Below are positions 1-64,000 of a stretch of DNA of 64,000 nucleotides, in pieces. Every line of letters starts with the position of its first letter. Position 1 is the first letter of the stretch. Below the pieces are notes generated by a model, which saw nothing but the letters and a program-made list of their open reading frames with translations, ran no database searches and had not been told where the DNA came from. The DNA is from Nitrospirota bacterium. Lineage in GTDB: Bacteria > Nitrospirota > Nitrospiria > Nitrospirales > Nitrospiraceae. The DNA lies in the NCBI GenBank assembly GCA_963701855.1, contig CAVPBK010000009.1, positions 1-64,000 on the forward strand, in the 5' to 3' direction. Both the position numbers and the translations under genes were made by a program.

Positions 1-155
1 ACACGTGGGCCGTTGATGAAGCGCATGGGCATGGCGACACTCTACCGAAAGCCGGGCACCAGCAAGAAACACCCCGGCCATGACGTGTATCCCTATCTGT
101 TGCGCGGGCTCACCATCAACCGGGCGAACCAGGTGTGGGCGCTCGAACGCCGTAC
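1..155 (+). pseudogene. IS3 transposase OrfB, 5' exon fragment
   Basis: Translates to the IS3 HTH_21-to-rve linker ending NQVWAL and stops at the intron start. Confidence 0.8.
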
Positions 156-2441
156 GTACGCCCAGCCAACGAAGCCCGCCTGTCTGGGGGTGGCTTGCTG
201 AGCATGTCTGGAATGCATAGCTCGATGGAGTTGCCGTAGCAGCCACGGCATGCCCTCCTTCTGCTACGAGAAGGAGTGAGCCGAAGCGGCGGTGACTTGC
301 CGGACACTGGCAAGGTGACGAAGTCCGCGGGAAACGGGGCGTGCGGCGAAGCGGTTACGCCAAGATGAGCCTCCAGGCTGAGCACGGGAAGGTTGAGGAA
401 CACAAACCTATTAAACCGCATCTGAGGGTTGAAATGTCACCCCTGCCTACACCGCTTAACAGGCAGGCGCGGATCCGTGCCCGTCATACGTTGGACTGGC
501 ACGGCAAATGCGGGCTGGATATGTAAGCTGGCCGGCAGGGAGTCACGAAGAGCGCATAGCTAGACTGTGACGTCCGCGACGACTTGCAGAACGCAAGGAG
601 AAAGACTGCGATAGGTAACCTAACCCATGTGTGAAGTCCAGCATGTGAACTGGGGAAGGCGTGTACCGATGACCGATGACAAGGGAGTGTGTCCCCTGAT
701 GCGGTACACGATGACGGAGCCCCCGTAGTAGTCCGAGACCGGGAAAGCCGGCCACATGGCAAAGGGAGGCAGTTTAAGTGGTTTGCTTGGCTGATTAACT
801 GACCTCAGTGAGGTGAAGACCTTTGATAATCAGTGAAATGCAAAGCAAACTGGCGAAATGGTCAACAGAAAACAACGAACGCAAGTTCGATCGACTCCTG
901 AGACTGATCGCGGATAGCGCTTGGCTCACCGAAGCCGCTCGCATCACGTAGCTTCCGGTGGTGCCGAACACCGGGCGTAGATGGGGTCAACAAGGCCATG
1001 ATGGCAGGAATCCTCCACCAGGAACTGGCGACGATACGTGCCGAGCTGTTAGCGGGCTGCTACAAGCCGCGACCCGCCCGGCGCGTGTACATACCGAAAG
1101 CGAACGGCAAGCTCAGACCTTTAGGTATCCCCAGTCTGCGAGATCGAATCGTCCAGAGAGCGATGCTGATGGCCATGGAGCCGATATGGGAGAGTGATTT
1201 CCATCGAGCGTCCTATGGTTTCAGACCCGCCCGGAGTGTCCACCATGCGATACGAACGGTCAAATTGCAGCTGCAGGAAAGTGATGAACAAAGAACGGCA
1301 GGTCGCTGGGTGATAGAGGGCGACCTGGCCAGCTACTTTGAGACCGTCCATCACCGCCTGCTGCTGAAAGGCGTCCGCACACGTATCGCTGATCAGGCTT
1401 CCTTGCCTTGCTGTGGAAGTTTATCAAAGCAGGATGTGTTGATCAGGGTCTATTTCGCGCCGCGAGCGAAGGCGTTCCGCAAGGGGGAGTCATTTCCCCG
1501 CTGCTCTCCAACATCATGTTGCATGAATTCGATGGCTGGATGGAAGCGAACTACCTGAGCAAGAAGGTGCGCAAGGATCGATGGGCGTGGAACTTCGGAA
1601 TTCTCAAGCAGCGACCGATTGTTACGCGAGAAAACCGGCAGTGGAAACCAGCCGTATCCTACTGCCGCTACGCGGATGATTTCGTCGTGGTCGTCAAAGG
1701 AACCCAAGCGCATGCGAGGCGATACGCGAAGCGTGCCGGACGTTTCTGGAAGGGAAGCTCACACTCACGATGAATATGGAGAAGACCCATATCACCCACG
1801 TGAACGACGGCTTTGTCTTCCTCGGCCACCGCATCATTCGCAAGCGGGGACCACGAGGTCGTATGCGACCTGTCACGACGATTCCATGGGAGAAGTACCG
1901 AGGCTTCACGGACAAGCTGGTCAAGGAACTGTCTGGCAATTACAGCGTGAACAGAATGGACTTGATGGAAAGCCTGAACCGGAAACTCTCAGGGTGGGCG
2001 AACTTCTATCAATACACCGACTATACGGCGACCGTCTTTAGCCGAGTGGACCGGACCGTCTTCTGGAAGCTCGGACATTGGCTCGCGCGCAAGTATCGGC
2101 GAGGATTCCCGAGCCTGATGCGCGAACATGTCCGGGCACCAGAACCGGGGCGCGCCACAACTTGGGTACTGAAGGGACAGAATAGTCGTGGGTGGTATGG
2201 CGAACAGGCGCTTCGACGCCTTGTCACCAGCCGCAAAGGTCAGTTCAGGTGGCGGAACCCGGAAGGGAACCCGTACCTTATACGCGACGAGCATCGCACG
2301 TTCCTCGAATCGCGCTACGCTGACATTGCCTTTGCTTTAAGCAACACTTGAATGGAGAGCCGGATGCGCTGAGAGGTGCAAGTCCGGTTCGGGGAGGAGA
2401 GGCTGGGAGATAGTTCGACTACGCCCGGTCTCTCACTCCAC
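156..2441 (+). mobile_element. Group II intron, bacterial class A-like
   Basis: 5' end GTACGCCCAG (variant of GUGYG). Domain V GAGCCGGATGCGCTGAGAGGTGCAAGTCCGGTTC at 2357-2390 with AGC triad. Domain VI hairpin ends ...CTCCAC at 2441. Internal RT gene. 5' boundary uncertain by a few nt. Confidence 0.88.
823..2351 (+). pseudogene. ltrA: Group II intron reverse transcriptase/maturase, frameshifted (~950, ~1395, ~1715), no endonuclease domain
   Basis: TTG start after GAGGTG gives MIISEMQSKLAKW. Motifs RRVYIPKANGKLRPLGIP, GVPQGGVISPLLSNI and YADD plus domain X are spread over ORFs 998-1558, 1408-1773 and 1770-2351. Resembles the E. coli YkfC/E.c.I4-type RT. Confidence 0.9.
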
Positions 2442-2902
2442 TTCCCATGGCCAAAGGGTTTGTCTACCTGCCTGCGGTGGTAGATTGGGCCAGCCGCAAG
2501 GTTTTAGCCTCGACGGTCGCGATCACGTTGGAGACCTGCCATGCCGTTGCGGTGCTGCACGAGGCGTTCACACGGCATGGGACACCTGAGATTGTGAATA
2601 CTGATCAGGGCGGTCAGTTCACCGCGCAGGCGTTCGTGCACGCGGTCAAGGATCGCGGGTGTCACTTCAGCATGGACGGGCGCGGAGCCTGGAGGGATAA
2701 TGTGTTCGTCGAGCGTTTGTGGAAATCGGTGAAATATGAGCGGGGGTATCTACAGGCCTATGACTCCGTCACTGAAGCCAGGCAGTCGATTATGCAATAC
2801 TTGGATTGGTACAACCGAGCGAGACCCCATTCGAGCCTGGACCGGCAAACACCGGATGAGGCGTATGCCGTGATGCTGCCGACGGGTAAACTGGCAGCGT
2901 AA
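2442..2902 (+). pseudogene. IS3 transposase OrfB integrase core, 3' exon
   Basis: rve motifs NTDQGGQF and DNVFVERLW, plus YNRARPHSSLDRQTP. Confidence 0.85.
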
Positions 2903-3176
2903 GTAGCAGCAGAGACTCCACTTAAAAACCTCGGGCGACTGTTCAAACGAATGGGGCCACTTCTGATTCATGACAGAAGGCTAGGCCGTCCGTGGGGGAG
3001 GTGTCAAGCTGCTACGGAGTGACAGCAAGGAGGAGAGGGTAGCTGTTGTCCAAACATCCTAATACCCACCCCTGCGTGCGAAGCGAGCCTAGTAAAAAAT
3101 TTGTAATAGACAGATACCTCCCCACGCATACCTTGAGAGCTGATTTTTGGGGGTAGTGGAGGGGGCCTTTTTTATT

Positions 3177-3208
3177 GTACCGGTCAGTGTAACCATTTTC
3201 GTAACCGT
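3177..3208 (+). repeat. Three 12-bp-phased direct repeats, probable tyrosine-integrase arm sites
   Basis: GTACCGGT (3177), GTAACCAT (3189) and GTAACCGT (3201), ~130 bp from the tRNA fragment. Confidence 0.5.
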
Positions 3209-3336
3209 TAGCTCTCTCACCCGTCACATCCAGCGCAACAGGATGCAACCTCTCCCAAGGGCTATTCCACACTTCCCTCGCGGCTTTCGTCGGCTGTATG
3301 CGGGGATTGGTCTTCCTCCAAATCTGGCTCTGATTG

Positions 3337-3396
3337 GTCTCGAAAACTGCTGTCCTGGCAACGGGACCGTGGGTTCGATCCCCACCCTCTCCGCCA
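3337..3396 (+). tRNA. tRNA-Ser(CGA) 3' fragment only (att site, not a functional tRNA)
   Basis: Anticodon loop CTCGAAA, long variable arm GTCCTGGCAACGGGAC, T-arm GTGGGTTCGATCCCCAC, acceptor 3' strand CTCTCCGCCA. No matching GGAGAG 5' strand or D-arm upstream. Confidence 0.85.
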
Positions 3397-3435
3397 AAAT
3401 CAAGGACGCATATGCCGCCGGCGTCCCGGGCAGGT

Positions 3436-3511
3436 CTGTCTTGTTCATTTGGTTTGTCTTGTTTGGTTGGTTCGAAGAACGAAAGAAACCAAATGAACCG
3501 GATAGACCAGA
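3436..3511. repeat. 9-mer hairpin repeat (family A)
   Basis: TTGGTT-rich arm then AACCA-rich arm. Abuts the TGA of the DUF2779 gene. Confidence 0.75.
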
Positions 3512-5044
3512 TCAACCCGTCTCGCCTTTCATTTGCGCTTTTTCCATCAATGCTCGCCTGAGTTCGACCATCGCACGCGTGTCGCGCTTGCAGTAAGCCA
3601 GCAACGCTTCTTGGATTTTTGCCCGTTCAATCCAATCCGTTTCGACAAAGACCATGCGGTAATACTGACTTGCGGCATGCCCACCTTCTTTGATGGCTAG
3701 GTCATCGTACCCCATCGAAGGGACGAGCGCAGGAAGAATTTCTTTTAGTGAATAAGAACCTTCAAAGCGTGGATGATAGTAGTGATCGCGCACAATTGGA
3801 TGCAGATCCCAGATGCGCTTTACTAATGCTCGAAGAGCGGTACGCAACAAAGGAAGCGCCTCGGCTAGTTGCTCGATCACAGACTTTTCATAGGGCGAGT
3901 AGACGCAAATACTCCCTTTGCTTCCAAGCGACTCCAGCAAGGCTTCGGCCAGCCGATTGCGCGGATCAGTCCCCTCTCCGTGCAAGAACTCGTGATGCAC
4001 GATGTCACCGTGGTCTTGTTCGATGTGGTTCGACCATTGCACCGGCAGCGCTTGATACGGACGCGTCTCAGGAAATCGTGGAACAGCCAGCATCACCGTT
4101 TCAAAATCCAGATGATGGACGGGAAACCGCACAGTCTTGAGCATAGCGCCCAATTTCTCCGACACCCACTCGACATTCTCTTTCACACGACGCTGAACTG
4201 GCGATAGTTTCGTACCAATTGGAATCTCGTCGATCGTCGTCACACCCTGCTGAATTAACTGACTGACCACCTGCTTCGATCCCGGCAAGTAATGAATCCA
4301 CCGCGCCGGTTTGTCTTTGGTGCAATGTTCCCAGAAGGGGCAATCGTAGGGCATATGACAATGCCGGTCCGGCTCGATGGCAGGGGGTTGCGTCTGGAGC
4401 AGCATGCGAGTCATCTCGGCCAATCGCCCTGGCACCTCAATCCGCCGTTGCGCTACGGCCTCGGACAGATCCTGAATCGCAAAAAGCTCTGTCAGATCGA
4501 TTGTCCCATCTCGATAGAGATACCCGGTATTGATATGCATGAGACCGACGGAGATGAGCGTCAGCCCTGCGCCCTGTATCACTTCGCTTTGCACGGCAAG
4601 ATCTTCGAGATGTACGTCTTTGACCTTGGTTGAAGACTTGACCTCGATCAGACGCCAGCCAGATGGTTGTCCCTCCACGACTTGAACACGCTCCAACACA
4701 TCTGCGCGAATCAACACCCCGCCGTGCAATAATGCCGCTTCGAAAATTGCCGGAACGGTAAGATCCTGAATCAGCGCGGCGGTCTGCACAAGCGCGGCTT
4801 CTGTCTGACGATAGCCCGCTGTCACCAATATCCCGCCTGGAAAACGAGTTCGAGCCAACTCCCCGACTTCTGTTCCCATATCGAACATCGCCTGAGTCGC
4901 CGCATCCGGCTTAGTCGCGAGAGAAGGATGATGAACTTCGAGGTATAGACGCTTGTGACATTGAAGACCGGACAGGAATTTTGACTTTGAGAGACGCGGG
5001 GCCTTCGGAAGTAGGACTGGTGAGAGCTCGCTAAGTTTAGTCAT
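3512..5044 (-). CDS. DUF2779 domain-containing protein (PD-(D/E)XK-like N-region plus RNase H-like region)
   Basis: 510 aa. LSKSKFLSGLQCHKRLYL, ADVL..LIEVKSST, C..PYDCPFWEHC, LDFET, GSYSLKEILPAL, LLAYCKRDT. Confidence 0.8.
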   Translation of the reverse strand: MTKLSELSPVLLPKAPRLSKSKFLSGLQCHKRLYLEVHHPSLATKPDAATQAMFDMGTEVGELARTRFPGGILVTAGYRQTEAALVQTAALIQDLTVPAIFEAALLHGGVLIRADVLERVQVVEGQPSGWRLIEVKSSTKVKDVHLEDLAVQSEVIQGAGLTLISVGLMHINTGYLYRDGTIDLTELFAIQDLSEAVAQRRIEVPGRLAEMTRMLLQTQPPAIEPDRHCHMPYDCPFWEHCTKDKPARWIHYLPGSKQVVSQLIQQGVTTIDEIPIGTKLSPVQRRVKENVEWVSEKLGAMLKTVRFPVHHLDFETVMLAVPRFPETRPYQALPVQWSNHIEQDHGDIVHHEFLHGEGTDPRNRLAEALLESLGSKGSICVYSPYEKSVIEQLAEALPLLRTALRALVKRIWDLHPIVRDHYYHPRFEGSYSLKEILPALVPSMGYDDLAIKEGGHAASQYYRMVFVETDWIERAKIQEALLAYCKRDTRAMVELRRALMEKAQMKGETG

Positions 5045-5100
5045 GGCAAGATGACCCTAAACGGACAGACACACGGTTGTCTAGCAGAATAGCCGCGAGA

Positions 5101-5182
5101 CAGACGAAACTGGTTGATTTGGTTTATCCGGTTAGTTTCGTTCAACTAAAAAACGAGACAAACCAAATAAACTAAATAACCG
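5101..5182. repeat. 9-mer hairpin repeat (family A)
   Basis: GGTTGATTTGGTTTATCCGGTTAG..GTTCAAC..AAACCAAATAAAC. Confidence 0.75.
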
Positions 5183-5211
5183 TCTGCTTCATCCTGTTAG
5201 GATGGCCCGCC

Positions 5212-6537
5212 ATGGCATCCAGCATTTCACAGATCAGAAAGTCCGTCCTGACCCTTGCCTTACCGGTCACGGTCAGCACCCTGCTTCAGCGCACCGAAGG
5301 CATTGCCGCTGTCTTCCTTGTCGGTGGTCTCGGCGCCACATCCATTGCTGCTGTGGGACTTGGCCAGTTACTGGCCTTTATCGCCACTACGCTCGTTTCC
5401 GGATTATCGGTAGGAGCCAACGTCCTCATCGCCCAACTATGGGGCGCCCGCCGCACCAAAGACGTTGGAGAAGCCGCCACGCATCTTCTCGGATTGGCAG
5501 CCATTGTGTCCTGCTCAATTGTAGTATTCGGATGGTCTCTAAATCGTGTCACCATGGAGCTGTTGGGCGCAGAGCACGACGTCATCGCGCTGGCCCTTCC
5601 TTATTCGAACATCATCTTCACGGTCATTCCCTGCACGATCTTCTTGCAAGTCCTCTCTTCGATCATACAAGGCACCGGAGACACCAAAACTCCCATGTAC
5701 GCCTTAATTACGGTAAATCTGCTCTATCTGACGATTGCCTACCCGCTGATCTACGGACTCTGGGGCTTCCCTGCCTTTGGTATCACCGGAGCAGCCGTGG
5801 CAGCCGGTCTTGCGGAAGGGACGGGCGTGGCCTACCTCCTCTGGTCTTGCCGAAGGCTCTTTCGGAAGTCGCTTCACCTACGACGCGATCTCTTACGCTC
5901 CACCTGGCAGGTTGGCGCATCGGTCTCAGGCGAGCGAATATTTCAACAGGCAGGGATTATTCTCTACACGAAGATCGTCCTGGTATACGGCACTGTGACT
6001 TACGCCGCCCATCAAGTCGGTCTGTCGATCGAATCCCTCTCGTTCCTGCCTGGATATGGTTTTGCGATCGCAGCAGCCACGATGGTGGGACAAAGTATCG
6101 GCGCAGGGAAATATGTCCGGGCCAAATTGGAAAACTGGGAGGCGAATCGCCTGGCCGGTATCGCGATGGCATCGATGGGCGTGCTGTTCTTTTTCTTTCC
6201 CTATGCCCTGCTCCGAGCCTTCACCAACGACGAAGCCGTCGTCGAACTCGGGACGCTGTTCCTGCGCATCGTCGCCATCCTCCAAGTCCCGCTCGCCCTC
6301 ACCATGGTCCTGGCCGGATCGTTACGTGGAGCCGGCGACACTCGGTTCATTATGGTGGCGACAACGATCGGCATGTGGGGAGTCCGTTTGCCCCTCGCAG
6401 CCATAGCAGGACCGTGGCTCGCACTGGATGTGCTCTATGTGTGGAGCGCCATGATCGCAGATTGGACAGTCCGAATGGGGTTGCTCCTCTGGCGTTACCG
6501 ATCGGAACGGTGGAAAGCGATTCAGGTCATTCGCTAG
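5212..6537 (+). CDS. MATE family efflux transporter
   Basis: 441 aa, many hydrophobic helices, LALPV, QGTGDTKTPM, GITGAAVA, LRGAGDTR. Confidence 0.92.
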   Translation: MASSISQIRKSVLTLALPVTVSTLLQRTEGIAAVFLVGGLGATSIAAVGLGQLLAFIATTLVSGLSVGANVLIAQLWGARRTKDVGEAATHLLGLAAIVSCSIVVFGWSLNRVTMELLGAEHDVIALALPYSNIIFTVIPCTIFLQVLSSIIQGTGDTKTPMYALITVNLLYLTIAYPLIYGLWGFPAFGITGAAVAAGLAEGTGVAYLLWSCRRLFRKSLHLRRDLLRSTWQVGASVSGERIFQQAGIILYTKIVLVYGTVTYAAHQVGLSIESLSFLPGYGFAIAAATMVGQSIGAGKYVRAKLENWEANRLAGIAMASMGVLFFFFPYALLRAFTNDEAVVELGTLFLRIVAILQVPLALTMVLAGSLRGAGDTRFIMVATTIGMWGVRLPLAAIAGPWLALDVLYVWSAMIADWTVRMGLLLWRYRSERWKAIQVIR

Positions 6538-6624
6538 CCCGGTCTGTCTGGTTCATCTGGTTTCTCTTGTTTATTTGGTTTGTTTGGTTGAACCAGACTA
6601 ACTAAATAGACAAGAGAAACCAGC
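6538..6624. repeat. 9-mer hairpin repeat (family A)
   Basis: Starts directly after the MATE stop. TCTGGTTCA units, central GGTTGAACC. Confidence 0.75.
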
Positions 6625-6807
6625 CGGAAGTCGCGCACTGGAGGGCGATAATTTTTCTGTTGCTTTCATTGTCAGATTATCAGTACGTTATTCCACAAGT
6701 GGCTGAGGGAGCAAAAACATACCTGCGACCCTGGGCTGGGAATTTTTCCACGCTGTTGCAAATGCGGCAGCCTTACCAAAAACCGTTACATTTGAAGGGA
6801 GATCAAG

Positions 6808-7044
6808 ATGAAAACCAAAGCAACTTTCTACCACGCAGGATGCCCCGTATGCGTCGCCGCCGAGAACAGCGTCGCCAACGCTCTGGATCCGGCGAAATAT
6901 GACGTGGAACACGTCCATCTCGGCACGAACAAGTCGCGCGTGAAAGAAGCGGAAGCAGCCGGAGTCAAGTCGGTGCCTGCTCTGGTCATGAATGGCGCCG
7001 CGTTTCACATTAACTTCGGAGCCGGCATCGATGCCTTGAAGTAA
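6808..7044 (+). CDS. Small thioredoxin/glutaredoxin-like protein
   Basis: 78 aa, CPVC motif, GVKSVPALV cis-Pro motif, RBS GGGAGA. Confidence 0.85.
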   Translation: MKTKATFYHAGCPVCVAAENSVANALDPAKYDVEHVHLGTNKSRVKEAEAAGVKSVPALVMNGAAFHINFGAGIDALK

Positions 7045-7076
7045 CCGATTCAGTCTGCTGACTGGCCTAAGTTCAG

Positions 7077-7109
7077 GGGGCGTGCCTAACGGCACGCCCC
7101 ATTTTTATT
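7077..7109 (+). terminator. Intrinsic terminator
   Basis: GGGGCGTGCC-TAAC-GGCACGCCCC followed by ATTTTTATT. Confidence 0.85.
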
Positions 7110-7110
7110 G

Positions 7111-7190
7111 CGGCCGGACGCTTGGCGCTGAGCAACCGTGGCTATGGGAACTCCTCTGCAGGCCGCAGCCTACTCAAGCGCGATGCTAGT
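7111..7190 (-). other. Degenerate attC-like site (cassette 3)
   Basis: Minus strand ACTAGCATCGCGCTTGAG...GCTCAGCGCCAAGCGTCCGGC overlapping the stop codon. L boxes recognisable, R boxes mutated. Confidence 0.45.
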
Positions 7191-8107
7191 CACCTTGACA
7201 TGTTGATCTGGCCTTCTTAGATAACTCTTCTCGCAGCGCTCGAATGAATATCAATCCATATTCCGGGTTTTGTCTGTACCTATGTGCAGACTCCGCCACG
7301 AAACCACCAACAACTTTCTCTGACTCGCGTGCGTCCCATCCGGCCTTGTATAACATCAACGACTCTGTGCAAAACTGCTTATCGGTCCCCTGGAGTTCCA
7401 AGACCTTTTCGTAATGCCCGACCGACTTGAGCCATTCTTCAAGCGACAAATAGTACGCCTGCTGGGAATCCGCTGGAACCGACTCTTCCACTCTCAGCTC
7501 CGTTAATAGATTACGCAGGCGCACCTCAGCCTCATCGACTGCGCCTCGAAGGTTCATCCCAGGGCGACTAGGTAACGGCGCTTTCTTCAAAATCTCCGCC
7601 TGAACGAGACCACGGTTGCATAGGTCTCTTGCTTCATCATCGTGATTGAAGAGATGCTTTAGAACAGCCTGTTGCACATATGCGTGGAGGAAAGACGGCT
7701 GCAGCTCGATTGCGCACTCTAAGCAGTCAGTTGCGAAACCATAATGCTTCTTTAGCTCATCCTGATTAGCACTCGGCCTCATGAGTTCGACAACGAGTTC
7801 AGACTCCCGATCCCGTTCGAAACAAGATGTCATTGATTGCTCTAAAAAAGGCCTCGTCTGCTCCTTTTCCGAGAAGCCTATTTAGCGCCGCATACTGGCC
7901 GATAAGCCTTGCCTCACGCGACAAGTGTACAAATACCTCAAACATCGGATTCCCATAGAGCCGCTCGATGAAAGCTTCGGCTATCTTGGGGTCAAGCGTG
8001 TCCCAGCCGGGCGCCTTAGCGAACCATTCTTTAAGGTCAGCCCTAGTCTGATTCTTGTAAAAAGGTCGCGAGAACGACTGCTTCGATATCCAATCTAGCA
8101 GACCCAT
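7186..8107 (-). pseudogene. Cassette-borne hypothetical protein with TPR-like segment, split into ORFs 7799-8107 and 7186-7833
   Basis: RBS AAGGAG before 8107. Two overlapping same-strand ORFs suggest one frameshift near 7830, but two genes are also possible. Confidence 0.5.
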
Positions 8108-8129
8108 CGTCGCTCCTTACGTTTTGTGT

Positions 8130-8163
8130 GCTTAACGATCGCCGCTCAGCCGCATGTTGAAGC
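8130..8163 (-). other. Internally deleted attC site (cassette 2)
   Basis: Minus strand GCTTCAACATGCGGCTGAGCGGCGATCGTTAAGC: R' GTTAAGC intact, only ~34 bp long. Confidence 0.55.
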
Positions 8164-8723
8164 CTTGAATCTCAATCTTGGGCCATACTGCCGAGGCATT
8201 GGCCTTCAGATCTGACGACTTGGAGAGGTCAGCCAAGTAGGCCGTCAGAAGCGTGTCAAGGTCGTCGAGAAAATGCTCTAGGCCGAAGTGAGTTTGTTGC
8301 CCTCCGAGATTTGGTAATGGTGGACCGGGGAAACTCTAGCGCGTCCCAGTGCAACAGATACGAGTACTCAAGACCGCTCGCTCGGTCACGCAGGCGTCGA
8401 GGCCTGGACGTGTGCATCAGCGTGTGGCGCCATAGCTGGATAGCAAGAACGTCGGCTAGCGGATCCCGTGGCAAGTAGCATGCTAGGAAAGCACGCATTC
8501 GAACCGTTTGGACCCTGGTGGCATCCCCGTCCCACAGCTTGGAATAAAGGTCGAGTCTTGCAAACCCGGCCATCACATAGGCCCACAAGGTAGCCGGAAA
8601 GTGATGGGTGTGGGCCTGCCAAGTAGGTCGCACCACGGTCGCATTCGTGGCGTCAACCTCGGCCCGAAGCTGGCTAAGATCGGACCGTAGGTGATCGGTG
8701 AGGTATGAGAGCGTACTCAGCAT
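8132..8723 (-). pseudogene. Cassette-borne HEPN-like protein, frameshifted near 8270-8330
   Basis: Helical protein with R-x4-H motif (RHTLMH). C-terminal part LLTAYLADLSKSSDLKANASAVWPKIE lies in another frame. Confidence 0.5.
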
Positions 8724-8745
8724 AGCGTCATAAACTTTCGTGGGG

Positions 8746-8807
8746 TCCTACGACCTCCCGTTCAGCGGCGCTGCGTGATCGGCGTCCGTTGCAACAGTGT
8801 GTTAGCC
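8746..8807 (-). other. attC site (cassette 1)
   Basis: Minus strand GGCTAAC-ACACT-GTTGCAACGGACGCC..GCGCCGCTGAAC-GGGAGGTC-GTAGGAC. R'' overlaps the TAA stop. R' appears to lack one T. Confidence 0.7.
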
Positions 8808-9492
8808 AGAGCCCTTGCCGATAAAAGCGGTTGCGCTGCAGCCACCGTAAAACACAAATATCATTAAACATTGGAATGGGCCTTTCGGCGCGTGTACCTG
8901 ATACCAGAACACACTAGGATTCTCGCCGTACTTCGGTTCATTGGCGAACAACTGCTTCGCACAATTAAAGAGGATGAGCCGGTAGGCGTCGATGTCGGCG
9001 AGGGATTCGGCGTTGTCGAAAGCGATGAAGTCTGGGTACACACGGATGCTGCCCACCCACCTTCGCCAAAGTGGTGCCGGTATAGTCCAAGCGTGAGTAG
9101 GTCGAGTACCCGCTGAAATCGTGCGCCGTCGAGTGGCACTTGGACTGCTTCGTAGTTCGTACCCGCGTGGCTGTCCATGACGGTGACTTCCTCGTAGCCG
9201 CTGAGGATCGAATGGCCAAGGGCGGGTCTTCGCTGATGGGCGCGTGTAAGTTTCGTAGACACTTGGGTACGAGCAATGGCATTCGCCGTAACATTGGTAC
9301 TGAGGACCCAGAGGAAATATCGTCGTGGCTGGACTTGACGAGGTTATGATCCGCGCAGGCAGGTACGGTGATCAGGTTTCGCAGAAGATCATGGATGCCG
9401 TTGGTGTCCTTTGGCTCGGGGAAAAGGCACGCAGGTGGAATATGCTCACGCGTCGTGGCAGGACTCGGGCACGCGAAACAGGTGTCGGTCAT
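8802..9492 (-). pseudogene. Cassette-borne HNH-like endonuclease, two frameshifts
   Basis: CFAC..TREHIPP..LITVPACADHN N-terminus. Continuation in ORFs 8864-9262 and 8802-9056. Confidence 0.6.
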
Positions 9493-9509
9493 CTCTTCTG
9501 GCTTTTACT

Positions 9510-9550
9510 GGCTAACTATTGAGTATGCTGACCGGTATATTACGCGAAAC
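9510..9550 (-). other. Array-proximal recombination site (attI/attG-like)
   Basis: Minus strand CAGCATACTCAATA-GTTAGCC. GTTAGCC is the exact complement of the cassette-1 R'' GGCTAAC. Confidence 0.5.
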
Positions 9551-9592
9551 TGCCCCACAAATTCCTACATGATGATTTCGTGTCGGCTCTAA

Positions 9593-9789
9593 CCCGCATT
9601 ATTCATGAACACTTCTGCAGCAATCGCCGATCCGCTACTACGACGAGCCTTCGGCTGGCGAGCCTCGCCACTCGTGAGGAGCAGCCGGACAGGCACTGCC
9701 GCACGACGGCAGAGCCTGTCCCCGGCTCCGCGCGCCGGTCTTGCGACGCGGCTCAGTGATTTCGCGATGAACCTGCATGAATCATCCCG
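9593..9789. repeat. MITE-like family C
   Basis: CCCGCATTATTCATGAAC..CTGCAGCAATCGCCGATCCGCT shared with 38810-39039 and 45527-45754. Confidence 0.7.
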
Positions 9790-9915
9790 CAGGCTGTTCA
9801 GAAAGGCCGTCCAGCAAGGCCGCAGCAAGCGCAGAGGCGAGGCGTACGCTTCGGTACGTTGAGCCTCTAAGCGCCGCGAGAACGATGCTGGCGGACTTTA
9901 TCAACAGCCTGCTAG
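9788..9915. repeat. MITE-like family B
   Basis: GCAGGCTGTTCAGAAAGG..CAGCAAGGCCGCAGC..GGCGTACGCTTCGGTACGTTGAG..CAGCCTGCTAG, shared with 18368, 24208 and 45245. Confidence 0.8.
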
Positions 9916-11247
9916 CAATTCGTTGGCCTCGTGTCTACTTCCGGTTCCGATGGTCACCTCGATTCTCGCGACCCCCTTCACATTGGCGCACAGATCTCCA
10001 AGACCGGGAGTCACCAACCGAAATGGACCCCCTTTCGCATCGGGCAACGATGCTCCGTCGAGTTCATAGACGAGCACCCCGTACTCTCTCGCCTGTTGCA
10101 GCGTAAGGCAGGCGGAATACTTCCCGTCCGAGGCATGAAAGGTGACATGATCCGCTCCGATGGCCAGCGCTGGAATATCGAGTAGCCCCTTCACGCGAAT
10201 CCCTTTCCCCATCATGCCTGGCATCACCGTCGAAATATCGATCTGATGTTCTGCCGGCAATGCTGTGATCGCGGCACGATCGAGCGAGACAGGTTGGACC
10301 ACCGCTCCGTCGATCCGCACAATACCGGGACCGGTTCGTTCCCGCTCGGTAATGGTTTTGATCACCGCCGTCAGCAGGTCGTTCAGCGGTGTCGGAATGC
10401 CGAATTTTCGTCCAAGCTTCGCGACATACCCATTCAGATAGTCGATTTCGGTCGGCCGACCGGCCTTCCAATCGTCATACATCGAGGTATGGATATCCCG
10501 AATCTCTTGTGTCCAGCGGACCACCTTCTCTGCCATATCCGGAGCCAACGGCACTTTTGCGCTGGCGGCCACCGCCACGATTTCACCCACGATCTGGTGG
10601 ATCACTCCCAGCATCTCGGGATGATCGAGCGCCTTGGCGACCTTGTCGTCGATCATCACGGTCAAGGGATTGAAGACGCAATTCCAACAGAGCTTCTCCC
10701 ACTTGCTGCGCCGGATATCGTCGACCAGCTGACAAGGAATCCCCGCCTGTTTGAACAGATCCGCGATGGCCAGCAGACGAGCGCTTTGGTTCCCCATCAG
10801 CTCCCCGATCGCCACAGCCCCTTTCTTATAATGGTCGATGATCCCAGGCGCCGCGATCTTGGTATAGATATACGCGATACCGCCAACGACACAGTCCCGT
10901 TGAACACGCGCCAGGATGCGATCTTCCGTATCGACTCCATTCTGCAGGGTCAAGATAACGGTCCGATCCGTCAGGATCGGCTCGATCTGTGTCAGCACCT
11001 CATCCAGATCGTAGGCTTTCATGGAGAGCATAATCAGGTCCGGCTTCGGGAGATCTCGCGGATCGGAGGCGGCCGGCGGATGCACGGTGAAGGAACCATG
11101 GGCACTGCGAATCGTAAGACCGTTCTGCTTCACGGCCGCGAGCGTCTTGGGCCGAAGCAGGAACGACACAGAGAGCTTCGCTTTCGAGAAATGTGCGCCG
11201 AAGAATCCACCGACCGATCCGGCACCTACCATGAGAATCTGTTTCAT
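9901..11247 (-). CDS. panE: 2-dehydropantoate 2-reductase fused to a C-terminal molybdopterin-oxidoreductase-like domain
   Basis: GAGSVGG, LQNG, KWEKLCWN, SMYDDWKAGRPTEIDYLNG. C-terminal HVTFHASDGKY..GGPFRLVTPG..NVKGVARIEV. Confidence 0.85.
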   Translation of the reverse strand: MKQILMVGAGSVGGFFGAHFSKAKLSVSFLLRPKTLAAVKQNGLTIRSAHGSFTVHPPAASDPRDLPKPDLIMLSMKAYDLDEVLTQIEPILTDRTVILTLQNGVDTEDRILARVQRDCVVGGIAYIYTKIAAPGIIDHYKKGAVAIGELMGNQSARLLAIADLFKQAGIPCQLVDDIRRSKWEKLCWNCVFNPLTVMIDDKVAKALDHPEMLGVIHQIVGEIVAVAASAKVPLAPDMAEKVVRWTQEIRDIHTSMYDDWKAGRPTEIDYLNGYVAKLGRKFGIPTPLNDLLTAVIKTITERERTGPGIVRIDGAVVQPVSLDRAAITALPAEHQIDISTVMPGMMGKGIRVKGLLDIPALAIGADHVTFHASDGKYSACLTLQQAREYGVLVYELDGASLPDAKGGPFRLVTPGLGDLCANVKGVARIEVTIGTGSRHEANELLAGC

Positions 11248-11321
11248 CATGCACCTCACAAGAATAGCGGACGCGTACTATATCACGCTGATTCGTTGGC
11301 TCGAAATGCGATACCATTCGC

Positions 11322-11499
11322 ACAACCATTCAGGTAGATAGGCTGATGGCTTTCAGGGGTCGGGCTTCTTGCGCAACGAGGATTCATTTCTGCTTGAACC
11401 CAATGTCGAAGAAACCGAGAATGTGTTGAATGGGTTGGCTCATGCCTTGCGAGATGTTTTTTGACCTTCAGCCTTCAGGCTGAACACCTGAGTAGATAC
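11322..11499. repeat. MITE family D (degenerate copy)
   Basis: Colinear with 49582-49769. Flanks CCATTCGC and CCATCTGC resemble a decayed 8-bp duplication. Confidence 0.7.
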
Positions 11500-11509
11500 C
11501 CATCTGCCT

Positions 11510-12238
11510 ATGGCCACCGACGACCAGATCCTCCTCGCCCGCAGACACCTCGCGTCCGCTAAGAATGTGACCGTCCTCACTGGAGCCGGCATTTCAGCCG
11601 ATAGCGGCGTGCCGACCTTTCGCGGGGCAGAAGGTTTGTGGCGCACCTTTCGCGCGGAAGATCTCGCTACTCCGGAGGCTTTTAAGCGGGACCCGCGACT
11701 GGTCTGGGAATGGTACAACTGGCGGCGTGAATTGATTGCCACCAAACAGCCAAATTCTGCCCACATCACCCTTGTAGAGCTTGAACGTCGTACACACGAT
11801 TCATTCTGGCTGATCACGCAAAATGTCGATGGACTCCATCGAACCGCCGGCTCACAATGGCTCACCGAAATTCACGGCAACATCTGGAAAGTCCGCTGTA
11901 CGAGCTGTGGCGTCATCTCGGAAAACCGGGAGATCCCTCTTTCCGCCCTGCCGACGTGTCGGCTATGCCAAGCATTGCTTCGGCCTCATATCGTCTGGTT
12001 TGGGGAATCGCTCTGGGAAGAAGACCTGCGCCGCTGTGACGAGGCCCTGCGGACCTGCGATCTCCTCCTTGTGATCGGCACATCGGGAGTTGTCTATCCA
12101 GCAGCAGGATTTGCGTCGGTAGCGAAAGAGGTCGGCGCGTTGGTCATCGAGATCAATCTCGAGAGCACCCCGCAGTCGAACCTGGTTGACCTCTCACTGC
12201 AGGGCCGCGCAAAAGATCTGGTTCCGTTACTTCTTTGA
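11510..12238 (+). CDS. cobB: NAD-dependent protein deacylase (sirtuin)
   Basis: GAGISADSGVPTFRG, TQNVDGLH, HG, two CxxC, GTSGVVYPA. Confidence 0.95.
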   Translation: MATDDQILLARRHLASAKNVTVLTGAGISADSGVPTFRGAEGLWRTFRAEDLATPEAFKRDPRLVWEWYNWRRELIATKQPNSAHITLVELERRTHDSFWLITQNVDGLHRTAGSQWLTEIHGNIWKVRCTSCGVISENREIPLSALPTCRLCQALLRPHIVWFGESLWEEDLRRCDEALRTCDLLLVIGTSGVVYPAAGFASVAKEVGALVIEINLESTPQSNLVDLSLQGRAKDLVPLLL

Positions 12239-12952
12239 GGCCATCACCAGCGGAAGAATTTCTTCTAATGTCCGAATCACAGTCCCGCCCGACGCCTGAG
12301 TGCGCCCTGCTCGATCCAGCAACACGCCGGTCAGCCCGGCCTTCGCCGCACCCTCCATATCGTCCCGCACACTGTCACCCACATGCATCGCTTCATCCGG
12401 ATCGACCGCATGCTTTTCGAGAGCAATCTCAAAAATCTTCGGCGCCGGCTTAGCAGCCCTAGCAAGGCTTGCTATCGTCACGGTATCGAAAAGCCGGTCG
12501 ATGCCAAGCCCCCGCATTACAGGAAAGAGCCGGGAATCGAAGTTGGACACAATGCCAAGCTCAAACCCTTCTTCACGCAGCCTGGTCAGCACGGCAAGAG
12601 TTTCAGGAAACAACGCCCAGGAGCGAGGATCTTCAAACACCTGAAAGACCTGCTCGAAAAATTCATCGAACCGTTCGAACATCCCAACGCGATAAAACAC
12701 GTTGTGTACGATGTCGAACCACCAGAGCCGTTCACATCGTTTTAACTCGATAGGATCCGTTGCGGCAAAGACCGGCGGCGAGGCGTCATGAAAGGCGCGC
12801 TGAAAGGCTTGCGCAATCGATGCCTGCGAGTCGGGAGTCTGCCGAAACCCGTGCTGAACTGCATGCATGAGGTAGATATTCGCCACCGAACCATTCACAT
12901 GAAACAGCGTTTCAGCTGCATCAAAAAAGATGACGTGGATGGGAGTCTTCAT
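12227..12952 (-). CDS. HAD-IA family hydrolase (REG-2-like)
   Basis: FDAAETL, VSNFD, KPAPKIF, HVGDSVRDD. Confidence 0.9.
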   Translation of the reverse strand: MKTPIHVIFFDAAETLFHVNGSVANIYLMHAVQHGFRQTPDSQASIAQAFQRAFHDASPPVFAATDPIELKRCERLWWFDIVHNVFYRVGMFERFDEFFEQVFQVFEDPRSWALFPETLAVLTRLREEGFELGIVSNFDSRLFPVMRGLGIDRLFDTVTIASLARAAKPAPKIFEIALEKHAVDPDEAMHVGDSVRDDMEGAAKAGLTGVLLDRAGRTQASGGTVIRTLEEILPLVMASKK

Positions 12953-13092
12953 TGGTCGTACGAGCCCTACTACTGCCGAATTGTAGTCAGTTCAAAAATC
13001 CGAAGTCAAAACGCGTATCTATCGCGCGATTTCTTGACAAAGAATAACCTCACTGCTAACGTCGATATAGTTCAATAACATTGGAGGGTTAG

Positions 13093-14223
13093 GTGTCTTC
13101 AACCATCTTTGTCGTTGACAGTAGTCCCGCCGTACGCCGGTTGGTCGAGCATATTTCGAAGCAAGAGGGGTGCGAGGTACAGGGGTTCCAGGATGGCCCC
13201 GCAGCCTTGGAAGCTGCACGCCGGATAAGCCCAAATCTCATCATCGCAGATTATCATTTGGAAAATATGACCTTTTCGGGATTCTGTAAAGAAGTCCACA
13301 AGCTGGATAACCTGGCAGAAACCTATATTGTCTCTCTAACCAGCCCTGCCGATCGTGTGGATGAAACCCACTTGCGTTCGTTAGGGGTAAAGGCCTTTCT
13401 CAACAAACCATTTCAGTCCGAAGACCTCACCGATGTGATCAAGGATTTGGAAGCGCAACAGGCATCCAGGACGAATGGAGCAAAGAAGAAATCTCGCTCG
13501 TGGCCGCCAGTCTCAAGCACAACGGACTCCGATGATGATGCCTACGACGATGACAGCCTAACCGAGGAAGAAGAGGAACAGGCCATTGCACCCCACCCCC
13601 AACCGAAAGACTCCCCCGTGACCACCACAGCAGCGCAGTCCTCTGCAGCCGAACCGGAAGAAGCGATGAAGGGCCTCTTCGGTCAACTCCTTCAGTCCAT
13701 GTCAGAACGGACGGAAAAAAAGATTGCCGACCTGCTTCCCAAGATGGTGGGAAAAGATCTGGCATCTCTTGTGGCCAAAGCCGTGGAAACAGAGGTGCAC
13801 ACACACATGGGTGCGGCCTTCACGGAAGAACGGCTGACTCAGGTACTTGAACCATTGCTCATGACGACACTTCCGAAGGTGCTCTCACGGGAAATGCCCC
13901 TCCTCCAACCCATCATTCGACAGAGCGTGTTCGAAACCGCGAGCCCCCTGATCAAAGAGCGTATCGATCAATTCGTCCGTGAAGAAATCACTGCCGTTCG
14001 CACCGCACTGTCCGATATGGTTCGAGAAGAGCTCGGATCGCTTGAAGGTCTCATCAAGGAAGAGATCCACCAGGCTGCTGCCAAACAGACCGCTGAAATG
14101 GCCGAAGCACTCGTCAAAGCGACAGCTCGCGAGCAAGTCGAACAGGCTGTTCTGCGTCTCGTGCCAAATCTGGCCGAAGAGCAGATTAAAGCAGAGATCG
14201 TTCGCCTTACACGAGCTGCGTAG
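13093..14223 (+). CDS. RomR-like response regulator (receiver, acidic linker, helical C-terminus)
   Basis: Receiver with IIAD and FLNKPF. D/E-rich linker. C-terminal LVPNLAEEQIKAEIVRL. Lies upstream of valS. Confidence 0.75.
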   Translation: MSSTIFVVDSSPAVRRLVEHISKQEGCEVQGFQDGPAALEAARRISPNLIIADYHLENMTFSGFCKEVHKLDNLAETYIVSLTSPADRVDETHLRSLGVKAFLNKPFQSEDLTDVIKDLEAQQASRTNGAKKKSRSWPPVSSTTDSDDDAYDDDSLTEEEEEQAIAPHPQPKDSPVTTTAAQSSAAEPEEAMKGLFGQLLQSMSERTEKKIADLLPKMVGKDLASLVAKAVETEVHTHMGAAFTEERLTQVLEPLLMTTLPKVLSREMPLLQPIIRQSVFETASPLIKERIDQFVREEITAVRTALSDMVREELGSLEGLIKEEIHQAAAKQTAEMAEALVKATAREQVEQAVLRLVPNLAEEQIKAEIVRLTRAA

Positions 14224-14243
14224 ACCTTCGCCTCCGCTCCAAC

Positions 14244-14363
14244 TTATCCCTTCTTGCTTTTCTTACCCTTACTCCGCCTAGCGGTCGCCAGAGCCTTCAC
14301 CCGTGCGACACTCTTCCGGTGTTTCTTTCTCGTCTTGCGGTCTTTTTCACGCCCTGTGGCCAT
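14244..14363 (-). CDS. Small basic protein (39 aa)
   Basis: MATGREKDRKTRKKHRKSVARVKALATARRSKGKKSKKG with RBS GGGAGAG. Confidence 0.65.
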   Translation of the reverse strand: MATGREKDRKTRKKHRKSVARVKALATARRSKGKKSKKG

Positions 14364-14518
14364 AATCTCTCCCAACTGTAAAAAGTGGAAGCGGAACGAA
14401 CCCCTCGCCCTCGCCTTGTGCGAGTCTGTATAACACACGGCTCTACACCCCTCAAGCTATCTATGTGCCCACGTCGTCTTGAGAGGCCAGCACCCGCATG
14501 CTAAGATGGGCCGCACTT

Positions 14519-14637
14519 CTAGCAGGATGCTGAAAAAGTCCGCCACCGTTATCGGAAGGTTAAGGCTGAGGCCACGGCTGAGATGAGAAAAATCAGGTCT
14601 TCGCTCAACCTTGACCTCAGCCTGTCTTGCTCGGCTA
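14519..14637. repeat. MITE-like family B, truncated, with hexamer-repeat cargo
   Basis: CTAGCAGGATGCTGAAAAAGTCCGCC then AGGTTAAGGCTGAGG..CTCAACCTTGACCTCAGCCT. Reverse copy of 45365-45484. Confidence 0.75.
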
Positions 14638-14653
14638 TACTGGGGAAGCGTTC

Positions 14654-17431
14654 TTGACCACACCCCAACTCGATAAAACCTACGATCCGAAGGCAGTCGA
14701 AGCACGTTGGTATGAGGTATGGAGCCGGAAAGGCTACTTCCATGCCTCGCCGACTCATCCCGGCCAACCCTACAGCATCGTGATTCCCCCGCCGAATGTC
14801 ACAGGCTCACTCCATGTCGGCCACGCGCTGAATCATTCGATCCAAGACATCCTGATACGCTGGCGGCGCATGCAGGGCCGCAATGTGCTCTGGCTACCCG
14901 GGACCGATCATGCCGGGATTGCCACGCAGAACGTCGTGGAAAAGCAGCTCATGGCCGAAGGCGAATCCCGTGAGTCCCTGGGACGCGAACGCTTCATTGA
15001 ACGCGTTTGGCAATGGAAGGCCTCCTCCGGAAACACGATCATCAGTCAACAGAAACAACTAGGCGAGTCCTGCGACTGGGACCGCCTGCGATTCACGATG
15101 GATGAGGGGCTATCGAAAGCCGTCCTGGAAGTCTTCGTGCGGCTGTATCAAGACGGGCTGATCTACCGAGGCGAACGATTGATCAATTGGTGTCCTCGCT
15201 GTCTGACGGCTCTGTCGGACATCGAGGTCGAACACGAAGATGTAAAAGGAAAGCTCTACCATATCCGCTACCCTCTTGCAGACGATCCTCATACTGCACT
15301 TATCGTGGCGACAACCAGACCTGAAACGATGCTCGGCGATACGGCAGTGGCGGTCCATCCCGACGACCCGCGTTATCGCCATCTCATCGGCAAAAAAGTC
15401 CGCTTACCGCTGACCACGCGTGAAATTCCAATCGTGGGCGACTCGATCCTTGTAGACCTCGCGTTCGGCACCGGCGCCGTGAAGATCACTCCCGCGCACG
15501 ACTTCAACGACTTTGAGGCGGGCGAAAGACATGCGCTGGGACGAATCGCGTTGCTAACCCAAGAAGGCAAGTTCGATCCTTCAGGTCTGCAAGACAGCAA
15601 AGTAGAACATGCCCTAGGACAGGAGCTCGCATTAAAGCCTGTTCAGAAAGCACGGGCCATAGTCGAAGCAGTTCTTACTGAGCAGGGATACCTTGCCAAA
15701 ATTGAAGACCACAAGATGGCAGTGGGCAAGTGCTACCGTTGCAAAACCGTGGTCGAACCGTATTTGTCGCCACAGTGGTTTGTGAAGATTAAGCCGTTGG
15801 CGGAGCCTGCGATCAAGGCGGTGGAAGACGGACGCATTCGCATCATTCCTGAAGGCTGGACTAACAACTATCTCGGCTGGATGCGAGACATCAAGGATTG
15901 GTGTATCTCTCGCCAGATATGGTGGGGACACCAAATTCCAGCGTGGTACTGTAGACAATGCAACGCCGACTCTATATTCGAGTCAAAATCCATAGAGGTC
16001 CAAGACGATAAGGTAACGGAAAAGCACACACTCGTCATCACGAAGAATGCCCGGCCTATCATCGCTAGAGCTGCCCCTACTAAATGCTCCACCTGTGGGG
16101 AAGGAAACTTTCTTCGCGATCCTGACGTCCTTGATACCTGGTTTTCTTCCGCACTTTGGCCCTTCTCCACGATGGGATGGCCGGAACAGACTCCCGAGCT
16201 AAAAACATACTACCCGACCTCGACACTCGTCACCGGCCTCGACATTCTTTTTTTCTGGGTCGCCCGCATGATCATGATGGGTCTGAAATTCATGGACGAT
16301 GTTCCTTTCCGCGATGTCTACATCCATGCCTTGGTCCGCGATGCCGAAGGGCAAAAAATGAGCAAGTCGAAAGGCAACGTCATCGATCCGTTGCATGTGA
16401 TGGAGCAGTTTGGCACCGATGCGCTCCGCTTCACGCTCGCCTCGATGGCCTCACCTGGGCGTGACATTAAACTCGCAGAGGAACGGATTGAGGGTTACAG
16501 AAACTTTGCAAACAAGATCTGGAATGCCGCCCGCTTCACTCACATGCACATTGCCAACGTAAAAGAATCACAACTTCCGGACGATCGGTCATTTCCCGGT
16601 CTCTGGATACGAACCAGGCTGAACGATACCATCCAGATTGTGACGATGGAGCTGGAAGCCTATCGGTTTGATCGAGCAACTAGTGCTCTTTACCAATTTT
16701 TCTGGCATGAGTACTGCGATTGGTATCTTGAATTGATCAAACCTGTCCTCCAGGATTCTGTGCATCCTCAAGGTTCTGCAACCAGACGGACGCTTCAGGA
16801 TACGCTCGAGGTGTTTTTGCGACTACTTCATCCTTTCATGCCCTTTATTTCCGAAGAAATTTGGCAGACCTTACCTCACAAGGGTGAAACCATTGTGACC
16901 CAACCCTATCCAGGCCCTCAGACGGACTGGCACGAGCCGTCTGCAGAAAAAACATTTCGTCTCTTTGAGCAGAGCATCGGTCTGATCCGGACCGCTCGCG
17001 TGCTCCTCAACTATCCACAGGGACAAGAGGTCCGCGTCTTTGTGACCCATGAGGAGCCGGCAGCGAGCGCGACACTGGTTACTCTTGAACAGAATCTCAC
17101 GCATCTTGGGCGAGGACAGATCTCGTCTATTCCTATATCCCAGTGGCCGACATTGAATATACTCCGCCTCGTCGCAGGCGGCGTCACAGTGGGAGTATCC
17201 GTCGAGGGTGACGTGGACCTCAAAAAAGCGCTTGACCGTCTCGTGAAACAGATCATAGAAATCGACAAGGAATTCCAGCGGCTCGACGGCAAGCTCAAAA
17301 ATACGGACTTTGTCTCAAAGGCCCCGCCAGAAGTGATCACTGACCATCAGGACCGCCTCCGCGCACTCTCTCGTGACCGCGCCATGCTGACCAGCAGCGA
17401 ACGGCAGCTGCGCGCGATGCTGGGAACCTAA
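14654..17431 (+). CDS. valS: Valine--tRNA ligase
   Basis: PPPNVTGSLHVGH, KMSKS, DWCISRQIWWGH, C-terminal coiled coil. TTG start inferred. Confidence 0.98.
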   Translation: MTTPQLDKTYDPKAVEARWYEVWSRKGYFHASPTHPGQPYSIVIPPPNVTGSLHVGHALNHSIQDILIRWRRMQGRNVLWLPGTDHAGIATQNVVEKQLMAEGESRESLGRERFIERVWQWKASSGNTIISQQKQLGESCDWDRLRFTMDEGLSKAVLEVFVRLYQDGLIYRGERLINWCPRCLTALSDIEVEHEDVKGKLYHIRYPLADDPHTALIVATTRPETMLGDTAVAVHPDDPRYRHLIGKKVRLPLTTREIPIVGDSILVDLAFGTGAVKITPAHDFNDFEAGERHALGRIALLTQEGKFDPSGLQDSKVEHALGQELALKPVQKARAIVEAVLTEQGYLAKIEDHKMAVGKCYRCKTVVEPYLSPQWFVKIKPLAEPAIKAVEDGRIRIIPEGWTNNYLGWMRDIKDWCISRQIWWGHQIPAWYCRQCNADSIFESKSIEVQDDKVTEKHTLVITKNARPIIARAAPTKCSTCGEGNFLRDPDVLDTWFSSALWPFSTMGWPEQTPELKTYYPTSTLVTGLDILFFWVARMIMMGLKFMDDVPFRDVYIHALVRDAEGQKMSKSKGNVIDPLHVMEQFGTDALRFTLASMASPGRDIKLAEERIEGYRNFANKIWNAARFTHMHIANVKESQLPDDRSFPGLWIRTRLNDTIQIVTMELEAYRFDRATSALYQFFWHEYCDWYLELIKPVLQDSVHPQGSATRRTLQDTLEVFLRLLHPFMPFISEEIWQTLPHKGETIVTQPYPGPQTDWHEPSAEKTFRLFEQSIGLIRTARVLLNYPQGQEVRVFVTHEEPAASATLVTLEQNLTHLGRGQISSIPISQWPTLNILRLVAGGVTVGVSVEGDVDLKKALDRLVKQIIEIDKEFQRLDGKLKNTDFVSKAPPEVITDHQDRLRALSRDRAMLTSSERQLRAMLGT

Positions 17432-17433
17432 GC

Positions 17434-18306
17434 ATGATGGCGCTGCCGGCTGTTGATATTCGACGTGCGGTCCGGATGGGACTCGAAGAAGATCTCGCCC
17501 AAGGAGACATCACGACATCGGCACTCTTTCCCGAACCAACTCCTGCTCGCGCCAGAATCATTGCCCAACAACCCCTCGTCGTTGCAGGGATGGCAGCGGC
17601 CATTCAAACATTTATCGCAGTAGATTCCTCTCTCAAGCTGACTCCATCCCGACGAGATGGGTCGCATGCCAAAAATGGAGATGTCCTATTGCAAATCGAA
17701 GGCGATGGACGATCCATCTTAATGGCTGAACGAGTTGCCCTGAACTTTCTCCAACATCTCTCCGGGATCGCCACACTCACTAGTTGCTTCTGCCGTGCCG
17801 TCCATGGCTATCCAGTCAGCATTATGGATACAAGAAAGACTCTCCCAGGATGGAGGGCTCTGCAGAAATGGGCGGTGTCGCTTGGTGGGGGGACGAATCA
17901 TCGTGCCTCGCTCGGCACCGGCATCTTGATCAAGGATAATCATCTGGCACTGATGAAAAACAAGAAAACCGCTGTCGTGACAGCCTGCCGGATAGCACAT
18001 GCCATAGCGTCCAAAGACAAGCCTGTGATTGTCGAAGTGGAATCGTTATCGGAGGTTCACGACGCCCTTCATGGCAAGGCCGACATCATTCTCCTGGACA
18101 ATATGACTCCCGCCACAGTGAAACGGGCAGTGAAACTCATCGACGGCCACGCACTGGTGGAAGTCTCGGGAGGCATCACCCTGAAAAACCTACGCGCAAT
18201 GGCTGCGGCCGGCCCAAACCGCATTTCCATCGGGGCCCTCACCCATTCAGCTCCCGCCGCAACACTCAGCCTAGTACTCGAACCACGCCGCCGGTCTAGC
18301 AAGTAG
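17434..18306 (+). CDS. nadC: Nicotinate-nucleotide diphosphorylase (carboxylating)
   Basis: ERVALNFLQHLSGIAT, DTRKT, IKDNH, LLDNM, EVSGG. Confidence 0.97.
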   Translation: MMALPAVDIRRAVRMGLEEDLAQGDITTSALFPEPTPARARIIAQQPLVVAGMAAAIQTFIAVDSSLKLTPSRRDGSHAKNGDVLLQIEGDGRSILMAERVALNFLQHLSGIATLTSCFCRAVHGYPVSIMDTRKTLPGWRALQKWAVSLGGGTNHRASLGTGILIKDNHLALMKNKKTAVVTACRIAHAIASKDKPVIVEVESLSEVHDALHGKADIILLDNMTPATVKRAVKLIDGHALVEVSGGITLKNLRAMAAAGPNRISIGALTHSAPAATLSLVLEPRRRSSK

Positions 18307-18367
18307 CGGAGAATTACTTTTACATGCGAGAATTTAGAGAATCCGCGCATATCCTACGAGACTCTCC

Positions 18368-18497
18368 CGCGGAATGCTCAAACAGTTCGTCCAGCAAGGC
18401 CGCAGCGAGTGAAGGGCCGAGGCGTACCCTCTGTGGTACGTTGAGGCTCTGAACGATGCGAGAACGCCGCTGGAGGACTGTTTCAGCATTTCGCTAG
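18368..18497. repeat. MITE-like family B
   Basis: CAGCAAGGCCGCAGC..GGCGTAC..GTACGTTGAG..TTTCAGCATTTCGCTAG. Confidence 0.8.
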
Positions 18498-18504
18498 GTA
18501 ACAC

Positions 18505-19344
18505 GTGCAACCTTCGCCACCACTGACCAGAGACACGATTCACAGCACCCTGTCGACCACGTGGCTGGGCCGTCGCATTGAACTGTTCGACGACCTTCCT
18601 TCAACAAACAGGGAAGCCGTTCATCTCGCAGAGGCAGAAGTGGAGCATGGCACCGTCGTCGTCGCCGATCGCCAGACCGCCGGACGCGGACGTCTCTCCA
18701 GAACCTGGTTTTCTCCGCCTGGCGCCAATCTCTACTGTTCCATCATTCTCAGAACAGCACGTCCAACGGAGCGCCTCACGGAATGGCTCTCCTGGTTGCC
18801 TCTGATCTCTGCGCTGGCCGCCGCTGAAGCAATCGAACAGGTCTCGTTCATCCATGTCTCTGTGAAATGGCCCAATGATCTCCTGATCTCGGAAAGAAAA
18901 GTCGGTGGAATTCTCTGTCAAAGCGGCACAAGCGCGCGGTCAGGCCCTTTCCAGATCATCGGAATCGGCATCAACGTCAACCTTGACCAGGATGATTGGC
19001 CTGCTGACTTGCGCGACTCAGCCACGTCAATATGGCAGGAACGAAAGGTTGTCATCGACCGCAACAGACTCCTCGCGCAGCTGCTCCACGAACTCGAACA
19101 ATGCCTCGATGAATTAGTGACTCACGGAACAAGCCAGCTCGCATTGGCCTATTGCCAACGATGCACGACCATCGGCCACAGGGTACAAGCAACGTTGGGC
19201 AATGGAAGCTCCGTTGTGGGGCTTGCCGAGGGAATCGGCCAGGATGGATCCTTGCGCGTGCAGACGCAGACGATTCAACTTGGATCAGGAACGCCGGAGG
19301 TCGTCCACTTGCGCGTGGCGGATATCATCCACGTGAGGACATAA
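18505..19344 (+). CDS. birA: Biotin--[acetyl-CoA-carboxylase] ligase (no HTH)
   Basis: STN, QTAGRGR, KWPND, KVGGIL, GIGIN. Confidence 0.95.
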   Translation: MQPSPPLTRDTIHSTLSTTWLGRRIELFDDLPSTNREAVHLAEAEVEHGTVVVADRQTAGRGRLSRTWFSPPGANLYCSIILRTARPTERLTEWLSWLPLISALAAAEAIEQVSFIHVSVKWPNDLLISERKVGGILCQSGTSARSGPFQIIGIGINVNLDQDDWPADLRDSATSIWQERKVVIDRNRLLAQLLHELEQCLDELVTHGTSQLALAYCQRCTTIGHRVQATLGNGSSVVGLAEGIGQDGSLRVQTQTIQLGSGTPEVVHLRVADIIHVRT

Positions 19345-19351
19345 ACAGAGT

Positions 19352-19417
19352 GTTCTTTTGGTTTGTTTGGTAGAACTAGACTAACCAGACAAACGAATCA
19401 AACCAGATGAACCAGAT
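19352..19417. repeat. 9-mer hairpin repeat (family A)
   Basis: TTTGGTTTGTTTGG..AACCAGATGAACCAGA. Confidence 0.7.
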
Positions 19418-19461
19418 TGCCTACTGGCCAAACCACCCAACCGAAACGTACAATAGTTACC

Positions 19462-20253
19462 ATGCTCATCGTCGTTGATATCGGCAACACGAACATTGTT
19501 TGGGGAGTCTACGACGACATCACCCTAGTGGCCCATTGGCGATTGGCTACGGATGTAAAAAAAACCTCGGACGAATACGGCATCCTCTTCTCCAATCTTC
19601 TCACCGCAGCGGGGATTCCCTCTCAACGTCTCTCCGGCGCCATCATCTCCAGCGTCGTGCCTGCACTGACCGGGACTATCGAGGACATGATCGGCCAATA
19701 CTTTCATCAGCATCCCCTGATCGTCACCTCAGATACGGACACGGGGCTCACACTCCGTTATGCCAACCCAAGAGAAATCGGGAGCGACCGGCTGGTGAAT
19801 GCTGCAGCCGCATATCATAAATATCGCCGTGATCTCATCGTCGTCGACTTCGGCACCGCCACAACCTTTTGCGCCATCACGGCAGAGGGCCACTACCTCG
19901 GAGGCGTCATCGCCCCCGGCCTCGGAATCTCGGCGGACGCTCTGTTCGCCCGCGCCGCCAAACTAGCCAAGGTCGAATTGATCCGTCCGAAGACCGTGAT
20001 CGGCACTGACACCGCCGGCAGTATTCAATCCGGCCTGTTATTCGGGTATGCAGGACTGGTCGATACCGTCGTCCGGCGAATGGAACAGGAACTCGGACGC
20101 TCAGCCTACGTCATCGGCACCGGAGGACTCAGTTCAATTCTGGCAACCGAAACCGCCTCTATTCAAAAGATTGACCCCTTCCTCACCTTAGAAGGCCTTG
20201 AGCTTCTCTACCGACGATCCCAAGGTCGCCTCCCTCCCAACATACAAGTCTAA
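19462..20253 (+). CDS. coaX: Type III pantothenate kinase
   Basis: DIGNT, SSVVP, IGSDR, VDFGTAT, GGVIAPG, TGG. Confidence 0.96.
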   Translation: MLIVVDIGNTNIVWGVYDDITLVAHWRLATDVKKTSDEYGILFSNLLTAAGIPSQRLSGAIISSVVPALTGTIEDMIGQYFHQHPLIVTSDTDTGLTLRYANPREIGSDRLVNAAAAYHKYRRDLIVVDFGTATTFCAITAEGHYLGGVIAPGLGISADALFARAAKLAKVELIRPKTVIGTDTAGSIQSGLLFGYAGLVDTVVRRMEQELGRSAYVIGTGGLSSILATETASIQKIDPFLTLEGLELLYRRSQGRLPPNIQV

Positions 20254-20297
20254 CGACTGGGATTTCCTTCACAAGTAATTAATTTTTCTAGGCCCCG

Positions 20298-20325
20298 TTG
20301 ACTTTATAGGGCTTGTGGCTATCTT
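20298..20325 (+). promoter_or_regulatory. Candidate sigma70 promoter of grpE-dnaK-dnaJ
   Basis: TTGACT-16 nt-TATCTT. Confidence 0.4.
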
Positions 20326-20347
20326 CAACCAGTTAGAGGAGTCTTGA

Positions 20348-20947
20348 ATGGCAGAAGAACAGCAGAACACAAATACAATCGAGAACTTGGATGCTCCTGC
20401 GCGGAGTGCTTCTTCGGCCACAGAAGATGCCAACTTGGTCACAGAGCTTCAGCTGGCTCTCGCGGCAAAGACTGAAGAGGTAACGGGCTTGAATGATAAA
20501 TATCTTCGGCTCGCCGCCGAGTTTGACAACTACAAACGATTGATCCAGCGGGACCAGCGCGATCAGATCCGGTTCGGCAATGAACACTTACTCAAGGAAC
20601 TGTTGCCGGTCGTCGACAATCTCGAACGGGCCATCAAGTCTTCACGAGAGGGGGGAGGCAGCGACGTCCTTATTCAGGGCGTGGATCTCACCCTCAAGCA
20701 GTTGACGGGAGCCTTGGCGAGATTTCATGTCGTACCTGTCGAGACGGTCGGTCGGCTGTTCGATCCCGCCACACATCAAGCCGTCACCTCCATCGAGTCT
20801 GAGAAGGTCCCAAAACAGCATGTGGTCGACGAGCTCCAGCGGGGATATCTCCTGCATGACCGTATCTTGCGGGCAGCCATGGTGAGCGTATCAGCGGGTC
20901 GGCCCGACGGAGCATCGAGAGCAGAAGACAGAATCAGTTCGACGTAA
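20348..20947 (+). CDS. grpE: Nucleotide exchange factor GrpE
   Basis: LRLAAEFDNYKR, LLPVVDNLERA, FDPATHQAV, GYLLHDRILRAAMV. Confidence 0.97.
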   Translation: MAEEQQNTNTIENLDAPARSASSATEDANLVTELQLALAAKTEEVTGLNDKYLRLAAEFDNYKRLIQRDQRDQIRFGNEHLLKELLPVVDNLERAIKSSREGGGSDVLIQGVDLTLKQLTGALARFHVVPVETVGRLFDPATHQAVTSIESEKVPKQHVVDELQRGYLLHDRILRAAMVSVSAGRPDGASRAEDRISST

Positions 20948-20989
20948 CAACATCATCAAAGATAGACCTAGTCAGGAAGGAGTAGGCAC

Positions 20990-22915
20990 ATGGGCAAAGT
21001 GATCGGCATCGACCTTGGAACCACGAACTCCTGCGTTTCCATCATGAGTGGTGGCGAACCGGTCGTGATCGCCAACGCAGAAGGAGCCCGCACAACACCG
21101 TCCGTCGTCGCCATCACAGAGAAGGGCGAGCGCCTTGTCGGACAAATCGCAAAGCGCCAGGCGATTACCAATCCCGAGAATACGATTTTCTCCGTGAAAC
21201 GCCTCATGGGCCGCAAGTTTCACAGCCAGCAAGTAACCGATGCCGCAAAGCGGCTCCCCTACAAAGTGTCTGAGGGGGACAACGGCGATGCGCACGTCGA
21301 ATTACGCGGAAAGCGCTACAGCCCGCCGGAAATCTCTGCCATGATTCTGCAAAAGATGAGGCAGACAGCGGAGGACTATCTCGGCGAGAAAGTCACCGAA
21401 GCGGTCGTGACCGTTCCCGCCTACTTCGACGACAGCCAACGACAGGCCACTAAAGATGCCGGCCAGATCGCAGGCTTGAACGTACTCAGGATCATCAATG
21501 AGCCGACCGCTGCCGCTCTGGCCTACGGCCTGGACAAGAAAAAGGACGAGCGGGTTGCCGTCTATGATTTGGGCGGCGGTACATTCGATGTCTCCATCCT
21601 TGAGATCGGCGACGGCGTTTTCGAGGTCAAGTCAACCAACGGCGACACCTATCTCGGCGGCGACGACTTCGACCAGCGCGTTATGGACTGGTTGGTCGAT
21701 GAGTTCAAGAAGGATCAAGGCATCGATCTTCGGAAAGATCGAATGGCCCTCCAACGCCTGAAAGAAGCGGCGGAACGCGCCAAAATCGAGCTCTCTTCGT
21801 CGCAGGAAACCGAGATCAATCTGCCCTTCGTCACCGCAGACGCCAACGGACCGAAACATTTAGTTGTCAAACTGACCCGTGCGAAACTTGAACAGATGGT
21901 CGACGACCTGATTAAACGATCGATCGAGCCCTGCAAAAAGGCGCTCGCCGACGCCGGCGTATCCGCGGGCGACATCAAGGAAGTCGTCCTAGTCGGCGGC
22001 ATGACCCGCATGCCGAGAGTCATTCAGGCCGTCAAAGAGTTCTTCGGAAAAGAACCTCACCGGGGTGTGAATCCTGACGAAGTCGTGGCGATCGGCGCCG
22101 CCATTCAAGGTGGCGTGCTCAAGGGCGAAGTAAAGGACGTACTGCTCCTCGACGTCACGCCCCTCTCGCTGGGCATCGAAACCCTCGGCGGTGTCTTTAC
22201 AAAGTTGATCGAGCGGAATACGACCGTCCCGACAAAAAAGAGCCAGGTCTTCTCGACGGCTGCCGACAATCAAACGGCAGTGACCATTCGAGTCTTCCAA
22301 GGCGAACGCGAGATGGCCAACGATAATAAACTGCTCGGCCAGTTCGACTTGGTCGGGATCCCTCCCGCTCCACGCGGGATGCCGCAAGTCGAAGTGACGT
22401 TTGACATCGACGCCAACGGCATCGTCCATGTTTCGGCCAAAGACTTGGCGACACAAAAGGAGCAATCCATCAAGATCACGGCATCCAGCGGCTTGAGCAA
22501 GGAAGAAGTCGAAAAGCTGGTGAAGGATGCACAGGCCCATACCGACGAAGATAAAAAGCGTCGGAAGACCGCCGAAGCCAAAAATCAGGCTGACTCGCTG
22601 ATCTACCAGACGGAAAAAAACCTGAGCGAGCACGGCGACAAGATCGCAGCGGAAGACAAGACCAAGATCGAAGAAGCGGTGGCCGCGCTGAAAAAAGCGA
22701 TGGAGGGAACAGACCCTGGAGCGATCGAGTCCGCGACCCAAACGCTGACGACCGCGTCCCACAAGTTGGCTGAGGAGATGTATAAGAAGGCTTCGGCATC
22801 GACTGCAGCCGGCAATGGCGCCGACACAACAGGCGGAGCCGGCACCGGTGAGACCAAGACGGATGAAAAGGTCGTCGATGCAGAATTCGAAGAAGTAGAC
22901 AAAGATAAGAAGTAA
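20990..22915 (+). CDS. dnaK: Chaperone DnaK
   Basis: [30 protein letters not shown]. Confidence 0.99.
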
Positions 22916-22998
22916 GTTAGAATACCGTCAGTGAGACCGAGCTTCGCCGATACAGCGGGCTCGGTCTTGCTACACTGTCACCCTGAGAGATAGCGTCC

Positions 22999-24114
22999 GT
23001 GTCTAAACGTGACTACTACGAAACCTTGGGCGTCGAACGAAGCGCGTCCGACGATGAGCTCAAGAAAGCCTACCGGAAGATGGCCCGCCAACACCATCCC
23101 GATCTCCAGACGGGCGAAACCCAGAAGAAAACATCAGAAGAGAAATTCAAAGAAGTCAATGAAGCCTACGAGACGCTGAGCGACCAGGAAAAACGAAAAC
23201 GTTACGACATGTTTGGTCACGCTGGAGCCCAGCAGGGTGCTGGTCCAGAGGGCTTCGGGTTCGGCGGAAGCGGCTTCGGCGACGCGTTCAACGATATCTT
23301 CGAGGATTTTTTCGGGGGCCAGCGTGGCGGCAATCGGGCCGAACGCGGCAACGACCTCCAATACAATCTGGAACTGACCTTCGAAGAAGCCGTCTACGGA
23401 AAAGAGGCCAAACTCAAAATCCCACGATGGGAAATGTGCACCGACTGCAAAGGGAGCGGCGCCAAAAGCGCGGCATCGGTCAAGACCTGCCCCAGTTGCA
23501 AAGGGGCGGGACAGATGCGGTTCCAGCAAGGGTTCTTCAGCATCACCCGTCCCTGCGGCCAATGCGAGGGGGCAGGACGAATCGTCACAGAGCCCTGTCC
23601 TGTCTGTCAGGGCCGTCAACGCACCTATCGAGAGCGAACCATTGCCGTACATATCCCGGCCGGCATTGAGTCAGGCATGCGCCTGCGCCTCTCGAACGAA
23701 GGGGAGCACGGAGTCAACGCAGGCCCTCCAGGCGATCTCTATGTGGCGATTACCGTCAGGCCGCACCCGATCTTTCGGCGAGAGGGGCACGATATTCTCT
23801 GTGACGTCCCGATTCAGTTCGTCACCGCCGTACTCGGAGGAAAAATTGAAGTTCCCACGCTGAAAGGCAACACGGTCATCAAGATTCCTGCTGGCACGCA
23901 GCAAGATAAGATCCTGCGCATCAAAGGCCTGGGCGTTCCCAGTCTCAAGAACCAGAGTACCGGCGACCAATTATTTATCATCAAGATTCAGATTCCCACC
24001 AAACTGACCGCGCGTCAAAAGGAATTGCTCAAAGAATTTGCCAAAGAGAGCGGCATGACGATGGAAGAAGACAGCGACGGCTTCTTCGACAAGATGAAGA
24101 CTTTCTTCGAATAG
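22999..24114 (+). CDS. dnaJ: Chaperone DnaJ
   Basis: HPD J-domain, G/F region, four CxxCxG repeats. Confidence 0.99.
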   Translation: MSKRDYYETLGVERSASDDELKKAYRKMARQHHPDLQTGETQKKTSEEKFKEVNEAYETLSDQEKRKRYDMFGHAGAQQGAGPEGFGFGGSGFGDAFNDIFEDFFGGQRGGNRAERGNDLQYNLELTFEEAVYGKEAKLKIPRWEMCTDCKGSGAKSAASVKTCPSCKGAGQMRFQQGFFSITRPCGQCEGAGRIVTEPCPVCQGRQRTYRERTIAVHIPAGIESGMRLRLSNEGEHGVNAGPPGDLYVAITVRPHPIFRREGHDILCDVPIQFVTAVLGGKIEVPTLKGNTVIKIPAGTQQDKILRIKGLGVPSLKNQSTGDQLFIIKIQIPTKLTARQKELLKEFAKESGMTMEEDSDGFFDKMKTFFE

Positions 24115-24207
24115 CACGGCGGCCATCGCCCACCAGTCTGCGGAAAAACCATTCGACATAGCAAGACTTCGATAATCTGTACGTCTGGGGCAAGAAAAGA
24201 ACACTCA

Positions 24208-24335
24208 CGCAGGATGCTCAAAAAGTCTGTACAGCAAGGCCGCAGCAAGCGAAGAGGCGAGGCGTACGCTTCGGTACGTTGAGCTTCTGAGTGATGCGAG
24301 AACGACGCGGGCAGACTTTTTCAGCATGCTGCTAG
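24208..24335. repeat. MITE-like family B
   Basis: GCAGGATGCTCAAAAAGTC..GACTTTTTCAGCATGCTGCTAG. Confidence 0.8.
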
Positions 24336-24346
24336 ACACCCGCATT

Positions 24347-25087
24347 ATGTCCACTTTCTTCGTCGACCCTGACGCCATCACTCCTCCTACGATTCGCATC
24401 GCCGGCGACCTACTCCATCATCTTCGCGATAGTCTCCGCTTACACCCGGGCGACTCCCTCGTCCTGAACGACGGAGATGGAACCCGCTATCGCGTGGAAG
24501 TGACCCACATAACCTCACAGGCTATCGACAGCCAAATTATCGATCGGCAAACTGAGCCGGCGCGCAAAACCTCACCGATTGTGCTCGGACAGGCGTTGAT
24601 CAAAGGCGACAAGATGGATTGGGTTATTCAAAAGGCCACAGAACTTGGAGTTGCAACCATCATCCCCACTCACAGCGCACACAGTGTCATCAAGCCCAAT
24701 CCTGAGCGCCTGGAACACCAACGCTCCAGGTGGGAACGCATTGCGCGGGACGCGTCACAACAATCGGAACGATGGACCATCCCCACTATCGCAGACCCGG
24801 TGGACCTAGCAGGGATCTGCCGACAATATGCCTCAGCACCTCTGAAAGGCATGCTCGTGGAACGCTCCAGCGCCCCGTCCCTTGCAACCATACCGTTGCC
24901 GTCAAACCCTCAACTTCCGATTGTCTTATTGATAGGGCCGGAAGGGGGGTGGGCGCCGGAGGAACAGCGCCAGGCCCAGAAGCAAGGTTTCCTTCCGCTC
25001 ACCCTTGGACCTAGAATCCTGCGGGCCGAGACCGCAGCCATCGCCGCACTCAGCATTCTCCAATCAAGGCTCGATGAGATGGGATAG
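24347..25087 (+). CDS. rsmE: 16S rRNA m3U1498 methyltransferase
   Basis: QKATELG, EASQQS-like DASQQS, IGPEGG, LGPRILRAETA. Confidence 0.96.
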   Translation: MSTFFVDPDAITPPTIRIAGDLLHHLRDSLRLHPGDSLVLNDGDGTRYRVEVTHITSQAIDSQIIDRQTEPARKTSPIVLGQALIKGDKMDWVIQKATELGVATIIPTHSAHSVIKPNPERLEHQRSRWERIARDASQQSERWTIPTIADPVDLAGICRQYASAPLKGMLVERSSAPSLATIPLPSNPQLPIVLLIGPEGGWAPEEQRQAQKQGFLPLTLGPRILRAETAAIAALSILQSRLDEMG

Positions 25088-25096
25088 GACCGGCTG

Positions 25097-26098
25097 TCAG
25101 CGGCCAGTCTTCAAATGAACGATCGTGCCGTTTTCTCCACTGGCCCAGCCCTGTATTCCATCAGGAAACGAGAGGCCAAACAGCGAGACCTTCGCAATCG
25201 TCCCCTGCTCTATCCAGGTAAATCCACCATCGGTCGTCCGATAGGCCATGCCCCGTTCCCCCACAATCCATCCGGTCTGAGGGTCGGTAAAGCGTACACG
25301 CAAAAAGTCGGTGAGCTTCGTGCAGGTACTGGAGCAGGGTAACGTGCGGTCAATCCATTGATGGCCGCCATCGGTCGTTTGGAAAATGGCTCCGGCGTTT
25401 CCAACAACCCACCCCGTCGACACATCGGAAAAGTACACGTCGAACAGCGTGACAGCCCCCTGTGTTTCTTGCGGTGTCCAGGTGATCCCGCCATTGTCCG
25501 TCATTAAGACAGTCCCCACCGCCCCCACCACCGTCCCATGCTGTGCGGTGAGAAATTGCACGCCATAGAGGGCCGCACTTATCTTGCTTGGTTGCTCAAC
25601 CCAATGAGTTCCGCCGTCCTTGGTATGTAAAATGGTTCCGTTGCCGCCAACCACCCACCCTTCACTGGCCGACACAAACGAAAGGCCATAGAATGGTACT
25701 TGCGTATCGACGGGTTGCTGCTGCCAGGTATTCCCCCCGTCCTGACTTCGACGAATCGTCCCATTGGTTCCGACAACCCAGCCCTGCTTCTCATCGAAAA
25801 AGAAGACGGCTGAGAGGCTCGCCGCAGTCCCGCTGGCGACCTTCTTCCACTTTTCCCCGCCATCGGCCGTCTTCAGAATGATACCGCCAGAGCCGACTGC
25901 CCAACCCAGCTGAGGCGTACGAAAATACAGCCCCATCAGGATGGCTTCGGTATGGCTCACTTGAGAGGTGACCGTCAGAGAAGAATCAGCAGTCCACGAG
26001 GGAGACGCGCGCAACAGCGTCACCAACACCACGAGCGTGAGGCATCCAGTCCAAGACAGAGGGAGCCTCCACCATGATCCTGGCAATCCGTATCTCAC
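25097..26098 (-). CDS. YCF48-like BNR-repeat beta-propeller protein, exported
   Basis: Repeated GWxVG..G.I..T.DGG..W units after a signal-like N-terminus. Confidence 0.88.
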   Translation of the reverse strand: MRYGLPGSWWRLPLSWTGCLTLVVLVTLLRASPSWTADSSLTVTSQVSHTEAILMGLYFRTPQLGWAVGSGGIILKTADGGEKWKKVASGTAASLSAVFFFDEKQGWVVGTNGTIRRSQDGGNTWQQQPVDTQVPFYGLSFVSASEGWVVGGNGTILHTKDGGTHWVEQPSKISAALYGVQFLTAQHGTVVGAVGTVLMTDNGGITWTPQETQGAVTLFDVYFSDVSTGWVVGNAGAIFQTTDGGHQWIDRTLPCSSTCTKLTDFLRVRFTDPQTGWIVGERGMAYRTTDGGFTWIEQGTIAKVSLFGLSFPDGIQGWASGENGTIVHLKTGR

Positions 26099-27780
26099 TG
26101 GTTGGTGTCGGCGTCAGGGCGATTGTTATTGAAGTAGCCTGGGTCGGGCATGCCCTTGGCCAGAATGGTGAAGGTACCCACGTCCAACGTCAGCCACTTC
26201 TTCGGAGTACAACACGTTTCGTCGGGCTGCACATCCCAGGAGCCGCGCCGCACAATCAGCGGTCCAGTCGCAAGATCGTTGAAGAACTCATTGCGCTTCC
26301 CCACACCATAGAGATTCCGGTGGGGCACTCGCACGACAATCTCCGTGTCCGTCCAGGACATCACCTGCGCCGCGACGTTGCTGAACAGCACCTCCGTACG
26401 CGAGACGTTCTCGTCCAGCTCGATATCGTCTCGCCGCTTGTAAGCCTTCTGGTTGAGGCCTAAATAGGCATGCTCGGCTGTTTTCAAGAACGTGCCGAAC
26501 CCCGACCCTTTGATCGTGATCAATTCATCGAGTCCCCCCGATTGCGGGCTATAGGAATCGATCTTCGGCACGACCAATGTAAAGACTCCCGCCTCAGTTT
26601 TTACGACCTCCTTCGACGCACAGCAAGAACCGTCTGGATTGGGCTTGGTCGCGCCTCGAGATATCACAACCGATCCGCTTTTCGCACTGAAGGGTACCCA
26701 CACATCGATGCGATCGTCTTGCCAGCGATAGATGATGGCGCGGACCCCACCGATATCGACTCGATTCTCTCCTGTATTGAAATCGGTAAAAGCGTAGGGG
26801 GTCGCTCCACTTTCTGAATAGAATCCAAAATGTTCCCCGCTGATTCTGAGCAAAGTACCGATGGGGGCGGCAGAAGGTATCATTGCAGTCACCTTCGATG
26901 CGTGAACCGTAAATGTCCCGACCATTCGCTCCTGCCCCTGCATAGTCAGAGCAATGGGTCCAGTCTCCGCATCCATCGGGAGATGTACAACGATAGCGCT
27001 ATCGGACCACTGGGCGATGGTGGCAGGGTGTCCACCGAAGGTCACCGTGTCATCGGCACCCTTTGCAGTGCCAAAGCCCTGGCCGAAGAAGACTACCTTT
27101 GTACCGACCGGTCCAGTCACGGGATCGACACGAATGCTCGGAATCAGTTTAAGTGGAACAGCATTGCTCACTGTATACTGGACCGGCGCACAACAAGACC
27201 CGTCCGGCAAGGGATCGGACGATGCCAATCGAATCAGCACATCGCCAGACGCAGCATTCGTGGGAACCTCAACTTCGATGATGTCGTCCTTCCAGCGACG
27301 TGGCCTGACGATCACGCTCCCGATCATCACGTCGTTGACTCCGAACATCGTATTAGGATCTCGCGGGCCGGCTGTGGGACCGAAATGTGTGCCGGTAATC
27401 TGCACGGTATGGCCTGGTTCGATTTCTGCCGGCGTCACTGCGGTAATCGTCGGTTGCACGACCGTCAATGTCCCACCAGCCACCTTCTTCTTTCCAACCA
27501 TGATTTCAACGGGGCCGGATTGAGCCTGGAAGGGAACCTTTATCTCGATCAGGTCAGGCTCCCATCGCTGAATCAACGCAGGGAACCCACCGACAGTCAC
27601 GCGATTCACTTGCACGGATCGAAATGCGCCGAACCCTTTCCCGCCGATCGACAGGGTGGCGCCAGCGACAGCCGTTGATGGGTGCAACTCAAGCATGGAA
27701 GGAGTGGCCGCAAAGACGGCAATACTCAGGCTGGCCCACAATGTCAATGTACCCACGGCGGTTACAAACGCATTCATCAT
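26095..27780 (-). CDS. Exported IPT/TIG-domain repeat protein
   Basis: Signal peptide. Five repeats of I.G.(G/H)FG...W.D..I.V.VP. Confidence 0.85.
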   Translation of the reverse strand: MMNAFVTAVGTLTLWASLSIAVFAATPSMLELHPSTAVAGATLSIGGKGFGAFRSVQVNRVTVGGFPALIQRWEPDLIEIKVPFQAQSGPVEIMVGKKKVAGGTLTVVQPTITAVTPAEIEPGHTVQITGTHFGPTAGPRDPNTMFGVNDVMIGSVIVRPRRWKDDIIEVEVPTNAASGDVLIRLASSDPLPDGSCCAPVQYTVSNAVPLKLIPSIRVDPVTGPVGTKVVFFGQGFGTAKGADDTVTFGGHPATIAQWSDSAIVVHLPMDAETGPIALTMQGQERMVGTFTVHASKVTAMIPSAAPIGTLLRISGEHFGFYSESGATPYAFTDFNTGENRVDIGGVRAIIYRWQDDRIDVWVPFSAKSGSVVISRGATKPNPDGSCCASKEVVKTEAGVFTLVVPKIDSYSPQSGGLDELITIKGSGFGTFLKTAEHAYLGLNQKAYKRRDDIELDENVSRTEVLFSNVAAQVMSWTDTEIVVRVPHRNLYGVGKRNEFFNDLATGPLIVRRGSWDVQPDETCCTPKKWLTLDVGTFTILAKGMPDPGYFNNNRPDADTNQ

Positions 27781-27910
27781 CTGGTTTGTTTTGTTTATCC
27801 GGTTGATTTGGCTCATCTGGTTTCTTTGATCTGTCTGGTTCATCTGGTTTGTTTAGTTGATTTGGTTGGTTCAATCAAATACATAAGACAAACAAGCCAA
27901 ATCACATAAA
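27781..27910. repeat. 9-mer hairpin repeat (family A), long left arm
   Basis: About 10 TCTGGTT(C/T)(A/G)-like units then an AAC-rich arm. Confidence 0.8.
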
Positions 27911-28003
27911 CGGGTTCGACTGAACTATAGCAACCGGTTTTTTCGAGAGTCAATCCGGTGAGCGCGCACCCAGCCAGCGTTCAGGGCAGGGGAAAAAGGC
28001 CCA

Positions 28004-28462
28004 TCAAGAGACGGAGAAAATCACTTCAATTTCGATGGGAGCCCCGCGAGGCAACTCAGCAGCCCCCACAGCCACACGTGCATGACGACCAGCCTCTCCA
28101 AAGATCTCAACCAGGAGGTCCGAAGCCCCGTTGAGGACTTGGGGCTGCTGCACAAAACCTTCCGCCGACGCTACATGCCCGACGACCTTTACGACGCGCG
28201 TAACTCGGTCCAACGTTCCGAGTGCCTGCTTGGCAATCGCCAGTGCATTCAGGAGAGCGAGCCTGGCCGCCTCCATCCCCTGCGCGATCGTCAGATCACG
28301 TCCAAGCTTACCGGAGAATACCAACTGCCCGTCTCGCATGGGAAGGACGCCGGACAAAAACAAGAGATCTCCTGCCAGGACAGCCGGAACGTAGATCGCC
28401 AACGGTTGCGGCGGCGGAGGCAACTCGATGTTCAGTTCTTTCAGTTTACTTTCGTAGGACAT
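28004..28462 (-). CDS. RidA/YjgF family protein
   Basis: LSGVLP, NGASDLLVEIFGEAGRHARVAVG, LP.GAPIEIE. Confidence 0.92.
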   Translation of the reverse strand: MSYESKLKELNIELPPPPQPLAIYVPAVLAGDLLFLSGVLPMRDGQLVFSGKLGRDLTIAQGMEAARLALLNALAIAKQALGTLDRVTRVVKVVGHVASAEGFVQQPQVLNGASDLLVEIFGEAGRHARVAVGAAELPRGAPIEIEVIFSVS

Positions 28463-28519
28463 CCCGATGACTCGCGTGCTCCCTTTATTTCTTACGTTTC
28501 ACGTCATACATCCTGCGCG

Positions 28520-29677
28520 CTACCCTGCGCGAAGAGCATCGAGAAAACTTTCACCCAAAGGAAGTTGATCCCCTAGCAGCGCCTCCACAATGGTATGTCC
28601 CAGATCGGCAGCGGACGCTCTGATGCCGAGATTGACCCCATGGGCCAGCTTCGGCCCAGTGGCCAAAAGAGGGACATATTCTCGCGTCGGCAGCAGGTCA
28701 GCCTTCGTCATATCCCGTCCATGATCGCCCGTCAGAATGAGCAGGTCGCCCGGGCGAAGCTGTTCCAGCAACACAGGGAGCCGTCGATCGAAATCATGGA
28801 GGGCTGTGGCCGACTGTGTTGCATCCGATTCCAGTACATCGAGTCCAGCGAAAATCAATCCGCGGGGAACCGTTTTGAACATCCTTGTGACCTCAGAAAA
28901 TAATGAGGTCCAGTGCGCAACGGGAACGGAACGAGTGAGCCCACGACCGCTGAAGAGATCACCGACTTTTCCCACCCCGATCAGAATCTGGCTGGCACGA
29001 TTGAGCACATCGAACATGGTTGGCCCAGGCGGTTCAAGTACAAACTCACGGGGTTGCGGAGCAAACCGTATCACACCGGCATCACCCAAAAGCGGATGGG
29101 CTGAAACACGCCACATTCCCCAGGGATCCTTGAGTAATTTTCTCGCGTCACGGCAGCGCTGAAAGAACTCGTCCCGGCGCATCGCGCGCTCATGCACCGC
29201 CACATGACAGGTTCGCCGTCCATCCGTCCAAACGATCAGCGATCCCGACGACAGATGTTCGGCTGCACACTCATTCAGCATGACCGTTCCTAAGGCGCGG
29301 CGATTGCCAATGATCTTGCGGCCGAATGCCTGTTCAAGAACTCTAACCATATCGGGAGGAAAGCCGTTGGGATACAACGGCCCGGCAACATCCATCAGAT
29401 GACCGGCCATTTCCCAATAACCGGCTATAGAATCCACACCTTTTGAGCAGAACCCAAGACGACCGAAGCACCCTTCCGGCTGCCCCATCGTCCTCACACC
29501 TTTGATCTCCGCGATGTGGCCAAGCCCAAGCGCTTCCAGCGTGGGGAGGTTGAGTCCCCCAACGGCATCGGCCAGATGCGACAAGGTATTAGAACCAGCA
29601 TCACCGTACTCCTCCGCATCAGGCATAGCCCCGACGCCGAGTCCATCAATCACCAGCACAATGATACGAGTAATCAT
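28520..29677 (-). CDS. deoB: Phosphopentomutase-like protein with a divergent active site
   Basis: IDGLGVGAMPDA, GKVGDLFSGRG, TGDHG, TREYVPLL. Adjacent to deoC. Confidence 0.75.
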   Translation of the reverse strand: MITRIIVLVIDGLGVGAMPDAEEYGDAGSNTLSHLADAVGGLNLPTLEALGLGHIAEIKGVRTMGQPEGCFGRLGFCSKGVDSIAGYWEMAGHLMDVAGPLYPNGFPPDMVRVLEQAFGRKIIGNRRALGTVMLNECAAEHLSSGSLIVWTDGRRTCHVAVHERAMRRDEFFQRCRDARKLLKDPWGMWRVSAHPLLGDAGVIRFAPQPREFVLEPPGPTMFDVLNRASQILIGVGKVGDLFSGRGLTRSVPVAHWTSLFSEVTRMFKTVPRGLIFAGLDVLESDATQSATALHDFDRRLPVLLEQLRPGDLLILTGDHGRDMTKADLLPTREYVPLLATGPKLAHGVNLGIRASAADLGHTIVEALLGDQLPLGESFLDALRAG

Positions 29678-29838
29678 GGGCGCACTATAGCAGAAGCAAG
29701 ACACATCGGATATGCCGGAGTGGCGAGCGACACGTGCGAGGAGCCGGACAAGCTAGTAAATCTAGACGGGTGAGGTGGTCTCACGGATGAAGGCTGAAGC
29801 GTTCGAAGCTTGGATCCCCGGCATTTGGACTTCGACCT

Positions 29839-30519
29839 TCAGCTTTCAGCCTTCAGCCTGCTGGTCCACTCGGCCATGATTGCGAGACTCGCGCTGGTTC
29901 CGATCCGATCCGCACCGGCCTCCAGCATGGCCAGCATGGTCTTCCAGTCTCTAATTCCGCCGGAGGCCTTCACCTTGACGCGACCAGCCACAGCCGCTTT
30001 CATCAGTCTTACATCTTCAACCGTCGCACCGGCAGGGCCGAAACCGGTAGATGTCTTCACGTAGTCGGCCCCCGCCTCCACCACCAACTGACAGGCCGTA
30101 TGCTTCTCGTGCTGGGTCAGGTAACAGGTCTCGAGTATAACCTTGTGCTCAATGCCCGGTGTCGCGTTCACCACTTCAGCAATGTCCTTTCGCACATACT
30201 CACGATCTCCCGACTTTAGCCGGCTCACATTCATCACCATATCCAGCACTCGAGCGCCGCGCGCGACCGCTTCCATGGCTTCGGCGACTTTGGTCTTCGT
30301 CGTGTGAGCACCCAGAGGAAACCCGATAGGAATGCCGACTCGAATCGCTGTGCCCGCGACAGCGGCCACTGCTTCATCCACATAGCAAGGCGGGACGAAA
30401 ATCACGGTGAATCGGAACTCCTTCGCTTCCTGGCACAGTCGCAGAACATCAATCTTTGTTGCATCAGGCCGAAGCACTGTGTGGTCTATGAGACCCGGCA
30501 CGTTCCATTCAGACATCAC
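29839..30519 (-). CDS. deoC: Deoxyribose-phosphate aldolase
   Basis: IDHTVLRP, GFPLG, KVILET, VKTSTGF, KASGGIR. Confidence 0.97.
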   Translation of the reverse strand: MMSEWNVPGLIDHTVLRPDATKIDVLRLCQEAKEFRFTVIFVPPCYVDEAVAAVAGTAIRVGIPIGFPLGAHTTKTKVAEAMEAVARGARVLDMVMNVSRLKSGDREYVRKDIAEVVNATPGIEHKVILETCYLTQHEKHTACQLVVEAGADYVKTSTGFGPAGATVEDVRLMKAAVAGRVKVKASGGIRDWKTMLAMLEAGADRIGTSASLAIMAEWTSRLKAES

Positions 30520-31603
30520 TCACGACATTCCTTCCTTCTGGACAAGAGTTCCCTCTCGGGGGGCAATTGACGTTCTGGGAATGGGATCCTCGACGAAAGG
30601 GCCTCTTCTGATATTTTTCCACTGCCTTGTTGTGTTCGATCAGCGTCGCAGAGAACTGATGCGTTCCATCGTTCCGGGAAACAAAATATAATGAGCGAGA
30701 ATCGGACGGATAGAGTGCCGCGCGAATAGCTTGAATGCCTGGGCTGGCAATCGGTCCAGGCGGGAGTCCCTGCACGCGATAGGTATTGTAGGGACTGAGA
30801 CTCGAGAGATCTTTCTTATGCAAATTCCCGTCGAATGCCGGCAGGCCATAGATGACGGTTGGATCGCTCTGTAATGGAATGTGCTTCTTCAGCCGGTTGT
30901 GAAACACCGCTGAAATCTCCGGACGCTCACCGCCCGACCCTGTCTCCTTTTCGATCACGGAGGCGAGGGTCAGCACTTCGTGCATCGTCATCTTGAGTTC
31001 CTGCATCCGAGCCAGGAGATCCGGTCCGACCTCCTGCCGTAGCTGCTCGACCATTGCCACCAACACCTCCCGCGCCTTGACCGGACGAGGAAACTTATAC
31101 GTGTCGGGATAGAGATATCCTTCCAGCGTCTCCGCCTTGACCCCAAGAGACGCAATAAACTCCCGATCCTTCGCAAGCCGGAGGAACTCCGCGCGATCCG
31201 TGAGGCCATCCTGAGAGGCCAAGTCGGCGATTTGGACGAAGGTCAGCCCTTCGGGGACAGTCAACGAATGGAGCAGCACGTGGCCGCTACGCAACATCGA
31301 GAGGATCTCCGCCGGGGTCATGCCGGGATTCAACTCATATTCACCTGCATGAACTTTCCGGTCGGCAGATTGTGATTTCCCAAAAAGAACAAAGGCCAAC
31401 CTGCTCTTGATCAATCGTTCGCGCTCAAGCAGCTCAGCGACTTGTTGAAACGTCGAGCCGTCTGGGATGACGACGACTTTCGAGGGGGGATGCTCTTCCG
31501 TGGGAATAGCCGGGCCTTCAGCCCAACGAATCGTCTGATATGCGATGACGCCAAGTGCGACTATTGCGACCAGTAGACATCCGAGAATGATCCGTAGGCT
31601 CAT
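30509..31603 (-). CDS. mltG: Endolytic transglycosylase MltG
   Basis: TVPEG, LEGYLYPDTY, LASVIEKET, LQSDPTV, SPYNTY..GLPPGPI. Confidence 0.96.
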   Translation of the reverse strand: MSLRIILGCLLVAIVALGVIAYQTIRWAEGPAIPTEEHPPSKVVVIPDGSTFQQVAELLERERLIKSRLAFVLFGKSQSADRKVHAGEYELNPGMTPAEILSMLRSGHVLLHSLTVPEGLTFVQIADLASQDGLTDRAEFLRLAKDREFIASLGVKAETLEGYLYPDTYKFPRPVKAREVLVAMVEQLRQEVGPDLLARMQELKMTMHEVLTLASVIEKETGSGGERPEISAVFHNRLKKHIPLQSDPTVIYGLPAFDGNLHKKDLSSLSPYNTYRVQGLPPGPIASPGIQAIRAALYPSDSRSLYFVSRNDGTHQFSATLIEHNKAVEKYQKRPFRRGSHSQNVNCPPRGNSCPEGRNVVSDV

Positions 31604-32090
31604 GAGGTGGTCCTACCGTTTCTCCGTCCGCATACTCATCCGACCATGATTCTGGCTCTCTCTTTGGCGCCGGTTCAAGGCTCGCCAGATAACTCTGGAG
31701 CAAAATCGAAGCGGCGATGCGATCAACCACACCCTTCCGCTTTTTCCGGCTGACATCGGCCGCGATCAGGAGATCTTCCGCCGCTTTCGTCGTCAACCGT
31801 TCATCCCACAGAATAACGGGAACGGTCACTCCCTGTTCCAACCGGGCCTGAAACTCGCGCATCGCTCGGATCGCCGGACCTTCGCGGCCATCCAATTGAA
31901 TGGGGAAACCTAACAGGACTTGCCCTACCTCATGTGTCCTGACGAGCGACGCAATATGGGCAATGTCTCGGTCCAACGTGCGCCGATTGAGGGTCTCAAG
32001 CGGTTGGGCAGTCCACCCCAGCTCGTCACTCAGAGCCACACCGATCCGTTTGGTCCCGTAATCGAGCGCAAGTATTCGTTTACCCTCCAT
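31518..32090 (-). CDS. ruvX: Holliday-junction-resolvase-like RuvX/YqgF
   Basis: LALDYGTKRIGVALSD, WDERLTT, VDRIAASILLQSYL. Confidence 0.93.
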   Translation of the reverse strand: MEGKRILALDYGTKRIGVALSDELGWTAQPLETLNRRTLDRDIAHIASLVRTHEVGQVLLGFPIQLDGREGPAIRAMREFQARLEQGVTVPVILWDERLTTKAAEDLLIAADVSRKKRKGVVDRIAASILLQSYLASLEPAPKREPESWSDEYADGETVGPPHEPTDHSRMSTGRNSRTWRHRISDDSLG

Positions 32091-34725
32091 GAGTGTACCG
32101 CTGCAACATGCGTTCGACCAGTCCAAAGACCTTTTCCAACGCGGCATCCAACTTGGCAGGCTCCTTCCCACCCGCTTGCGCCATCTCGGGGCGCCCCCCA
32201 CCCGTGCCGCCGACTTCCGCCGCCATCTCTTTGATGAGGTCGCCCGCTTTCAGCCGGGTAATCAGATCCTTCGTGACGACGACCAGCAATGAGACCTTGC
32301 CATCGTTGGCGGCCCCGAGAGCCACGACACCGCTTTTCAACTTGTCCCGCAACTGATCGGCCAGCGCCCGCATGCCGTTTACATCTAATCCATCCGTCCG
32401 CTGCACATGAACTTGCACGCCCGCGATGGTTTTCGACGTGGCCTCGGCGGCTGAACCGCCAGCCATTTTCAATTTCACCTCTTCCAGCTCACGTTCCTTA
32501 TCTTTCAGCTGCGTCATAACCTTGCGTGTTTTAGCCACCAGATCAGACTGGCCGACCTTGAGCAAGCTCGAGAGTTCTCGAATATCAGTTTCCAATTGCT
32601 TCATATGCGCGAGCGCCCCGCTGCCGGTCTGAGCTTCGATACGGCGCACACCAGCCGCGACGCCGGTCTCCGACACAATTCTAAACAGACCGATGTCCCC
32701 CGTCTGCCGACAGTGCGTGCCACCGCAGAGTTCTTTACTGAAGGATTCAACAGTCACCACCCGAACTTGCTCGCCATATTTATCTCCGAAGAAGGCCAGC
32801 GCGCCCTTGGCCACCGCATCTTGAATGCTCATGACCTCGGTCTCGACCCGCTCATTCTTCCGCACCTCGTAATTCACGACCGTTTCAATCTCATCCACAT
32901 CGCGGGAAGACAGGGGTCTGAAATGGGCAAAGTCGAATCGCAAGCGATTCGGCCCGACGAGCGAGCCATATTGTTTTACGTGAGGGCCCAGCATGTCGCG
33001 TAGCGCGGCATGGAGCAAATGGGTAGCGGTATGGTTTCGCTGGGCGTCCTGCCGTATTGTGGCATTGACGGTCATGCGCAGCTGCTCGCCCTCGCGAATC
33101 CGCCCTTTCGTGACAGTCCCCTTGTGTAAAATCACTGTCGGCGCCGGCCTCGTGGTTTCCGTGATCTCGACCTGCCCATCATGGCCCGTTAATACGCCCC
33201 GGTCGCCGACCTGCCCACCGCCTTCTGCATAGAACGGCGTCACATCCAGAACTATTTCAACCTCATCGCCTTCCGCCGCTTCTTTGACCAACCGGTCGCC
33301 TTTTAAAATGGCCTGCACGAGACTCTCGCTCTCCAGGCGATCGTAGCCGATAAAATTCGTCTTCCCAATACGACCGGCTAGTTCCGCAACCCCAGGCCGA
33401 GCCGTTTCCTGTTCAAACCCGCCGGTCTTGCGCGCACGATTCCTTTGTTCCTCAATTGCCAGGTCGAACCCCGCCTCATCGAGTGTCATTCCCTGCTCTC
33501 GACAGGCCTCCCCCATCAAGTCCATCGGAAACCCATAGGTATCGTAGAGCTTGAACACATCAGGGCCCGTGAGAACCTGACTCCCGGACGAACGTGTATT
33601 CGCAAGCATCTCGTTCAGGATCGGCAAGCCTTGATCGAGCGTGGCAATGAACCGCTCCTCTTCGCCTCTCGTTGCTTCGGCAATCGTCGCGGCAGCGCTT
33701 CGAACTTCTGAATAGACCGGACTCATCTGGCTCACGACCACCGCCGTCAATTCATGAAGGAAGGGCTCGACAATGCCCAACAGCCGTCCATGACGCGCAG
33801 CCCGGCGCAGAATCCGACGCAACACATAGCCGCGCCCTTCGTTCGACGGCAACACGCCATCGGCCATCAAAAACGTGATCGCGCGAAGATGGTCCGCCAC
33901 CACGCGCATCGACCGATCGGTCTGCTCTTGTTCCCCATACCGGACTCCGGCCCTGGCCGCCACGGCGATCAGCAACGGCGTGAACACATCGCTGTCATAG
34001 TTGCTGTAAACGCCTTGTGCCACTGCCGCCAGCCGTTCCAATCCCATGCCCGTATCGATGCTGGGTTTAGGTAAGGGATGCAGAGTCCCCGCGGCATCCC
34101 GATTGAACTGCATGAAGACGAGATTCCAGATCTCGATGACGCGATCGCCCGCGCCGTTCGGCCGATCGTCGCCCGGCACCGACGGTCCCTGGTCGAAATG
34201 TAATTCCGAGCAGGGCCCACAAGGTCCGGTATCTCCCATCTGCCAGAAGTTGTCCTTCTCGCCGCACCGCACGATCCGAGAGGCAGGAACTCCGACCTTC
34301 TTCCATAACTGGTCCGCGTCATCGTCGTCGCGGAAGATCGTCACCCACATCCGATCCTTCGCCAAGCCGACCGTCTGAGTCAGAAATTCCCAGCCAAACC
34401 GGATGGCATCTTCCTTGAAGTAGTCGCCGAAGGAAAAGTTCCCCAACATTTCAAAGAACGTATGGTGGCGTCTGGTATAGCCGACATTCTCAAGATCGTT
34501 GTGCTTGCCTCCTGCACGGAGACACTTCTGCACAGTAACCGCCCGCTTATAGGCGCGCTGGTCCTCGCCGAGGAACACCCGCTTAAATTGGTTCATCCCG
34601 GCGTTAGTGAAGAGCAATGTGGGATCGGCCTGAGGAATCAAGGCGGAACTCGGCACGGCCTGATGGCCATGCTGTTCGAAATATCGAATGAAGGCTTGTC
34701 GTAATTCTTGCGTGCTGTTCTTCAT
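32080..34725 (-). CDS. alaS: Alanine--tRNA ligase
   Basis: FTNAGMNQFK, HHTFFEMLGNFSFGDYFK, NHTATHLLH, ELCGGTH, GGGRPEMAQAGG. Confidence 0.99.
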   Translation of the reverse strand: MKNSTQELRQAFIRYFEQHGHQAVPSSALIPQADPTLLFTNAGMNQFKRVFLGEDQRAYKRAVTVQKCLRAGGKHNDLENVGYTRRHHTFFEMLGNFSFGDYFKEDAIRFGWEFLTQTVGLAKDRMWVTIFRDDDDADQLWKKVGVPASRIVRCGEKDNFWQMGDTGPCGPCSELHFDQGPSVPGDDRPNGAGDRVIEIWNLVFMQFNRDAAGTLHPLPKPSIDTGMGLERLAAVAQGVYSNYDSDVFTPLLIAVAARAGVRYGEQEQTDRSMRVVADHLRAITFLMADGVLPSNEGRGYVLRRILRRAARHGRLLGIVEPFLHELTAVVVSQMSPVYSEVRSAAATIAEATRGEEERFIATLDQGLPILNEMLANTRSSGSQVLTGPDVFKLYDTYGFPMDLMGEACREQGMTLDEAGFDLAIEEQRNRARKTGGFEQETARPGVAELAGRIGKTNFIGYDRLESESLVQAILKGDRLVKEAAEGDEVEIVLDVTPFYAEGGGQVGDRGVLTGHDGQVEITETTRPAPTVILHKGTVTKGRIREGEQLRMTVNATIRQDAQRNHTATHLLHAALRDMLGPHVKQYGSLVGPNRLRFDFAHFRPLSSRDVDEIETVVNYEVRKNERVETEVMSIQDAVAKGALAFFGDKYGEQVRVVTVESFSKELCGGTHCRQTGDIGLFRIVSETGVAAGVRRIEAQTGSGALAHMKQLETDIRELSSLLKVGQSDLVAKTRKVMTQLKDKERELEEVKLKMAGGSAAEATSKTIAGVQVHVQRTDGLDVNGMRALADQLRDKLKSGVVALGAANDGKVSLLVVVTKDLITRLKAGDLIKEMAAEVGGTGGGRPEMAQAGGKEPAKLDAALEKVFGLVERMLQRYTHGG

Positions 34726-34731
34726 ACCGTC

Positions 34732-35217
34732 CTAACATCCATCCCGCAGCAGCGGCGCCATCACTGTCTCAATGGTGTCTTCGTTAAATCCTCGCTGGTT
34801 CAAGAGTCTCGCCAGTCGGCCAAGCGTTTGGATCGAACTGGCCCGCCCAGCCGTCTTGACCACCTGCATGGCCAGGTCCCGTTCGCTCATCTTGCGGTAG
34901 GTAGCCCGCAGCGTCGACTGCACGATGTGGTCCGGACAACCAGTGGCGAGCAGTTCATCTTGCAGCCGTGCACGCCCCATCGGCATATGGGCAAGTCGCC
35001 GATCGGCCCACCGCGTAGCAAAGGCCTCATCGTCGAGGTATCGCAACGCTATCAGCCGTCGAACTGCGGTTCGTATCTGCGCAGGAGGCGCCCCTTTCAC
35101 TGCAAGCAAACGTTCGACCTGCGCCGTCGTACGATCGCTACGGGCCAGCGCGCGTATGGCTAGTTGCAACCACTGATCAGGAGACGGCGCTGCTTTGATT
35201 GTGACTCGCTTACTCAC
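34732..35217 (-). CDS. recX: Regulatory protein RecX
   Basis: YLDDEAFA, L..RGF. Directly downstream of recA. Confidence 0.88.
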   Translation of the reverse strand: MSKRVTIKAAPSPDQWLQLAIRALARSDRTTAQVERLLAVKGAPPAQIRTAVRRLIALRYLDDEAFATRWADRRLAHMPMGRARLQDELLATGCPDHIVQSTLRATYRKMSERDLAMQVVKTAGRASSIQTLGRLARLLNQRGFNEDTIETVMAPLLRDGC

Positions 35218-35235
35218 TAGCCTTGAGCAAGATCA

Positions 35236-35318
35236 TTGTTTGGCTTGTCTTGTCTGTTTGGATTTTTTGGTTGAACGAAACGAACCAGATGAACCAAATA
35301 AACAAAACAAATAGACCT
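35236..35318. repeat. 9-mer hairpin repeat (family A)
   Basis: TTGGTTGAACGAAACGAACCAGATGAACCAAAT between recA and recX. Confidence 0.75.
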
Positions 35319-35320
35319 GT

Positions 35321-36415
35321 TTAGACACCCACCTTGTGCGGTCGCCGTTCCTCGCGTTTCTCCTCAGTCTTTTTTTCGTCTTTCACCGGCATAGCAGAGG
35401 GCTTCTCAATCGTACGTCCAGGCAGACCGGCCAAATCACGAAGCTTTCCTTCAATCTCACGCGCTAACGGCTGGTTACTCAAAAGAATATCTCGCACCGC
35501 GTCGCGTCCCTGCCCGAGCCGCTCGCCCTGATAGGAATACCAGGCCCCGGACTTCTCCACTACTTTCTTTTCGACCCCGAGATCGACTAACTCGCCGGTT
35601 TTCGAAATACCCTGCGCGAACATGATGTCGAACTCCGCCTGCTTGAATGGAGGCGCCATTTTGTTCTTCACCACCTTCACACGTACACGGCTGCCGGTCA
35701 CCTCCTGCCCTTCCTTGATCGACTCAATGCGGCGGATATCCAACCGCACGGACGAATAGAACTTGAGTGCGTTGCCGCCGGTCGTCGTCTCCGGGTTGCC
35801 GAACATCACGCCGATCTTCATCCTGATCTGATTAATGAAAATCAGGGTCGTCTGCGACTTGGAAATAGCCGCCGTCAATTTGCGAAGGGCCTGCGACATG
35901 AGCCGCGCTTGCAGCCCCATATGCGCATCGCCCATTTCACCTTCGATTTCGGCTCTCGGCACAAGCGCTGCGACAGAGTCCACCACGATCACATCGATCG
36001 CTCCGCTCCGGACGAGCGTCTCGGCAATTTCCAGTGCCTGTTCACCAGTATCGGGCTGCGACACCAACAGATCATCCACCTGCACGCCCAGCTTCTTGGC
36101 ATAGCCCAAATCCAGCGCATGTTCGGCATCAATAAAGGCCGCGGTGCCACCGGCTTTCTGTGCTTCCGCAATCGCATGCAGAGTCAATGTTGTCTTGCCC
36201 GAGGACTCGGGACCAAAGACTTCGATCACCCGACCGCGGGGAAGTCCGCCAACACCCAGGGCAATATCGAGTCCGAGGGATCCCGTCGAAATCGCCGGAA
36301 TATCCATCTGAGCATCGGCCCCCCCTAGCTTCATGATGGCCCCCTTCCCATACTGCTTCTCAATTTGGGACAGGGCCAGATCCAATGCACGCTTCTTGTC
36401 GTCTTTTTCAGTCAT
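35321..36415 (-). CDS. recA: Recombinase RecA
   Basis: [38 protein letters not shown]. Confidence 0.99.
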
Positions 36416-36513
36416 GGGTACTCCTCTTGTGATAGAGCGATCGGGGGCGATTATACCCAAGTTGAGAGAAAGAAACCTAGCCCACCGAATAGCTGCGCAA
36501 GACTGGCGGGAAC

Positions 36514-36630
36514 TGAAGTTCTGAGTGCTGAGTTAGGGGCGGATCGGGAAAGCCGGGGCGGGAGACGGTTGCTCGGCTGAAGGCCGAAGTATTTAGAACT
36601 TCGAACCCAGAACTCAGCACTCAGCACTTC
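36514..36630. repeat. Heptamer inverted repeat element (family E)
   Basis: GAAGTTCTGAGTGCTGAGT...ACTCAGCACTCAGCACTTC. Paralogues at 50257 and 59662. Confidence 0.75.
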
Positions 36631-36727
36631 TTCATCTGTCCTGCGCATCGCTTGCGCCTCGTATGTAATCCCGTGTATTCATGCGATTTCATTGACCGGC
36701 AGAGGGGATAGGGCTACAAGTACTACT

Positions 36728-37816
36728 ATGCCTTCGACTCTCGTCCCTAACACAAGCGACCATAAACCAACCGTCCTGATCGTCGACGATGAAGCCGCCC
36801 CGCGCGCAGCACTCACACAGATCCTCAGGCAAGACTTCCACATTCTCACCGCGGAAAATGCTCATGCAGCCCTGGCCATCCTCAATGATCACGGTGTTGA
36901 TCTCGTCACGTTGGATTTGAAATTGCCCGATCGTTCAGGATCGGACCTCTTGCACGACATCAAGCGCGCGCATGCAGAGACCGAAGTCATCATGGTCACG
37001 GCCTATGGCAGTCTTCAGTCAGCGATGGACTGTATTCGCGACGGCGCGGCCGGCTTCCTCCTGAAACCATTCAATGCCTCAGAATTGTTGGCCATTTCCT
37101 TGCAAACCGCTCAGAAGAAGCTGCGCCTCGATCAACTGCGTCCGGTCCTCATCAACTCGACGACACTCTGGGATCCGGAACCAGCCTGCAGCAAAGCTTG
37201 GCAAGTTCTCATCAACGACTACACCACCATGAACCGCAAGGGATCGCTCTCCGCGTCGCAAAACAATGAGACGTCGCCCTTGGTTCCCCTGATCTCCGAC
37301 CTCTTAGAAGCCAAGGATCGTCATCTGCTCAATCATGGAAGTCGCGTCAGTTTTTATGCGACGCTGGTTGCCAATCGACTCAGCCTTCCTCTCGCCGAAC
37401 AGCAGTCGCTCGCGCTCGGCGCACTCGTGCACGATCTCGATTTGATCAGCACCGGGGACATTAACATCCTCAACATGGAATCCGACCAGCAGATACATCG
37501 TCCCGACCTCGGCGCGAGGATGGGCCGAGCGATGGGATTACCAGCCGATGCCGTGCAGATTATCGCCCTCCATCACGAGCGATGGGACGGAACAGGCTAT
37601 CCATTTGGCTTACGAGATGAACTCACGCCCTTGCTCGCTCGCATTGTCGGTATCGCCCAAGTGTTCGACGACCTGACTGCCGAAAAACCTGGACGCACGT
37701 CCCTCCCCATTGACGAAGCCCTGCAACAGATCGAGCAGCAAGCCGGCATCGCCTTCGATCCCACGCTGACCGAACTCTTCTGCCGCACCATGCGCGAGCA
37801 ACCTCCGCAGCAGTAG
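36728..37816 (+). CDS. Response regulator with HD-GYP-type output domain
   Basis: IVDDE, LDLKLP, LLKPF. HHERWDGTGYP. HD motif reads HDLDL. Confidence 0.88.
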   Translation: MPSTLVPNTSDHKPTVLIVDDEAAPRAALTQILRQDFHILTAENAHAALAILNDHGVDLVTLDLKLPDRSGSDLLHDIKRAHAETEVIMVTAYGSLQSAMDCIRDGAAGFLLKPFNASELLAISLQTAQKKLRLDQLRPVLINSTTLWDPEPACSKAWQVLINDYTTMNRKGSLSASQNNETSPLVPLISDLLEAKDRHLLNHGSRVSFYATLVANRLSLPLAEQQSLALGALVHDLDLISTGDINILNMESDQQIHRPDLGARMGRAMGLPADAVQIIALHHERWDGTGYPFGLRDELTPLLARIVGIAQVFDDLTAEKPGRTSLPIDEALQQIEQQAGIAFDPTLTELFCRTMREQPPQQ

Positions 37817-37854
37817 AACCAAGAGGCTACGCCTGACTCACATTGCTTGCGGCT

Positions 37855-38119
37855 GATACAACCACAAGGGGCAAATCAGTGCGCCGTGCCGTGTTCAAAC
37901 CGAAAAATGATCCGCTAGTTTTCCAACACAGACACCGGCCAGAAGCCCACCAGCTCACATTTTAACGGATGAAGCCTGTACCCCTGGCAGGGGCCCATAC
38001 CCTGCCCTATCAGCGCCTCATTCAGGCGTGCCAGAATCCGTGCTATTTTGTCACTGTGCGCCGCCGGCACCCTGCATGCGCCAGTCATCATCCTCAAAGA
38101 ACCTTCTAAGACCCTTATC
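37855..38119 (-). pseudogene. HigB/RelE-family toxin remnant
   Basis: KGLRRFFEDDD, then after a frameshift DKIARILARLN..GYRLHPLKCELVGFWPVSVLEN*RIIFRFE, with the conserved Trp codon changed to TAG. Confidence 0.7.
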
Positions 38120-38191
38120 GAGCAAACACATTCTGATCGTGCGCGCTCTGGGAGCAAGGGATCGGCACGGATGTCATTCCACCCTTTCTAT

Positions 38192-38803
38192 CTAGGCTGT
38201 TCTCAGTCGCACCTCCCACAGCTTCGTATAGACCGAACCGGTCGGCTTCAATTCACTCTTCATCAGCACAACCGAGTCCACCGCCAACGAGCCCAATGAA
38301 ACCAGCCGGTTCAGCACTCCGACCTTGGCCAAGGCGACGCCAACGTGCCGCTCTCCCATCTTAATCCTCGCCAAGGTCAAATGTGGACTGAACGGTTTCG
38401 CTTCGCGGAGAAAGCCTAGGCCTTCACAAGCCTGTTCGATTGCACCATGGATCTCCGAGATTCGCTTCGCCTCTGCTCCTCGCTCCCAATGCTCCGACGG
38501 CCCCATCCACAGCACGCGCGGACTATGCGGACGAGGAAAAACCCCGAGTCGTTCAAGCGGCACATTCACAGCTGTCTGGCTTCCGATCGCCTGATCAAAC
38601 GTAGCGCGTAGCGGATCAATGACCTGTTCATCCATATCGCCAAGAAACTTGAGCGTCAGATGAATCGATGCTGGCCGCGCCCACGAGATGCGCATGTCCC
38701 GCTTCATCTCCGGCTCAATTGTATGCTTCAACTCCTGTTGGACAAGGGCTAGTTCAGCTTGCAATGCATGAGACAGTTCAACGGCAAGGAAGGCCCGGAT
38801 CAC
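38192..38803 (-). CDS. thpR: RNA 2',3'-cyclic phosphodiesterase
   Basis: Two HxT motifs (HLTLKFLG and HLTLAR), RAFLAV. Confidence 0.93.
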   Translation of the reverse strand: MIRAFLAVELSHALQAELALVQQELKHTIEPEMKRDMRISWARPASIHLTLKFLGDMDEQVIDPLRATFDQAIGSQTAVNVPLERLGVFPRPHSPRVLWMGPSEHWERGAEAKRISEIHGAIEQACEGLGFLREAKPFSPHLTLARIKMGERHVGVALAKVGVLNRLVSLGSLAVDSVVLMKSELKPTGSVYTKLWEVRLRTA

Positions 38804-38809
38804 TTCAAG

Positions 38810-39039
38810 CCCGCATTATTCAAGACGGTTCGTCGCGAGACCGGCGCGCGGAGATTAGGGGACTGGCACTGCCGTCTTCGGCGGTGCCTGTCCCGCTCCC
38901 AAAACGGGGACAGGCGCCAAAAAGAAGGGCGCCAGTCCCCAACAGTACGGTGAGGGTCTGAGGGGCGAGCCCGTCGGCCGAAGGCTCGTCGTAGCAGCGG
39001 ATCGGCGATTGCAGCAGAAATGTTCATGAACAATGCGGG
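38810..39039. repeat. MITE-like family C with REP-like cargo
   Basis: TIRs CCCGCATTATTCA and TGAACAATGCGGG, flanks CAAG and CTAG. Internal GGGGACTGGCAC..GTGCCTGTCCC and GGGGACAGGCGCC..GGCGCCAGTCCCC hairpins. Confidence 0.8.
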
Positions 39040-40317
39040 CTAGGCCTTATCGAACAGCCAGCGGCGAAGAACGTCCAATGCAGCTTGTGACGACCGCTGT
39101 TTAATGACATTCCGGTCGCCGTGAAACCGGAATTCCCGTGCGATCGGCGGGCCAGTCCCATCATCCAACCCGACATAGACCAGCCCGACCGGCTTGATCT
39201 CGGTCCCGCCTCCCGGCCCGGCAATGCCCGTAACGCTGAGTCCCACCGACACGTTGGCGCGCTCACGAATGCCGCAAGCCATCGCCGCTGCGACCTCTTG
39301 ACTCACTGCGCCATGTCGGGCAATCAGTTTCGCCGGCACACCCAGCATCTCCGTTTTCGCCCGATTGCTGTAGCAGACAGCGCCACGATCCACATAGGCA
39401 GATGAGCCAGCCACCTGCGTGAGCCGATGGCCAATCAATCCCCCGGTGCAAGATTCTGCGACCGCCACCATGAGCCCTCGTGTGGCAAGTTCACGCCCAA
39501 CGACTGCTTCCATCGTGTCTCGACCCTCGGCAAAGAGCCAATCGCCGAGTCGTGAGCGAACATCGCTCGCCACCCTTTGAAGCAGATCACGATTCTTCTC
39601 CGTGGCAGATTGATTCCCCTTCGTCGTCAGTGAAACCAGCACCCCCATGGGCGATGCGAGCAGCCCCAGGTCAATCGGCACTCCCTTCGGAATGATCCCT
39701 TTGAGCTTGGCATCAACGTCCGCCTCCGCCAAGCCGAACGTATGAAACACTTGACGGATGATCGGCGCTCGGGAAGACCGGCCTGACAATTCGCTTGCTG
39801 CGCGCAGAAATGGCACAACCTCCTGCCGCATCATCTCTTCCATTTCTCGCGGCACGCCGGGCAAACAAATAATCAGTGCCTTCTTCCATGTTAGGCAGAA
39901 CCCCGGCGCAGAACCGACTGGATTCTTTAATACAGCGGCGCCGGATGGAATCAGAGCCTGACGCAGTTGCGCGGGGTTCGGTATGCGGCCCCATTGCGCG
40001 AGTCGAGCCGTCATTCCCTCCAATGCTTCCTTGCGACGACTGAGCCGGTGTCCAGTAGCGTGCGCCACCGCCTCTCTCGTGCAATCGTCTACGGTGGGGC
40101 CGAGTCCGCCGGTCATGACGATCACATGAGATCGCTTTACGGCTGTGTGAATAACCGTAACGATGTCCTGCCGTTCATCGCCAACGACCGATTTGAATCG
40201 AACGGCGATTCCAAATTTTCCGAGTTCATCAGCGAGGAAGAGAGAATTGGAGTCGGATCGGCCCCCGATCAGCAGTTCGGCACCGATAGCGATGATTTCT
40301 GCGTCGAGTTGGTTCAT
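39040..40317 (-). CDS. cinA: Competence/damage-inducible protein CinA (MocF-like plus PncC)
   Basis: GGLGPTVDD, LPGVPREM, AESCTGG, HGAVS, TGIAGPGGG. Confidence 0.95.
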   Translation of the reverse strand: MNQLDAEIIAIGAELLIGGRSDSNSLFLADELGKFGIAVRFKSVVGDERQDIVTVIHTAVKRSHVIVMTGGLGPTVDDCTREAVAHATGHRLSRRKEALEGMTARLAQWGRIPNPAQLRQALIPSGAAVLKNPVGSAPGFCLTWKKALIICLPGVPREMEEMMRQEVVPFLRAASELSGRSSRAPIIRQVFHTFGLAEADVDAKLKGIIPKGVPIDLGLLASPMGVLVSLTTKGNQSATEKNRDLLQRVASDVRSRLGDWLFAEGRDTMEAVVGRELATRGLMVAVAESCTGGLIGHRLTQVAGSSAYVDRGAVCYSNRAKTEMLGVPAKLIARHGAVSQEVAAAMACGIRERANVSVGLSVTGIAGPGGGTEIKPVGLVYVGLDDGTGPPIAREFRFHGDRNVIKQRSSQAALDVLRRWLFDKA

Positions 40318-40419
40318 ATGGTCTGCCTCGTTTATCTGGTTTGTCTGGTTCATCTGGTTTGTTTGGTTGCTCGACCCGGTGAAACCAAATAACCAAATGA
40401 ATAAGACAAACCAAATAAC
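40311..40419. repeat. 9-mer hairpin repeat (family A)
   Basis: TCTGGTTTGTCTGGTTCATCTGGTTTG..AAACCAAATAACCAAAT. Overlaps the cinA start. Confidence 0.8.
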
Positions 40420-40431
40420 GATCTTCTTTTG

Positions 40432-41085
40432 TTATTGAATCTCGCTAAAATCTATAGAAAAGTTCGACTCTCCTCCAGTCCCCGGATACACAGCAATCAA
40501 GGTTTTGGCCTTCAGATCGAAGTCGGCATAGTTGAACGACGCCACGACCTTCGCCTTAAACCGAGGACTCTTCGGCCAAACGACACTGCGATTGGCTTGC
40601 GCATCAAATCGCACTATCACAGGCTTGACCGTCTTCCCCTCCTGATTGAGCACCATATAACTGTCTACCGCAAAAGTTGGCGTATTACCGAAGATAACCG
40701 CGCTGATAAGCATCGTGTTGCCTTCCAGCACTTGCGTCACATCTGCCTCGCTCGGCTGTAGTCCCCGCAGTGCCATATGCGCGGCCATCACCGATAGGGC
40801 TCGTATTTTTGTGATCAAAAATCCCTTAGGCTGGACCTCGTCTGCCACTCCAAACTGCACATAAAAACTATCCGGAGACATCCCGTTCTGCGCCGCTTCT
40901 TTACCCTGATCGAGTGCAGTCTGAATCTGCTGCGCGGTAGGATGCACGTCAATAGCATATGCAGGCACATGAAGGAGGCCACTCAACGCAACAGTGCCCA
41001 CGCACAGCAACATATACGTCAGCCTACCCGTCGGCCGGAGCCTCTGGGCGGCGTGCCGATGGCTCTGTAGAGCCCACATGAACAT
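40432..41085 (-). CDS. Hypothetical exported protein
   Basis: 217-aa ORF with a signal-like segment ending PAYA. Start uncertain. Confidence 0.7.
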   Translation of the reverse strand: MFMWALQSHRHAAQRLRPTGRLTYMLLCVGTVALSGLLHVPAYAIDVHPTAQQIQTALDQGKEAAQNGMSPDSFYVQFGVADEVQPKGFLITKIRALSVMAAHMALRGLQPSEADVTQVLEGNTMLISAVIFGNTPTFAVDSYMVLNQEGKTVKPVIVRFDAQANRSVVWPKSPRFKAKVVASFNYADFDLKAKTLIAVYPGTGGESNFSIDFSEIQ

Positions 41086-41326
41086 GCCACTATCAGAACA
41101 CTCTTCTCATGTCAACGAACGGCCCAACCTTCCACCGCCCGTTGACAAGAGCAACGGTGTAGTGATAAAAAATCGAGCCGCGCTGAGCCAGAATTATTTA
41201 CGAACGCCGTCGTGAAAACGCGTTCCTCGTGAAACAAGGGAGCCCTACACGGCACCTGCAGCGGAAGTATTCCCCAATAGTTGTCGCTAGCACGCATCTT
41301 CAAAGAAGATATACGGAGGAGTTTCG

Positions 41327-42049
41327 ATGTCGACCCCTGAACAAACCCCAGCGCCTCAAACACCGAGACGTCAATATGTGAACTTCGTCTTCTACAAAAT
41401 CGACCCGGCCTGGCGGCGCCTCCCCGAGAGTGAACGCACCAAAGGGAAGCAGGAGTTCATCCGTGCGGTCGAGGAGTATACCGGCAAGGTGCTCGTGGTG
41501 GCCTACTCCTCGGTCGGCATCAGGGGCGATTGCGACATCATGCTGTGGCGGATCAGCTACGAACTGGAACTATTCCAGGACATGACTACAAAGATCTTGG
41601 CTTCGGGCTTGGGGCAGTACCTGACCACACCCTACTCCTATCTCGCGATCACCAAGCGGTCCGTCTACGTGGATAATCACACGCACGAAAATCAAGAGAG
41701 CAAGCGGCTGACCGTCGTGCCAGGCAAAGGCAAATATATTTTCGTCTACCCGTTCCTCAAGACGCGCGAGTGGTTCCTGCTCACAAAAGCGGCACGGCAG
41801 GGCATGATGGACGAGCACATTGAAGTCGGCCATCGCTTCCCGTCGGTGAAACTGAATACGACCTATTCTTTCGGGTTGGATGATCAGGAGTGGGTGGTGG
41901 CATTTGAGAGCGATAAACCGGAAGACTTCCTGGATCTCGTAATGGCGCTCCGCGAAACTGAAGGCTCCCGCTATACCTTGCGCGACACGCCGATTTTTAC
42001 CTGCATTCGCAAGAGCCTCAAGGAAACGCTCGACACGCTCGGCGGCTGA
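41327..42049 (+). CDS. hemQ: Chlorite-dismutase-family protein, probably coproheme decarboxylase
   Basis: YPFLK motif, WFLL, proximal His in MMDEHIEVG, SFGLDDQEW. Strong RBS GGAGG. Confidence 0.8.
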   Translation: MSTPEQTPAPQTPRRQYVNFVFYKIDPAWRRLPESERTKGKQEFIRAVEEYTGKVLVVAYSSVGIRGDCDIMLWRISYELELFQDMTTKILASGLGQYLTTPYSYLAITKRSVYVDNHTHENQESKRLTVVPGKGKYIFVYPFLKTREWFLLTKAARQGMMDEHIEVGHRFPSVKLNTTYSFGLDDQEWVVAFESDKPEDFLDLVMALRETEGSRYTLRDTPIFTCIRKSLKETLDTLGG

Positions 42050-42159
42050 TCTGGTTCATTTGGTTTGTTAGGTCTATTTGGTCTATCCGGTTAGTCTGGT
42101 CCAACCAAATAACGAGACAAACCAAAGAAACCAAATAAACGTTTTCAGCATCCTGCTAG
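42050..42159. repeat. Family A hairpin fused to a family B right end
   Basis: TGA-TCTGGTTCATTTGG..AACCAAATAAAC then TTTTCAGCATCCTGCTAG. Confidence 0.75.
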
Positions 42160-42178
42160 AAGCGTTTCGACATATCCA

Positions 42179-42391
42179 ATGGCTGACAACAATGCGCTCT
42201 ACGCGGTTCGTTTTCCAGACGGGTCGGTGAGCCTGTACATTGACGAAGACTATGCAATTGAACGCGGGGTGGACCCAGCCACTCTCACTCGCGTGGAAAT
42301 CCCACGAGACCTGTTTGTCAGCGGAACCATTCAAGAGATTAGAGAATATGTCGCCATCTACCTTGAGTCGCAGCATTCCGGCAATGCATAG
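42179..42391 (+). CDS. Small hypothetical protein
   Basis: 70 aa with globular-looking composition, collinear with neighbours. Confidence 0.7.
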   Translation: MADNNALYAVRFPDGSVSLYIDEDYAIERGVDPATLTRVEIPRDLFVSGTIQEIREYVAIYLESQHSGNA

Positions 42392-42594
42392 AAAACATTA
42401 GTATCCTGCCCGACATTGTCGTTCGTGACGAGTCGAAAGTAGTTGCGGCCAGATGAGCGGCGCAAGGCCTGGAAAAACCGGAGGTGTATTCGCTAGAATA
42501 TGCCGAGGCATTATTCGAGCCGAGCACGACGCAGATAGTCGCAGATCGTTCCGCCGCAGTAGCTCAGTCAATATCGGACAGGTTCCTGCACCCA

Positions 42595-43782
42595 ATGACC
42601 ACAATAGCCTCACCGACATCGCCACTGACCGTTGAAACAATCCGATCCGTCATCGATGCCATGCCCATACAAGGGCGGATTATGCTTCGACTGATCCTAC
42701 TCCAGTACTTCGACATCACGGACGAAGAAATTTTATATATCGTGGCAGACCGACCGGATCCCCGTTGCGTTGCCGGAAGCAAACCCACCAACATCACCAT
42801 GACCAAGGAATCAATTAAGGTGGTCACAGACCGGCGTGACCAATACCGACGGCAGGTACGGCTCAAACGGGAACGGACGTGGCTGCAAGGCGAGAGTCTT
42901 CGGAGTCTCGCGCAGCTCCGTGAGGGTTTCGCCGACCGTGCCCGCACCCTCCTGGCCGACCGTTTCTTCGTCTCCGCCGAGACGCTCGATGCCCTGCATG
43001 CATCCGCGAGAACAGTATTGCCCAGACCGGCAATTCGCCTGCTGGAGCAGCGTTGGGACACCGATGAGATCACAGCTGAGGATTATCAGCAACAACGACT
43101 CAGTATCGAGTTCCAAACCCAACTCCGCATGGCAGAAAAATATCGTACACGGCGCATCCTGGCGGAACGCGAGCGACAGAGCGCGATATCAGCGCCCCTG
43201 CAAGATCACGAAATTGCACATGTATGGGGCATCCCCGCCGGCAGTCTCGCCGCTCGAAAAGTGAAGTACCTCACGCAGTATCTGCAAGCCCTCCAGTCCA
43301 GGTTACAAAGCGACGGGGCAGCCACGACGTCCCCAGTGGATTTATGGAAGGAAACCTTCGTGGTGCTCGCAACGCAGCCCATCGAACGTTCGCTCTCGAC
43401 CTATGATGGGTTGGAAAAAACAGAATCCGCGCTCATCGACAAACTGACCGCCATGGTCTGGGGCAGTCTGCCGGAGGAGATCGAAGTGAAGTTCTGGACC
43501 TCGCTCGTCTTCGGAGCCAGCTCCAATGCCATGCACTCAGAAATCACCAGAAACTTGTTTGGGCTGCAACGGCTCATTACCATCCTCAACGACATGGACC
43601 GCTCTCCCGAGGCAATTGATGACGACTTACTCAAGCGGACCGCAGCCACACCCAAGATTGCGGTGGAAGCGCTTGAAACCGCTGCTGAGCATCCAGTAAT
43701 GGAATTGAGCGAGATGCAGGCTCAGATACTCAATAATATGAGGGGAGAAGATGCGAGCGGAAGATCCTCCGATAAGTGGTAG
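42595..43782 (+). CDS. Hypothetical protein (helical)
   Basis: Long ORF with typical codon usage. Start inferred. Confidence 0.8.
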   Translation: MTTIASPTSPLTVETIRSVIDAMPIQGRIMLRLILLQYFDITDEEILYIVADRPDPRCVAGSKPTNITMTKESIKVVTDRRDQYRRQVRLKRERTWLQGESLRSLAQLREGFADRARTLLADRFFVSAETLDALHASARTVLPRPAIRLLEQRWDTDEITAEDYQQQRLSIEFQTQLRMAEKYRTRRILAERERQSAISAPLQDHEIAHVWGIPAGSLAARKVKYLTQYLQALQSRLQSDGAATTSPVDLWKETFVVLATQPIERSLSTYDGLEKTESALIDKLTAMVWGSLPEEIEVKFWTSLVFGASSNAMHSEITRNLFGLQRLITILNDMDRSPEAIDDDLLKRTAATPKIAVEALETAAEHPVMELSEMQAQILNNMRGEDASGRSSDKW

Positions 43783-43807
43783 CCCGCATCCGGCTAATGC
43801 CCTTTCA

Positions 43808-43835
43808 TTGCACTTTTCCATGGGTAAAGTATAAT
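43808..43835 (+). promoter_or_regulatory. Candidate sigma70 promoter
   Basis: TTGCAC-16 nt-TATAAT. Confidence 0.45.
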
Positions 43836-43846
43836 GTCTTCATATC

Positions 43847-44284
43847 ATGGCCAGACAGTCACACTTCCATCCACAGCTTCAGCATAACCGAGTGGCACGC
43901 TTCCTGACTCTTCTACTCCCCCTTCTCGCCTTCAGCCTGGTACCGTTGCTTGCGCAGGCATCCGGTCTTCTGGAAATTACCGAACTCCTCACACACCCTG
44001 AGCAATACGATCGCCAAGAAGTGGTGGTAACCGGCCAGGTCACCAACGTCCAACTTGCGACGAATCGGCAAGGCCAGCCGGCCTATGGGTTTCTCTTGAA
44101 GGATCAGGCCGGCACGCTGAAAGTCATCAGCCTCGGTCAAATCGAAGTTCGAGAAGGCGACCAGGTAATTGTGGAAGGAGTCTTCTCGCGCCTTCGCCAG
44201 GTAGGACGCACGATCATCTACAACGAAATCAAAGCCCTCTCAATCAAACCGATAAATCGGCTCAACCCCGACCTAGTTGGTTGA
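43847..44284 (+). CDS. Exported OB-fold protein
   Basis: Signal peptide. ELLTHPEQYDRQEVVVTGQV..LKDQAGTLKV..GDQVIVEG. Confidence 0.75.
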   Translation: MARQSHFHPQLQHNRVARFLTLLLPLLAFSLVPLLAQASGLLEITELLTHPEQYDRQEVVVTGQVTNVQLATNRQGQPAYGFLLKDQAGTLKVISLGQIEVREGDQVIVEGVFSRLRQVGRTIIYNEIKALSIKPINRLNPDLVG

Positions 44285-44367
44285 TCTGGTTGCTCTGGTT
44301 TGTTTGGTTGATTTGGTTTATCTGGTTAGTCTCGTTCAACCAAATAAACAAGACAAACGAAACAACG
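44285..44367. repeat. 9-mer hairpin repeat (family A)
   Basis: TGA-TCTGGTTGCTCTGGTTTG..GTTCAACCAAATAAAC between convergent genes. Confidence 0.8.
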
Positions 44368-44372
44368 GCTTC

Positions 44373-45245
44373 CTAGCCCTCGCGCGGATAGTTCAACGCC
44401 CATCCCAGCAACTTGTCCTGAACTCGATCCGGTAACCACTTCACCATCCAAGCACGCAACTTAGCATCCGTGCCTACGAGATAGCGGGTGCGAGGGTGAA
44501 CGGCCGTTAATGCATGGTATACAGCTCGAACCACCGCACCCGGTGGAATCGCTCGCTGAGCCGCCTGTGCAATCGCTTCACGAATTCGGATCACAGCCTC
44601 GCCATAGAGATCCTTGGCCTCTTCGCTGACAGACGATTCAATGTCCCTTGCCCCCTTGGCTGATTTCTCCCAAAGTGGCGTCGCGATCGCCCCCGGCTCA
44701 ATAATCGACACCTGAATCCCCCAGGGTCGCAGTTCCATTCTCAACGCATCTGTCAGGGCCTCCAAAGCAAATTTCGATGCAGAATAGGGCCCCAAGAGCG
44801 GAATAGTCCCTCGTCCGGCAATCGATCCCATGTTCACGATTCGACCTCGGCCTCGGCGCAGCAACGGGAGGAACGCCTGCGTGACAGCGATCTGCCCAAT
44901 CACGTTGACCTCAAGCTGTTTCCGCAGTTGGGATAACGGAATCACTTCGAGGGGACTCCCGATAACGATCCCGGCATTATTGACAAGCCCCCCAAGACCA
45001 CCCTCGCCTACAACCCGTTGCACCATTTCGGTGGATCTCATAATCGACCGCTCATCGGTGACATCGAGCATGATGGGAATAAGCGATGGACCACCCCTTG
45101 CGGCAAGCGCCTCACCTGCCTGAGGGTTACGAACACCGGCAAACACTGTCATCCCACGAACGGCGAAATCGAGTGCGCAAGCCTCACCAATGCCGGTCGA
45201 AGCACCGGTCACCACAACAGCCATGGACGACGGACGATCAGACAT
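44373..45245 (-). CDS. Short-chain dehydrogenase/reductase
   Basis: TGASTGIG, NNAG, YSASK. Confidence 0.95.
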   Translation of the reverse strand: MSDRPSSMAVVVTGASTGIGEACALDFAVRGMTVFAGVRNPQAGEALAARGGPSLIPIMLDVTDERSIMRSTEMVQRVVGEGGLGGLVNNAGIVIGSPLEVIPLSQLRKQLEVNVIGQIAVTQAFLPLLRRGRGRIVNMGSIAGRGTIPLLGPYSASKFALEALTDALRMELRPWGIQVSIIEPGAIATPLWEKSAKGARDIESSVSEEAKDLYGEAVIRIREAIAQAAQRAIPPGAVVRAVYHALTAVHPRTRYLVGTDAKLRAWMVKWLPDRVQDKLLGWALNYPREG

Positions 45246-45484
45246 AGCAGGCTGCGAAAAAATTCTGTGGGCAACAGTCTCGCAGGATGCTCAAAAAGTC
45301 CAGACTTCTCACCCACCCAACCCTGGCGCGCCGAGACGCGCCTTGTCCCAAGCAAAGCCGCAGCGAGCAAATAGGTTGAGGTCGAGGTTAAGGTTGAGCG
45401 AAGATCAGACTCTTTTTTTTCTCAGACTCAACCTGAGCCGTAACCTTCCAATAACGCTGGCGGACTTTTTCAGCACCCTGCTAG
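45245..45484. repeat. MITE-like family B, long form with hexamer cargo
   Basis: TAGCAGGCTGCGAAAAA..GCAGGATGCTCAAAAAGTCC..AGGTTGAGGTCGAGGTTAAGG..GACTTTTTCAGCACCCTGCTAG. Confidence 0.75.
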
Positions 45485-45526
45485 GCGAGAGTACCACGAC
45501 TGCCTGTAAGAGAGCAGCCTCCTAGG

Positions 45527-45754
45527 TCAGCATTATTCATGACGGTTCGTCACGAGGTGGCAAAGTGGTGCGCGGGAAACGTGAAGACTGGCTGGTCTCT
45601 CTTGTTTTTCTAGTTTCTCTCGTTCGCTTGGTCGAACCAGATAGACCAGATGAACCAGAGAGACCCTCTCATCGCGCTTTTCCCGCTAGTCTCGTCCGTC
45701 TCGTTTGAATCAGGCATCGGCAATTGCAGCTGAAACGTTCATGAATAATGTGGG
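45527..45754. repeat. MITE-like family C containing a family A hairpin (45588-45665)
   Basis: GCATTATTCATGACGGTTCGTC...GTTCATGAATAATGTGGG. Confidence 0.75.
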
Positions 45755-45964
45755 TTAAATATATAAGAATTAACTCGGCAGAGCTTGACAGATCACGGTT
45801 CTTTCATTATGGTTTTCCGCTGTTGTACCATCATCCGACCACGACATGCCCCACAGTTCAGTGTGGTCTATTCTCACGCGGCACGAGAGAAAATAATCCG
45901 GCAATAAATCGCATACATCAGTTGAAGTATAAATTATAAGTAACTGAAATATAATAATTAATTT

Positions 45965-47515
45965 ATGGCAAAGATTGCCGTCATCGACATCGGAACAAAC
46001 TCAATCCATATGGTGCTGGCTGAAATCCAGCCGGACGCAGGCTACAAGATTCTCGATCGCTTCAAAGACATGACGAGGCTCGGGAACGGCGCCTTTACGA
46101 CGCACCGCCTCTCCGATGAGGCAATCGCACGTGGACTCGACGTCATTCGCAACCTCGTCACCCTGGCTAGGAACAAGGGCTACGATCGCATCATCGCTGT
46201 CGCCACCAGCGCTGTGCGCGAGGCAAAAAATGGAGGGGATTTTGTTGATCTCGTGGCCAAACACGCAGGGCTGGCCGTCCGCGTCATCAGCGGCACCGAA
46301 GAAGCCAGGCTGATTTTCCTGGGCGTCAAAAACAACGTGCCCATGACAGAACAGCCGGTGCTCTCAGTGGATGTCGGCGGTGGGTCGGTTGAACTGATGG
46401 TCGGGAACCGCGACCAGCTCATCCACTCAAAGAGCCTGAAGCTGGGCGCCATCAGACTGGCGGATGAATTCCTCAAACGCACGCCACCTTCTAAAAGAAT
46501 GCTCCGCTTACTCGAAGACACGGTGACGACCCAGTTACAGGGCGCCCTCGATTCATTCAAGACCAAACGATTCGATTCCCTGATCGCCACCTCCGGCATG
46601 GCGGCGAACTTGGCAGAAGTCATTCATCTGCGCCGAACGAATCGCCCGCTCCCGCAAATCAATCTCGCCACGGTTTCACTGAAGGACGTCAAAGAAATCG
46701 AGCAGGATCTCCGTCAATCTACCATTAGAGCCAGGCTGGCGATCCCCGGACTAGATCCCAAACGCGTCGATACCCTGTTTCCTGCCACGTTGGTCCTTCG
46801 GCGTCTAATGGAGATCTCGGAGCGAGATGAACTGACCCTTTGCGATAAGGCCATTCGGGAAGGCATGATCTACGACTTTGTCCATCGCCACCGTGAACGG
46901 CTTAAAACGGAAGCGGAAATTCCCGATTTGCGCCGGCGCAACGTCATGGCGCTGGCCCGTCGCTGTCACGCCCCGGAAACCCATAGCCTTCATGTCGCCA
47001 GCCTGGCCCTGCGCCTCTTCGACCAGACGGCACGCCTCCATCGTCTGGGACCCACCGAGCGGAACTGGCTTGAATACGCCGCGATTCTGCACGATGTCGG
47101 CTACCTCATCAACGAACAACAGCATCACAAGCATGCCTACTATCTCATCACGAATAGCGGCCTGGGTGGATTATCCGGCGAGGAGATTCAAGTCGTCGCG
47201 AATGTGGCCCGCTACCACCGGCGCGCAATCCCGCAACGGAAACACGAGGAATTCGACACCCTCTCACCCAAATACAAACGAATCGTGCGGATCCTGTCCG
47301 CGCTGCTTCGGATCGCCGATGGCCTGGATCGAACGCATTTTTCGGTCGTCCGCACCCTTGATGTGCGGCTCGGCGCCACGGTCACCATCATCGTTCGTGT
47401 CACAGGCGATGCGGAGTTGGAAACCTGGGCCGCCACAGGCCGGGCAGATCTCTTTGAACGCGTGTTCCGCCGCCGCGTGAAGTTTTCCGTCATCTTGCAG
47501 GACGATGCCGCATGA
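45965..47515 (+). CDS. ppx: Ppx/GppA exopolyphosphatase with HD domain
   Basis: IDIGTNS, ATSAVREAKN, DVGGGSVE, IREG, LHDVG, HHKH. Confidence 0.95.
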   Translation: MAKIAVIDIGTNSIHMVLAEIQPDAGYKILDRFKDMTRLGNGAFTTHRLSDEAIARGLDVIRNLVTLARNKGYDRIIAVATSAVREAKNGGDFVDLVAKHAGLAVRVISGTEEARLIFLGVKNNVPMTEQPVLSVDVGGGSVELMVGNRDQLIHSKSLKLGAIRLADEFLKRTPPSKRMLRLLEDTVTTQLQGALDSFKTKRFDSLIATSGMAANLAEVIHLRRTNRPLPQINLATVSLKDVKEIEQDLRQSTIRARLAIPGLDPKRVDTLFPATLVLRRLMEISERDELTLCDKAIREGMIYDFVHRHRERLKTEAEIPDLRRRNVMALARRCHAPETHSLHVASLALRLFDQTARLHRLGPTERNWLEYAAILHDVGYLINEQQHHKHAYYLITNSGLGGLSGEEIQVVANVARYHRRAIPQRKHEEFDTLSPKYKRIVRILSALLRIADGLDRTHFSVVRTLDVRLGATVTIIVRVTGDAELETWAATGRADLFERVFRRRVKFSVILQDDAA

Positions 47516-48261
47516 GCAACCAGCCCCCTCCATCCATCACTCCCCACCCCTATCCAGGGAAACTCATCATCGTCGAGGGCATCGACGGGTCCGGCAAGAG
47601 CACGCAATTGCTGTTGCTGCACAAGTGGCTGGAGTCGAAGGGTCATCGAGTCTTTTTCACGGAGTGGAACTCCTCGGAACTGGTCAAAGACACAACCAAA
47701 CGGGGAAAGAAAAACAAAAGCCTGACCCCGACGACGTTCAGCTTGTTGCATGCGACCGACTTTGCCAGCCGGTTCTATCATGACATTTTACCTCCGCTCA
47801 AAGCCGGCATGATCGTCTTGGCCGACCGCTACATGTACACGGCCTTCGCGCGTGACGTCGTCCGCGGCGTTTCGCCTGAATGGATTCGCAAGCTCTATAG
47901 CTTCGCCATTACACCCGACATGGCCTTCTACTTCAAGATACCGATCGAGTCAGCCATCTCGCGGCTCCTCGGAGGCACGCGTGGACAATTCAAGTACTAC
48001 GAAGCCGGCATGGACATGAACCTGAACCCGGACGTTACCGAAAGCTTCCGCCTCTTCCAATCGAGCATCCTGGCTCAATACGAGAAGATCGTCGATGAGT
48101 TTCAGCTCATCACGATGGATGCGACGAAAGACATCGAAGCCCAGCAGAACAACATGCGCCGGCTCGTGGGAGAGGCGCTCAAGGACTACAAACCAAGACG
48201 GGGCACCCATGGTCGACGCACGGTATTTTGGCGACGGTTTGATCTACCTAAATCCGAGTGA
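47512..48261 (+). CDS. Thymidylate-kinase-like P-loop protein A (candidate polyphosphate kinase subunit)
   Basis: IVEGIDGSGKST, LADRY, YEAGMD. ATGA overlap with ppx. Confidence 0.85.
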   Translation: MSNQPPPSITPHPYPGKLIIVEGIDGSGKSTQLLLLHKWLESKGHRVFFTEWNSSELVKDTTKRGKKNKSLTPTTFSLLHATDFASRFYHDILPPLKAGMIVLADRYMYTAFARDVVRGVSPEWIRKLYSFAITPDMAFYFKIPIESAISRLLGGTRGQFKYYEAGMDMNLNPDVTESFRLFQSSILAQYEKIVDEFQLITMDATKDIEAQQNNMRRLVGEALKDYKPRRGTHGRRTVFWRRFDLPKSE

Positions 48262-48943
48262 CCTCAAAGGGAAGCTCATCGCCATCGAAGGCACCGACGG
48301 TGTCGGCCGCTCCACGCACATCGAGATGTTGCAGGAATGGCTGGAGGTGCAGGGCTATGGCGTGATCACGACCGGCTGGACCCGTTCCAATCTCATGTCA
48401 AAAACGATCGAAATGGCCAAAGAAGGCAACATTCTCGACCGATGGTCATTCAGCCTGCTGTACGCCACCGACTTTGCCGATCGCTTAGAGCACGAGATTA
48501 TCCCCGCGCTTCGTTCAGGCTTCATCGTCCTGGCCGACCGGTACATCTATACGGCCCTCGCACGCGATTTTGTGCGCAGCGGGAACCGCCAGTGGGCGAG
48601 AGACGTCTTCGGCTTCGCCTTAGTGCCGGATCTCGTCTGCTACATGCGTATCGACGTCGAAACACTCGTGCTGCGCGTCATCGAAACCAAAGGAATGAAC
48701 TTCTGGGAATCAGGAATGGATCTTCGTCTCGGCAGCGATCTCTACGACAGCTTTAAAAAATATCAATCGCTCCTGATCGAGGAATTCGACAAAATGGCAG
48801 AAGAATTTCATTTCGAAGTGATCGATGCCAGACAGTCGCCGGATGAGATCCAGGACGCACTGCGCAGCAAGATTCAGCCGCTACTCGCCACCAACTTGCG
48901 CAGCCCGGCGCTACCGTCCGACCACCTGATCCAGCCGACATAA
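48209..48943 (+). CDS. Thymidylate-kinase-like P-loop protein B, variant Walker A
   Basis: IEGTDGVGRST (Lys to Arg), LADRY, WESGMD. Paralogue of the upstream gene. Confidence 0.85.
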   Translation: MVDARYFGDGLIYLNPSDLKGKLIAIEGTDGVGRSTHIEMLQEWLEVQGYGVITTGWTRSNLMSKTIEMAKEGNILDRWSFSLLYATDFADRLEHEIIPALRSGFIVLADRYIYTALARDFVRSGNRQWARDVFGFALVPDLVCYMRIDVETLVLRVIETKGMNFWESGMDLRLGSDLYDSFKKYQSLLIEEFDKMAEEFHFEVIDARQSPDEIQDALRSKIQPLLATNLRSPALPSDHLIQPT

Positions 48944-48949
48944 GAAGAT

Positions 48950-49036
48950 TGTTATTTGGTTTGTTTGGTTGTCTCGTTTGTCTGGCTTTTGGTTGAACGA
49001 AACTACCAAATCAACTGATAAACAAAACAAACCAGA
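48950..49036. repeat. 9-mer hairpin repeat (family A)
   Basis: Between convergent genes. Abuts the sixA TGA. Confidence 0.8.
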
Positions 49037-49552
49037 TCAACCTTCCACACCCAGTTTCCCGATCGCCCTTAGCTGACTCGGCGTCAACCACCAACGCAGA
49101 ACACCTTGACCTGGCTTCGGCGGAATCGACAGTTCAATCAGGCAAGCCCCGGCTTTCTTCAGGGGGAATGATGCAGAGGCTCGTCCGGATAGGAAGACAC
49201 TGGCTGCCATGCCCAGCTGCGGCTCGTGACCGATACAGAGCACACAGGACTCCGGCGGAAGATCGTGCAGAATCGACAAGAGCCGATTGGGCGGCGCATC
49301 CGGCAAGAGTGCATCGACGATCTGCACCTCAGCGCGAACTCGCAGCGAGCGGTGCACAATCGTCGCCGTCTCGATCGCCCGAATCAAGGGACTCGACAAG
49401 ACATGAGTCGGCTGCACATCGAGCCGGCGGAACCCAGCCGCCATCTGCGCCACGCGCTTCGCCCCGCGCTCAGTCAAAGGACGATCCGCTTCGGACCCTT
49501 CCCATTCTTCTCGCTCCACCGCAATACCATGCCGTACCAACACACAATCCAT
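49037..49552 (-). CDS. sixA: Phosphohistidine phosphatase SixA
   Basis: VRHG, RPLTERG, SSPLIRAIETA, GHEP. Confidence 0.9.
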   Translation of the reverse strand: MDCVLVRHGIAVEREEWEGSEADRPLTERGAKRVAQMAAGFRRLDVQPTHVLSSPLIRAIETATIVHRSLRVRAEVQIVDALLPDAPPNRLLSILHDLPPESCVLCIGHEPQLGMAASVFLSGRASASFPLKKAGACLIELSIPPKPGQGVLRWWLTPSQLRAIGKLGVEG

Positions 49553-49581
49553 CTTCCCTCGTTTCTGAATCAAGATTATTC

Positions 49582-49769
49582 GTAACTACTCAGGTCGATA
49601 GGCTGAAGGATTTTGGGGGTTGGACTTCTTGCGCAACAAGGACTCATCTCTGCTTGAACCCAAAGTCGTATGAACTGAGAAGGTATTGAATGACGTGATT
49701 CGTGTTTTGCGAAAGCATTTTTTATAGTCTTCACACTTCAGCCTTCAGCCTGAACACCTGAGTCGTTAC
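49582..49769. mobile_element. MITE family D (IS66-like ends)
   Basis: TIRs GTAACTACTCAGGT and ACCTGAGTCGTTAC. Perfect 8-bp target duplication GATTATTC at 49574-49581 and 49770-49777. Confidence 0.85.
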
Positions 49770-49805
49770 GATTATTCATGAATCCGCTCCCCGCCGCAAG
49801 CGCAT

Positions 49806-49975
49806 CTGAATCAAATCGGATTCTCCTATTAATCAAAACAGATTCAGATCAGATATGCCAGTCATCTCCTGCGCCTGAGCATATCCATTCGTCATCATGA
49901 AAACCCGGTAATTTTCAACGCAATGACGAGAAATTTCTCAAACCCGTCTATGTAGGCTACTGGCACAACGATTGC
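49806..49975 (+). promoter_or_regulatory. sigma54 promoter with upstream palindromic enhancer
   Basis: TGGCACAACGATTGC at 49961-49975. Tandem (G/T)AATC-N6-GATTC sites at 49806-49847. Confidence 0.8.
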
Positions 49976-50256
49976 TGTATGTCTCGTCAGAAGGGCACCA
50001 GGCGAAAACCGGCACAGAACATTCGAAAGAGTCATCAGAGCCATTTGAACCTATGAGGCGAGATGAGCAGTCAACCATCAGTCATTATTGGGCTCTTCGT
50101 GAGAACTCAATGGCGACATAAATCCTGGGCATACCAACCAGACCATCCTCCTCTGGTTGGGAGCCTTCTGGTTGACTGAGCGTCAACGCCATGGGAGCCC
50201 CGGCTCTGTCCTACCCAGAGCTGCGGCTCCCTCCTTCCTAGCTGAGCGAGACGGCT

Positions 50257-50390
50257 AAAGAAGTGCTGAGTGCTGAGTAGTGGGTGAGGCGGACGGAAAG
50301 GGCGAGATGGGCAAAGACGTTCTAAATTCTGAGTTAATAGGTTCTGCGTTGCCCGGAATTAACTCACAACTCAGCACTCAGCACTTCTTT
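50257..50390. repeat. Heptamer inverted repeat element (family E)
   Basis: 22-bp perfect IR AAAGAAGTGCTGAGTGCTGAGT and ACTCAGCACTCAGCACTTCTTT. Confidence 0.8.
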
Positions 50391-50431
50391 CGGACTGTAA
50401 TCGTCTCTTCTGCCAAATGCGGAGGTGGTGA

Positions 50432-51652
50432 ATGAAAAAGCACCTCGTATTCGTCGCGATGCTGATGCTGGGTCTCGGTACTGATCTGACGATGGCCGCA
50501 GTACCCGGTGATGCGCGTACCAAGAAATTTGCCATAGGCTACGAGTTCCTGAAACAAAACAAGTACCAGGAGGCGCGCGCAGCCTATGAAACCGGCCTGC
50601 AAGAATACCCGGCGAATGCCCTGGCGCACTTCTATCTCGGCGATGCCTGCCGAGGCCTGAAAGCCTGGGCCAGTGCGGAAGAACATTACGCGACATCGTT
50701 GGAGCTGGATACGAAATCTTCGGTGGCCGGGTTAGCCAGACAACGGATGCTAAAAGCCAAAATCTGGCGCTTGCTGAGCGAAGGAAAGCTGGCCATCAAC
50801 GAACCGAACACCCCACCCAAGAAGATCGCCGAGGCCAAGGACACCCTGGACATTGCGAACAAGCTGGGGCTTGATGACGAGCAACAGATCTTCTACCAAC
50901 AGGTGCTAGTGAAACTTCAGCAGCGACACACACAGAGTCATGAGAAGCCGGCGTCGGCCCCGCAGAAAAATTGGTCGATGGCACTGGTGCCAGCGGGGGA
51001 GTTCACGATGGGGAGTGCGACAGGAGATGCCGACGAACAACCGGTGCACAAAGTCTATGTGGATGCCTTTTTCATGGATATGCACCTACTGTCGGTGGCG
51101 CAATATGCGAGGTTCTTGGAAAACACGCACCATGACGTACCACCGGAGTGGAGTCTCATGAACAGACCCCAGAACCAGAATCGCCCAGTCGCCAATGTGA
51201 ATTGGGTTGATGCGGAGGCCTACTGCAAATGGGCCGGCAAGCGTCTGCCGACCGAGGCGGAATGGGAGAAAGCGGCCCGGGGGACAGATGGCCGGACCTA
51301 TCCCTGGGGAAATGAGCCTCCGACAGGGCTACACGCGAACTCAGGGAAAGAAGTCTGGAATAACCATGCAGTAGTGACACCGGTGGGATTCTTCGAAGAG
51401 GGCAAGAGTCCCTATGGTATCTATGACATGGCCGGGAATGTCTGGGAATGGGTCGGCGATTGGTATGACAAGGATTATTACAAGGCCAGTCCCTCACAGA
51501 ACCCGACAGGACCGCCAATGGGCTTGTACAAAGTGATTCGTGGCGGCTCCTGGGGCAGCAGTCGGAATAGCCTGCGCTCCTCGAACCGAGAAACCCATTT
51601 AACATCATTCCAGGGCTTCGGCACCGGGTTCCGCTGTGCGAAGACGCCGTAA
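50432..51652 (+). CDS. Exported TPR plus FGE-sulfatase (SUMF1/EgtB/PvdO-fold) protein
   Basis: Signal peptide, TPR helices, RLPTEAEWEKAARG, YDMAGNVWEW, RGGSW, GFRC. Confidence 0.92.
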   Translation: MKKHLVFVAMLMLGLGTDLTMAAVPGDARTKKFAIGYEFLKQNKYQEARAAYETGLQEYPANALAHFYLGDACRGLKAWASAEEHYATSLELDTKSSVAGLARQRMLKAKIWRLLSEGKLAINEPNTPPKKIAEAKDTLDIANKLGLDDEQQIFYQQVLVKLQQRHTQSHEKPASAPQKNWSMALVPAGEFTMGSATGDADEQPVHKVYVDAFFMDMHLLSVAQYARFLENTHHDVPPEWSLMNRPQNQNRPVANVNWVDAEAYCKWAGKRLPTEAEWEKAARGTDGRTYPWGNEPPTGLHANSGKEVWNNHAVVTPVGFFEEGKSPYGIYDMAGNVWEWVGDWYDKDYYKASPSQNPTGPPMGLYKVIRGGSWGSSRNSLRSSNRETHLTSFQGFGTGFRCAKTP

Positions 51653-51792
51653 TCTGGTTTCGTCTGTCTGGTCTATCTGGTTGGTTTAGTTGCTTGACCC
51701 AGAGAAACCAAACAAACGAGACAGACGAGACCGACCAGATAGACCAGACAGACCGAATAGACGAGACAGACCAGATGAACCAGAAAGACCAG
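51653..51792. repeat. 9-mer hairpin repeat (family A), long right arm
   Basis: TAA-TCTGGTTTC.. then GACCAGATA/GACGAGACA units. Confidence 0.8.
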
Positions 51793-51820
51793 CCACCAGC
51801 ATGGCAACCAGTCCGGCCCC

Positions 51821-52130
51821 CCCAAACGTACCTATTGCTAAAAATGCCGTACAGGTTTAATACGAGCTACCAGTTGCTTGCACGTCGCAGTGAATGTGTG
51901 CTGTGTGACTGGTTTCTCTCCCTGAATCTTCAAAGGAGCCGGCCATGAATGGCACCTCAGGCTTCCGAGAAGTGCGGTCTTCTACCTCCCGATCACCAAC
52001 AAATCGGTTGCTGCACGAGCAACGGCATCAATTCGGAACAGGTTCCTGGCACCTTCTCCGTACTCACGATCTCATTGCTCTCTCCACAGACATCAGCACA
52101 AAGAGAGAAACGGTTCCTGACACCGTTTTC
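51821..52130 (+). repeat. ~300-bp leader repeat, copy 1
   Basis: Colinear with 52140-52412 and 59801-60105. Ends GGTTCCTGACACC. Confidence 0.85.
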
Positions 52131-52139
52131 ATTCCCAAG

Positions 52140-52436
52140 CTTAATACAGGCTACCAGTTGCTAGCACGTCACCGTTTGTGTGCGCTGTGTGATTGGTTTC
52201 TCTCACTGGACTTTCGAAGGAGCCGGCCATGAATGGTGCTCAGGCTTCCGAGAAGTGCGGTCTTCTAGCTCCCGATCATCAACAAATCGGTTGCTGCACG
52301 AGCAACAGGCTCAATTCGGAACAGGTTGCTGGCACCTTCTTCGCGCTCACGATCTCGTCGCTCGCTCTACAGTTATCAGCACAAAGCAAAAAACGGTTCC
52401 TGACACCTTTTCTATCCCCTGACACCTTTTCTATCC
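52140..52436 (+). repeat. ~300-bp leader repeat, copy 2 (tandem)
   Basis: TTAATAC..CTACCAGTTG..GGAGCCGGCCATGAATGG..GGTTCCTGACACC plus a duplicated CCTGACACCTTTTCTATCC. Confidence 0.85.
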
Positions 52437-52437
52437 C

Positions 52438-52543
52438 CTCAAGCGGGTGCAAGTGATGCTCAATGATCGGCCGCGAAAGATCCTGAACTGGCATAGCCCC
52501 GCCCATGCCTTTCACCAACTGTTGCACTAGGACCTTGAATGCA
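52438..52543 (+). mobile_element. IS30-family 3' remnant
   Basis: LKRVQVMLNDRPRKILNWHSPAHAF..* (IS30 LNxRPRK C-terminus) and IR-like TGTTGCACTAGGACCTTGAATGCA. Confidence 0.75.
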
Positions 52544-52692
52544 CCCTGACACCATTTCTGGATCTCTCAATTGTAAGCGTATCGCTTCCTGCAGAAGGAG
52601 CAACGGGATTAATACGGAATAGGTTTCTGGCATAATTTCTGTCTCTTCAGAAGTTACTGACAAAGAATGAGCTTCTTCCCAGGGAGAAAAAG

Positions 52693-53463
52693 ATGCAAAA
52701 ATTAATGGCCAGTATTCTCATGCTAGCACTCCTCCTTTCGCCAGCCCTCGCAGGCAGCTTGTTGGCCGCCGACACGACTCCTCCTGCTCCTCCTGCAGGA
52801 ATAGCAATTGGCAACCCTGAAAAGGTGGACCCCTGTACCTCTTTTGCGATGATCAGTTTGCCTCTCAACTGGCCTGTGGTCGATCCCACGAAGCAACTGG
52901 GGTGGATCACACCGAAGAAACAAGAAGGGAGCGTCTTGTGCTGGGCAGCGACCACAGAGATGGCTCTAGGCTACCATGGCACGAACGTTCCGCAATGTAA
53001 GCAGGTTGATGACGAATTCTACTCTTCATCGAATCCAGGAATCTGCTGTCAGAGGGTTGCTCAGAACCTTCCGCTTACCTCTACCATATGCGATAGGACG
53101 GATTGGAACCCGCCCAACTTCAACCGGTATGGGTTCCACGTGAAGACGAATCTTACGATTACCGACTGGTCTCAGCTACAGACCTATATTTGCCTAAAAC
53201 AAAGTCCATTTATTTATTTCTCCGAATACAACGGAGGGGGTGAACATACCGTTTTGGTGTACGGATATGACGGGAGCGTGAATCATGTCTTTATCGTCGA
53301 TCCAGACAATCCTGCTACGGGCCCATCGCTTGATACTACATGGGACTTCGACACCTATTTTAAAGGCGGGGTAGATCCATATCTCGTCCATACGCGAGAC
53401 TATGTCGATATTTGTCCCAATACGTCACTAGACCCCAGCGGATCATGTCAAATTGTTTATTAA
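52693..53463 (+). CDS. Secreted papain-like cysteine peptidase (C39-like)
   Basis: Signal peptide. Q..LCWAA, GEHTVLVYGY and IVDP give a Cys-His-Asp triad. Confidence 0.75.
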   Translation: MQKLMASILMLALLLSPALAGSLLAADTTPPAPPAGIAIGNPEKVDPCTSFAMISLPLNWPVVDPTKQLGWITPKKQEGSVLCWAATTEMALGYHGTNVPQCKQVDDEFYSSSNPGICCQRVAQNLPLTSTICDRTDWNPPNFNRYGFHVKTNLTITDWSQLQTYICLKQSPFIYFSEYNGGGEHTVLVYGYDGSVNHVFIVDPDNPATGPSLDTTWDFDTYFKGGVDPYLVHTRDYVDICPNTSLDPSGSCQIVY

Positions 53464-53477
53464 CTAATGAGAATGCC

Positions 53478-54147
53478 ATGCGTAAGACCTCACGCTCCAT
53501 GCCAAAACTCCTTCTGTTAGTCGCAGGGATATGCGTTCAGCTCTTTGTTATCGCGGGCTGTTCGACAATCGCGCAGAAGGAGCGTGAGCAGGAAGCTGCT
53601 AACAAAGGCCTGGACCTTTTGCGTGAGATCACACAAAAGCCCACGTTTAGGCAGACATTTCAAAACTATGGATTCGATTCACCGGAGCAAGCGACCGATC
53701 TTGAATTCGGGCGTCTCCTTCAAATTTATTGGGTTCGCTTGGATCGCCTGCGGCAATTCCATTCCGGAAATGACGCACAACAACTGCTGGAACCGCCGTT
53801 CGAAGTGATACATCCGATCAAAGCTTCACGGGCAAGTTACATCCTCAATCACAGTAACATTCTCCCGGAACCACAAGACATGGAAGGCTTCGCGTTTTGG
53901 CGCATCTACCTTGATCCGTCTGCTGACACAGTTCCCACAATATAAGAATTCAAACTCGAGTTTTGTGGTCCGAATCCCAGCGCTCAATCTCTATTTTCTC
54001 GGCGACCATATCAGCGGGCAACTCCTGTTGACCGCGATCGTTACTCGACCAGAGTTTCATTGGGAGGCGGGCCAGACGCTGCCAGCTCAGGAGATATTCT
54101 CCAGACTCGTGTTAGCGGCGAGAGCCCGTGGCGACGGACCCGGTTAA
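53478..54147 (+). pseudogene. Lipoprotein, one frameshift near 53825
   Basis: Lipobox IAGC. C-terminal part in ORF 53911-54147. Confidence 0.6.
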
Positions 54148-54194
54148 GACATCGCGTTTCTTGTGACCGTTCAACCAACCAAGGAGGGTAGCAG

Positions 54195-54497
54195 ATGAAG
54201 ACAATGTGTATGTTTCCTAAAGTGGGCATGCAAATGTTAGTAGTCGTGTTTTTCTTGGCGATCTTGGGTGGATGTATCACGCTGGACTGTAAGGACTGTT
54301 GTGGAGGGCCCGGAGGAAACTGCCCTAACGCTGATGCGTCTCTTGAACCATCCCTTGCAAGCCCCGGGCACACTTGCGTCGCTGGCAGTCTCAAATGTCA
54401 AGACCACCGCAAATGCAATCCACCACAAAAAACTTGCCAAGATGTCTATGCTGCCATCGATGCAACGACGGGGACCTGCGGTTGTTCGTGTAAGTAA
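54195..54497 (+). CDS. Small Cys-rich lipoprotein
   Basis: RBS AGGAGG, lipobox LGGC, many Cys, ends CGCSCK. Confidence 0.7.
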   Translation: MKTMCMFPKVGMQMLVVVFFLAILGGCITLDCKDCCGGPGGNCPNADASLEPSLASPGHTCVAGSLKCQDHRKCNPPQKTCQDVYAAIDATTGTCGCSCK

Positions 54498-54763
54498 CAA
54501 CTGCCGCTTCCGGTTCCAGCGGTCAACCAGCTGGAACTGCTGCTCAGGAGGAAAATAAACATATTCCATCAAAACCTCCCACAAAACATGCTACTTCTCG
54601 CACTTTACGCGAATTAGAGGTGGATTAAAACTTTACTCAACAGTACTTTTCAGAACAAGTCAGTATTGATAGAGATGCGTCGTCCGAATGCTGCACGCAC
54701 GAAAAGCAGGCACAGCATGTGTTGTCCCCTTGAAGTTCGGTCAGGTAACCGGAGGATAGTGCC

Positions 54764-57700
54764 ATGAGCATTCGTCGCTCCGATCAGCGTTCAGCGAATC
54801 CCTCCTTTCTGTCGATTTTAGGTCTCACGGGACTTCTTGTCTTTCTATGTCACGCCAAACCAGAGATCATTGACGATGCCTACGCCGAGACCACGTCTCC
54901 GATTACGTCATCAGGGCTGAACACGACCATTACGCACTCTGGTTCCACGTATGATATTACAGGTGGAACCAGGCCGGGGAACGGTCCCAATCTTTATCAT
55001 AGCTTCGGTGAGTTTGGAGTTCCTGCCAATAACATCGCCAACTTCCTGAACGAGACTCCCAATCTGACGACTTCCAATATCCTTGGTCGTGTGACCGGAG
55101 GGAATCCGTCTAATATTTTCGGTACCATTCAAACCACTGGATTCGGCAACGCAAATCTCTTTTTGATGAATCCGGCCGGCTTTTTGTTCGGTCCGAACGC
55201 CACCGTGAACGTCGGTGGAATGGTGTCTTTCACCAGCGCTGATTACCTCAGACTCACGGACAATGCGCGGTTCAACGCCATCCCTAATACCGCAGTGGAT
55301 TCCTTGTTAACTGCCTCGCCGCTGATCGCCTTTGGATTCCTGGGATCAAATCCCGGAGCAATCACCGTTCAGGGCAGCCAGTTCATGGTAACGCAGGGAA
55401 GCGGCATCTCGCTGGTCGGCGGGAATATCACAATTCAATCTGGCACCCTCAACGACGGCACGGTCCAACCAGCCAAGCTTACTGCCCAGGGTGGTCAAAT
55501 CAACCTCACCAGCATCGCATCGGCTGGAGAAATACTCTCCTCAAATCTACAGTTAGGAGAGAATGTAAATGGCACGTCATTCACTTCCCTGGGGGGCATC
55601 ACAATTAGTCAGGATGCCCGAATCGACACCGCGGGGGCTATCGGTGGCACCATCGCGATTCGCGGTGGTCAACTCACAATAAGGGACGGCGCTACGATCG
55701 CCAGTGAATCAAGTTCGAGCCCTTCACCATCACCAGGCTCGGTCACCATCAGCGGAGCTGGCGTCCAAATGACAGGTGCAAATGTGATGGTCAACGGAAC
55801 GAATGTATCTGTGACGGGCTCCAAAGTGACTGCGGCCAATCTCGACGGCTCAGGAGGAATGATCACAATCACGGCGGGAAGTGCGGATCATCCAGGAAAT
55901 GTAACTGTGGCTCAGAATGCCCTACTGGACGCCAGCGGTACCAGGGGCGGCAGTATTAGCATCCGAGGTAAACAGTTGGTGGTGGACAACGCCACAATTT
56001 CAGCAGACAACAGAAATGCGGACGGCGCATCTATCGCCATTAACATAAATGTTACTGGAGACCTGTCCATAACCGATGCCCGAGGGATTCCCGCGATGAC
56101 GGCGCGAAATATGGGCACGGGAAATTCTGGCGAAATACGGTTGACCTCAGGCAATTTAGTAGCGACATCAAGCTTCAAACCTTCCTCTTTCACCACTACG
56201 TTGATTGATTCCCACACCTCGGGAGAGGGTCGAGGCGGAGACGTCTGTATCACTACAGGCAATCTCACTGTAGCAGGACCAAATAGTAACGCGTTTTTCT
56301 TTATCGATAGCGGAACGGTGGGGAATGGGCGTGGAGGAAATGTCTCAATCCAAGCCAACATAGTGGACCTCAACTGGACATCAATCAGTACGGGCCAATT
56401 CAACGTAAGTGCCCTGGTGGAAGACACCAGCGGCATCAATGGTTCAGCCGGCGACTTGACCATCGCCGCCGACACATTACGGCTCAGGAATTCTATTCTC
56501 GACACAGGTGCCTTCCTTGGACTATCCGAGTTCCAGAAGGGAGGAGATATCACCATCAATGCGCGTGACATCTCCATGATGAACACCCAAGCTGGCTCGA
56601 CTGGTCTTGACGGCGGTGGGACTTTCGTTATTAAGGCCGACAGGCTCGTAACAGACTTCACCTTCTTCGAAACAGATACGGTGTCCGGACCAGGGGGGGG
56701 AGTTAAAGTTAACGCTCGCGCAGTTGAGTTGACAAACGGAAGTGCCTTAATCAGCAGTACATTCGGCGACGGCAATGCAGGAGATATATATGTGACTGCC
56801 ACTGACCATGTAAATCTCATAGGTCGTACCGGTCCAAATCCTCAGGGAAAGTTTGAGCCAAGTGGTCTCTTCAGCAACTCGTTCGGAGATTTGGGTAGTC
56901 ATGGGAATGCGGGGAATATCGCTGTGACCACACCAAGGCTAGACATGATCGGTGGTCGAATCAATACTGTCACAGCATCGAGTGGTAACGGTGGAAACGT
57001 GACGCTCAATGTAACGGATAAGATCTCGATATCTGGAGAGTTTCTTTCAGATCCGAACATTGTGCCTTCAATTTTTATCTTAGGTCCTCTTGCGCCGAGC
57101 GGGATCGTTACTCAGACAATCGGCAGCGAATCCTGTTCGGGACCCTGCGGCAATGCCGGAAACGTGTCAATCACGACTGGCTCGCTGATTATGGGCAGCG
57201 GCGCCCAGATTGATGCCGGCACCAGCGGTGCCATGCCAGGAGGCGCCATTACTGTCCATGCGACGGATACGATCTCGATGTCTGGAACATTGAGTAATGG
57301 CTCCCCTGTCGGCATTTTCAGTCGCGCGTTCTCGACCGAACCCGGTTCTGGAGCCGGCGGCAACATTGCTCTCACAGCCGGGCAGTCCGTTATGATCTCA
57401 AATGGTGCCTCCGTCTCCGCGAGTAGCACCGGACCTGGCACCACGGGCAACATTCAGATCAATGCCGGCAGCCTATTTGCGATGACAAATCATAGCTCAG
57501 TGACGACAGAAGCCGACCAGGCAAGCGGTGGCGCAATCAAGATCTCTACGACTCCCAACGGCACGGTCCAGCTTACCGATAGCAAGATCAGTGCGTCGGT
57601 TCTCAACGGTGCAGGTGGTGGCGGCAGCGTGAATATCGATCCGCAGCTCGTCATTTTTCTGAACAGCCAGATCCTGGCCAACGCGGTGAATGGACCGGGC

Positions 57701-58150
57701 GGGAATATTTCCATCACGACCAATTTCCTGTTGCCGGACGCGAACAGCACGATCAGCGCCTCCTCGCAATTCGGCGTGAACGGCACCGTGACGATTCAAT
57801 CGCCAAACGCTCCGATTAGCGGCCATATTCAGCCGCTGGGAAAGACACCACTGATCGCAACGTCGCTGCTCAATCAACGCTGCGCATCGTTGGCCGGCGG
57901 TGAGTTTAGCAGCTTCACCGTGGCAGGCCGGGACAGTTTGCCAACTGAGCCGGGCAGCTGGCTCACCAGCCCACTGGCCCTGAGCTTGGCCGGGACCGGG
58001 AGCGGCACCTTGCCCGATAAAGGTGTACGCGCAGGCATCGATAATGATCCTGCACGTGAGACCACAGTTCTGTCGTTGCGACAGATCGCACCGGCTGGCT
58101 TCCTGACCCAGGCCTTCGCGGTGGATGAGCCGACAGGCTGTCAATCATGA
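54764..58150 (+). CDS. Filamentous haemagglutinin N-terminal (TPS) domain beta-helical exoprotein
   Basis: NLYHSFGEF, NILGRVTGG, NLFLMNPAGFLFGPNA, many GG.(I/V).I repeats, C-terminal ASSQFG..C..SSFTVAGR. Confidence 0.92.
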   Translation: MSIRRSDQRSANPSFLSILGLTGLLVFLCHAKPEIIDDAYAETTSPITSSGLNTTITHSGSTYDITGGTRPGNGPNLYHSFGEFGVPANNIANFLNETPNLTTSNILGRVTGGNPSNIFGTIQTTGFGNANLFLMNPAGFLFGPNATVNVGGMVSFTSADYLRLTDNARFNAIPNTAVDSLLTASPLIAFGFLGSNPGAITVQGSQFMVTQGSGISLVGGNITIQSGTLNDGTVQPAKLTAQGGQINLTSIASAGEILSSNLQLGENVNGTSFTSLGGITISQDARIDTAGAIGGTIAIRGGQLTIRDGATIASESSSSPSPSPGSVTISGAGVQMTGANVMVNGTNVSVTGSKVTAANLDGSGGMITITAGSADHPGNVTVAQNALLDASGTRGGSISIRGKQLVVDNATISADNRNADGASIAININVTGDLSITDARGIPAMTARNMGTGNSGEIRLTSGNLVATSSFKPSSFTTTLIDSHTSGEGRGGDVCITTGNLTVAGPNSNAFFFIDSGTVGNGRGGNVSIQANIVDLNWTSISTGQFNVSALVEDTSGINGSAGDLTIAADTLRLRNSILDTGAFLGLSEFQKGGDITINARDISMMNTQAGSTGLDGGGTFVIKADRLVTDFTFFETDTVSGPGGGVKVNARAVELTNGSALISSTFGDGNAGDIYVTATDHVNLIGRTGPNPQGKFEPSGLFSNSFGDLGSHGNAGNIAVTTPRLDMIGGRINTVTASSGNGGNVTLNVTDKISISGEFLSDPNIVPSIFILGPLAPSGIVTQTIGSESCSGPCGNAGNVSITTGSLIMGSGAQIDAGTSGAMPGGAITVHATDTISMSGTLSNGSPVGIFSRAFSTEPGSGAGGNIALTAGQSVMISNGASVSASSTGPGTTGNIQINAGSLFAMTNHSSVTTEADQASGGAIKISTTPNGTVQLTDSKISASVLNGAGGGGSVNIDPQLVIFLNSQILANAVNGPGGNISITTNFLLPDANSTISASSQFGVNGTVTIQSPNAPISGHIQPLGKTPLIATSLLNQRCASLAGGEFSSFTVAGRDSLPTEPGSWLTSPLALSLAGTGSGTLPDKGVRAGIDNDPARETTVLSLRQIAPAGFLTQAFAVDEPTGCQS

Positions 58151-58174
58151 CCCATCGCGCTTGCGCGTGAAGCG

Positions 58175-58216
58175 TCTGTCTGGTTCATCTGGTCTATCTG
58201 GATGAGTTGGTTCATC
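58175..58216. repeat. Family A half-element
   Basis: TCTGTCTGGTTCATCTGGTCTATCTGG. Confidence 0.6.
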
Positions 58217-58441
58217 GTGAAGCGGCATGGGGAATGTTGGATGTTGAATTGTCGGCGTAGGACTCGCTCTGACGATTTCTGAACATGCACCATTCAAAAT
58301 CGGCTTTCGATTGCGGGTCGGACGCGATGGTGATGGGTGGTTCTGCGCAGATAATGAGATTTTCATGCGTTTTATGGGTACAATAGGAGCCATCGAGACC
58401 CAAATCAAAGGAATGAGTGGAGAGTTGAGGAGGAACCCACG

Positions 58442-58678
58442 ATGCGACAGACGATCAAAGCCCGCTACCATGACGGAGTCTTACAGCCGTTGGAGCCCCT
58501 AGCGCTCGCGGACGACGCGGAAGTGCAGGTCACGGTGGACACCGAGATGGCTGTCAGTGCCGAGGAAATTTTGCGACGTGCCGCACGGGTCTACCAGGGG
58601 CTCACCGCCGAAGACATCGCGCATGTGGAGGCCATCGCCTTGGACCGGCAGCACTTCTTCCGTGAACCGTCCGCCTAA
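58442..58678 (+). CDS. Antitoxin, AF2212/DUF104-like
   Basis: TIKARYHDGVLQPLEPLAL..EVQVTV. TAATG coupling to the PIN gene. Confidence 0.85.
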   Translation: MRQTIKARYHDGVLQPLEPLALADDAEVQVTVDTEMAVSAEEILRRAARVYQGLTAEDIAHVEAIALDRQHFFREPSA

Positions 58679-59088
58679 TGCCTCAACCCGCAGTCCTGCT
58701 TGACATCGATATTCTCTCTGAACTCCTCAAACAACATCCGCTCGTCCTGCAACGGGTACGGACCTATCTCGCCGAACACGAGCGGCTCGCCTTCTCGATC
58801 ATCACCCGCTATGAACTGCTCCGCGGGCTGAAAGCCAAACAGGCGCAGACCCAGGAGGCGGCATTTACGCTCCTGTGTCAGGCCAGCCTCATCCTTCCGC
58901 TCACTGACCAGGTGGTGGACCGCGCCGCCACGTTGTATGGTGAACTCCATCGGCAGGGTGCCCTGCTCCCCGATGCGGATCTGCTCATTGCCGCGACGGC
59001 GCTGGAAGCCCAGCGCATATTGGTCACAAACAACCTCGCTCACTTTCAGCGCGTGCCCCATTTAGTCATCGAGACCTGGAAGCGGTAA
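58678..59088 (+). CDS. vapC: PIN-domain toxin
   Basis: LLDIDILS, YELLRG, DLLIAATA, LVTNN..HFQRV. Confidence 0.9.
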   Translation: MPQPAVLLDIDILSELLKQHPLVLQRVRTYLAEHERLAFSIITRYELLRGLKAKQAQTQEAAFTLLCQASLILPLTDQVVDRAATLYGELHRQGALLPDADLLIAATALEAQRILVTNNLAHFQRVPHLVIETWKR

Positions 59089-59362
59089 CGCGAGCCACAC
59101 CCTCCTGCCCGATGCAAACCTAGCTTGTCCGGATCCTGACGCGCTGTCTTCCGGTGCTCCGACAGCTCCTGTCATGGCTGCATCGGCTCGTACGACGGCG
59201 ATGGCCACATACCGGTAGCCAGGCCTCACCACCCCATCGAGTCTTTGCCCAGCTAAAGCCACAGCAGGAACCACGCGGTGGCGGGATCGAGCAATCACTC
59301 CCCACCTCGCCGTTTCCTTCCTCTGCTTCGAAGTGCCCAGCCACGCAACGACTCCATTGAGT

Positions 59363-59462
59363 TCTTTTATCTATCTGGTCTGACTGGTTGGTCTGGTTGC
59401 TTGACCCAGAGAACCCAAACAATCAGATAAACGAGACAGACAATACAGACGAGATAGACCAA
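59363..59462. repeat. 9-mer hairpin repeat (family A)
   Basis: Closest to the 51653 copy (GTTGCTTGACCCAGAGAA core). Confidence 0.8.
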
Positions 59463-59469
59463 AGCGCGT

Positions 59470-59637
59470 CTGAATCCATTTTGATTCTCGTAGAATCAAA
59501 ATGGATTCAGTTGAAATATGGCTAGTTATGTTCTCTGCCTCCTAGTTTCCTTTGACATCGCGAAATCCTGGCATTTTTAAGGCAACCAAAAAAGATTTTC
59601 CAAGGCCGACTACAGAATCCGCTGGCACAACGATTGC
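59470..59637 (+). promoter_or_regulatory. sigma54 promoter with upstream palindromic enhancer, copy 2
   Basis: Perfect 19-bp IR CTGAATCCATTTTGATTCT-CGT-AGAATCAAAATGGATTCAG at 59470-59510. TGGCACAACGATTGC at 59623-59637. Confidence 0.85.
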
Positions 59638-59661
59638 GCTATACCTCACGTTATGGAAGGC

Positions 59662-59736
59662 AGTTGTGAGTTCTGAGTGTGTGTTGTGCGTGAGTTTCGG
59701 ACAACTCAGTATCCCCCAACTTAGAACTCAGAACTA
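59662..59736. repeat. Heptamer inverted repeat (family E, short)
   Basis: AGTTGTGAGTTCTGAGT..ACTTAGAACTCAGAACT. Confidence 0.6.
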
Positions 59737-59800
59737 GTTCACGCTTCACGCAGCGGATATGAGACGGGATAAGGTGATCTGGTCTGTCTAGTCCATATAA

Positions 59801-60105
59801 CCCAAAATATCTATTGCTAATAATGCCGTACAGGTTTAATACGGGGTACCAGTTGGTAGCGCGTCACTGTTTATGTGTACTGTCCGGCTGGCTTTCCTCA
59901 CTGGACTTTCAACGGAGCCGGCCATGATTGGCACCTTAGGCTTCCAAGAAGTGTGGTCTTCTCCCTCCCGATCATCAGCCTTGGTTCCTCGAAGAGCAAC
60001 GGCATCGATTTGGAACAGATGCCTGGCATCGTTTACGTACGCACGATCTCATCGCTCTCTCCACAGACATCAGCACAAAGCGAGTAAAGGTTCCTGACAC
60101 CATTC
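59801..60105 (+). repeat. ~300-bp leader repeat, copy 3
   Basis: CTATTGCTAA.AATGCCGTACAGGTTTAATAC..CTCTCTCCACAGACATCAGCACAAAG..GGTTCCTGACACC. Confidence 0.85.
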
Positions 60106-60188
60106 TCAGAACCTCAATACTCTCATTAAAAACGCAGGAATGGGGCATCGAAGGGAGCCGCAATTCCTATCAAACCAGGAGGGCACAG

Positions 60189-60596
60189 ATGAAAATCCGC
60201 AGATCCTTCTTCGCACTGACACTTGTCAGTCTCATATTCGTCGGTCTGCTTGCTCTAAGCATCCCGGTCCCAGGATTCGCTCAGCCGCACACATGCCAAT
60301 CAAACTTGTCGGGTCATTGGCCATCGAGCCCGTATGGGCTAGGTGGAGTTAATAGTTTCACCTTTTTGTTCGCCAGGGACTGCACAATCCCCTCTGGTGC
60401 GATAACATTAAAATGGTTCATCAACAAATATTCTGATAATTCTCCACTCTGTACTGCTACAGCTCCAGCAAATTTCACTTCTACATCGAATCCGCCGTAT
60501 ACGGTCAGCGTACCATGCGGATCCCTCCCAATTGGACTAGGGCCACAGGTGAAAGTGACCCTTTCCTACCAGACAACGTCGGGAGGCTCTGGATGA
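60189..60596 (+). CDS. Small secreted protein with four Cys
   Basis: RBS AGGAGG, signal peptide ending PGFA. C-terminus may be frameshift-truncated. Confidence 0.7.
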   Translation: MKIRRSFFALTLVSLIFVGLLALSIPVPGFAQPHTCQSNLSGHWPSSPYGLGGVNSFTFLFARDCTIPSGAITLKWFINKYSDNSPLCTATAPANFTSTSNPPYTVSVPCGSLPIGLGPQVKVTLSYQTTSGGSG

Positions 60597-60677
60597 ACCA
60601 TCCTCAGCAGACTTATTACAACCGAAAACCATGACGCCGGTTTGCGCTGACAGCGTCACACTTAGTGGAGAATGGAC

Positions 60678-61136
60678 ATGAAAATCTCAGGTCTTTGCCA
60701 AAGAATTTCGAGCTTAGTGGCAGGAGGAACTCTCTTGGTGAGCTGCTTTCTACTCTCAGGCTAATATTTTATTAAGACCCATACTCTGTTCGGAGAAGAA
60801 CTCGACAAGTTTCCTTCCGTCGTTCTAACCGCGCAGAATCATGATTGTACCACTTACGTGTTCGATTGGAACGTGTCCACAATTGGTGGAGTCTCGTTAT
60901 CTAAATTCAAACCGAAGGCAACGTATTGGAGGCTGCATCTCTTTAAGTTTTCTACTGGCGATCTCATTGCCCCTGCTAACGCCAATTGGAAACTCTTGGA
61001 ATACGACACAAAAGAAACATATGAAAAGCTTACATGCAATATATTGTATCGGGCTGATCTTGACCTTACCGATAGTATCGAATCTGGGGAGCATGCTAGG
61101 ACTTACAGCCTAAACTTTTTATTACACGACGAGTAG
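60678..61136 (+). pseudogene. Membrane-anchored hypothetical protein, frameshift near 60763
   Basis: MKISGLCQRISSLVAGGTLLVSCFLLSG then a frame change into the ORF ending at 61136. Lower GC than flanks. Confidence 0.5.
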
Positions 61137-61354
61137 CGCGCGGCTCCAGCCTTGCATCGGGCCGGACAGCAAGTCAAGCCGGCTCGATGTGCGCTCTTCG
61201 TTGGGCGCAGAGACTTGTCAGGGTAGATGCTCAAAGTGTTTTTCATGCAATCAAGACTTTGGCTTAGCCACGATTGAGCAGTCTTGGCATGGCAATTGTG
61301 GAATTGACGTCAAGAAGCGTGCCGTATGATTCCTTTCGTTGAGACATCAGGAGG

Positions 61355-64000
61355 ATGAATCATGCAACGTATCTTCCTGTTTTGGATGCCGGCTCCGAGC
61401 CGTCTTTCACGATACTTGTTCTTGGACTTCTGCTACCGTGGCTTTTCTACGTACCGATTGCAAGTAACGTTCAAGCCGGAGTCCCTACGGCGATCTCTCC
61501 GACTGACGGGACTGGAAGCCCTGCCAGCCTTGGTACAGTCATTACTTCAGGAACCTCTACCGTTCCGACCAATCTATGCATCGCAAGCTGTGTGATCACA
61601 GGGGGAACCACCGCTGGCCACAATCTCTTCCACAGTTTCGGTGACTTCAATATCGGCGTATCGGACAGCGCCCGATTCCAAACGGGACTCGTCAACCCTC
61701 TCCCCGATCCAAGCGTGTCAAATATTCTTGCCCGGGTCACGGGAGGGCTTCGAATCTATTCGGAAACTTGGACAGCGCCACCTACTACCCTTCCGCCAAT
61801 CTGTTCCTAATGAACCCTGCAGGATTTTTGTTCGGGCCGAATGCCACCATCAACGTCGGCGGGATGGTGGCCTTTACCAGTGCCGATTACCTCCAGCTGA
61901 CAGATGCGCACGTTTCAACGCGATTCCCAATCTGGCAGCCGATGCATTGCTGACTGCTTTGCCGGTTGCCTCGTTTGGATTCTTGGGATCAAATCCGGGA
62001 GCCATCACCATTCAGGGAACCCAGTTCTCCGTAACAGAAGGGCAAGGTATCTCTCTCGTCGGCGGCAAAGTAACGATTCAGTCAGGCACACCTGATGGCG
62101 GGATCAGCACCAGCTCAACTTCGGCACCAAACGGCAAGATTCAGCTGGCCAGCGCCGCCTCGCCCGGAGAGTTCGACGCCGCAACGCTCCAGGCGCTGCC
62201 AAGGGAGTGATCATCGTCGTTCACCTCCTTGGATCCATCGCTCTAGCATCGGGCTCAAGTATCGAACGTCAGGGCGCGAGTACGGTTTCGATTATAGGCG
62301 GGAAATTTGTTATCTCGGTGAACAACGCGGTGCTCTCCACTCACCTCTTCGCAGACCCCAGCCTGTCAAAGACGATTTCGCTGAGCCCAGGCAGTTCAAT
62401 AGTGATGTCAAATTCTGGAACAGATCTGGGCACTGACATACAGCTCATCGCCTCGAACGTCCAGATAGACGGAGCTTCCATTATCACTAGCCCTATTGAG
62501 GGGAGTATCGGAAAGGGAGGCAACGTCACGATCATGGCTACAGGCCCTGCCTCCTTCAATAACTCATTCATCGATACGCATTCTGACGTTGCCAATGGCG
62601 GCGGCGGAGCAGTCAAGGTGTCGGCTTCGGATCTGACTCTGCATAACACCACTATTATGACAAGCGTCTTCGGAGACGGTGTTACCCCAGTGACGAGCGG
62701 CGGTGGAGGTGGGGCAGTGACATTAAGAAAATACCACAAACGGATCATTCTCCATGACCGACTCAGCAATTGATACCTCTTCATCTTATGCCGGGAAAGG
62801 TGGAGAGGTGACGTTCACGGGCACTGAGAGTGTCACTCTGACACGATGCGAATATCCATACGGATTCATTCTTTCCAGTTTTAAATAACAATGCAAATAG
62901 CGGCGCAGTGGGCGCACGGCTCTCCTGTGGTTTTCTCTTCAAGGACAGCTTTATCTCTACATCTGTCAATGGAGACGTTGCCACACCCATAACAGCAAAT
63001 AGCGGGGCAGTCAACGCTGACCGGAATAAGGAGTGTATCCTTGCTACGCTCGTCAATCGATACCAATTCCTTTAACACCGAGGGGAATTCCGGTTCGGTA
63101 ATGATAACGGCTCCCACCGTCACTATGGTCGGAGACCCGAACCTTGTCGGGGCTGGTATTACTACTGGTACACATAATTTCTCGGGAGATCCTAATTCTG
63201 GCAATGGCGGAGATATCGTGATCACGTCAACGGTAACCAACGTGACCTTCACCGGGGCACATCTCGATAGTGCGGCCGACGGCCTCGGAGGATTCGGCCG
63301 CAAAGGAGGAGACATTCGGATTAGTGGCGCTCAAAGCATCCTTCTCGACAACGGAACGGTCTTCCTGTCCTCGACAAATAGCAAGGGCAACGCGGGGAAC
63401 ATGAGACTGGTGAGCCCGCATGTGACGATCAGAGGGCAGAGTACGCTTTCAAGTTCTACGTTTGCACAAGGGAGTGCAGGAACAATCACAATCACAGGCA
63501 AAGAGAATATTGCTATCGAATCGAGTTCGGCTCTCTTCACACTCGCAGACAGTGGGAGTCAAGGGCCGGCGGGACATATCGAGTTCAATACCCCGCAAGT
63601 TGACGATTGTTGGAGGAAGTCGAGTTCACAGTGAAACCTTCGGCTCAGGCCCAGGCGGTACTGTTACCGTCCAAGGCATCACTGGTCCTGCACAGTCGGT
63701 CTTGATCAGCGATCCCGGCAGCGGCATCTTCACCAACACGCGCGATACCGGCGCGGGCGGAATATCTTCGTAATGCCAACTCGGTCACGCTTCAGAACGG
63801 CGGCACGCTCTCGGCAACAACATCAGGTACTGCATCCTCGGCCACAGGCGGCACGATCACGGTGGACGCGGCGAATACCATCACCATGAACAGTGCCTCA
63901 ATCACGGCCAAGAGCGACGGGAGTGGCGAATGCCGGCAGCATCGATCTCACCGCGATGAACGGATTTACGATGCAGAACAGTACCATCACGACACAAGCT
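61355..64000 (+). pseudogene. Second filamentous-haemagglutinin-domain exoprotein, multiple frameshifts, runs off window
   Basis: NLFHSFGDF, NILARVTGG, NLFLMNPAGFLFGPNA and FGFLGSNPGAITIQG spread over at least six ORFs. Paralogue of 54764-58150. Confidence 0.85.

Follow-up and report, generated by a model that had tools for sequence, protein, structure and literature searches.

A ppx-linked pair of thymidylate-kinase-like genes in Nitrospira as a probable bacterial PPK3 operon

The closest described system is the heteromeric polyphosphate kinase of Sulfolobus acidocaldarius, made up of a catalytic subunit (Saci_2019, cPPK3) and a regulatory subunit (Saci_2020, rPPK3) that were both formerly annotated as thymidylate kinases (PMC12995831, J Biol Chem 2026). 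An earlier note on the DNA studied here had pointed to such a ppx-linked pair in S. acidocaldarius, and this precedent proved real. The paper describes an operon that includes ppx, sixA and a CHAD gene, an alpha2beta2 form with the heteromer seen by size-exclusion chromatography, and activity on polyP with ADP (preferred) and GDP that depends strongly on the ratio of ATP to ADP. In that text, Saci_2019 has no dTMP kinase activity and Saci_2020 is inactive, an inactivity ascribed to loss of the DRX arginine in Saci_2020 and STK_15420. Reversible ATP:polyP phosphotransfer without dTMP kinase activity is demonstrated there for the Sulfolobus enzyme only. The same text places PPK3 inside the dTMPK superfamily and apart from PPK2, and states that all PPK3 genomes carry a canonical dTMPK elsewhere.

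Bacterial PPK3 operons are also predicted in that paper, whose Data S1 gives 9 of 16 assemblies of the genus Nitrospira as PPK3-positive, putting the PPK3 concept for Nitrospira already in print. Six of these nine assemblies also have PPK1 and 7 have PPK2, so the main polyP enzyme is not necessarily PPK3; three of the nine are listed without PPK1. The earlier note had called the system uncharacterised in bacteria. This holds for bench work, as the literature consulted here contains no bacterial assay, but not for prediction, given PMC12995831. The best solved relative is STK_15430/st1543 of the thermoacidophilic archaeon Sulfurisphaera tokodaii (PDB 2plr, 4nzy, 4rzx, 5h70), which was deposited as a dTMP kinase and whose crystals hold one protein only.

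The locus studied here comes from a Nitrospirota bacterium (GCA_963701855.1, contig CAVPBK010000009.1) and lies in a 64-kb window, by which we mean the whole stretch of DNA analysed (positions 1-64,000, forward strand). Two tandem Tmk-fold paralogues, here called A and B, stand beside ppx and sixA, as they do in Sulfolobus (Table 1). With a probability of about 0.8, we read the locus as a bacterial PPK3 operon composed of ppx, a cPPK3-type A and an rPPK3-type B, with sixA converging on it.

Table 1. Features of the ppx-A-B-sixA locus (window coordinates)
Feature	Position	Strand	Remarks
ppx	45965-47515	+	516 aa; Ppx/GppA-family phosphatase, C-terminal domain III/HD
gene A	47512-48261	+	249 aa; cPPK3-type (catalytic-type) subunit; public annotation dTMP kinase
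gene B	48209-48943	+	244 aa; rPPK3-type partner subunit; likely ATG 48209, ORF open from 48095
sixA-like histidine phosphatase	49037-49552	-	convergent on operon; His_Phos_1
ppx stop / A start overlap, ATGA	47512-47515	+	translational coupling; direct sequence reading
A 3' end / B 5' end overlap	48209-48261	+	53 nt; direct sequence reading

The layout was as previously noted, with ppx coupled to two overlapping paralogous P-loop genes and the sixA-like gene converging on them, its stop 93 nt from that of B. The first listed start of the sixA-like ORF is a TTG at 49573, and the in-frame ATG at 49552 is the start chosen in the earlier note. Sequence shared by A and B codes for a basic C-terminal tail of A, a difference from the Sulfolobus system, and for the N-terminal YFGDG motif of B. 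An F/Y-Y/F-G motif occurs in 55-75% of the 77 aligned B-types, and B residues 8-13 fall within the A:B interface predicted by the complex model. Most Nitrospirota loci have the same 4-nt ppx/A overlap (e.g. L001 to L007); between A and B, L001, L004 and L007 show an overlap of 53 nt and L009 one of 56 nt. In 8 of the 10 Nitrospirota loci B has a convergent sixA behind it; L002, L004 and L006 reach the contig end before sixA could appear. This orientation differs from Sulfolobus, where sixA lies in the operon, as does the lack of a nearby CHAD gene; neither CHAD nor pst genes were found in the 64-kb window.

Domain searches matched the ppx product to PF02541 (Ppx-GppA, 2.1e-61), PF21447 (4.4e-28) and HD (5.3e-10). 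Against the NCBIfam exopolyphosphatase model TIGR03706 it scored 263.9 bits, below the 307-bit cut-off, so that PPX and GppA are indistinguishable for this protein; both equivalog models (PPX, GppA) were matched weakly. The sixA-like protein matched His_Phos_1 (9.3e-11) and carries an RHG motif at its N-terminus, scoring 65.7 bits against a 74.5-bit cut-off for NCBIfam sixA (TIGR00249). Both A and B matched Pfam Thymidylate_kin (8.6e-20 and 2.6e-18, respectively), and at E up to 0.01 their Pfam matches comprised only this family, AAA_22, nSTAND_NTPase5 and dNK. The NCBIfam dTMP kinase model TIGR00041 (cut-off 83.25 bits) was passed marginally by A (83.9) and failed by B (67.2). No other Thymidylate_kin ORF was present in the window.

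The earlier note had cited the thymidylate-kinase-like fold of PPK2 enzymes, but PPK2 is not the relevant relative. PPK2 enzymes are likewise P-loop kinases moving phosphate between polyP and nucleotides, and two-domain class II PPK2s are described in PMC12995831 as having an inactive domain that serves oligomerisation. Neither A nor B matched the PPK2 family model at E up to 0.01, which speaks against PPK2 membership, in line with the separation of PPK3 from PPK2 in that text. Bacterial ppk1-ppx operons resemble the locus in coupling a polyP-making or polyP-using kinase to ppx, and PPK3 neighbourhoods are said in the same source to resemble those of PPK1. PPK1 has an unrelated fold, and the 51 ORFs scanned in the window yielded no PPK1 domain.

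A and B are 40% identical to each other, and both were closest among solved structures to the S. tokodaii cPPK3 homologue (2plr/5h70). The match was 1e-55 for A and 2.6e-45 for B (40% identity), compared with 1.3e-13 and 5.1e-11 for the best canonical Tmk. The structure model of B (pLDDT 90.7) also gave st1543 entries as its best fold matches (E 2.7e-20, TM 0.89-0.92), whereas canonical Tmk followed at about 1e-11. A shared 47.6% identity with P0338, the Sulfolobales-type cPPK3 relative, and the functional reading draws on homology at about 36-48% identity to a Sulfolobales-type relative. The orthology of B to rPPK3 (Saci_2020, STK_15420) is putative.

In trees, A- and B-types formed a clade apart from five canonical Tmk, with SH-aLRT support of 99 in a 177-row tree and 100/98 in a careful 73-row tree. 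The earlier note had asked for a phylogeny against Tmk, and this result places the pair in the dTMPK-superfamily clade of cPPK3/rPPK3, separate from canonical dTMPK. The A clade was supported at 97/97 in the 73-row tree, and the B clade was starred (97 in the 177-row tree, 96 in another tree). The same loci grouped together in the A tree and the B tree, indicating paired inheritance. P0338 joined the 73-row tree with low supports (4-58), and AU tests rejected neither A+P0338 (p = 0.30) nor B+P0338 (p = 0.13). Taken together, sequence, fold, tree and synteny support membership of A and B in the PPK3 clade.

Subunit signatures were read from an alignment of 81 A-type and 77 B-type sequences with five canonical Tmk outgroups. 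The P-loops reported in the earlier note were found as GIDGSGKST in A (residues 23-31) and GTDGVGRST in B (residues 28-36 of the 244-aa form), and all 81 A-types have Lys as the Walker-A residue, whereas all 77 B-types have Arg there. Its reading that both proteins lack TREPG and share a (Y/W)E(A/S)GMD motif was also correct. The TREPG position is R-E-P-G-G in 4 of 5 canonical Tmk, E-W-N-S-S in A and G-W-T-R-S in B; the dTMP-binding residues of dTMPK are thus not conserved in either protein, as is described for the Sulfolobus pair. Judged via P0338, st1543 shares EWNSS and the lid motifs of A-types. The second motif reads YEAGMD in A (163-168) and WESGMD in B (166-171), its E, G and D being 95-100% conserved across both types, and in the canonical Tmk rows these columns mostly hold gaps or other residues. 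Canonical Tmk (e.g. E. coli b1098) has the same fold, P-loop, DRX motif and lid arginine; membership of A and B in that family was rejected on the absent dTMP-site motif, their position outside the Tmk clade and, for B, the TIGR00041 score.

Seven positions were basic in at least 80% of A-types and in fewer than 40% of B-types (A K59, K63, R64, K67, R157, K161 and R180), five of them also basic in P0338. By alignment, these residues are conserved in the catalytic-type and not in the regulatory-type subunit. B lacks the basic residues R157 and K161, which in A would belong to the lid and cleft. A thus carries a catalytic-type signature and B a degenerate one, matching the Sulfolobus pair, in which an intact P-loop, DRX and basic cleft residues mark one paralogue and the other is degenerate. 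The two systems differ at the DRX arginine. According to PMC12995831 it is missing in Sulfolobales rPPK3s, whereas A and B both keep it as DRY, as do 77/77 B-types. Loss of the DRX arginine is therefore doubtful as a family-defining feature, and the degenerate feature of B is the Walker-A Lys to Arg change instead. Since PMC12995831 explains rPPK3 inactivity by DRX-arginine loss and B keeps DRY, the inactivity of B is putative.

It is conceivable, though improbable, that A is a PPK3-type kinase and B no silent activator, keeping a working nucleotide site and serving either as another catalytic centre or as a regulatory subunit that senses ATP/ADP and decides which way the reaction runs. The retained DRY arginine fits this, as does a Walker-A change that is in every case a conservative one, Lys to Arg, and never random loss, in a loop whose remainder (GxDGxGRST) is conserved. 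At a position that is Ser in A, B-types also carry an invariant Arg of their own (R59, 99%), and the Sulfolobus enzyme responds strongly to the ATP/ADP ratio. Against it stand the missing R157 and K161, the reported inactivity of Saci_2020, and the complete loss of the P-loop or DRX in relatives such as P0371, P0383 and P0339 and in related second domains of fusions, which suggests a dispensable site.

We then compared gene neighbourhoods across the best 80 related loci (71 bacterial, 8 archaeal, 1 unassigned). In 78 of the 80, a B-type gene came after the A-type gene in the same orientation, the exceptions being L002 (contig end) and L070 (no B). This recurrence indicates that the arrangement is more than chance. 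Among these best loci ppx was present in 54, adjacent in 43; CHAD-like genes occurred in 39 and sixA in 32. Genes resembling Pst/PhoU, PsiE or PhoB/R were found in several of the first 27 loci, whose 138 neighbour ORFs included no match to the PPK1 or PPK2 family. A and B are thus adjacent catalytic-type and regulatory-type paralogues of one operon in a polyP-gene neighbourhood, to which the window contributes its coupled ppx and convergent sixA. Natural A-B fusions exist, some with PPX domain III, and fusions in other lineages join the pair to pyrophosphatase or SPX domains. The homologue search returned 353 clusters (50% identity) at E <= 1e-30, and the 71 bacterial loci among the best 80 covered 16 named phyla plus three without a phylum given. 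The bacterial spread of the family looks broader than the 'a few bacteria' of PMC12995831.

The neighbourhoods also bear on the substrate. The pair might be a phosphotransferase for an acceptor or donor other than polyP and ADP, for example a nucleotide kinase that a GppA-type enzyme links to (p)ppGpp turnover, or a polyP:AMP or polyP:GDP kinase. The ppx product is not separable from GppA, substrate preference is unreadable from sequence, and a basic cleft would suit any polyanionic phosphate. We nevertheless regard this as quite improbable, as the CHAD and Pst/PhoU/PsiE neighbours point to polyP and phosphate, not the stringent response, the fusions with PPX domain III, pyrophosphatase or SPX do likewise, and the only assayed member uses polyP with ADP or GDP.

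The earlier note had also proposed predicting the structure of the heteromer. A 1:1 A:B complex model scored 0.70 (runs 0.68, 0.70 and 0.70) compared with 0.00 for the best of 3 controls, passing a mark that 116 of 157 solved complexes attain, as do 2 of 215 mismatched pairs. Contacts agreed to at least 97% between runs, with partner pLDDT of at least 82. Most of the predicted interface is the pseudo-symmetric dimer face of Tmk; as Tmk homodimers are already solved, the pass may reflect this likeness and not the pair's own binding. Support for a heteromer comes here from a predicted model and in Sulfolobus from size-exclusion chromatography.

That A or B, or both, are genuine dTMP kinases from duplicated tmk genes with an incidental ppx link is very hard to credit: the Thymidylate_kin matches, the marginal TIGR00041 pass and intact P-loop and DRY of A, and the dTMP kinase labels of homologues in public sources speak for it, but R-E-P-G-G is replaced in both proteins, B falls below the cut-off, the clade is separate, the pairing with B-types and ppx is unlike housekeeping tmk, usually found beside holB, and the closest assayed relative, Saci_2019, is reported without dTMP kinase activity.

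Clade, synteny and the contrast of signatures therefore support the earlier proposal that the genes are mis-annotated as tmk and encode catalytic and accessory polyP kinase subunits, and we infer the function. In the PPK3 operon reading, A would be the catalytic subunit, binding ATP/ADP at the P-loop and polyP in a basic cleft at the site that dTMP kinases use for dTMP, and with Mg2+ would pass the terminal phosphate in either direction between polyP and ADP/ATP. B would be non-catalytic, its Walker-A lysine always replaced by arginine and A's lid and cleft basic residues missing. It may contact A through the Tmk-type dimer face and its own N-terminal motif, raising the activity of A by oligomerisation. 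PPX would hydrolyse polyP to phosphate. Together the operon may form a reversible ATP-polyP link with a drain, acting as a phosphate and emergency-energy buffer. All of these activities, the stoichiometry of the pair and any role of SixA are likewise putative.

Public database entries name the homologues dTMP kinase, with the consequence that Nitrospira metabolic reconstructions would leave out a polyphosphate kinase and include spurious tmk copies. Nitrospira is a key nitrifier of soils and wastewater plants, and a mesophilic bacterial PPK3 is a candidate for ATP-regeneration biocatalysis. More speculatively, and in our view rather unlikely, B of bacteria and Nitrososphaeria may be a nucleotide-sensing pseudokinase (Arg Walker A, DRY, Arg59) that reads ATP/ADP and switches A between polyP synthesis and use. 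If this were true, PPK3 would be the main polyphosphate route in PPK1-less Nitrospira, a group of globally important nitrite oxidisers and comammox bacteria.

The genes ppx, A, B and sixA span 45965-49573 of the window. The stop codon of ppx and the start codon of A share the sequence ATGA, the reading frames of A and B have 53 nt in common, and 93 nt lie between the stop codons of B and sixA. Translational coupling across ppx, A and B would link the amounts of their products. A consensus scan returned one promoter-like site (3.0 expected) and four terminator-like sites (5.1 expected), neither above chance, and no Rfam family matched within 44000-50500 at E ≤ 0.1. Against the NCBIfam dTMP kinase equivalog, A scores 83.9 bits and barely passes the 83.25-bit cut-off, whilst B, at 67.2 bits, falls below it; these scores account for the public naming as dTMP kinase. 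For A and B, the nearest homologues share 81-95% identity and, where named, are called dTMP kinase of Nitrospira (N. moscoviensis among others). Neither the ppx nor the sixA product reaches its own NCBIfam equivalog cut-off. Among the 51 window ORFs, Pfam detected no second Thymidylate_kin gene beside this pair and no PPK1, PPK2, CHAD or Pst gene; our own CHAD profile was likewise without a match in the window.

Features of the window, in order of position
Feature	Coordinates	Strand	Description
Short ORFs at window start	998-2902		Reverse-transcriptase, group II intron maturase and integrase-core domains
Chlorite dismutase-family gene	41327-42049		PF06778, 3.7e-59
432-aa ORF	42484-43782		No Pfam match; upstream of the SDR gene preceding ppx
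9-nt unit arrays	45636-45665, 48957-48985, 51662-51792		Short, intergenic, around the operon
ppx	45965-47515	+	516 aa; Pfam Ppx-GppA 2.1e-61, plus domain III/HD
Gene A	47512-48261	+	249 aa; Pfam Thymidylate_kin 8.6e-20
Basic tail of A	48160-48261		A residues 216-249; partly within the B overlap
Gene B	likely ATG 48209, stop 48943; ORF open from 48095	+	244 aa; Pfam Thymidylate_kin 2.6e-18
sixA-like gene	49037-49573, in-frame ATG 49552	-	Pfam His_Phos_1
Tandem duplication	51857-52412		283-nt unit, 2.0 copies, 86% matches; downstream of FGE-sulfatase/TPR gene
1128-aa ORF	54764-58150		N-terminal TPS (two-partner secretion) domain
Second TPS-domain ORF	61355-61810		Short

Several of these features lie outside the operon. 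The chlorite dismutase-family gene presumably fits a Nitrospira origin, and the short ORFs at the window start look like mobile-element remnants. In the closest Nitrospirota loci (L001:1440-2627, L003:1214-2410 and L004:1840-3090), ORFs of 396-417 aa without a Pfam match occupy the same position as the 432-aa ORF. The 9-nt unit is ACCAGATAG-like or its complement, and its arrays, translated by chance, give a 'TDETDQ' ORF at 51694.

A family-3 heteromeric polyphosphate kinase (PPK3), with catalytic (cPPK3) and regulatory (rPPK3) subunits, has been described in Sulfolobus (Hofmann et al., J Biol Chem 2026; PMC12995831). In the sections of that paper considered here, STK_15430 is a homologue of Saci_2019, the cPPK3, and Saci_2020 (rPPK3) is inactive alone but boosts the activity of Saci_2019, with which it forms an alpha2beta2 complex. 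The reaction runs both ways, with the direction polyP + ADP to ATP favoured. Neither subunit phosphorylates dTMP, which is the substrate of a third paralogue, Saci_0893. The two genes neighbour ppx, sixA and a CHAD gene. The same sections describe the PPK3 clade as mainly bacterial dTMPK paralogues and report both subunits in all predicted PPK3 operons except one. The ppx-linked pair of Sulfolobus acidocaldarius that the earlier note named is real.

We consider it probable, at roughly 0.8, that A and B belong to the PPK3 family and share its general reaction; the details are less certain. By analogy with the Sulfolobus enzyme, A would move phosphate between polyP and ADP/ATP in a reversible, Mg-dependent reaction. 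B, as a regulatory or non-catalytic subunit, would form a complex with A and make it more active, and PPX would drain polyP to phosphate. The earlier note had read A and B as a mis-annotated polyP kinase pair, a reading we judge sound: it agrees with the observed clade membership, pairing and synteny, subunit signatures and a complex model that passes its controls, with activity assigned by analogy.

All the motifs named in the earlier note were seen, with GIDGSGKST in A, GTDGVGRST in B and the shared (Y/W)E(A/S)GMD present as YEAGMD in A and WESGMD in B. TREPG is missing from both, as had been claimed, and the R-E-P-G-G dTMP-site motif occurs in neither. Statistics by alignment column for 81 A-types and 77 B-types separate the two subunits. 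The Walker-A residue is Lys in 81/81 A-types and Arg in 77/77 B-types. Seven positions (K59, K63, R64, K67, R157, K161 and R180 of A) hold a basic residue in 80% or more of A-types but fewer than 40% of B-types, and B-types carry R59 (99%) where A-types have an invariant Ser. Both types always keep the DRY arginine. The library protein P0338 matches STK_15430 at 2e-87 and is therefore a Sulfolobales-type cPPK3. It has the A-type EWNSS motif and five of the seven A-only basic residues, and is 47.6% identical to A and 35.5% to B. This likeness places A, as judged from sequence, in the catalytic type. B is a putative degenerate partner, degenerate otherwise than Sulfolobales rPPK3, which in the sections of PMC12995831 considered here has lost the DRX arginine that B keeps. 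The distant relatives P0339, P0371 and P0383 are without DRX or P-loop, and P0371 has acidobacterial B-types as its next closest kin. The conserved Arg-for-Lys change in Walker A and the intact DRY could also indicate that B is itself active or senses nucleotides, but with lid residues lost and the site decayed in relatives we regard this as unlikely. Returning to A, the C-terminal tail of Nitrospirota A-types is basic (YKPRRGTHGRRTVFWRRF, 8-11 Lys/Arg in 34-35 residues; loci L001-L009 and L032), and in other A-types the chain stops some 15 residues sooner (median tail 19 aa, n = 70).

With A as query, a complete HMMER search through 1.84 billion representative proteins yielded 353 at E ≤ 1e-30. 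Scanning one genome per species gave 469 relatives, and synteny was assessed in the best 80 loci (71 bacterial, 8 archaeal and 1 unassigned), led by Acidobacteriota (31), Nitrospirota (10) and Chloroflexota (8). Contig ends cut many loci and the synteny counts are thus lower bounds: an A-type is followed by a same-strand B-type in 78 of the best 80 loci, ppx is present in 54 and adjacent in 43, and sixA is present in 32. One exception to the pairing, L002, is cut by a contig end. In the other, L070:3500-5214 from a Thermoproteota MAG, ppx and sixA lie upstream of the A-type and a convergent CHAD-like gene stands where B is expected, the sole case of this kind among the best 80 loci. Pfam was applied to 138 of 446 selected neighbour ORFs, from loci L001-L027, and the remaining loci were searched with our CHAD profile only. 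The Pfam search identified CHAD at eight loci, Pst/PhoU-type genes at five, PsiE at one and PhoB/PhoR-like pairs at two; neither PPK1 nor PPK2 was found among these 138 ORFs. The CHAD profile, built from the eight neighbour genes, matches 39 of the best 80 loci. Plasmid records held no PPK3-type gene, all 32 matches being below 60% identity and most annotated tmk. Because NCBIfam does not distinguish ppx from gppA, a different phosphoryl acceptor or donor, such as one tied to a GppA-type activity, is conceivable; we regard it as unlikely, and the CHAD and Pst context favours polyP.

Comparisons of structure and phylogeny also place A and B with PPK3. The best solved match of both is S. tokodaii st1543/STK_15430 (PDB 2plr, 4nzy, 4rzx and 5h70), at 1e-55 for A and 2.6e-45 for B, against 1.3e-13 and 5.1e-11 for the respective next best solved matches. 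The predicted model of B (pLDDT 90.7, pTM 0.87) has the st1543 entries as top fold matches (E 2.7e-20, TM 0.89-0.92), with canonical Tmk next at ~1e-11. A and B are 40% identical. Trees were built with five canonical Tmk, or true dTMP kinases, as outgroup (E. coli, Ruegeria, B. subtilis, Pseudomonas and a haloarchaeon). In a 177-row quick tree, which leaves out three B fragments from L006 and L065, A- and B-type rows split from Tmk (SH-aLRT 99). The 81 A rows form one side of a branch (support 92), and the 77 B rows with three library representatives make up the starred B clade (97). A 73-row careful tree, its bootstrap not fully settled, supports the separation from Tmk at 100/98 and the A clade at 97/97; the phylogeny suggested in the earlier note thus sets A/B apart from the five canonical enzymes. 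The same loci group in the A and B parts of the 177-row tree, indicating that the pair travels as a unit, and in both halves Nitrososphaerota pairs cluster with those of L056, L057, L067, L068, L069, L071 and L077. That A and B are true dTMP kinases is very unlikely, since both lack the dTMP-site motif, they fall in a clade apart from Tmk and the synteny speaks against it.

Strict adjacency in a conserved order, overlapping frames and congruent trees are the sequence evidence for an association of A with B. Natural fusions also exist: in P0242, P0246, P0252, P0258 and P0372 an A-type domain is followed by a Tmk-like domain without P-loop, and all but P0242 carry a C-terminal PPX domain III/HD. 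The second domain of P0242 (460 aa, Alicyclobacillaceae) has DRY and WESGMD. Its predicted model (pLDDT 82.6, pTM 0.82, alignment of 8 sequences) lends weak support to an A-B interface, weak because no inter-domain error was given. The heteromer prediction suggested in the earlier note was made with our own alignments of 42 A-types and 42 B-types. The A:B model scored 0.70 (runs 0.68, 0.70 and 0.70), against 0.00 for the best of three controls. Of 157 solved complexes, 116 attain this score mark, as do 2 of 215 mismatched pairs; both counts are approximate because the alignments were our own. At least 97% of contacts recur between runs, and the partner pLDDT is 82 or higher. Most of the predicted interface is pseudo-symmetric, pairing A 57-89 and 119-131 with B 62-95 and 129-136; it also takes in B 8-13, part of an N-terminal F/Y-Y/F-G motif that is B-specific and encoded in the A/B overlap. 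The model supports the prediction that A binds B. Its pass may reflect likeness to Tmk homodimers, since those solved use the same kind of face.

The relation of the A/B split to the Sulfolobales c/r split was also considered. The best 80 of 469 loci in the genome scan include none from Sulfolobales, and a search with the DRX-less P0371 returned Margulisiibacteriota-type and acidobacterial B-types and none from Sulfolobales. P0338 lies on the A side of the 177-row quick tree (support 86); in the 73-row quick and careful trees its joining point has little support (4-58 in the careful tree). AU tests reject neither placement, holding P0338 with A at a cost of 8.2 log-likelihood units (p 0.30) or with B at 19.1 (p 0.13), and the two splits could thus be one event or two.

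cPPK3-like domains also occur in other fusions among the library matches. Fusions to an MFS transporter and an APH/DUF2252 kinase-like domain are found among P0279, P0286, P0294, P0308, P0277, P0353, P0280, P0357 and P0271, two named examples being from Elusimicrobiota. P0271, a transcriptome-derived sequence of the eukaryote Ancoracysta twista, has an SPX domain. Such architectures hint at polyP-related uses of the domain beyond the two-gene operon. In P0264, P0320 and P0323 the fusion is to an inorganic pyrophosphatase domain (PF18823), and one of these three, at 2575 aa, also has an ART-PolyVal domain ('polyvalent protein' type).

Data S1 of PMC12995831 scores genomes for PPK1, PPK2 and PPK3. 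Among the rows listed, PPK3 is 1 in 9/16 Nitrospira-genus assemblies and 4/4 Leptospirillum rows. The PPK1/PPK2/PPK3 scores are 0/1/1 for N. moscoviensis and N. inopinata, 1/2/1 for N. japonica and strain KM1, 1/1/1 for N. kreftii and N. tepida, and 1/2/0 for N. defluvii. The string 'Nitrospir' is absent from the main text. Among the titles listed for PPK3/polyphosphate and for Nitrospira polyP enzymes, none concerns a bacterial PPK3 assay, and other 'PPK3' papers appear, by title, to be biocatalysis work using the name for a different enzyme. The description of the system as uncharacterised in bacteria therefore stands for assays but not for its recognition, as bacterial PPK3, including that of Nitrospira, is in PMC12995831. 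That paper and its data table already cover the family and its members in bacteria, the neighbourhood with ppx and sixA, and the occurrence of PPK3 in Nitrospira, and our additions are small. New here are the partner signature of the bacterial/thaumarchaeal majority, a Walker-A Arg with DRX kept, unlike the published Sulfolobales one, and the conserved basic tail of Nitrospira A-types. The family also seems much wider in bacteria than the published 'a few'.
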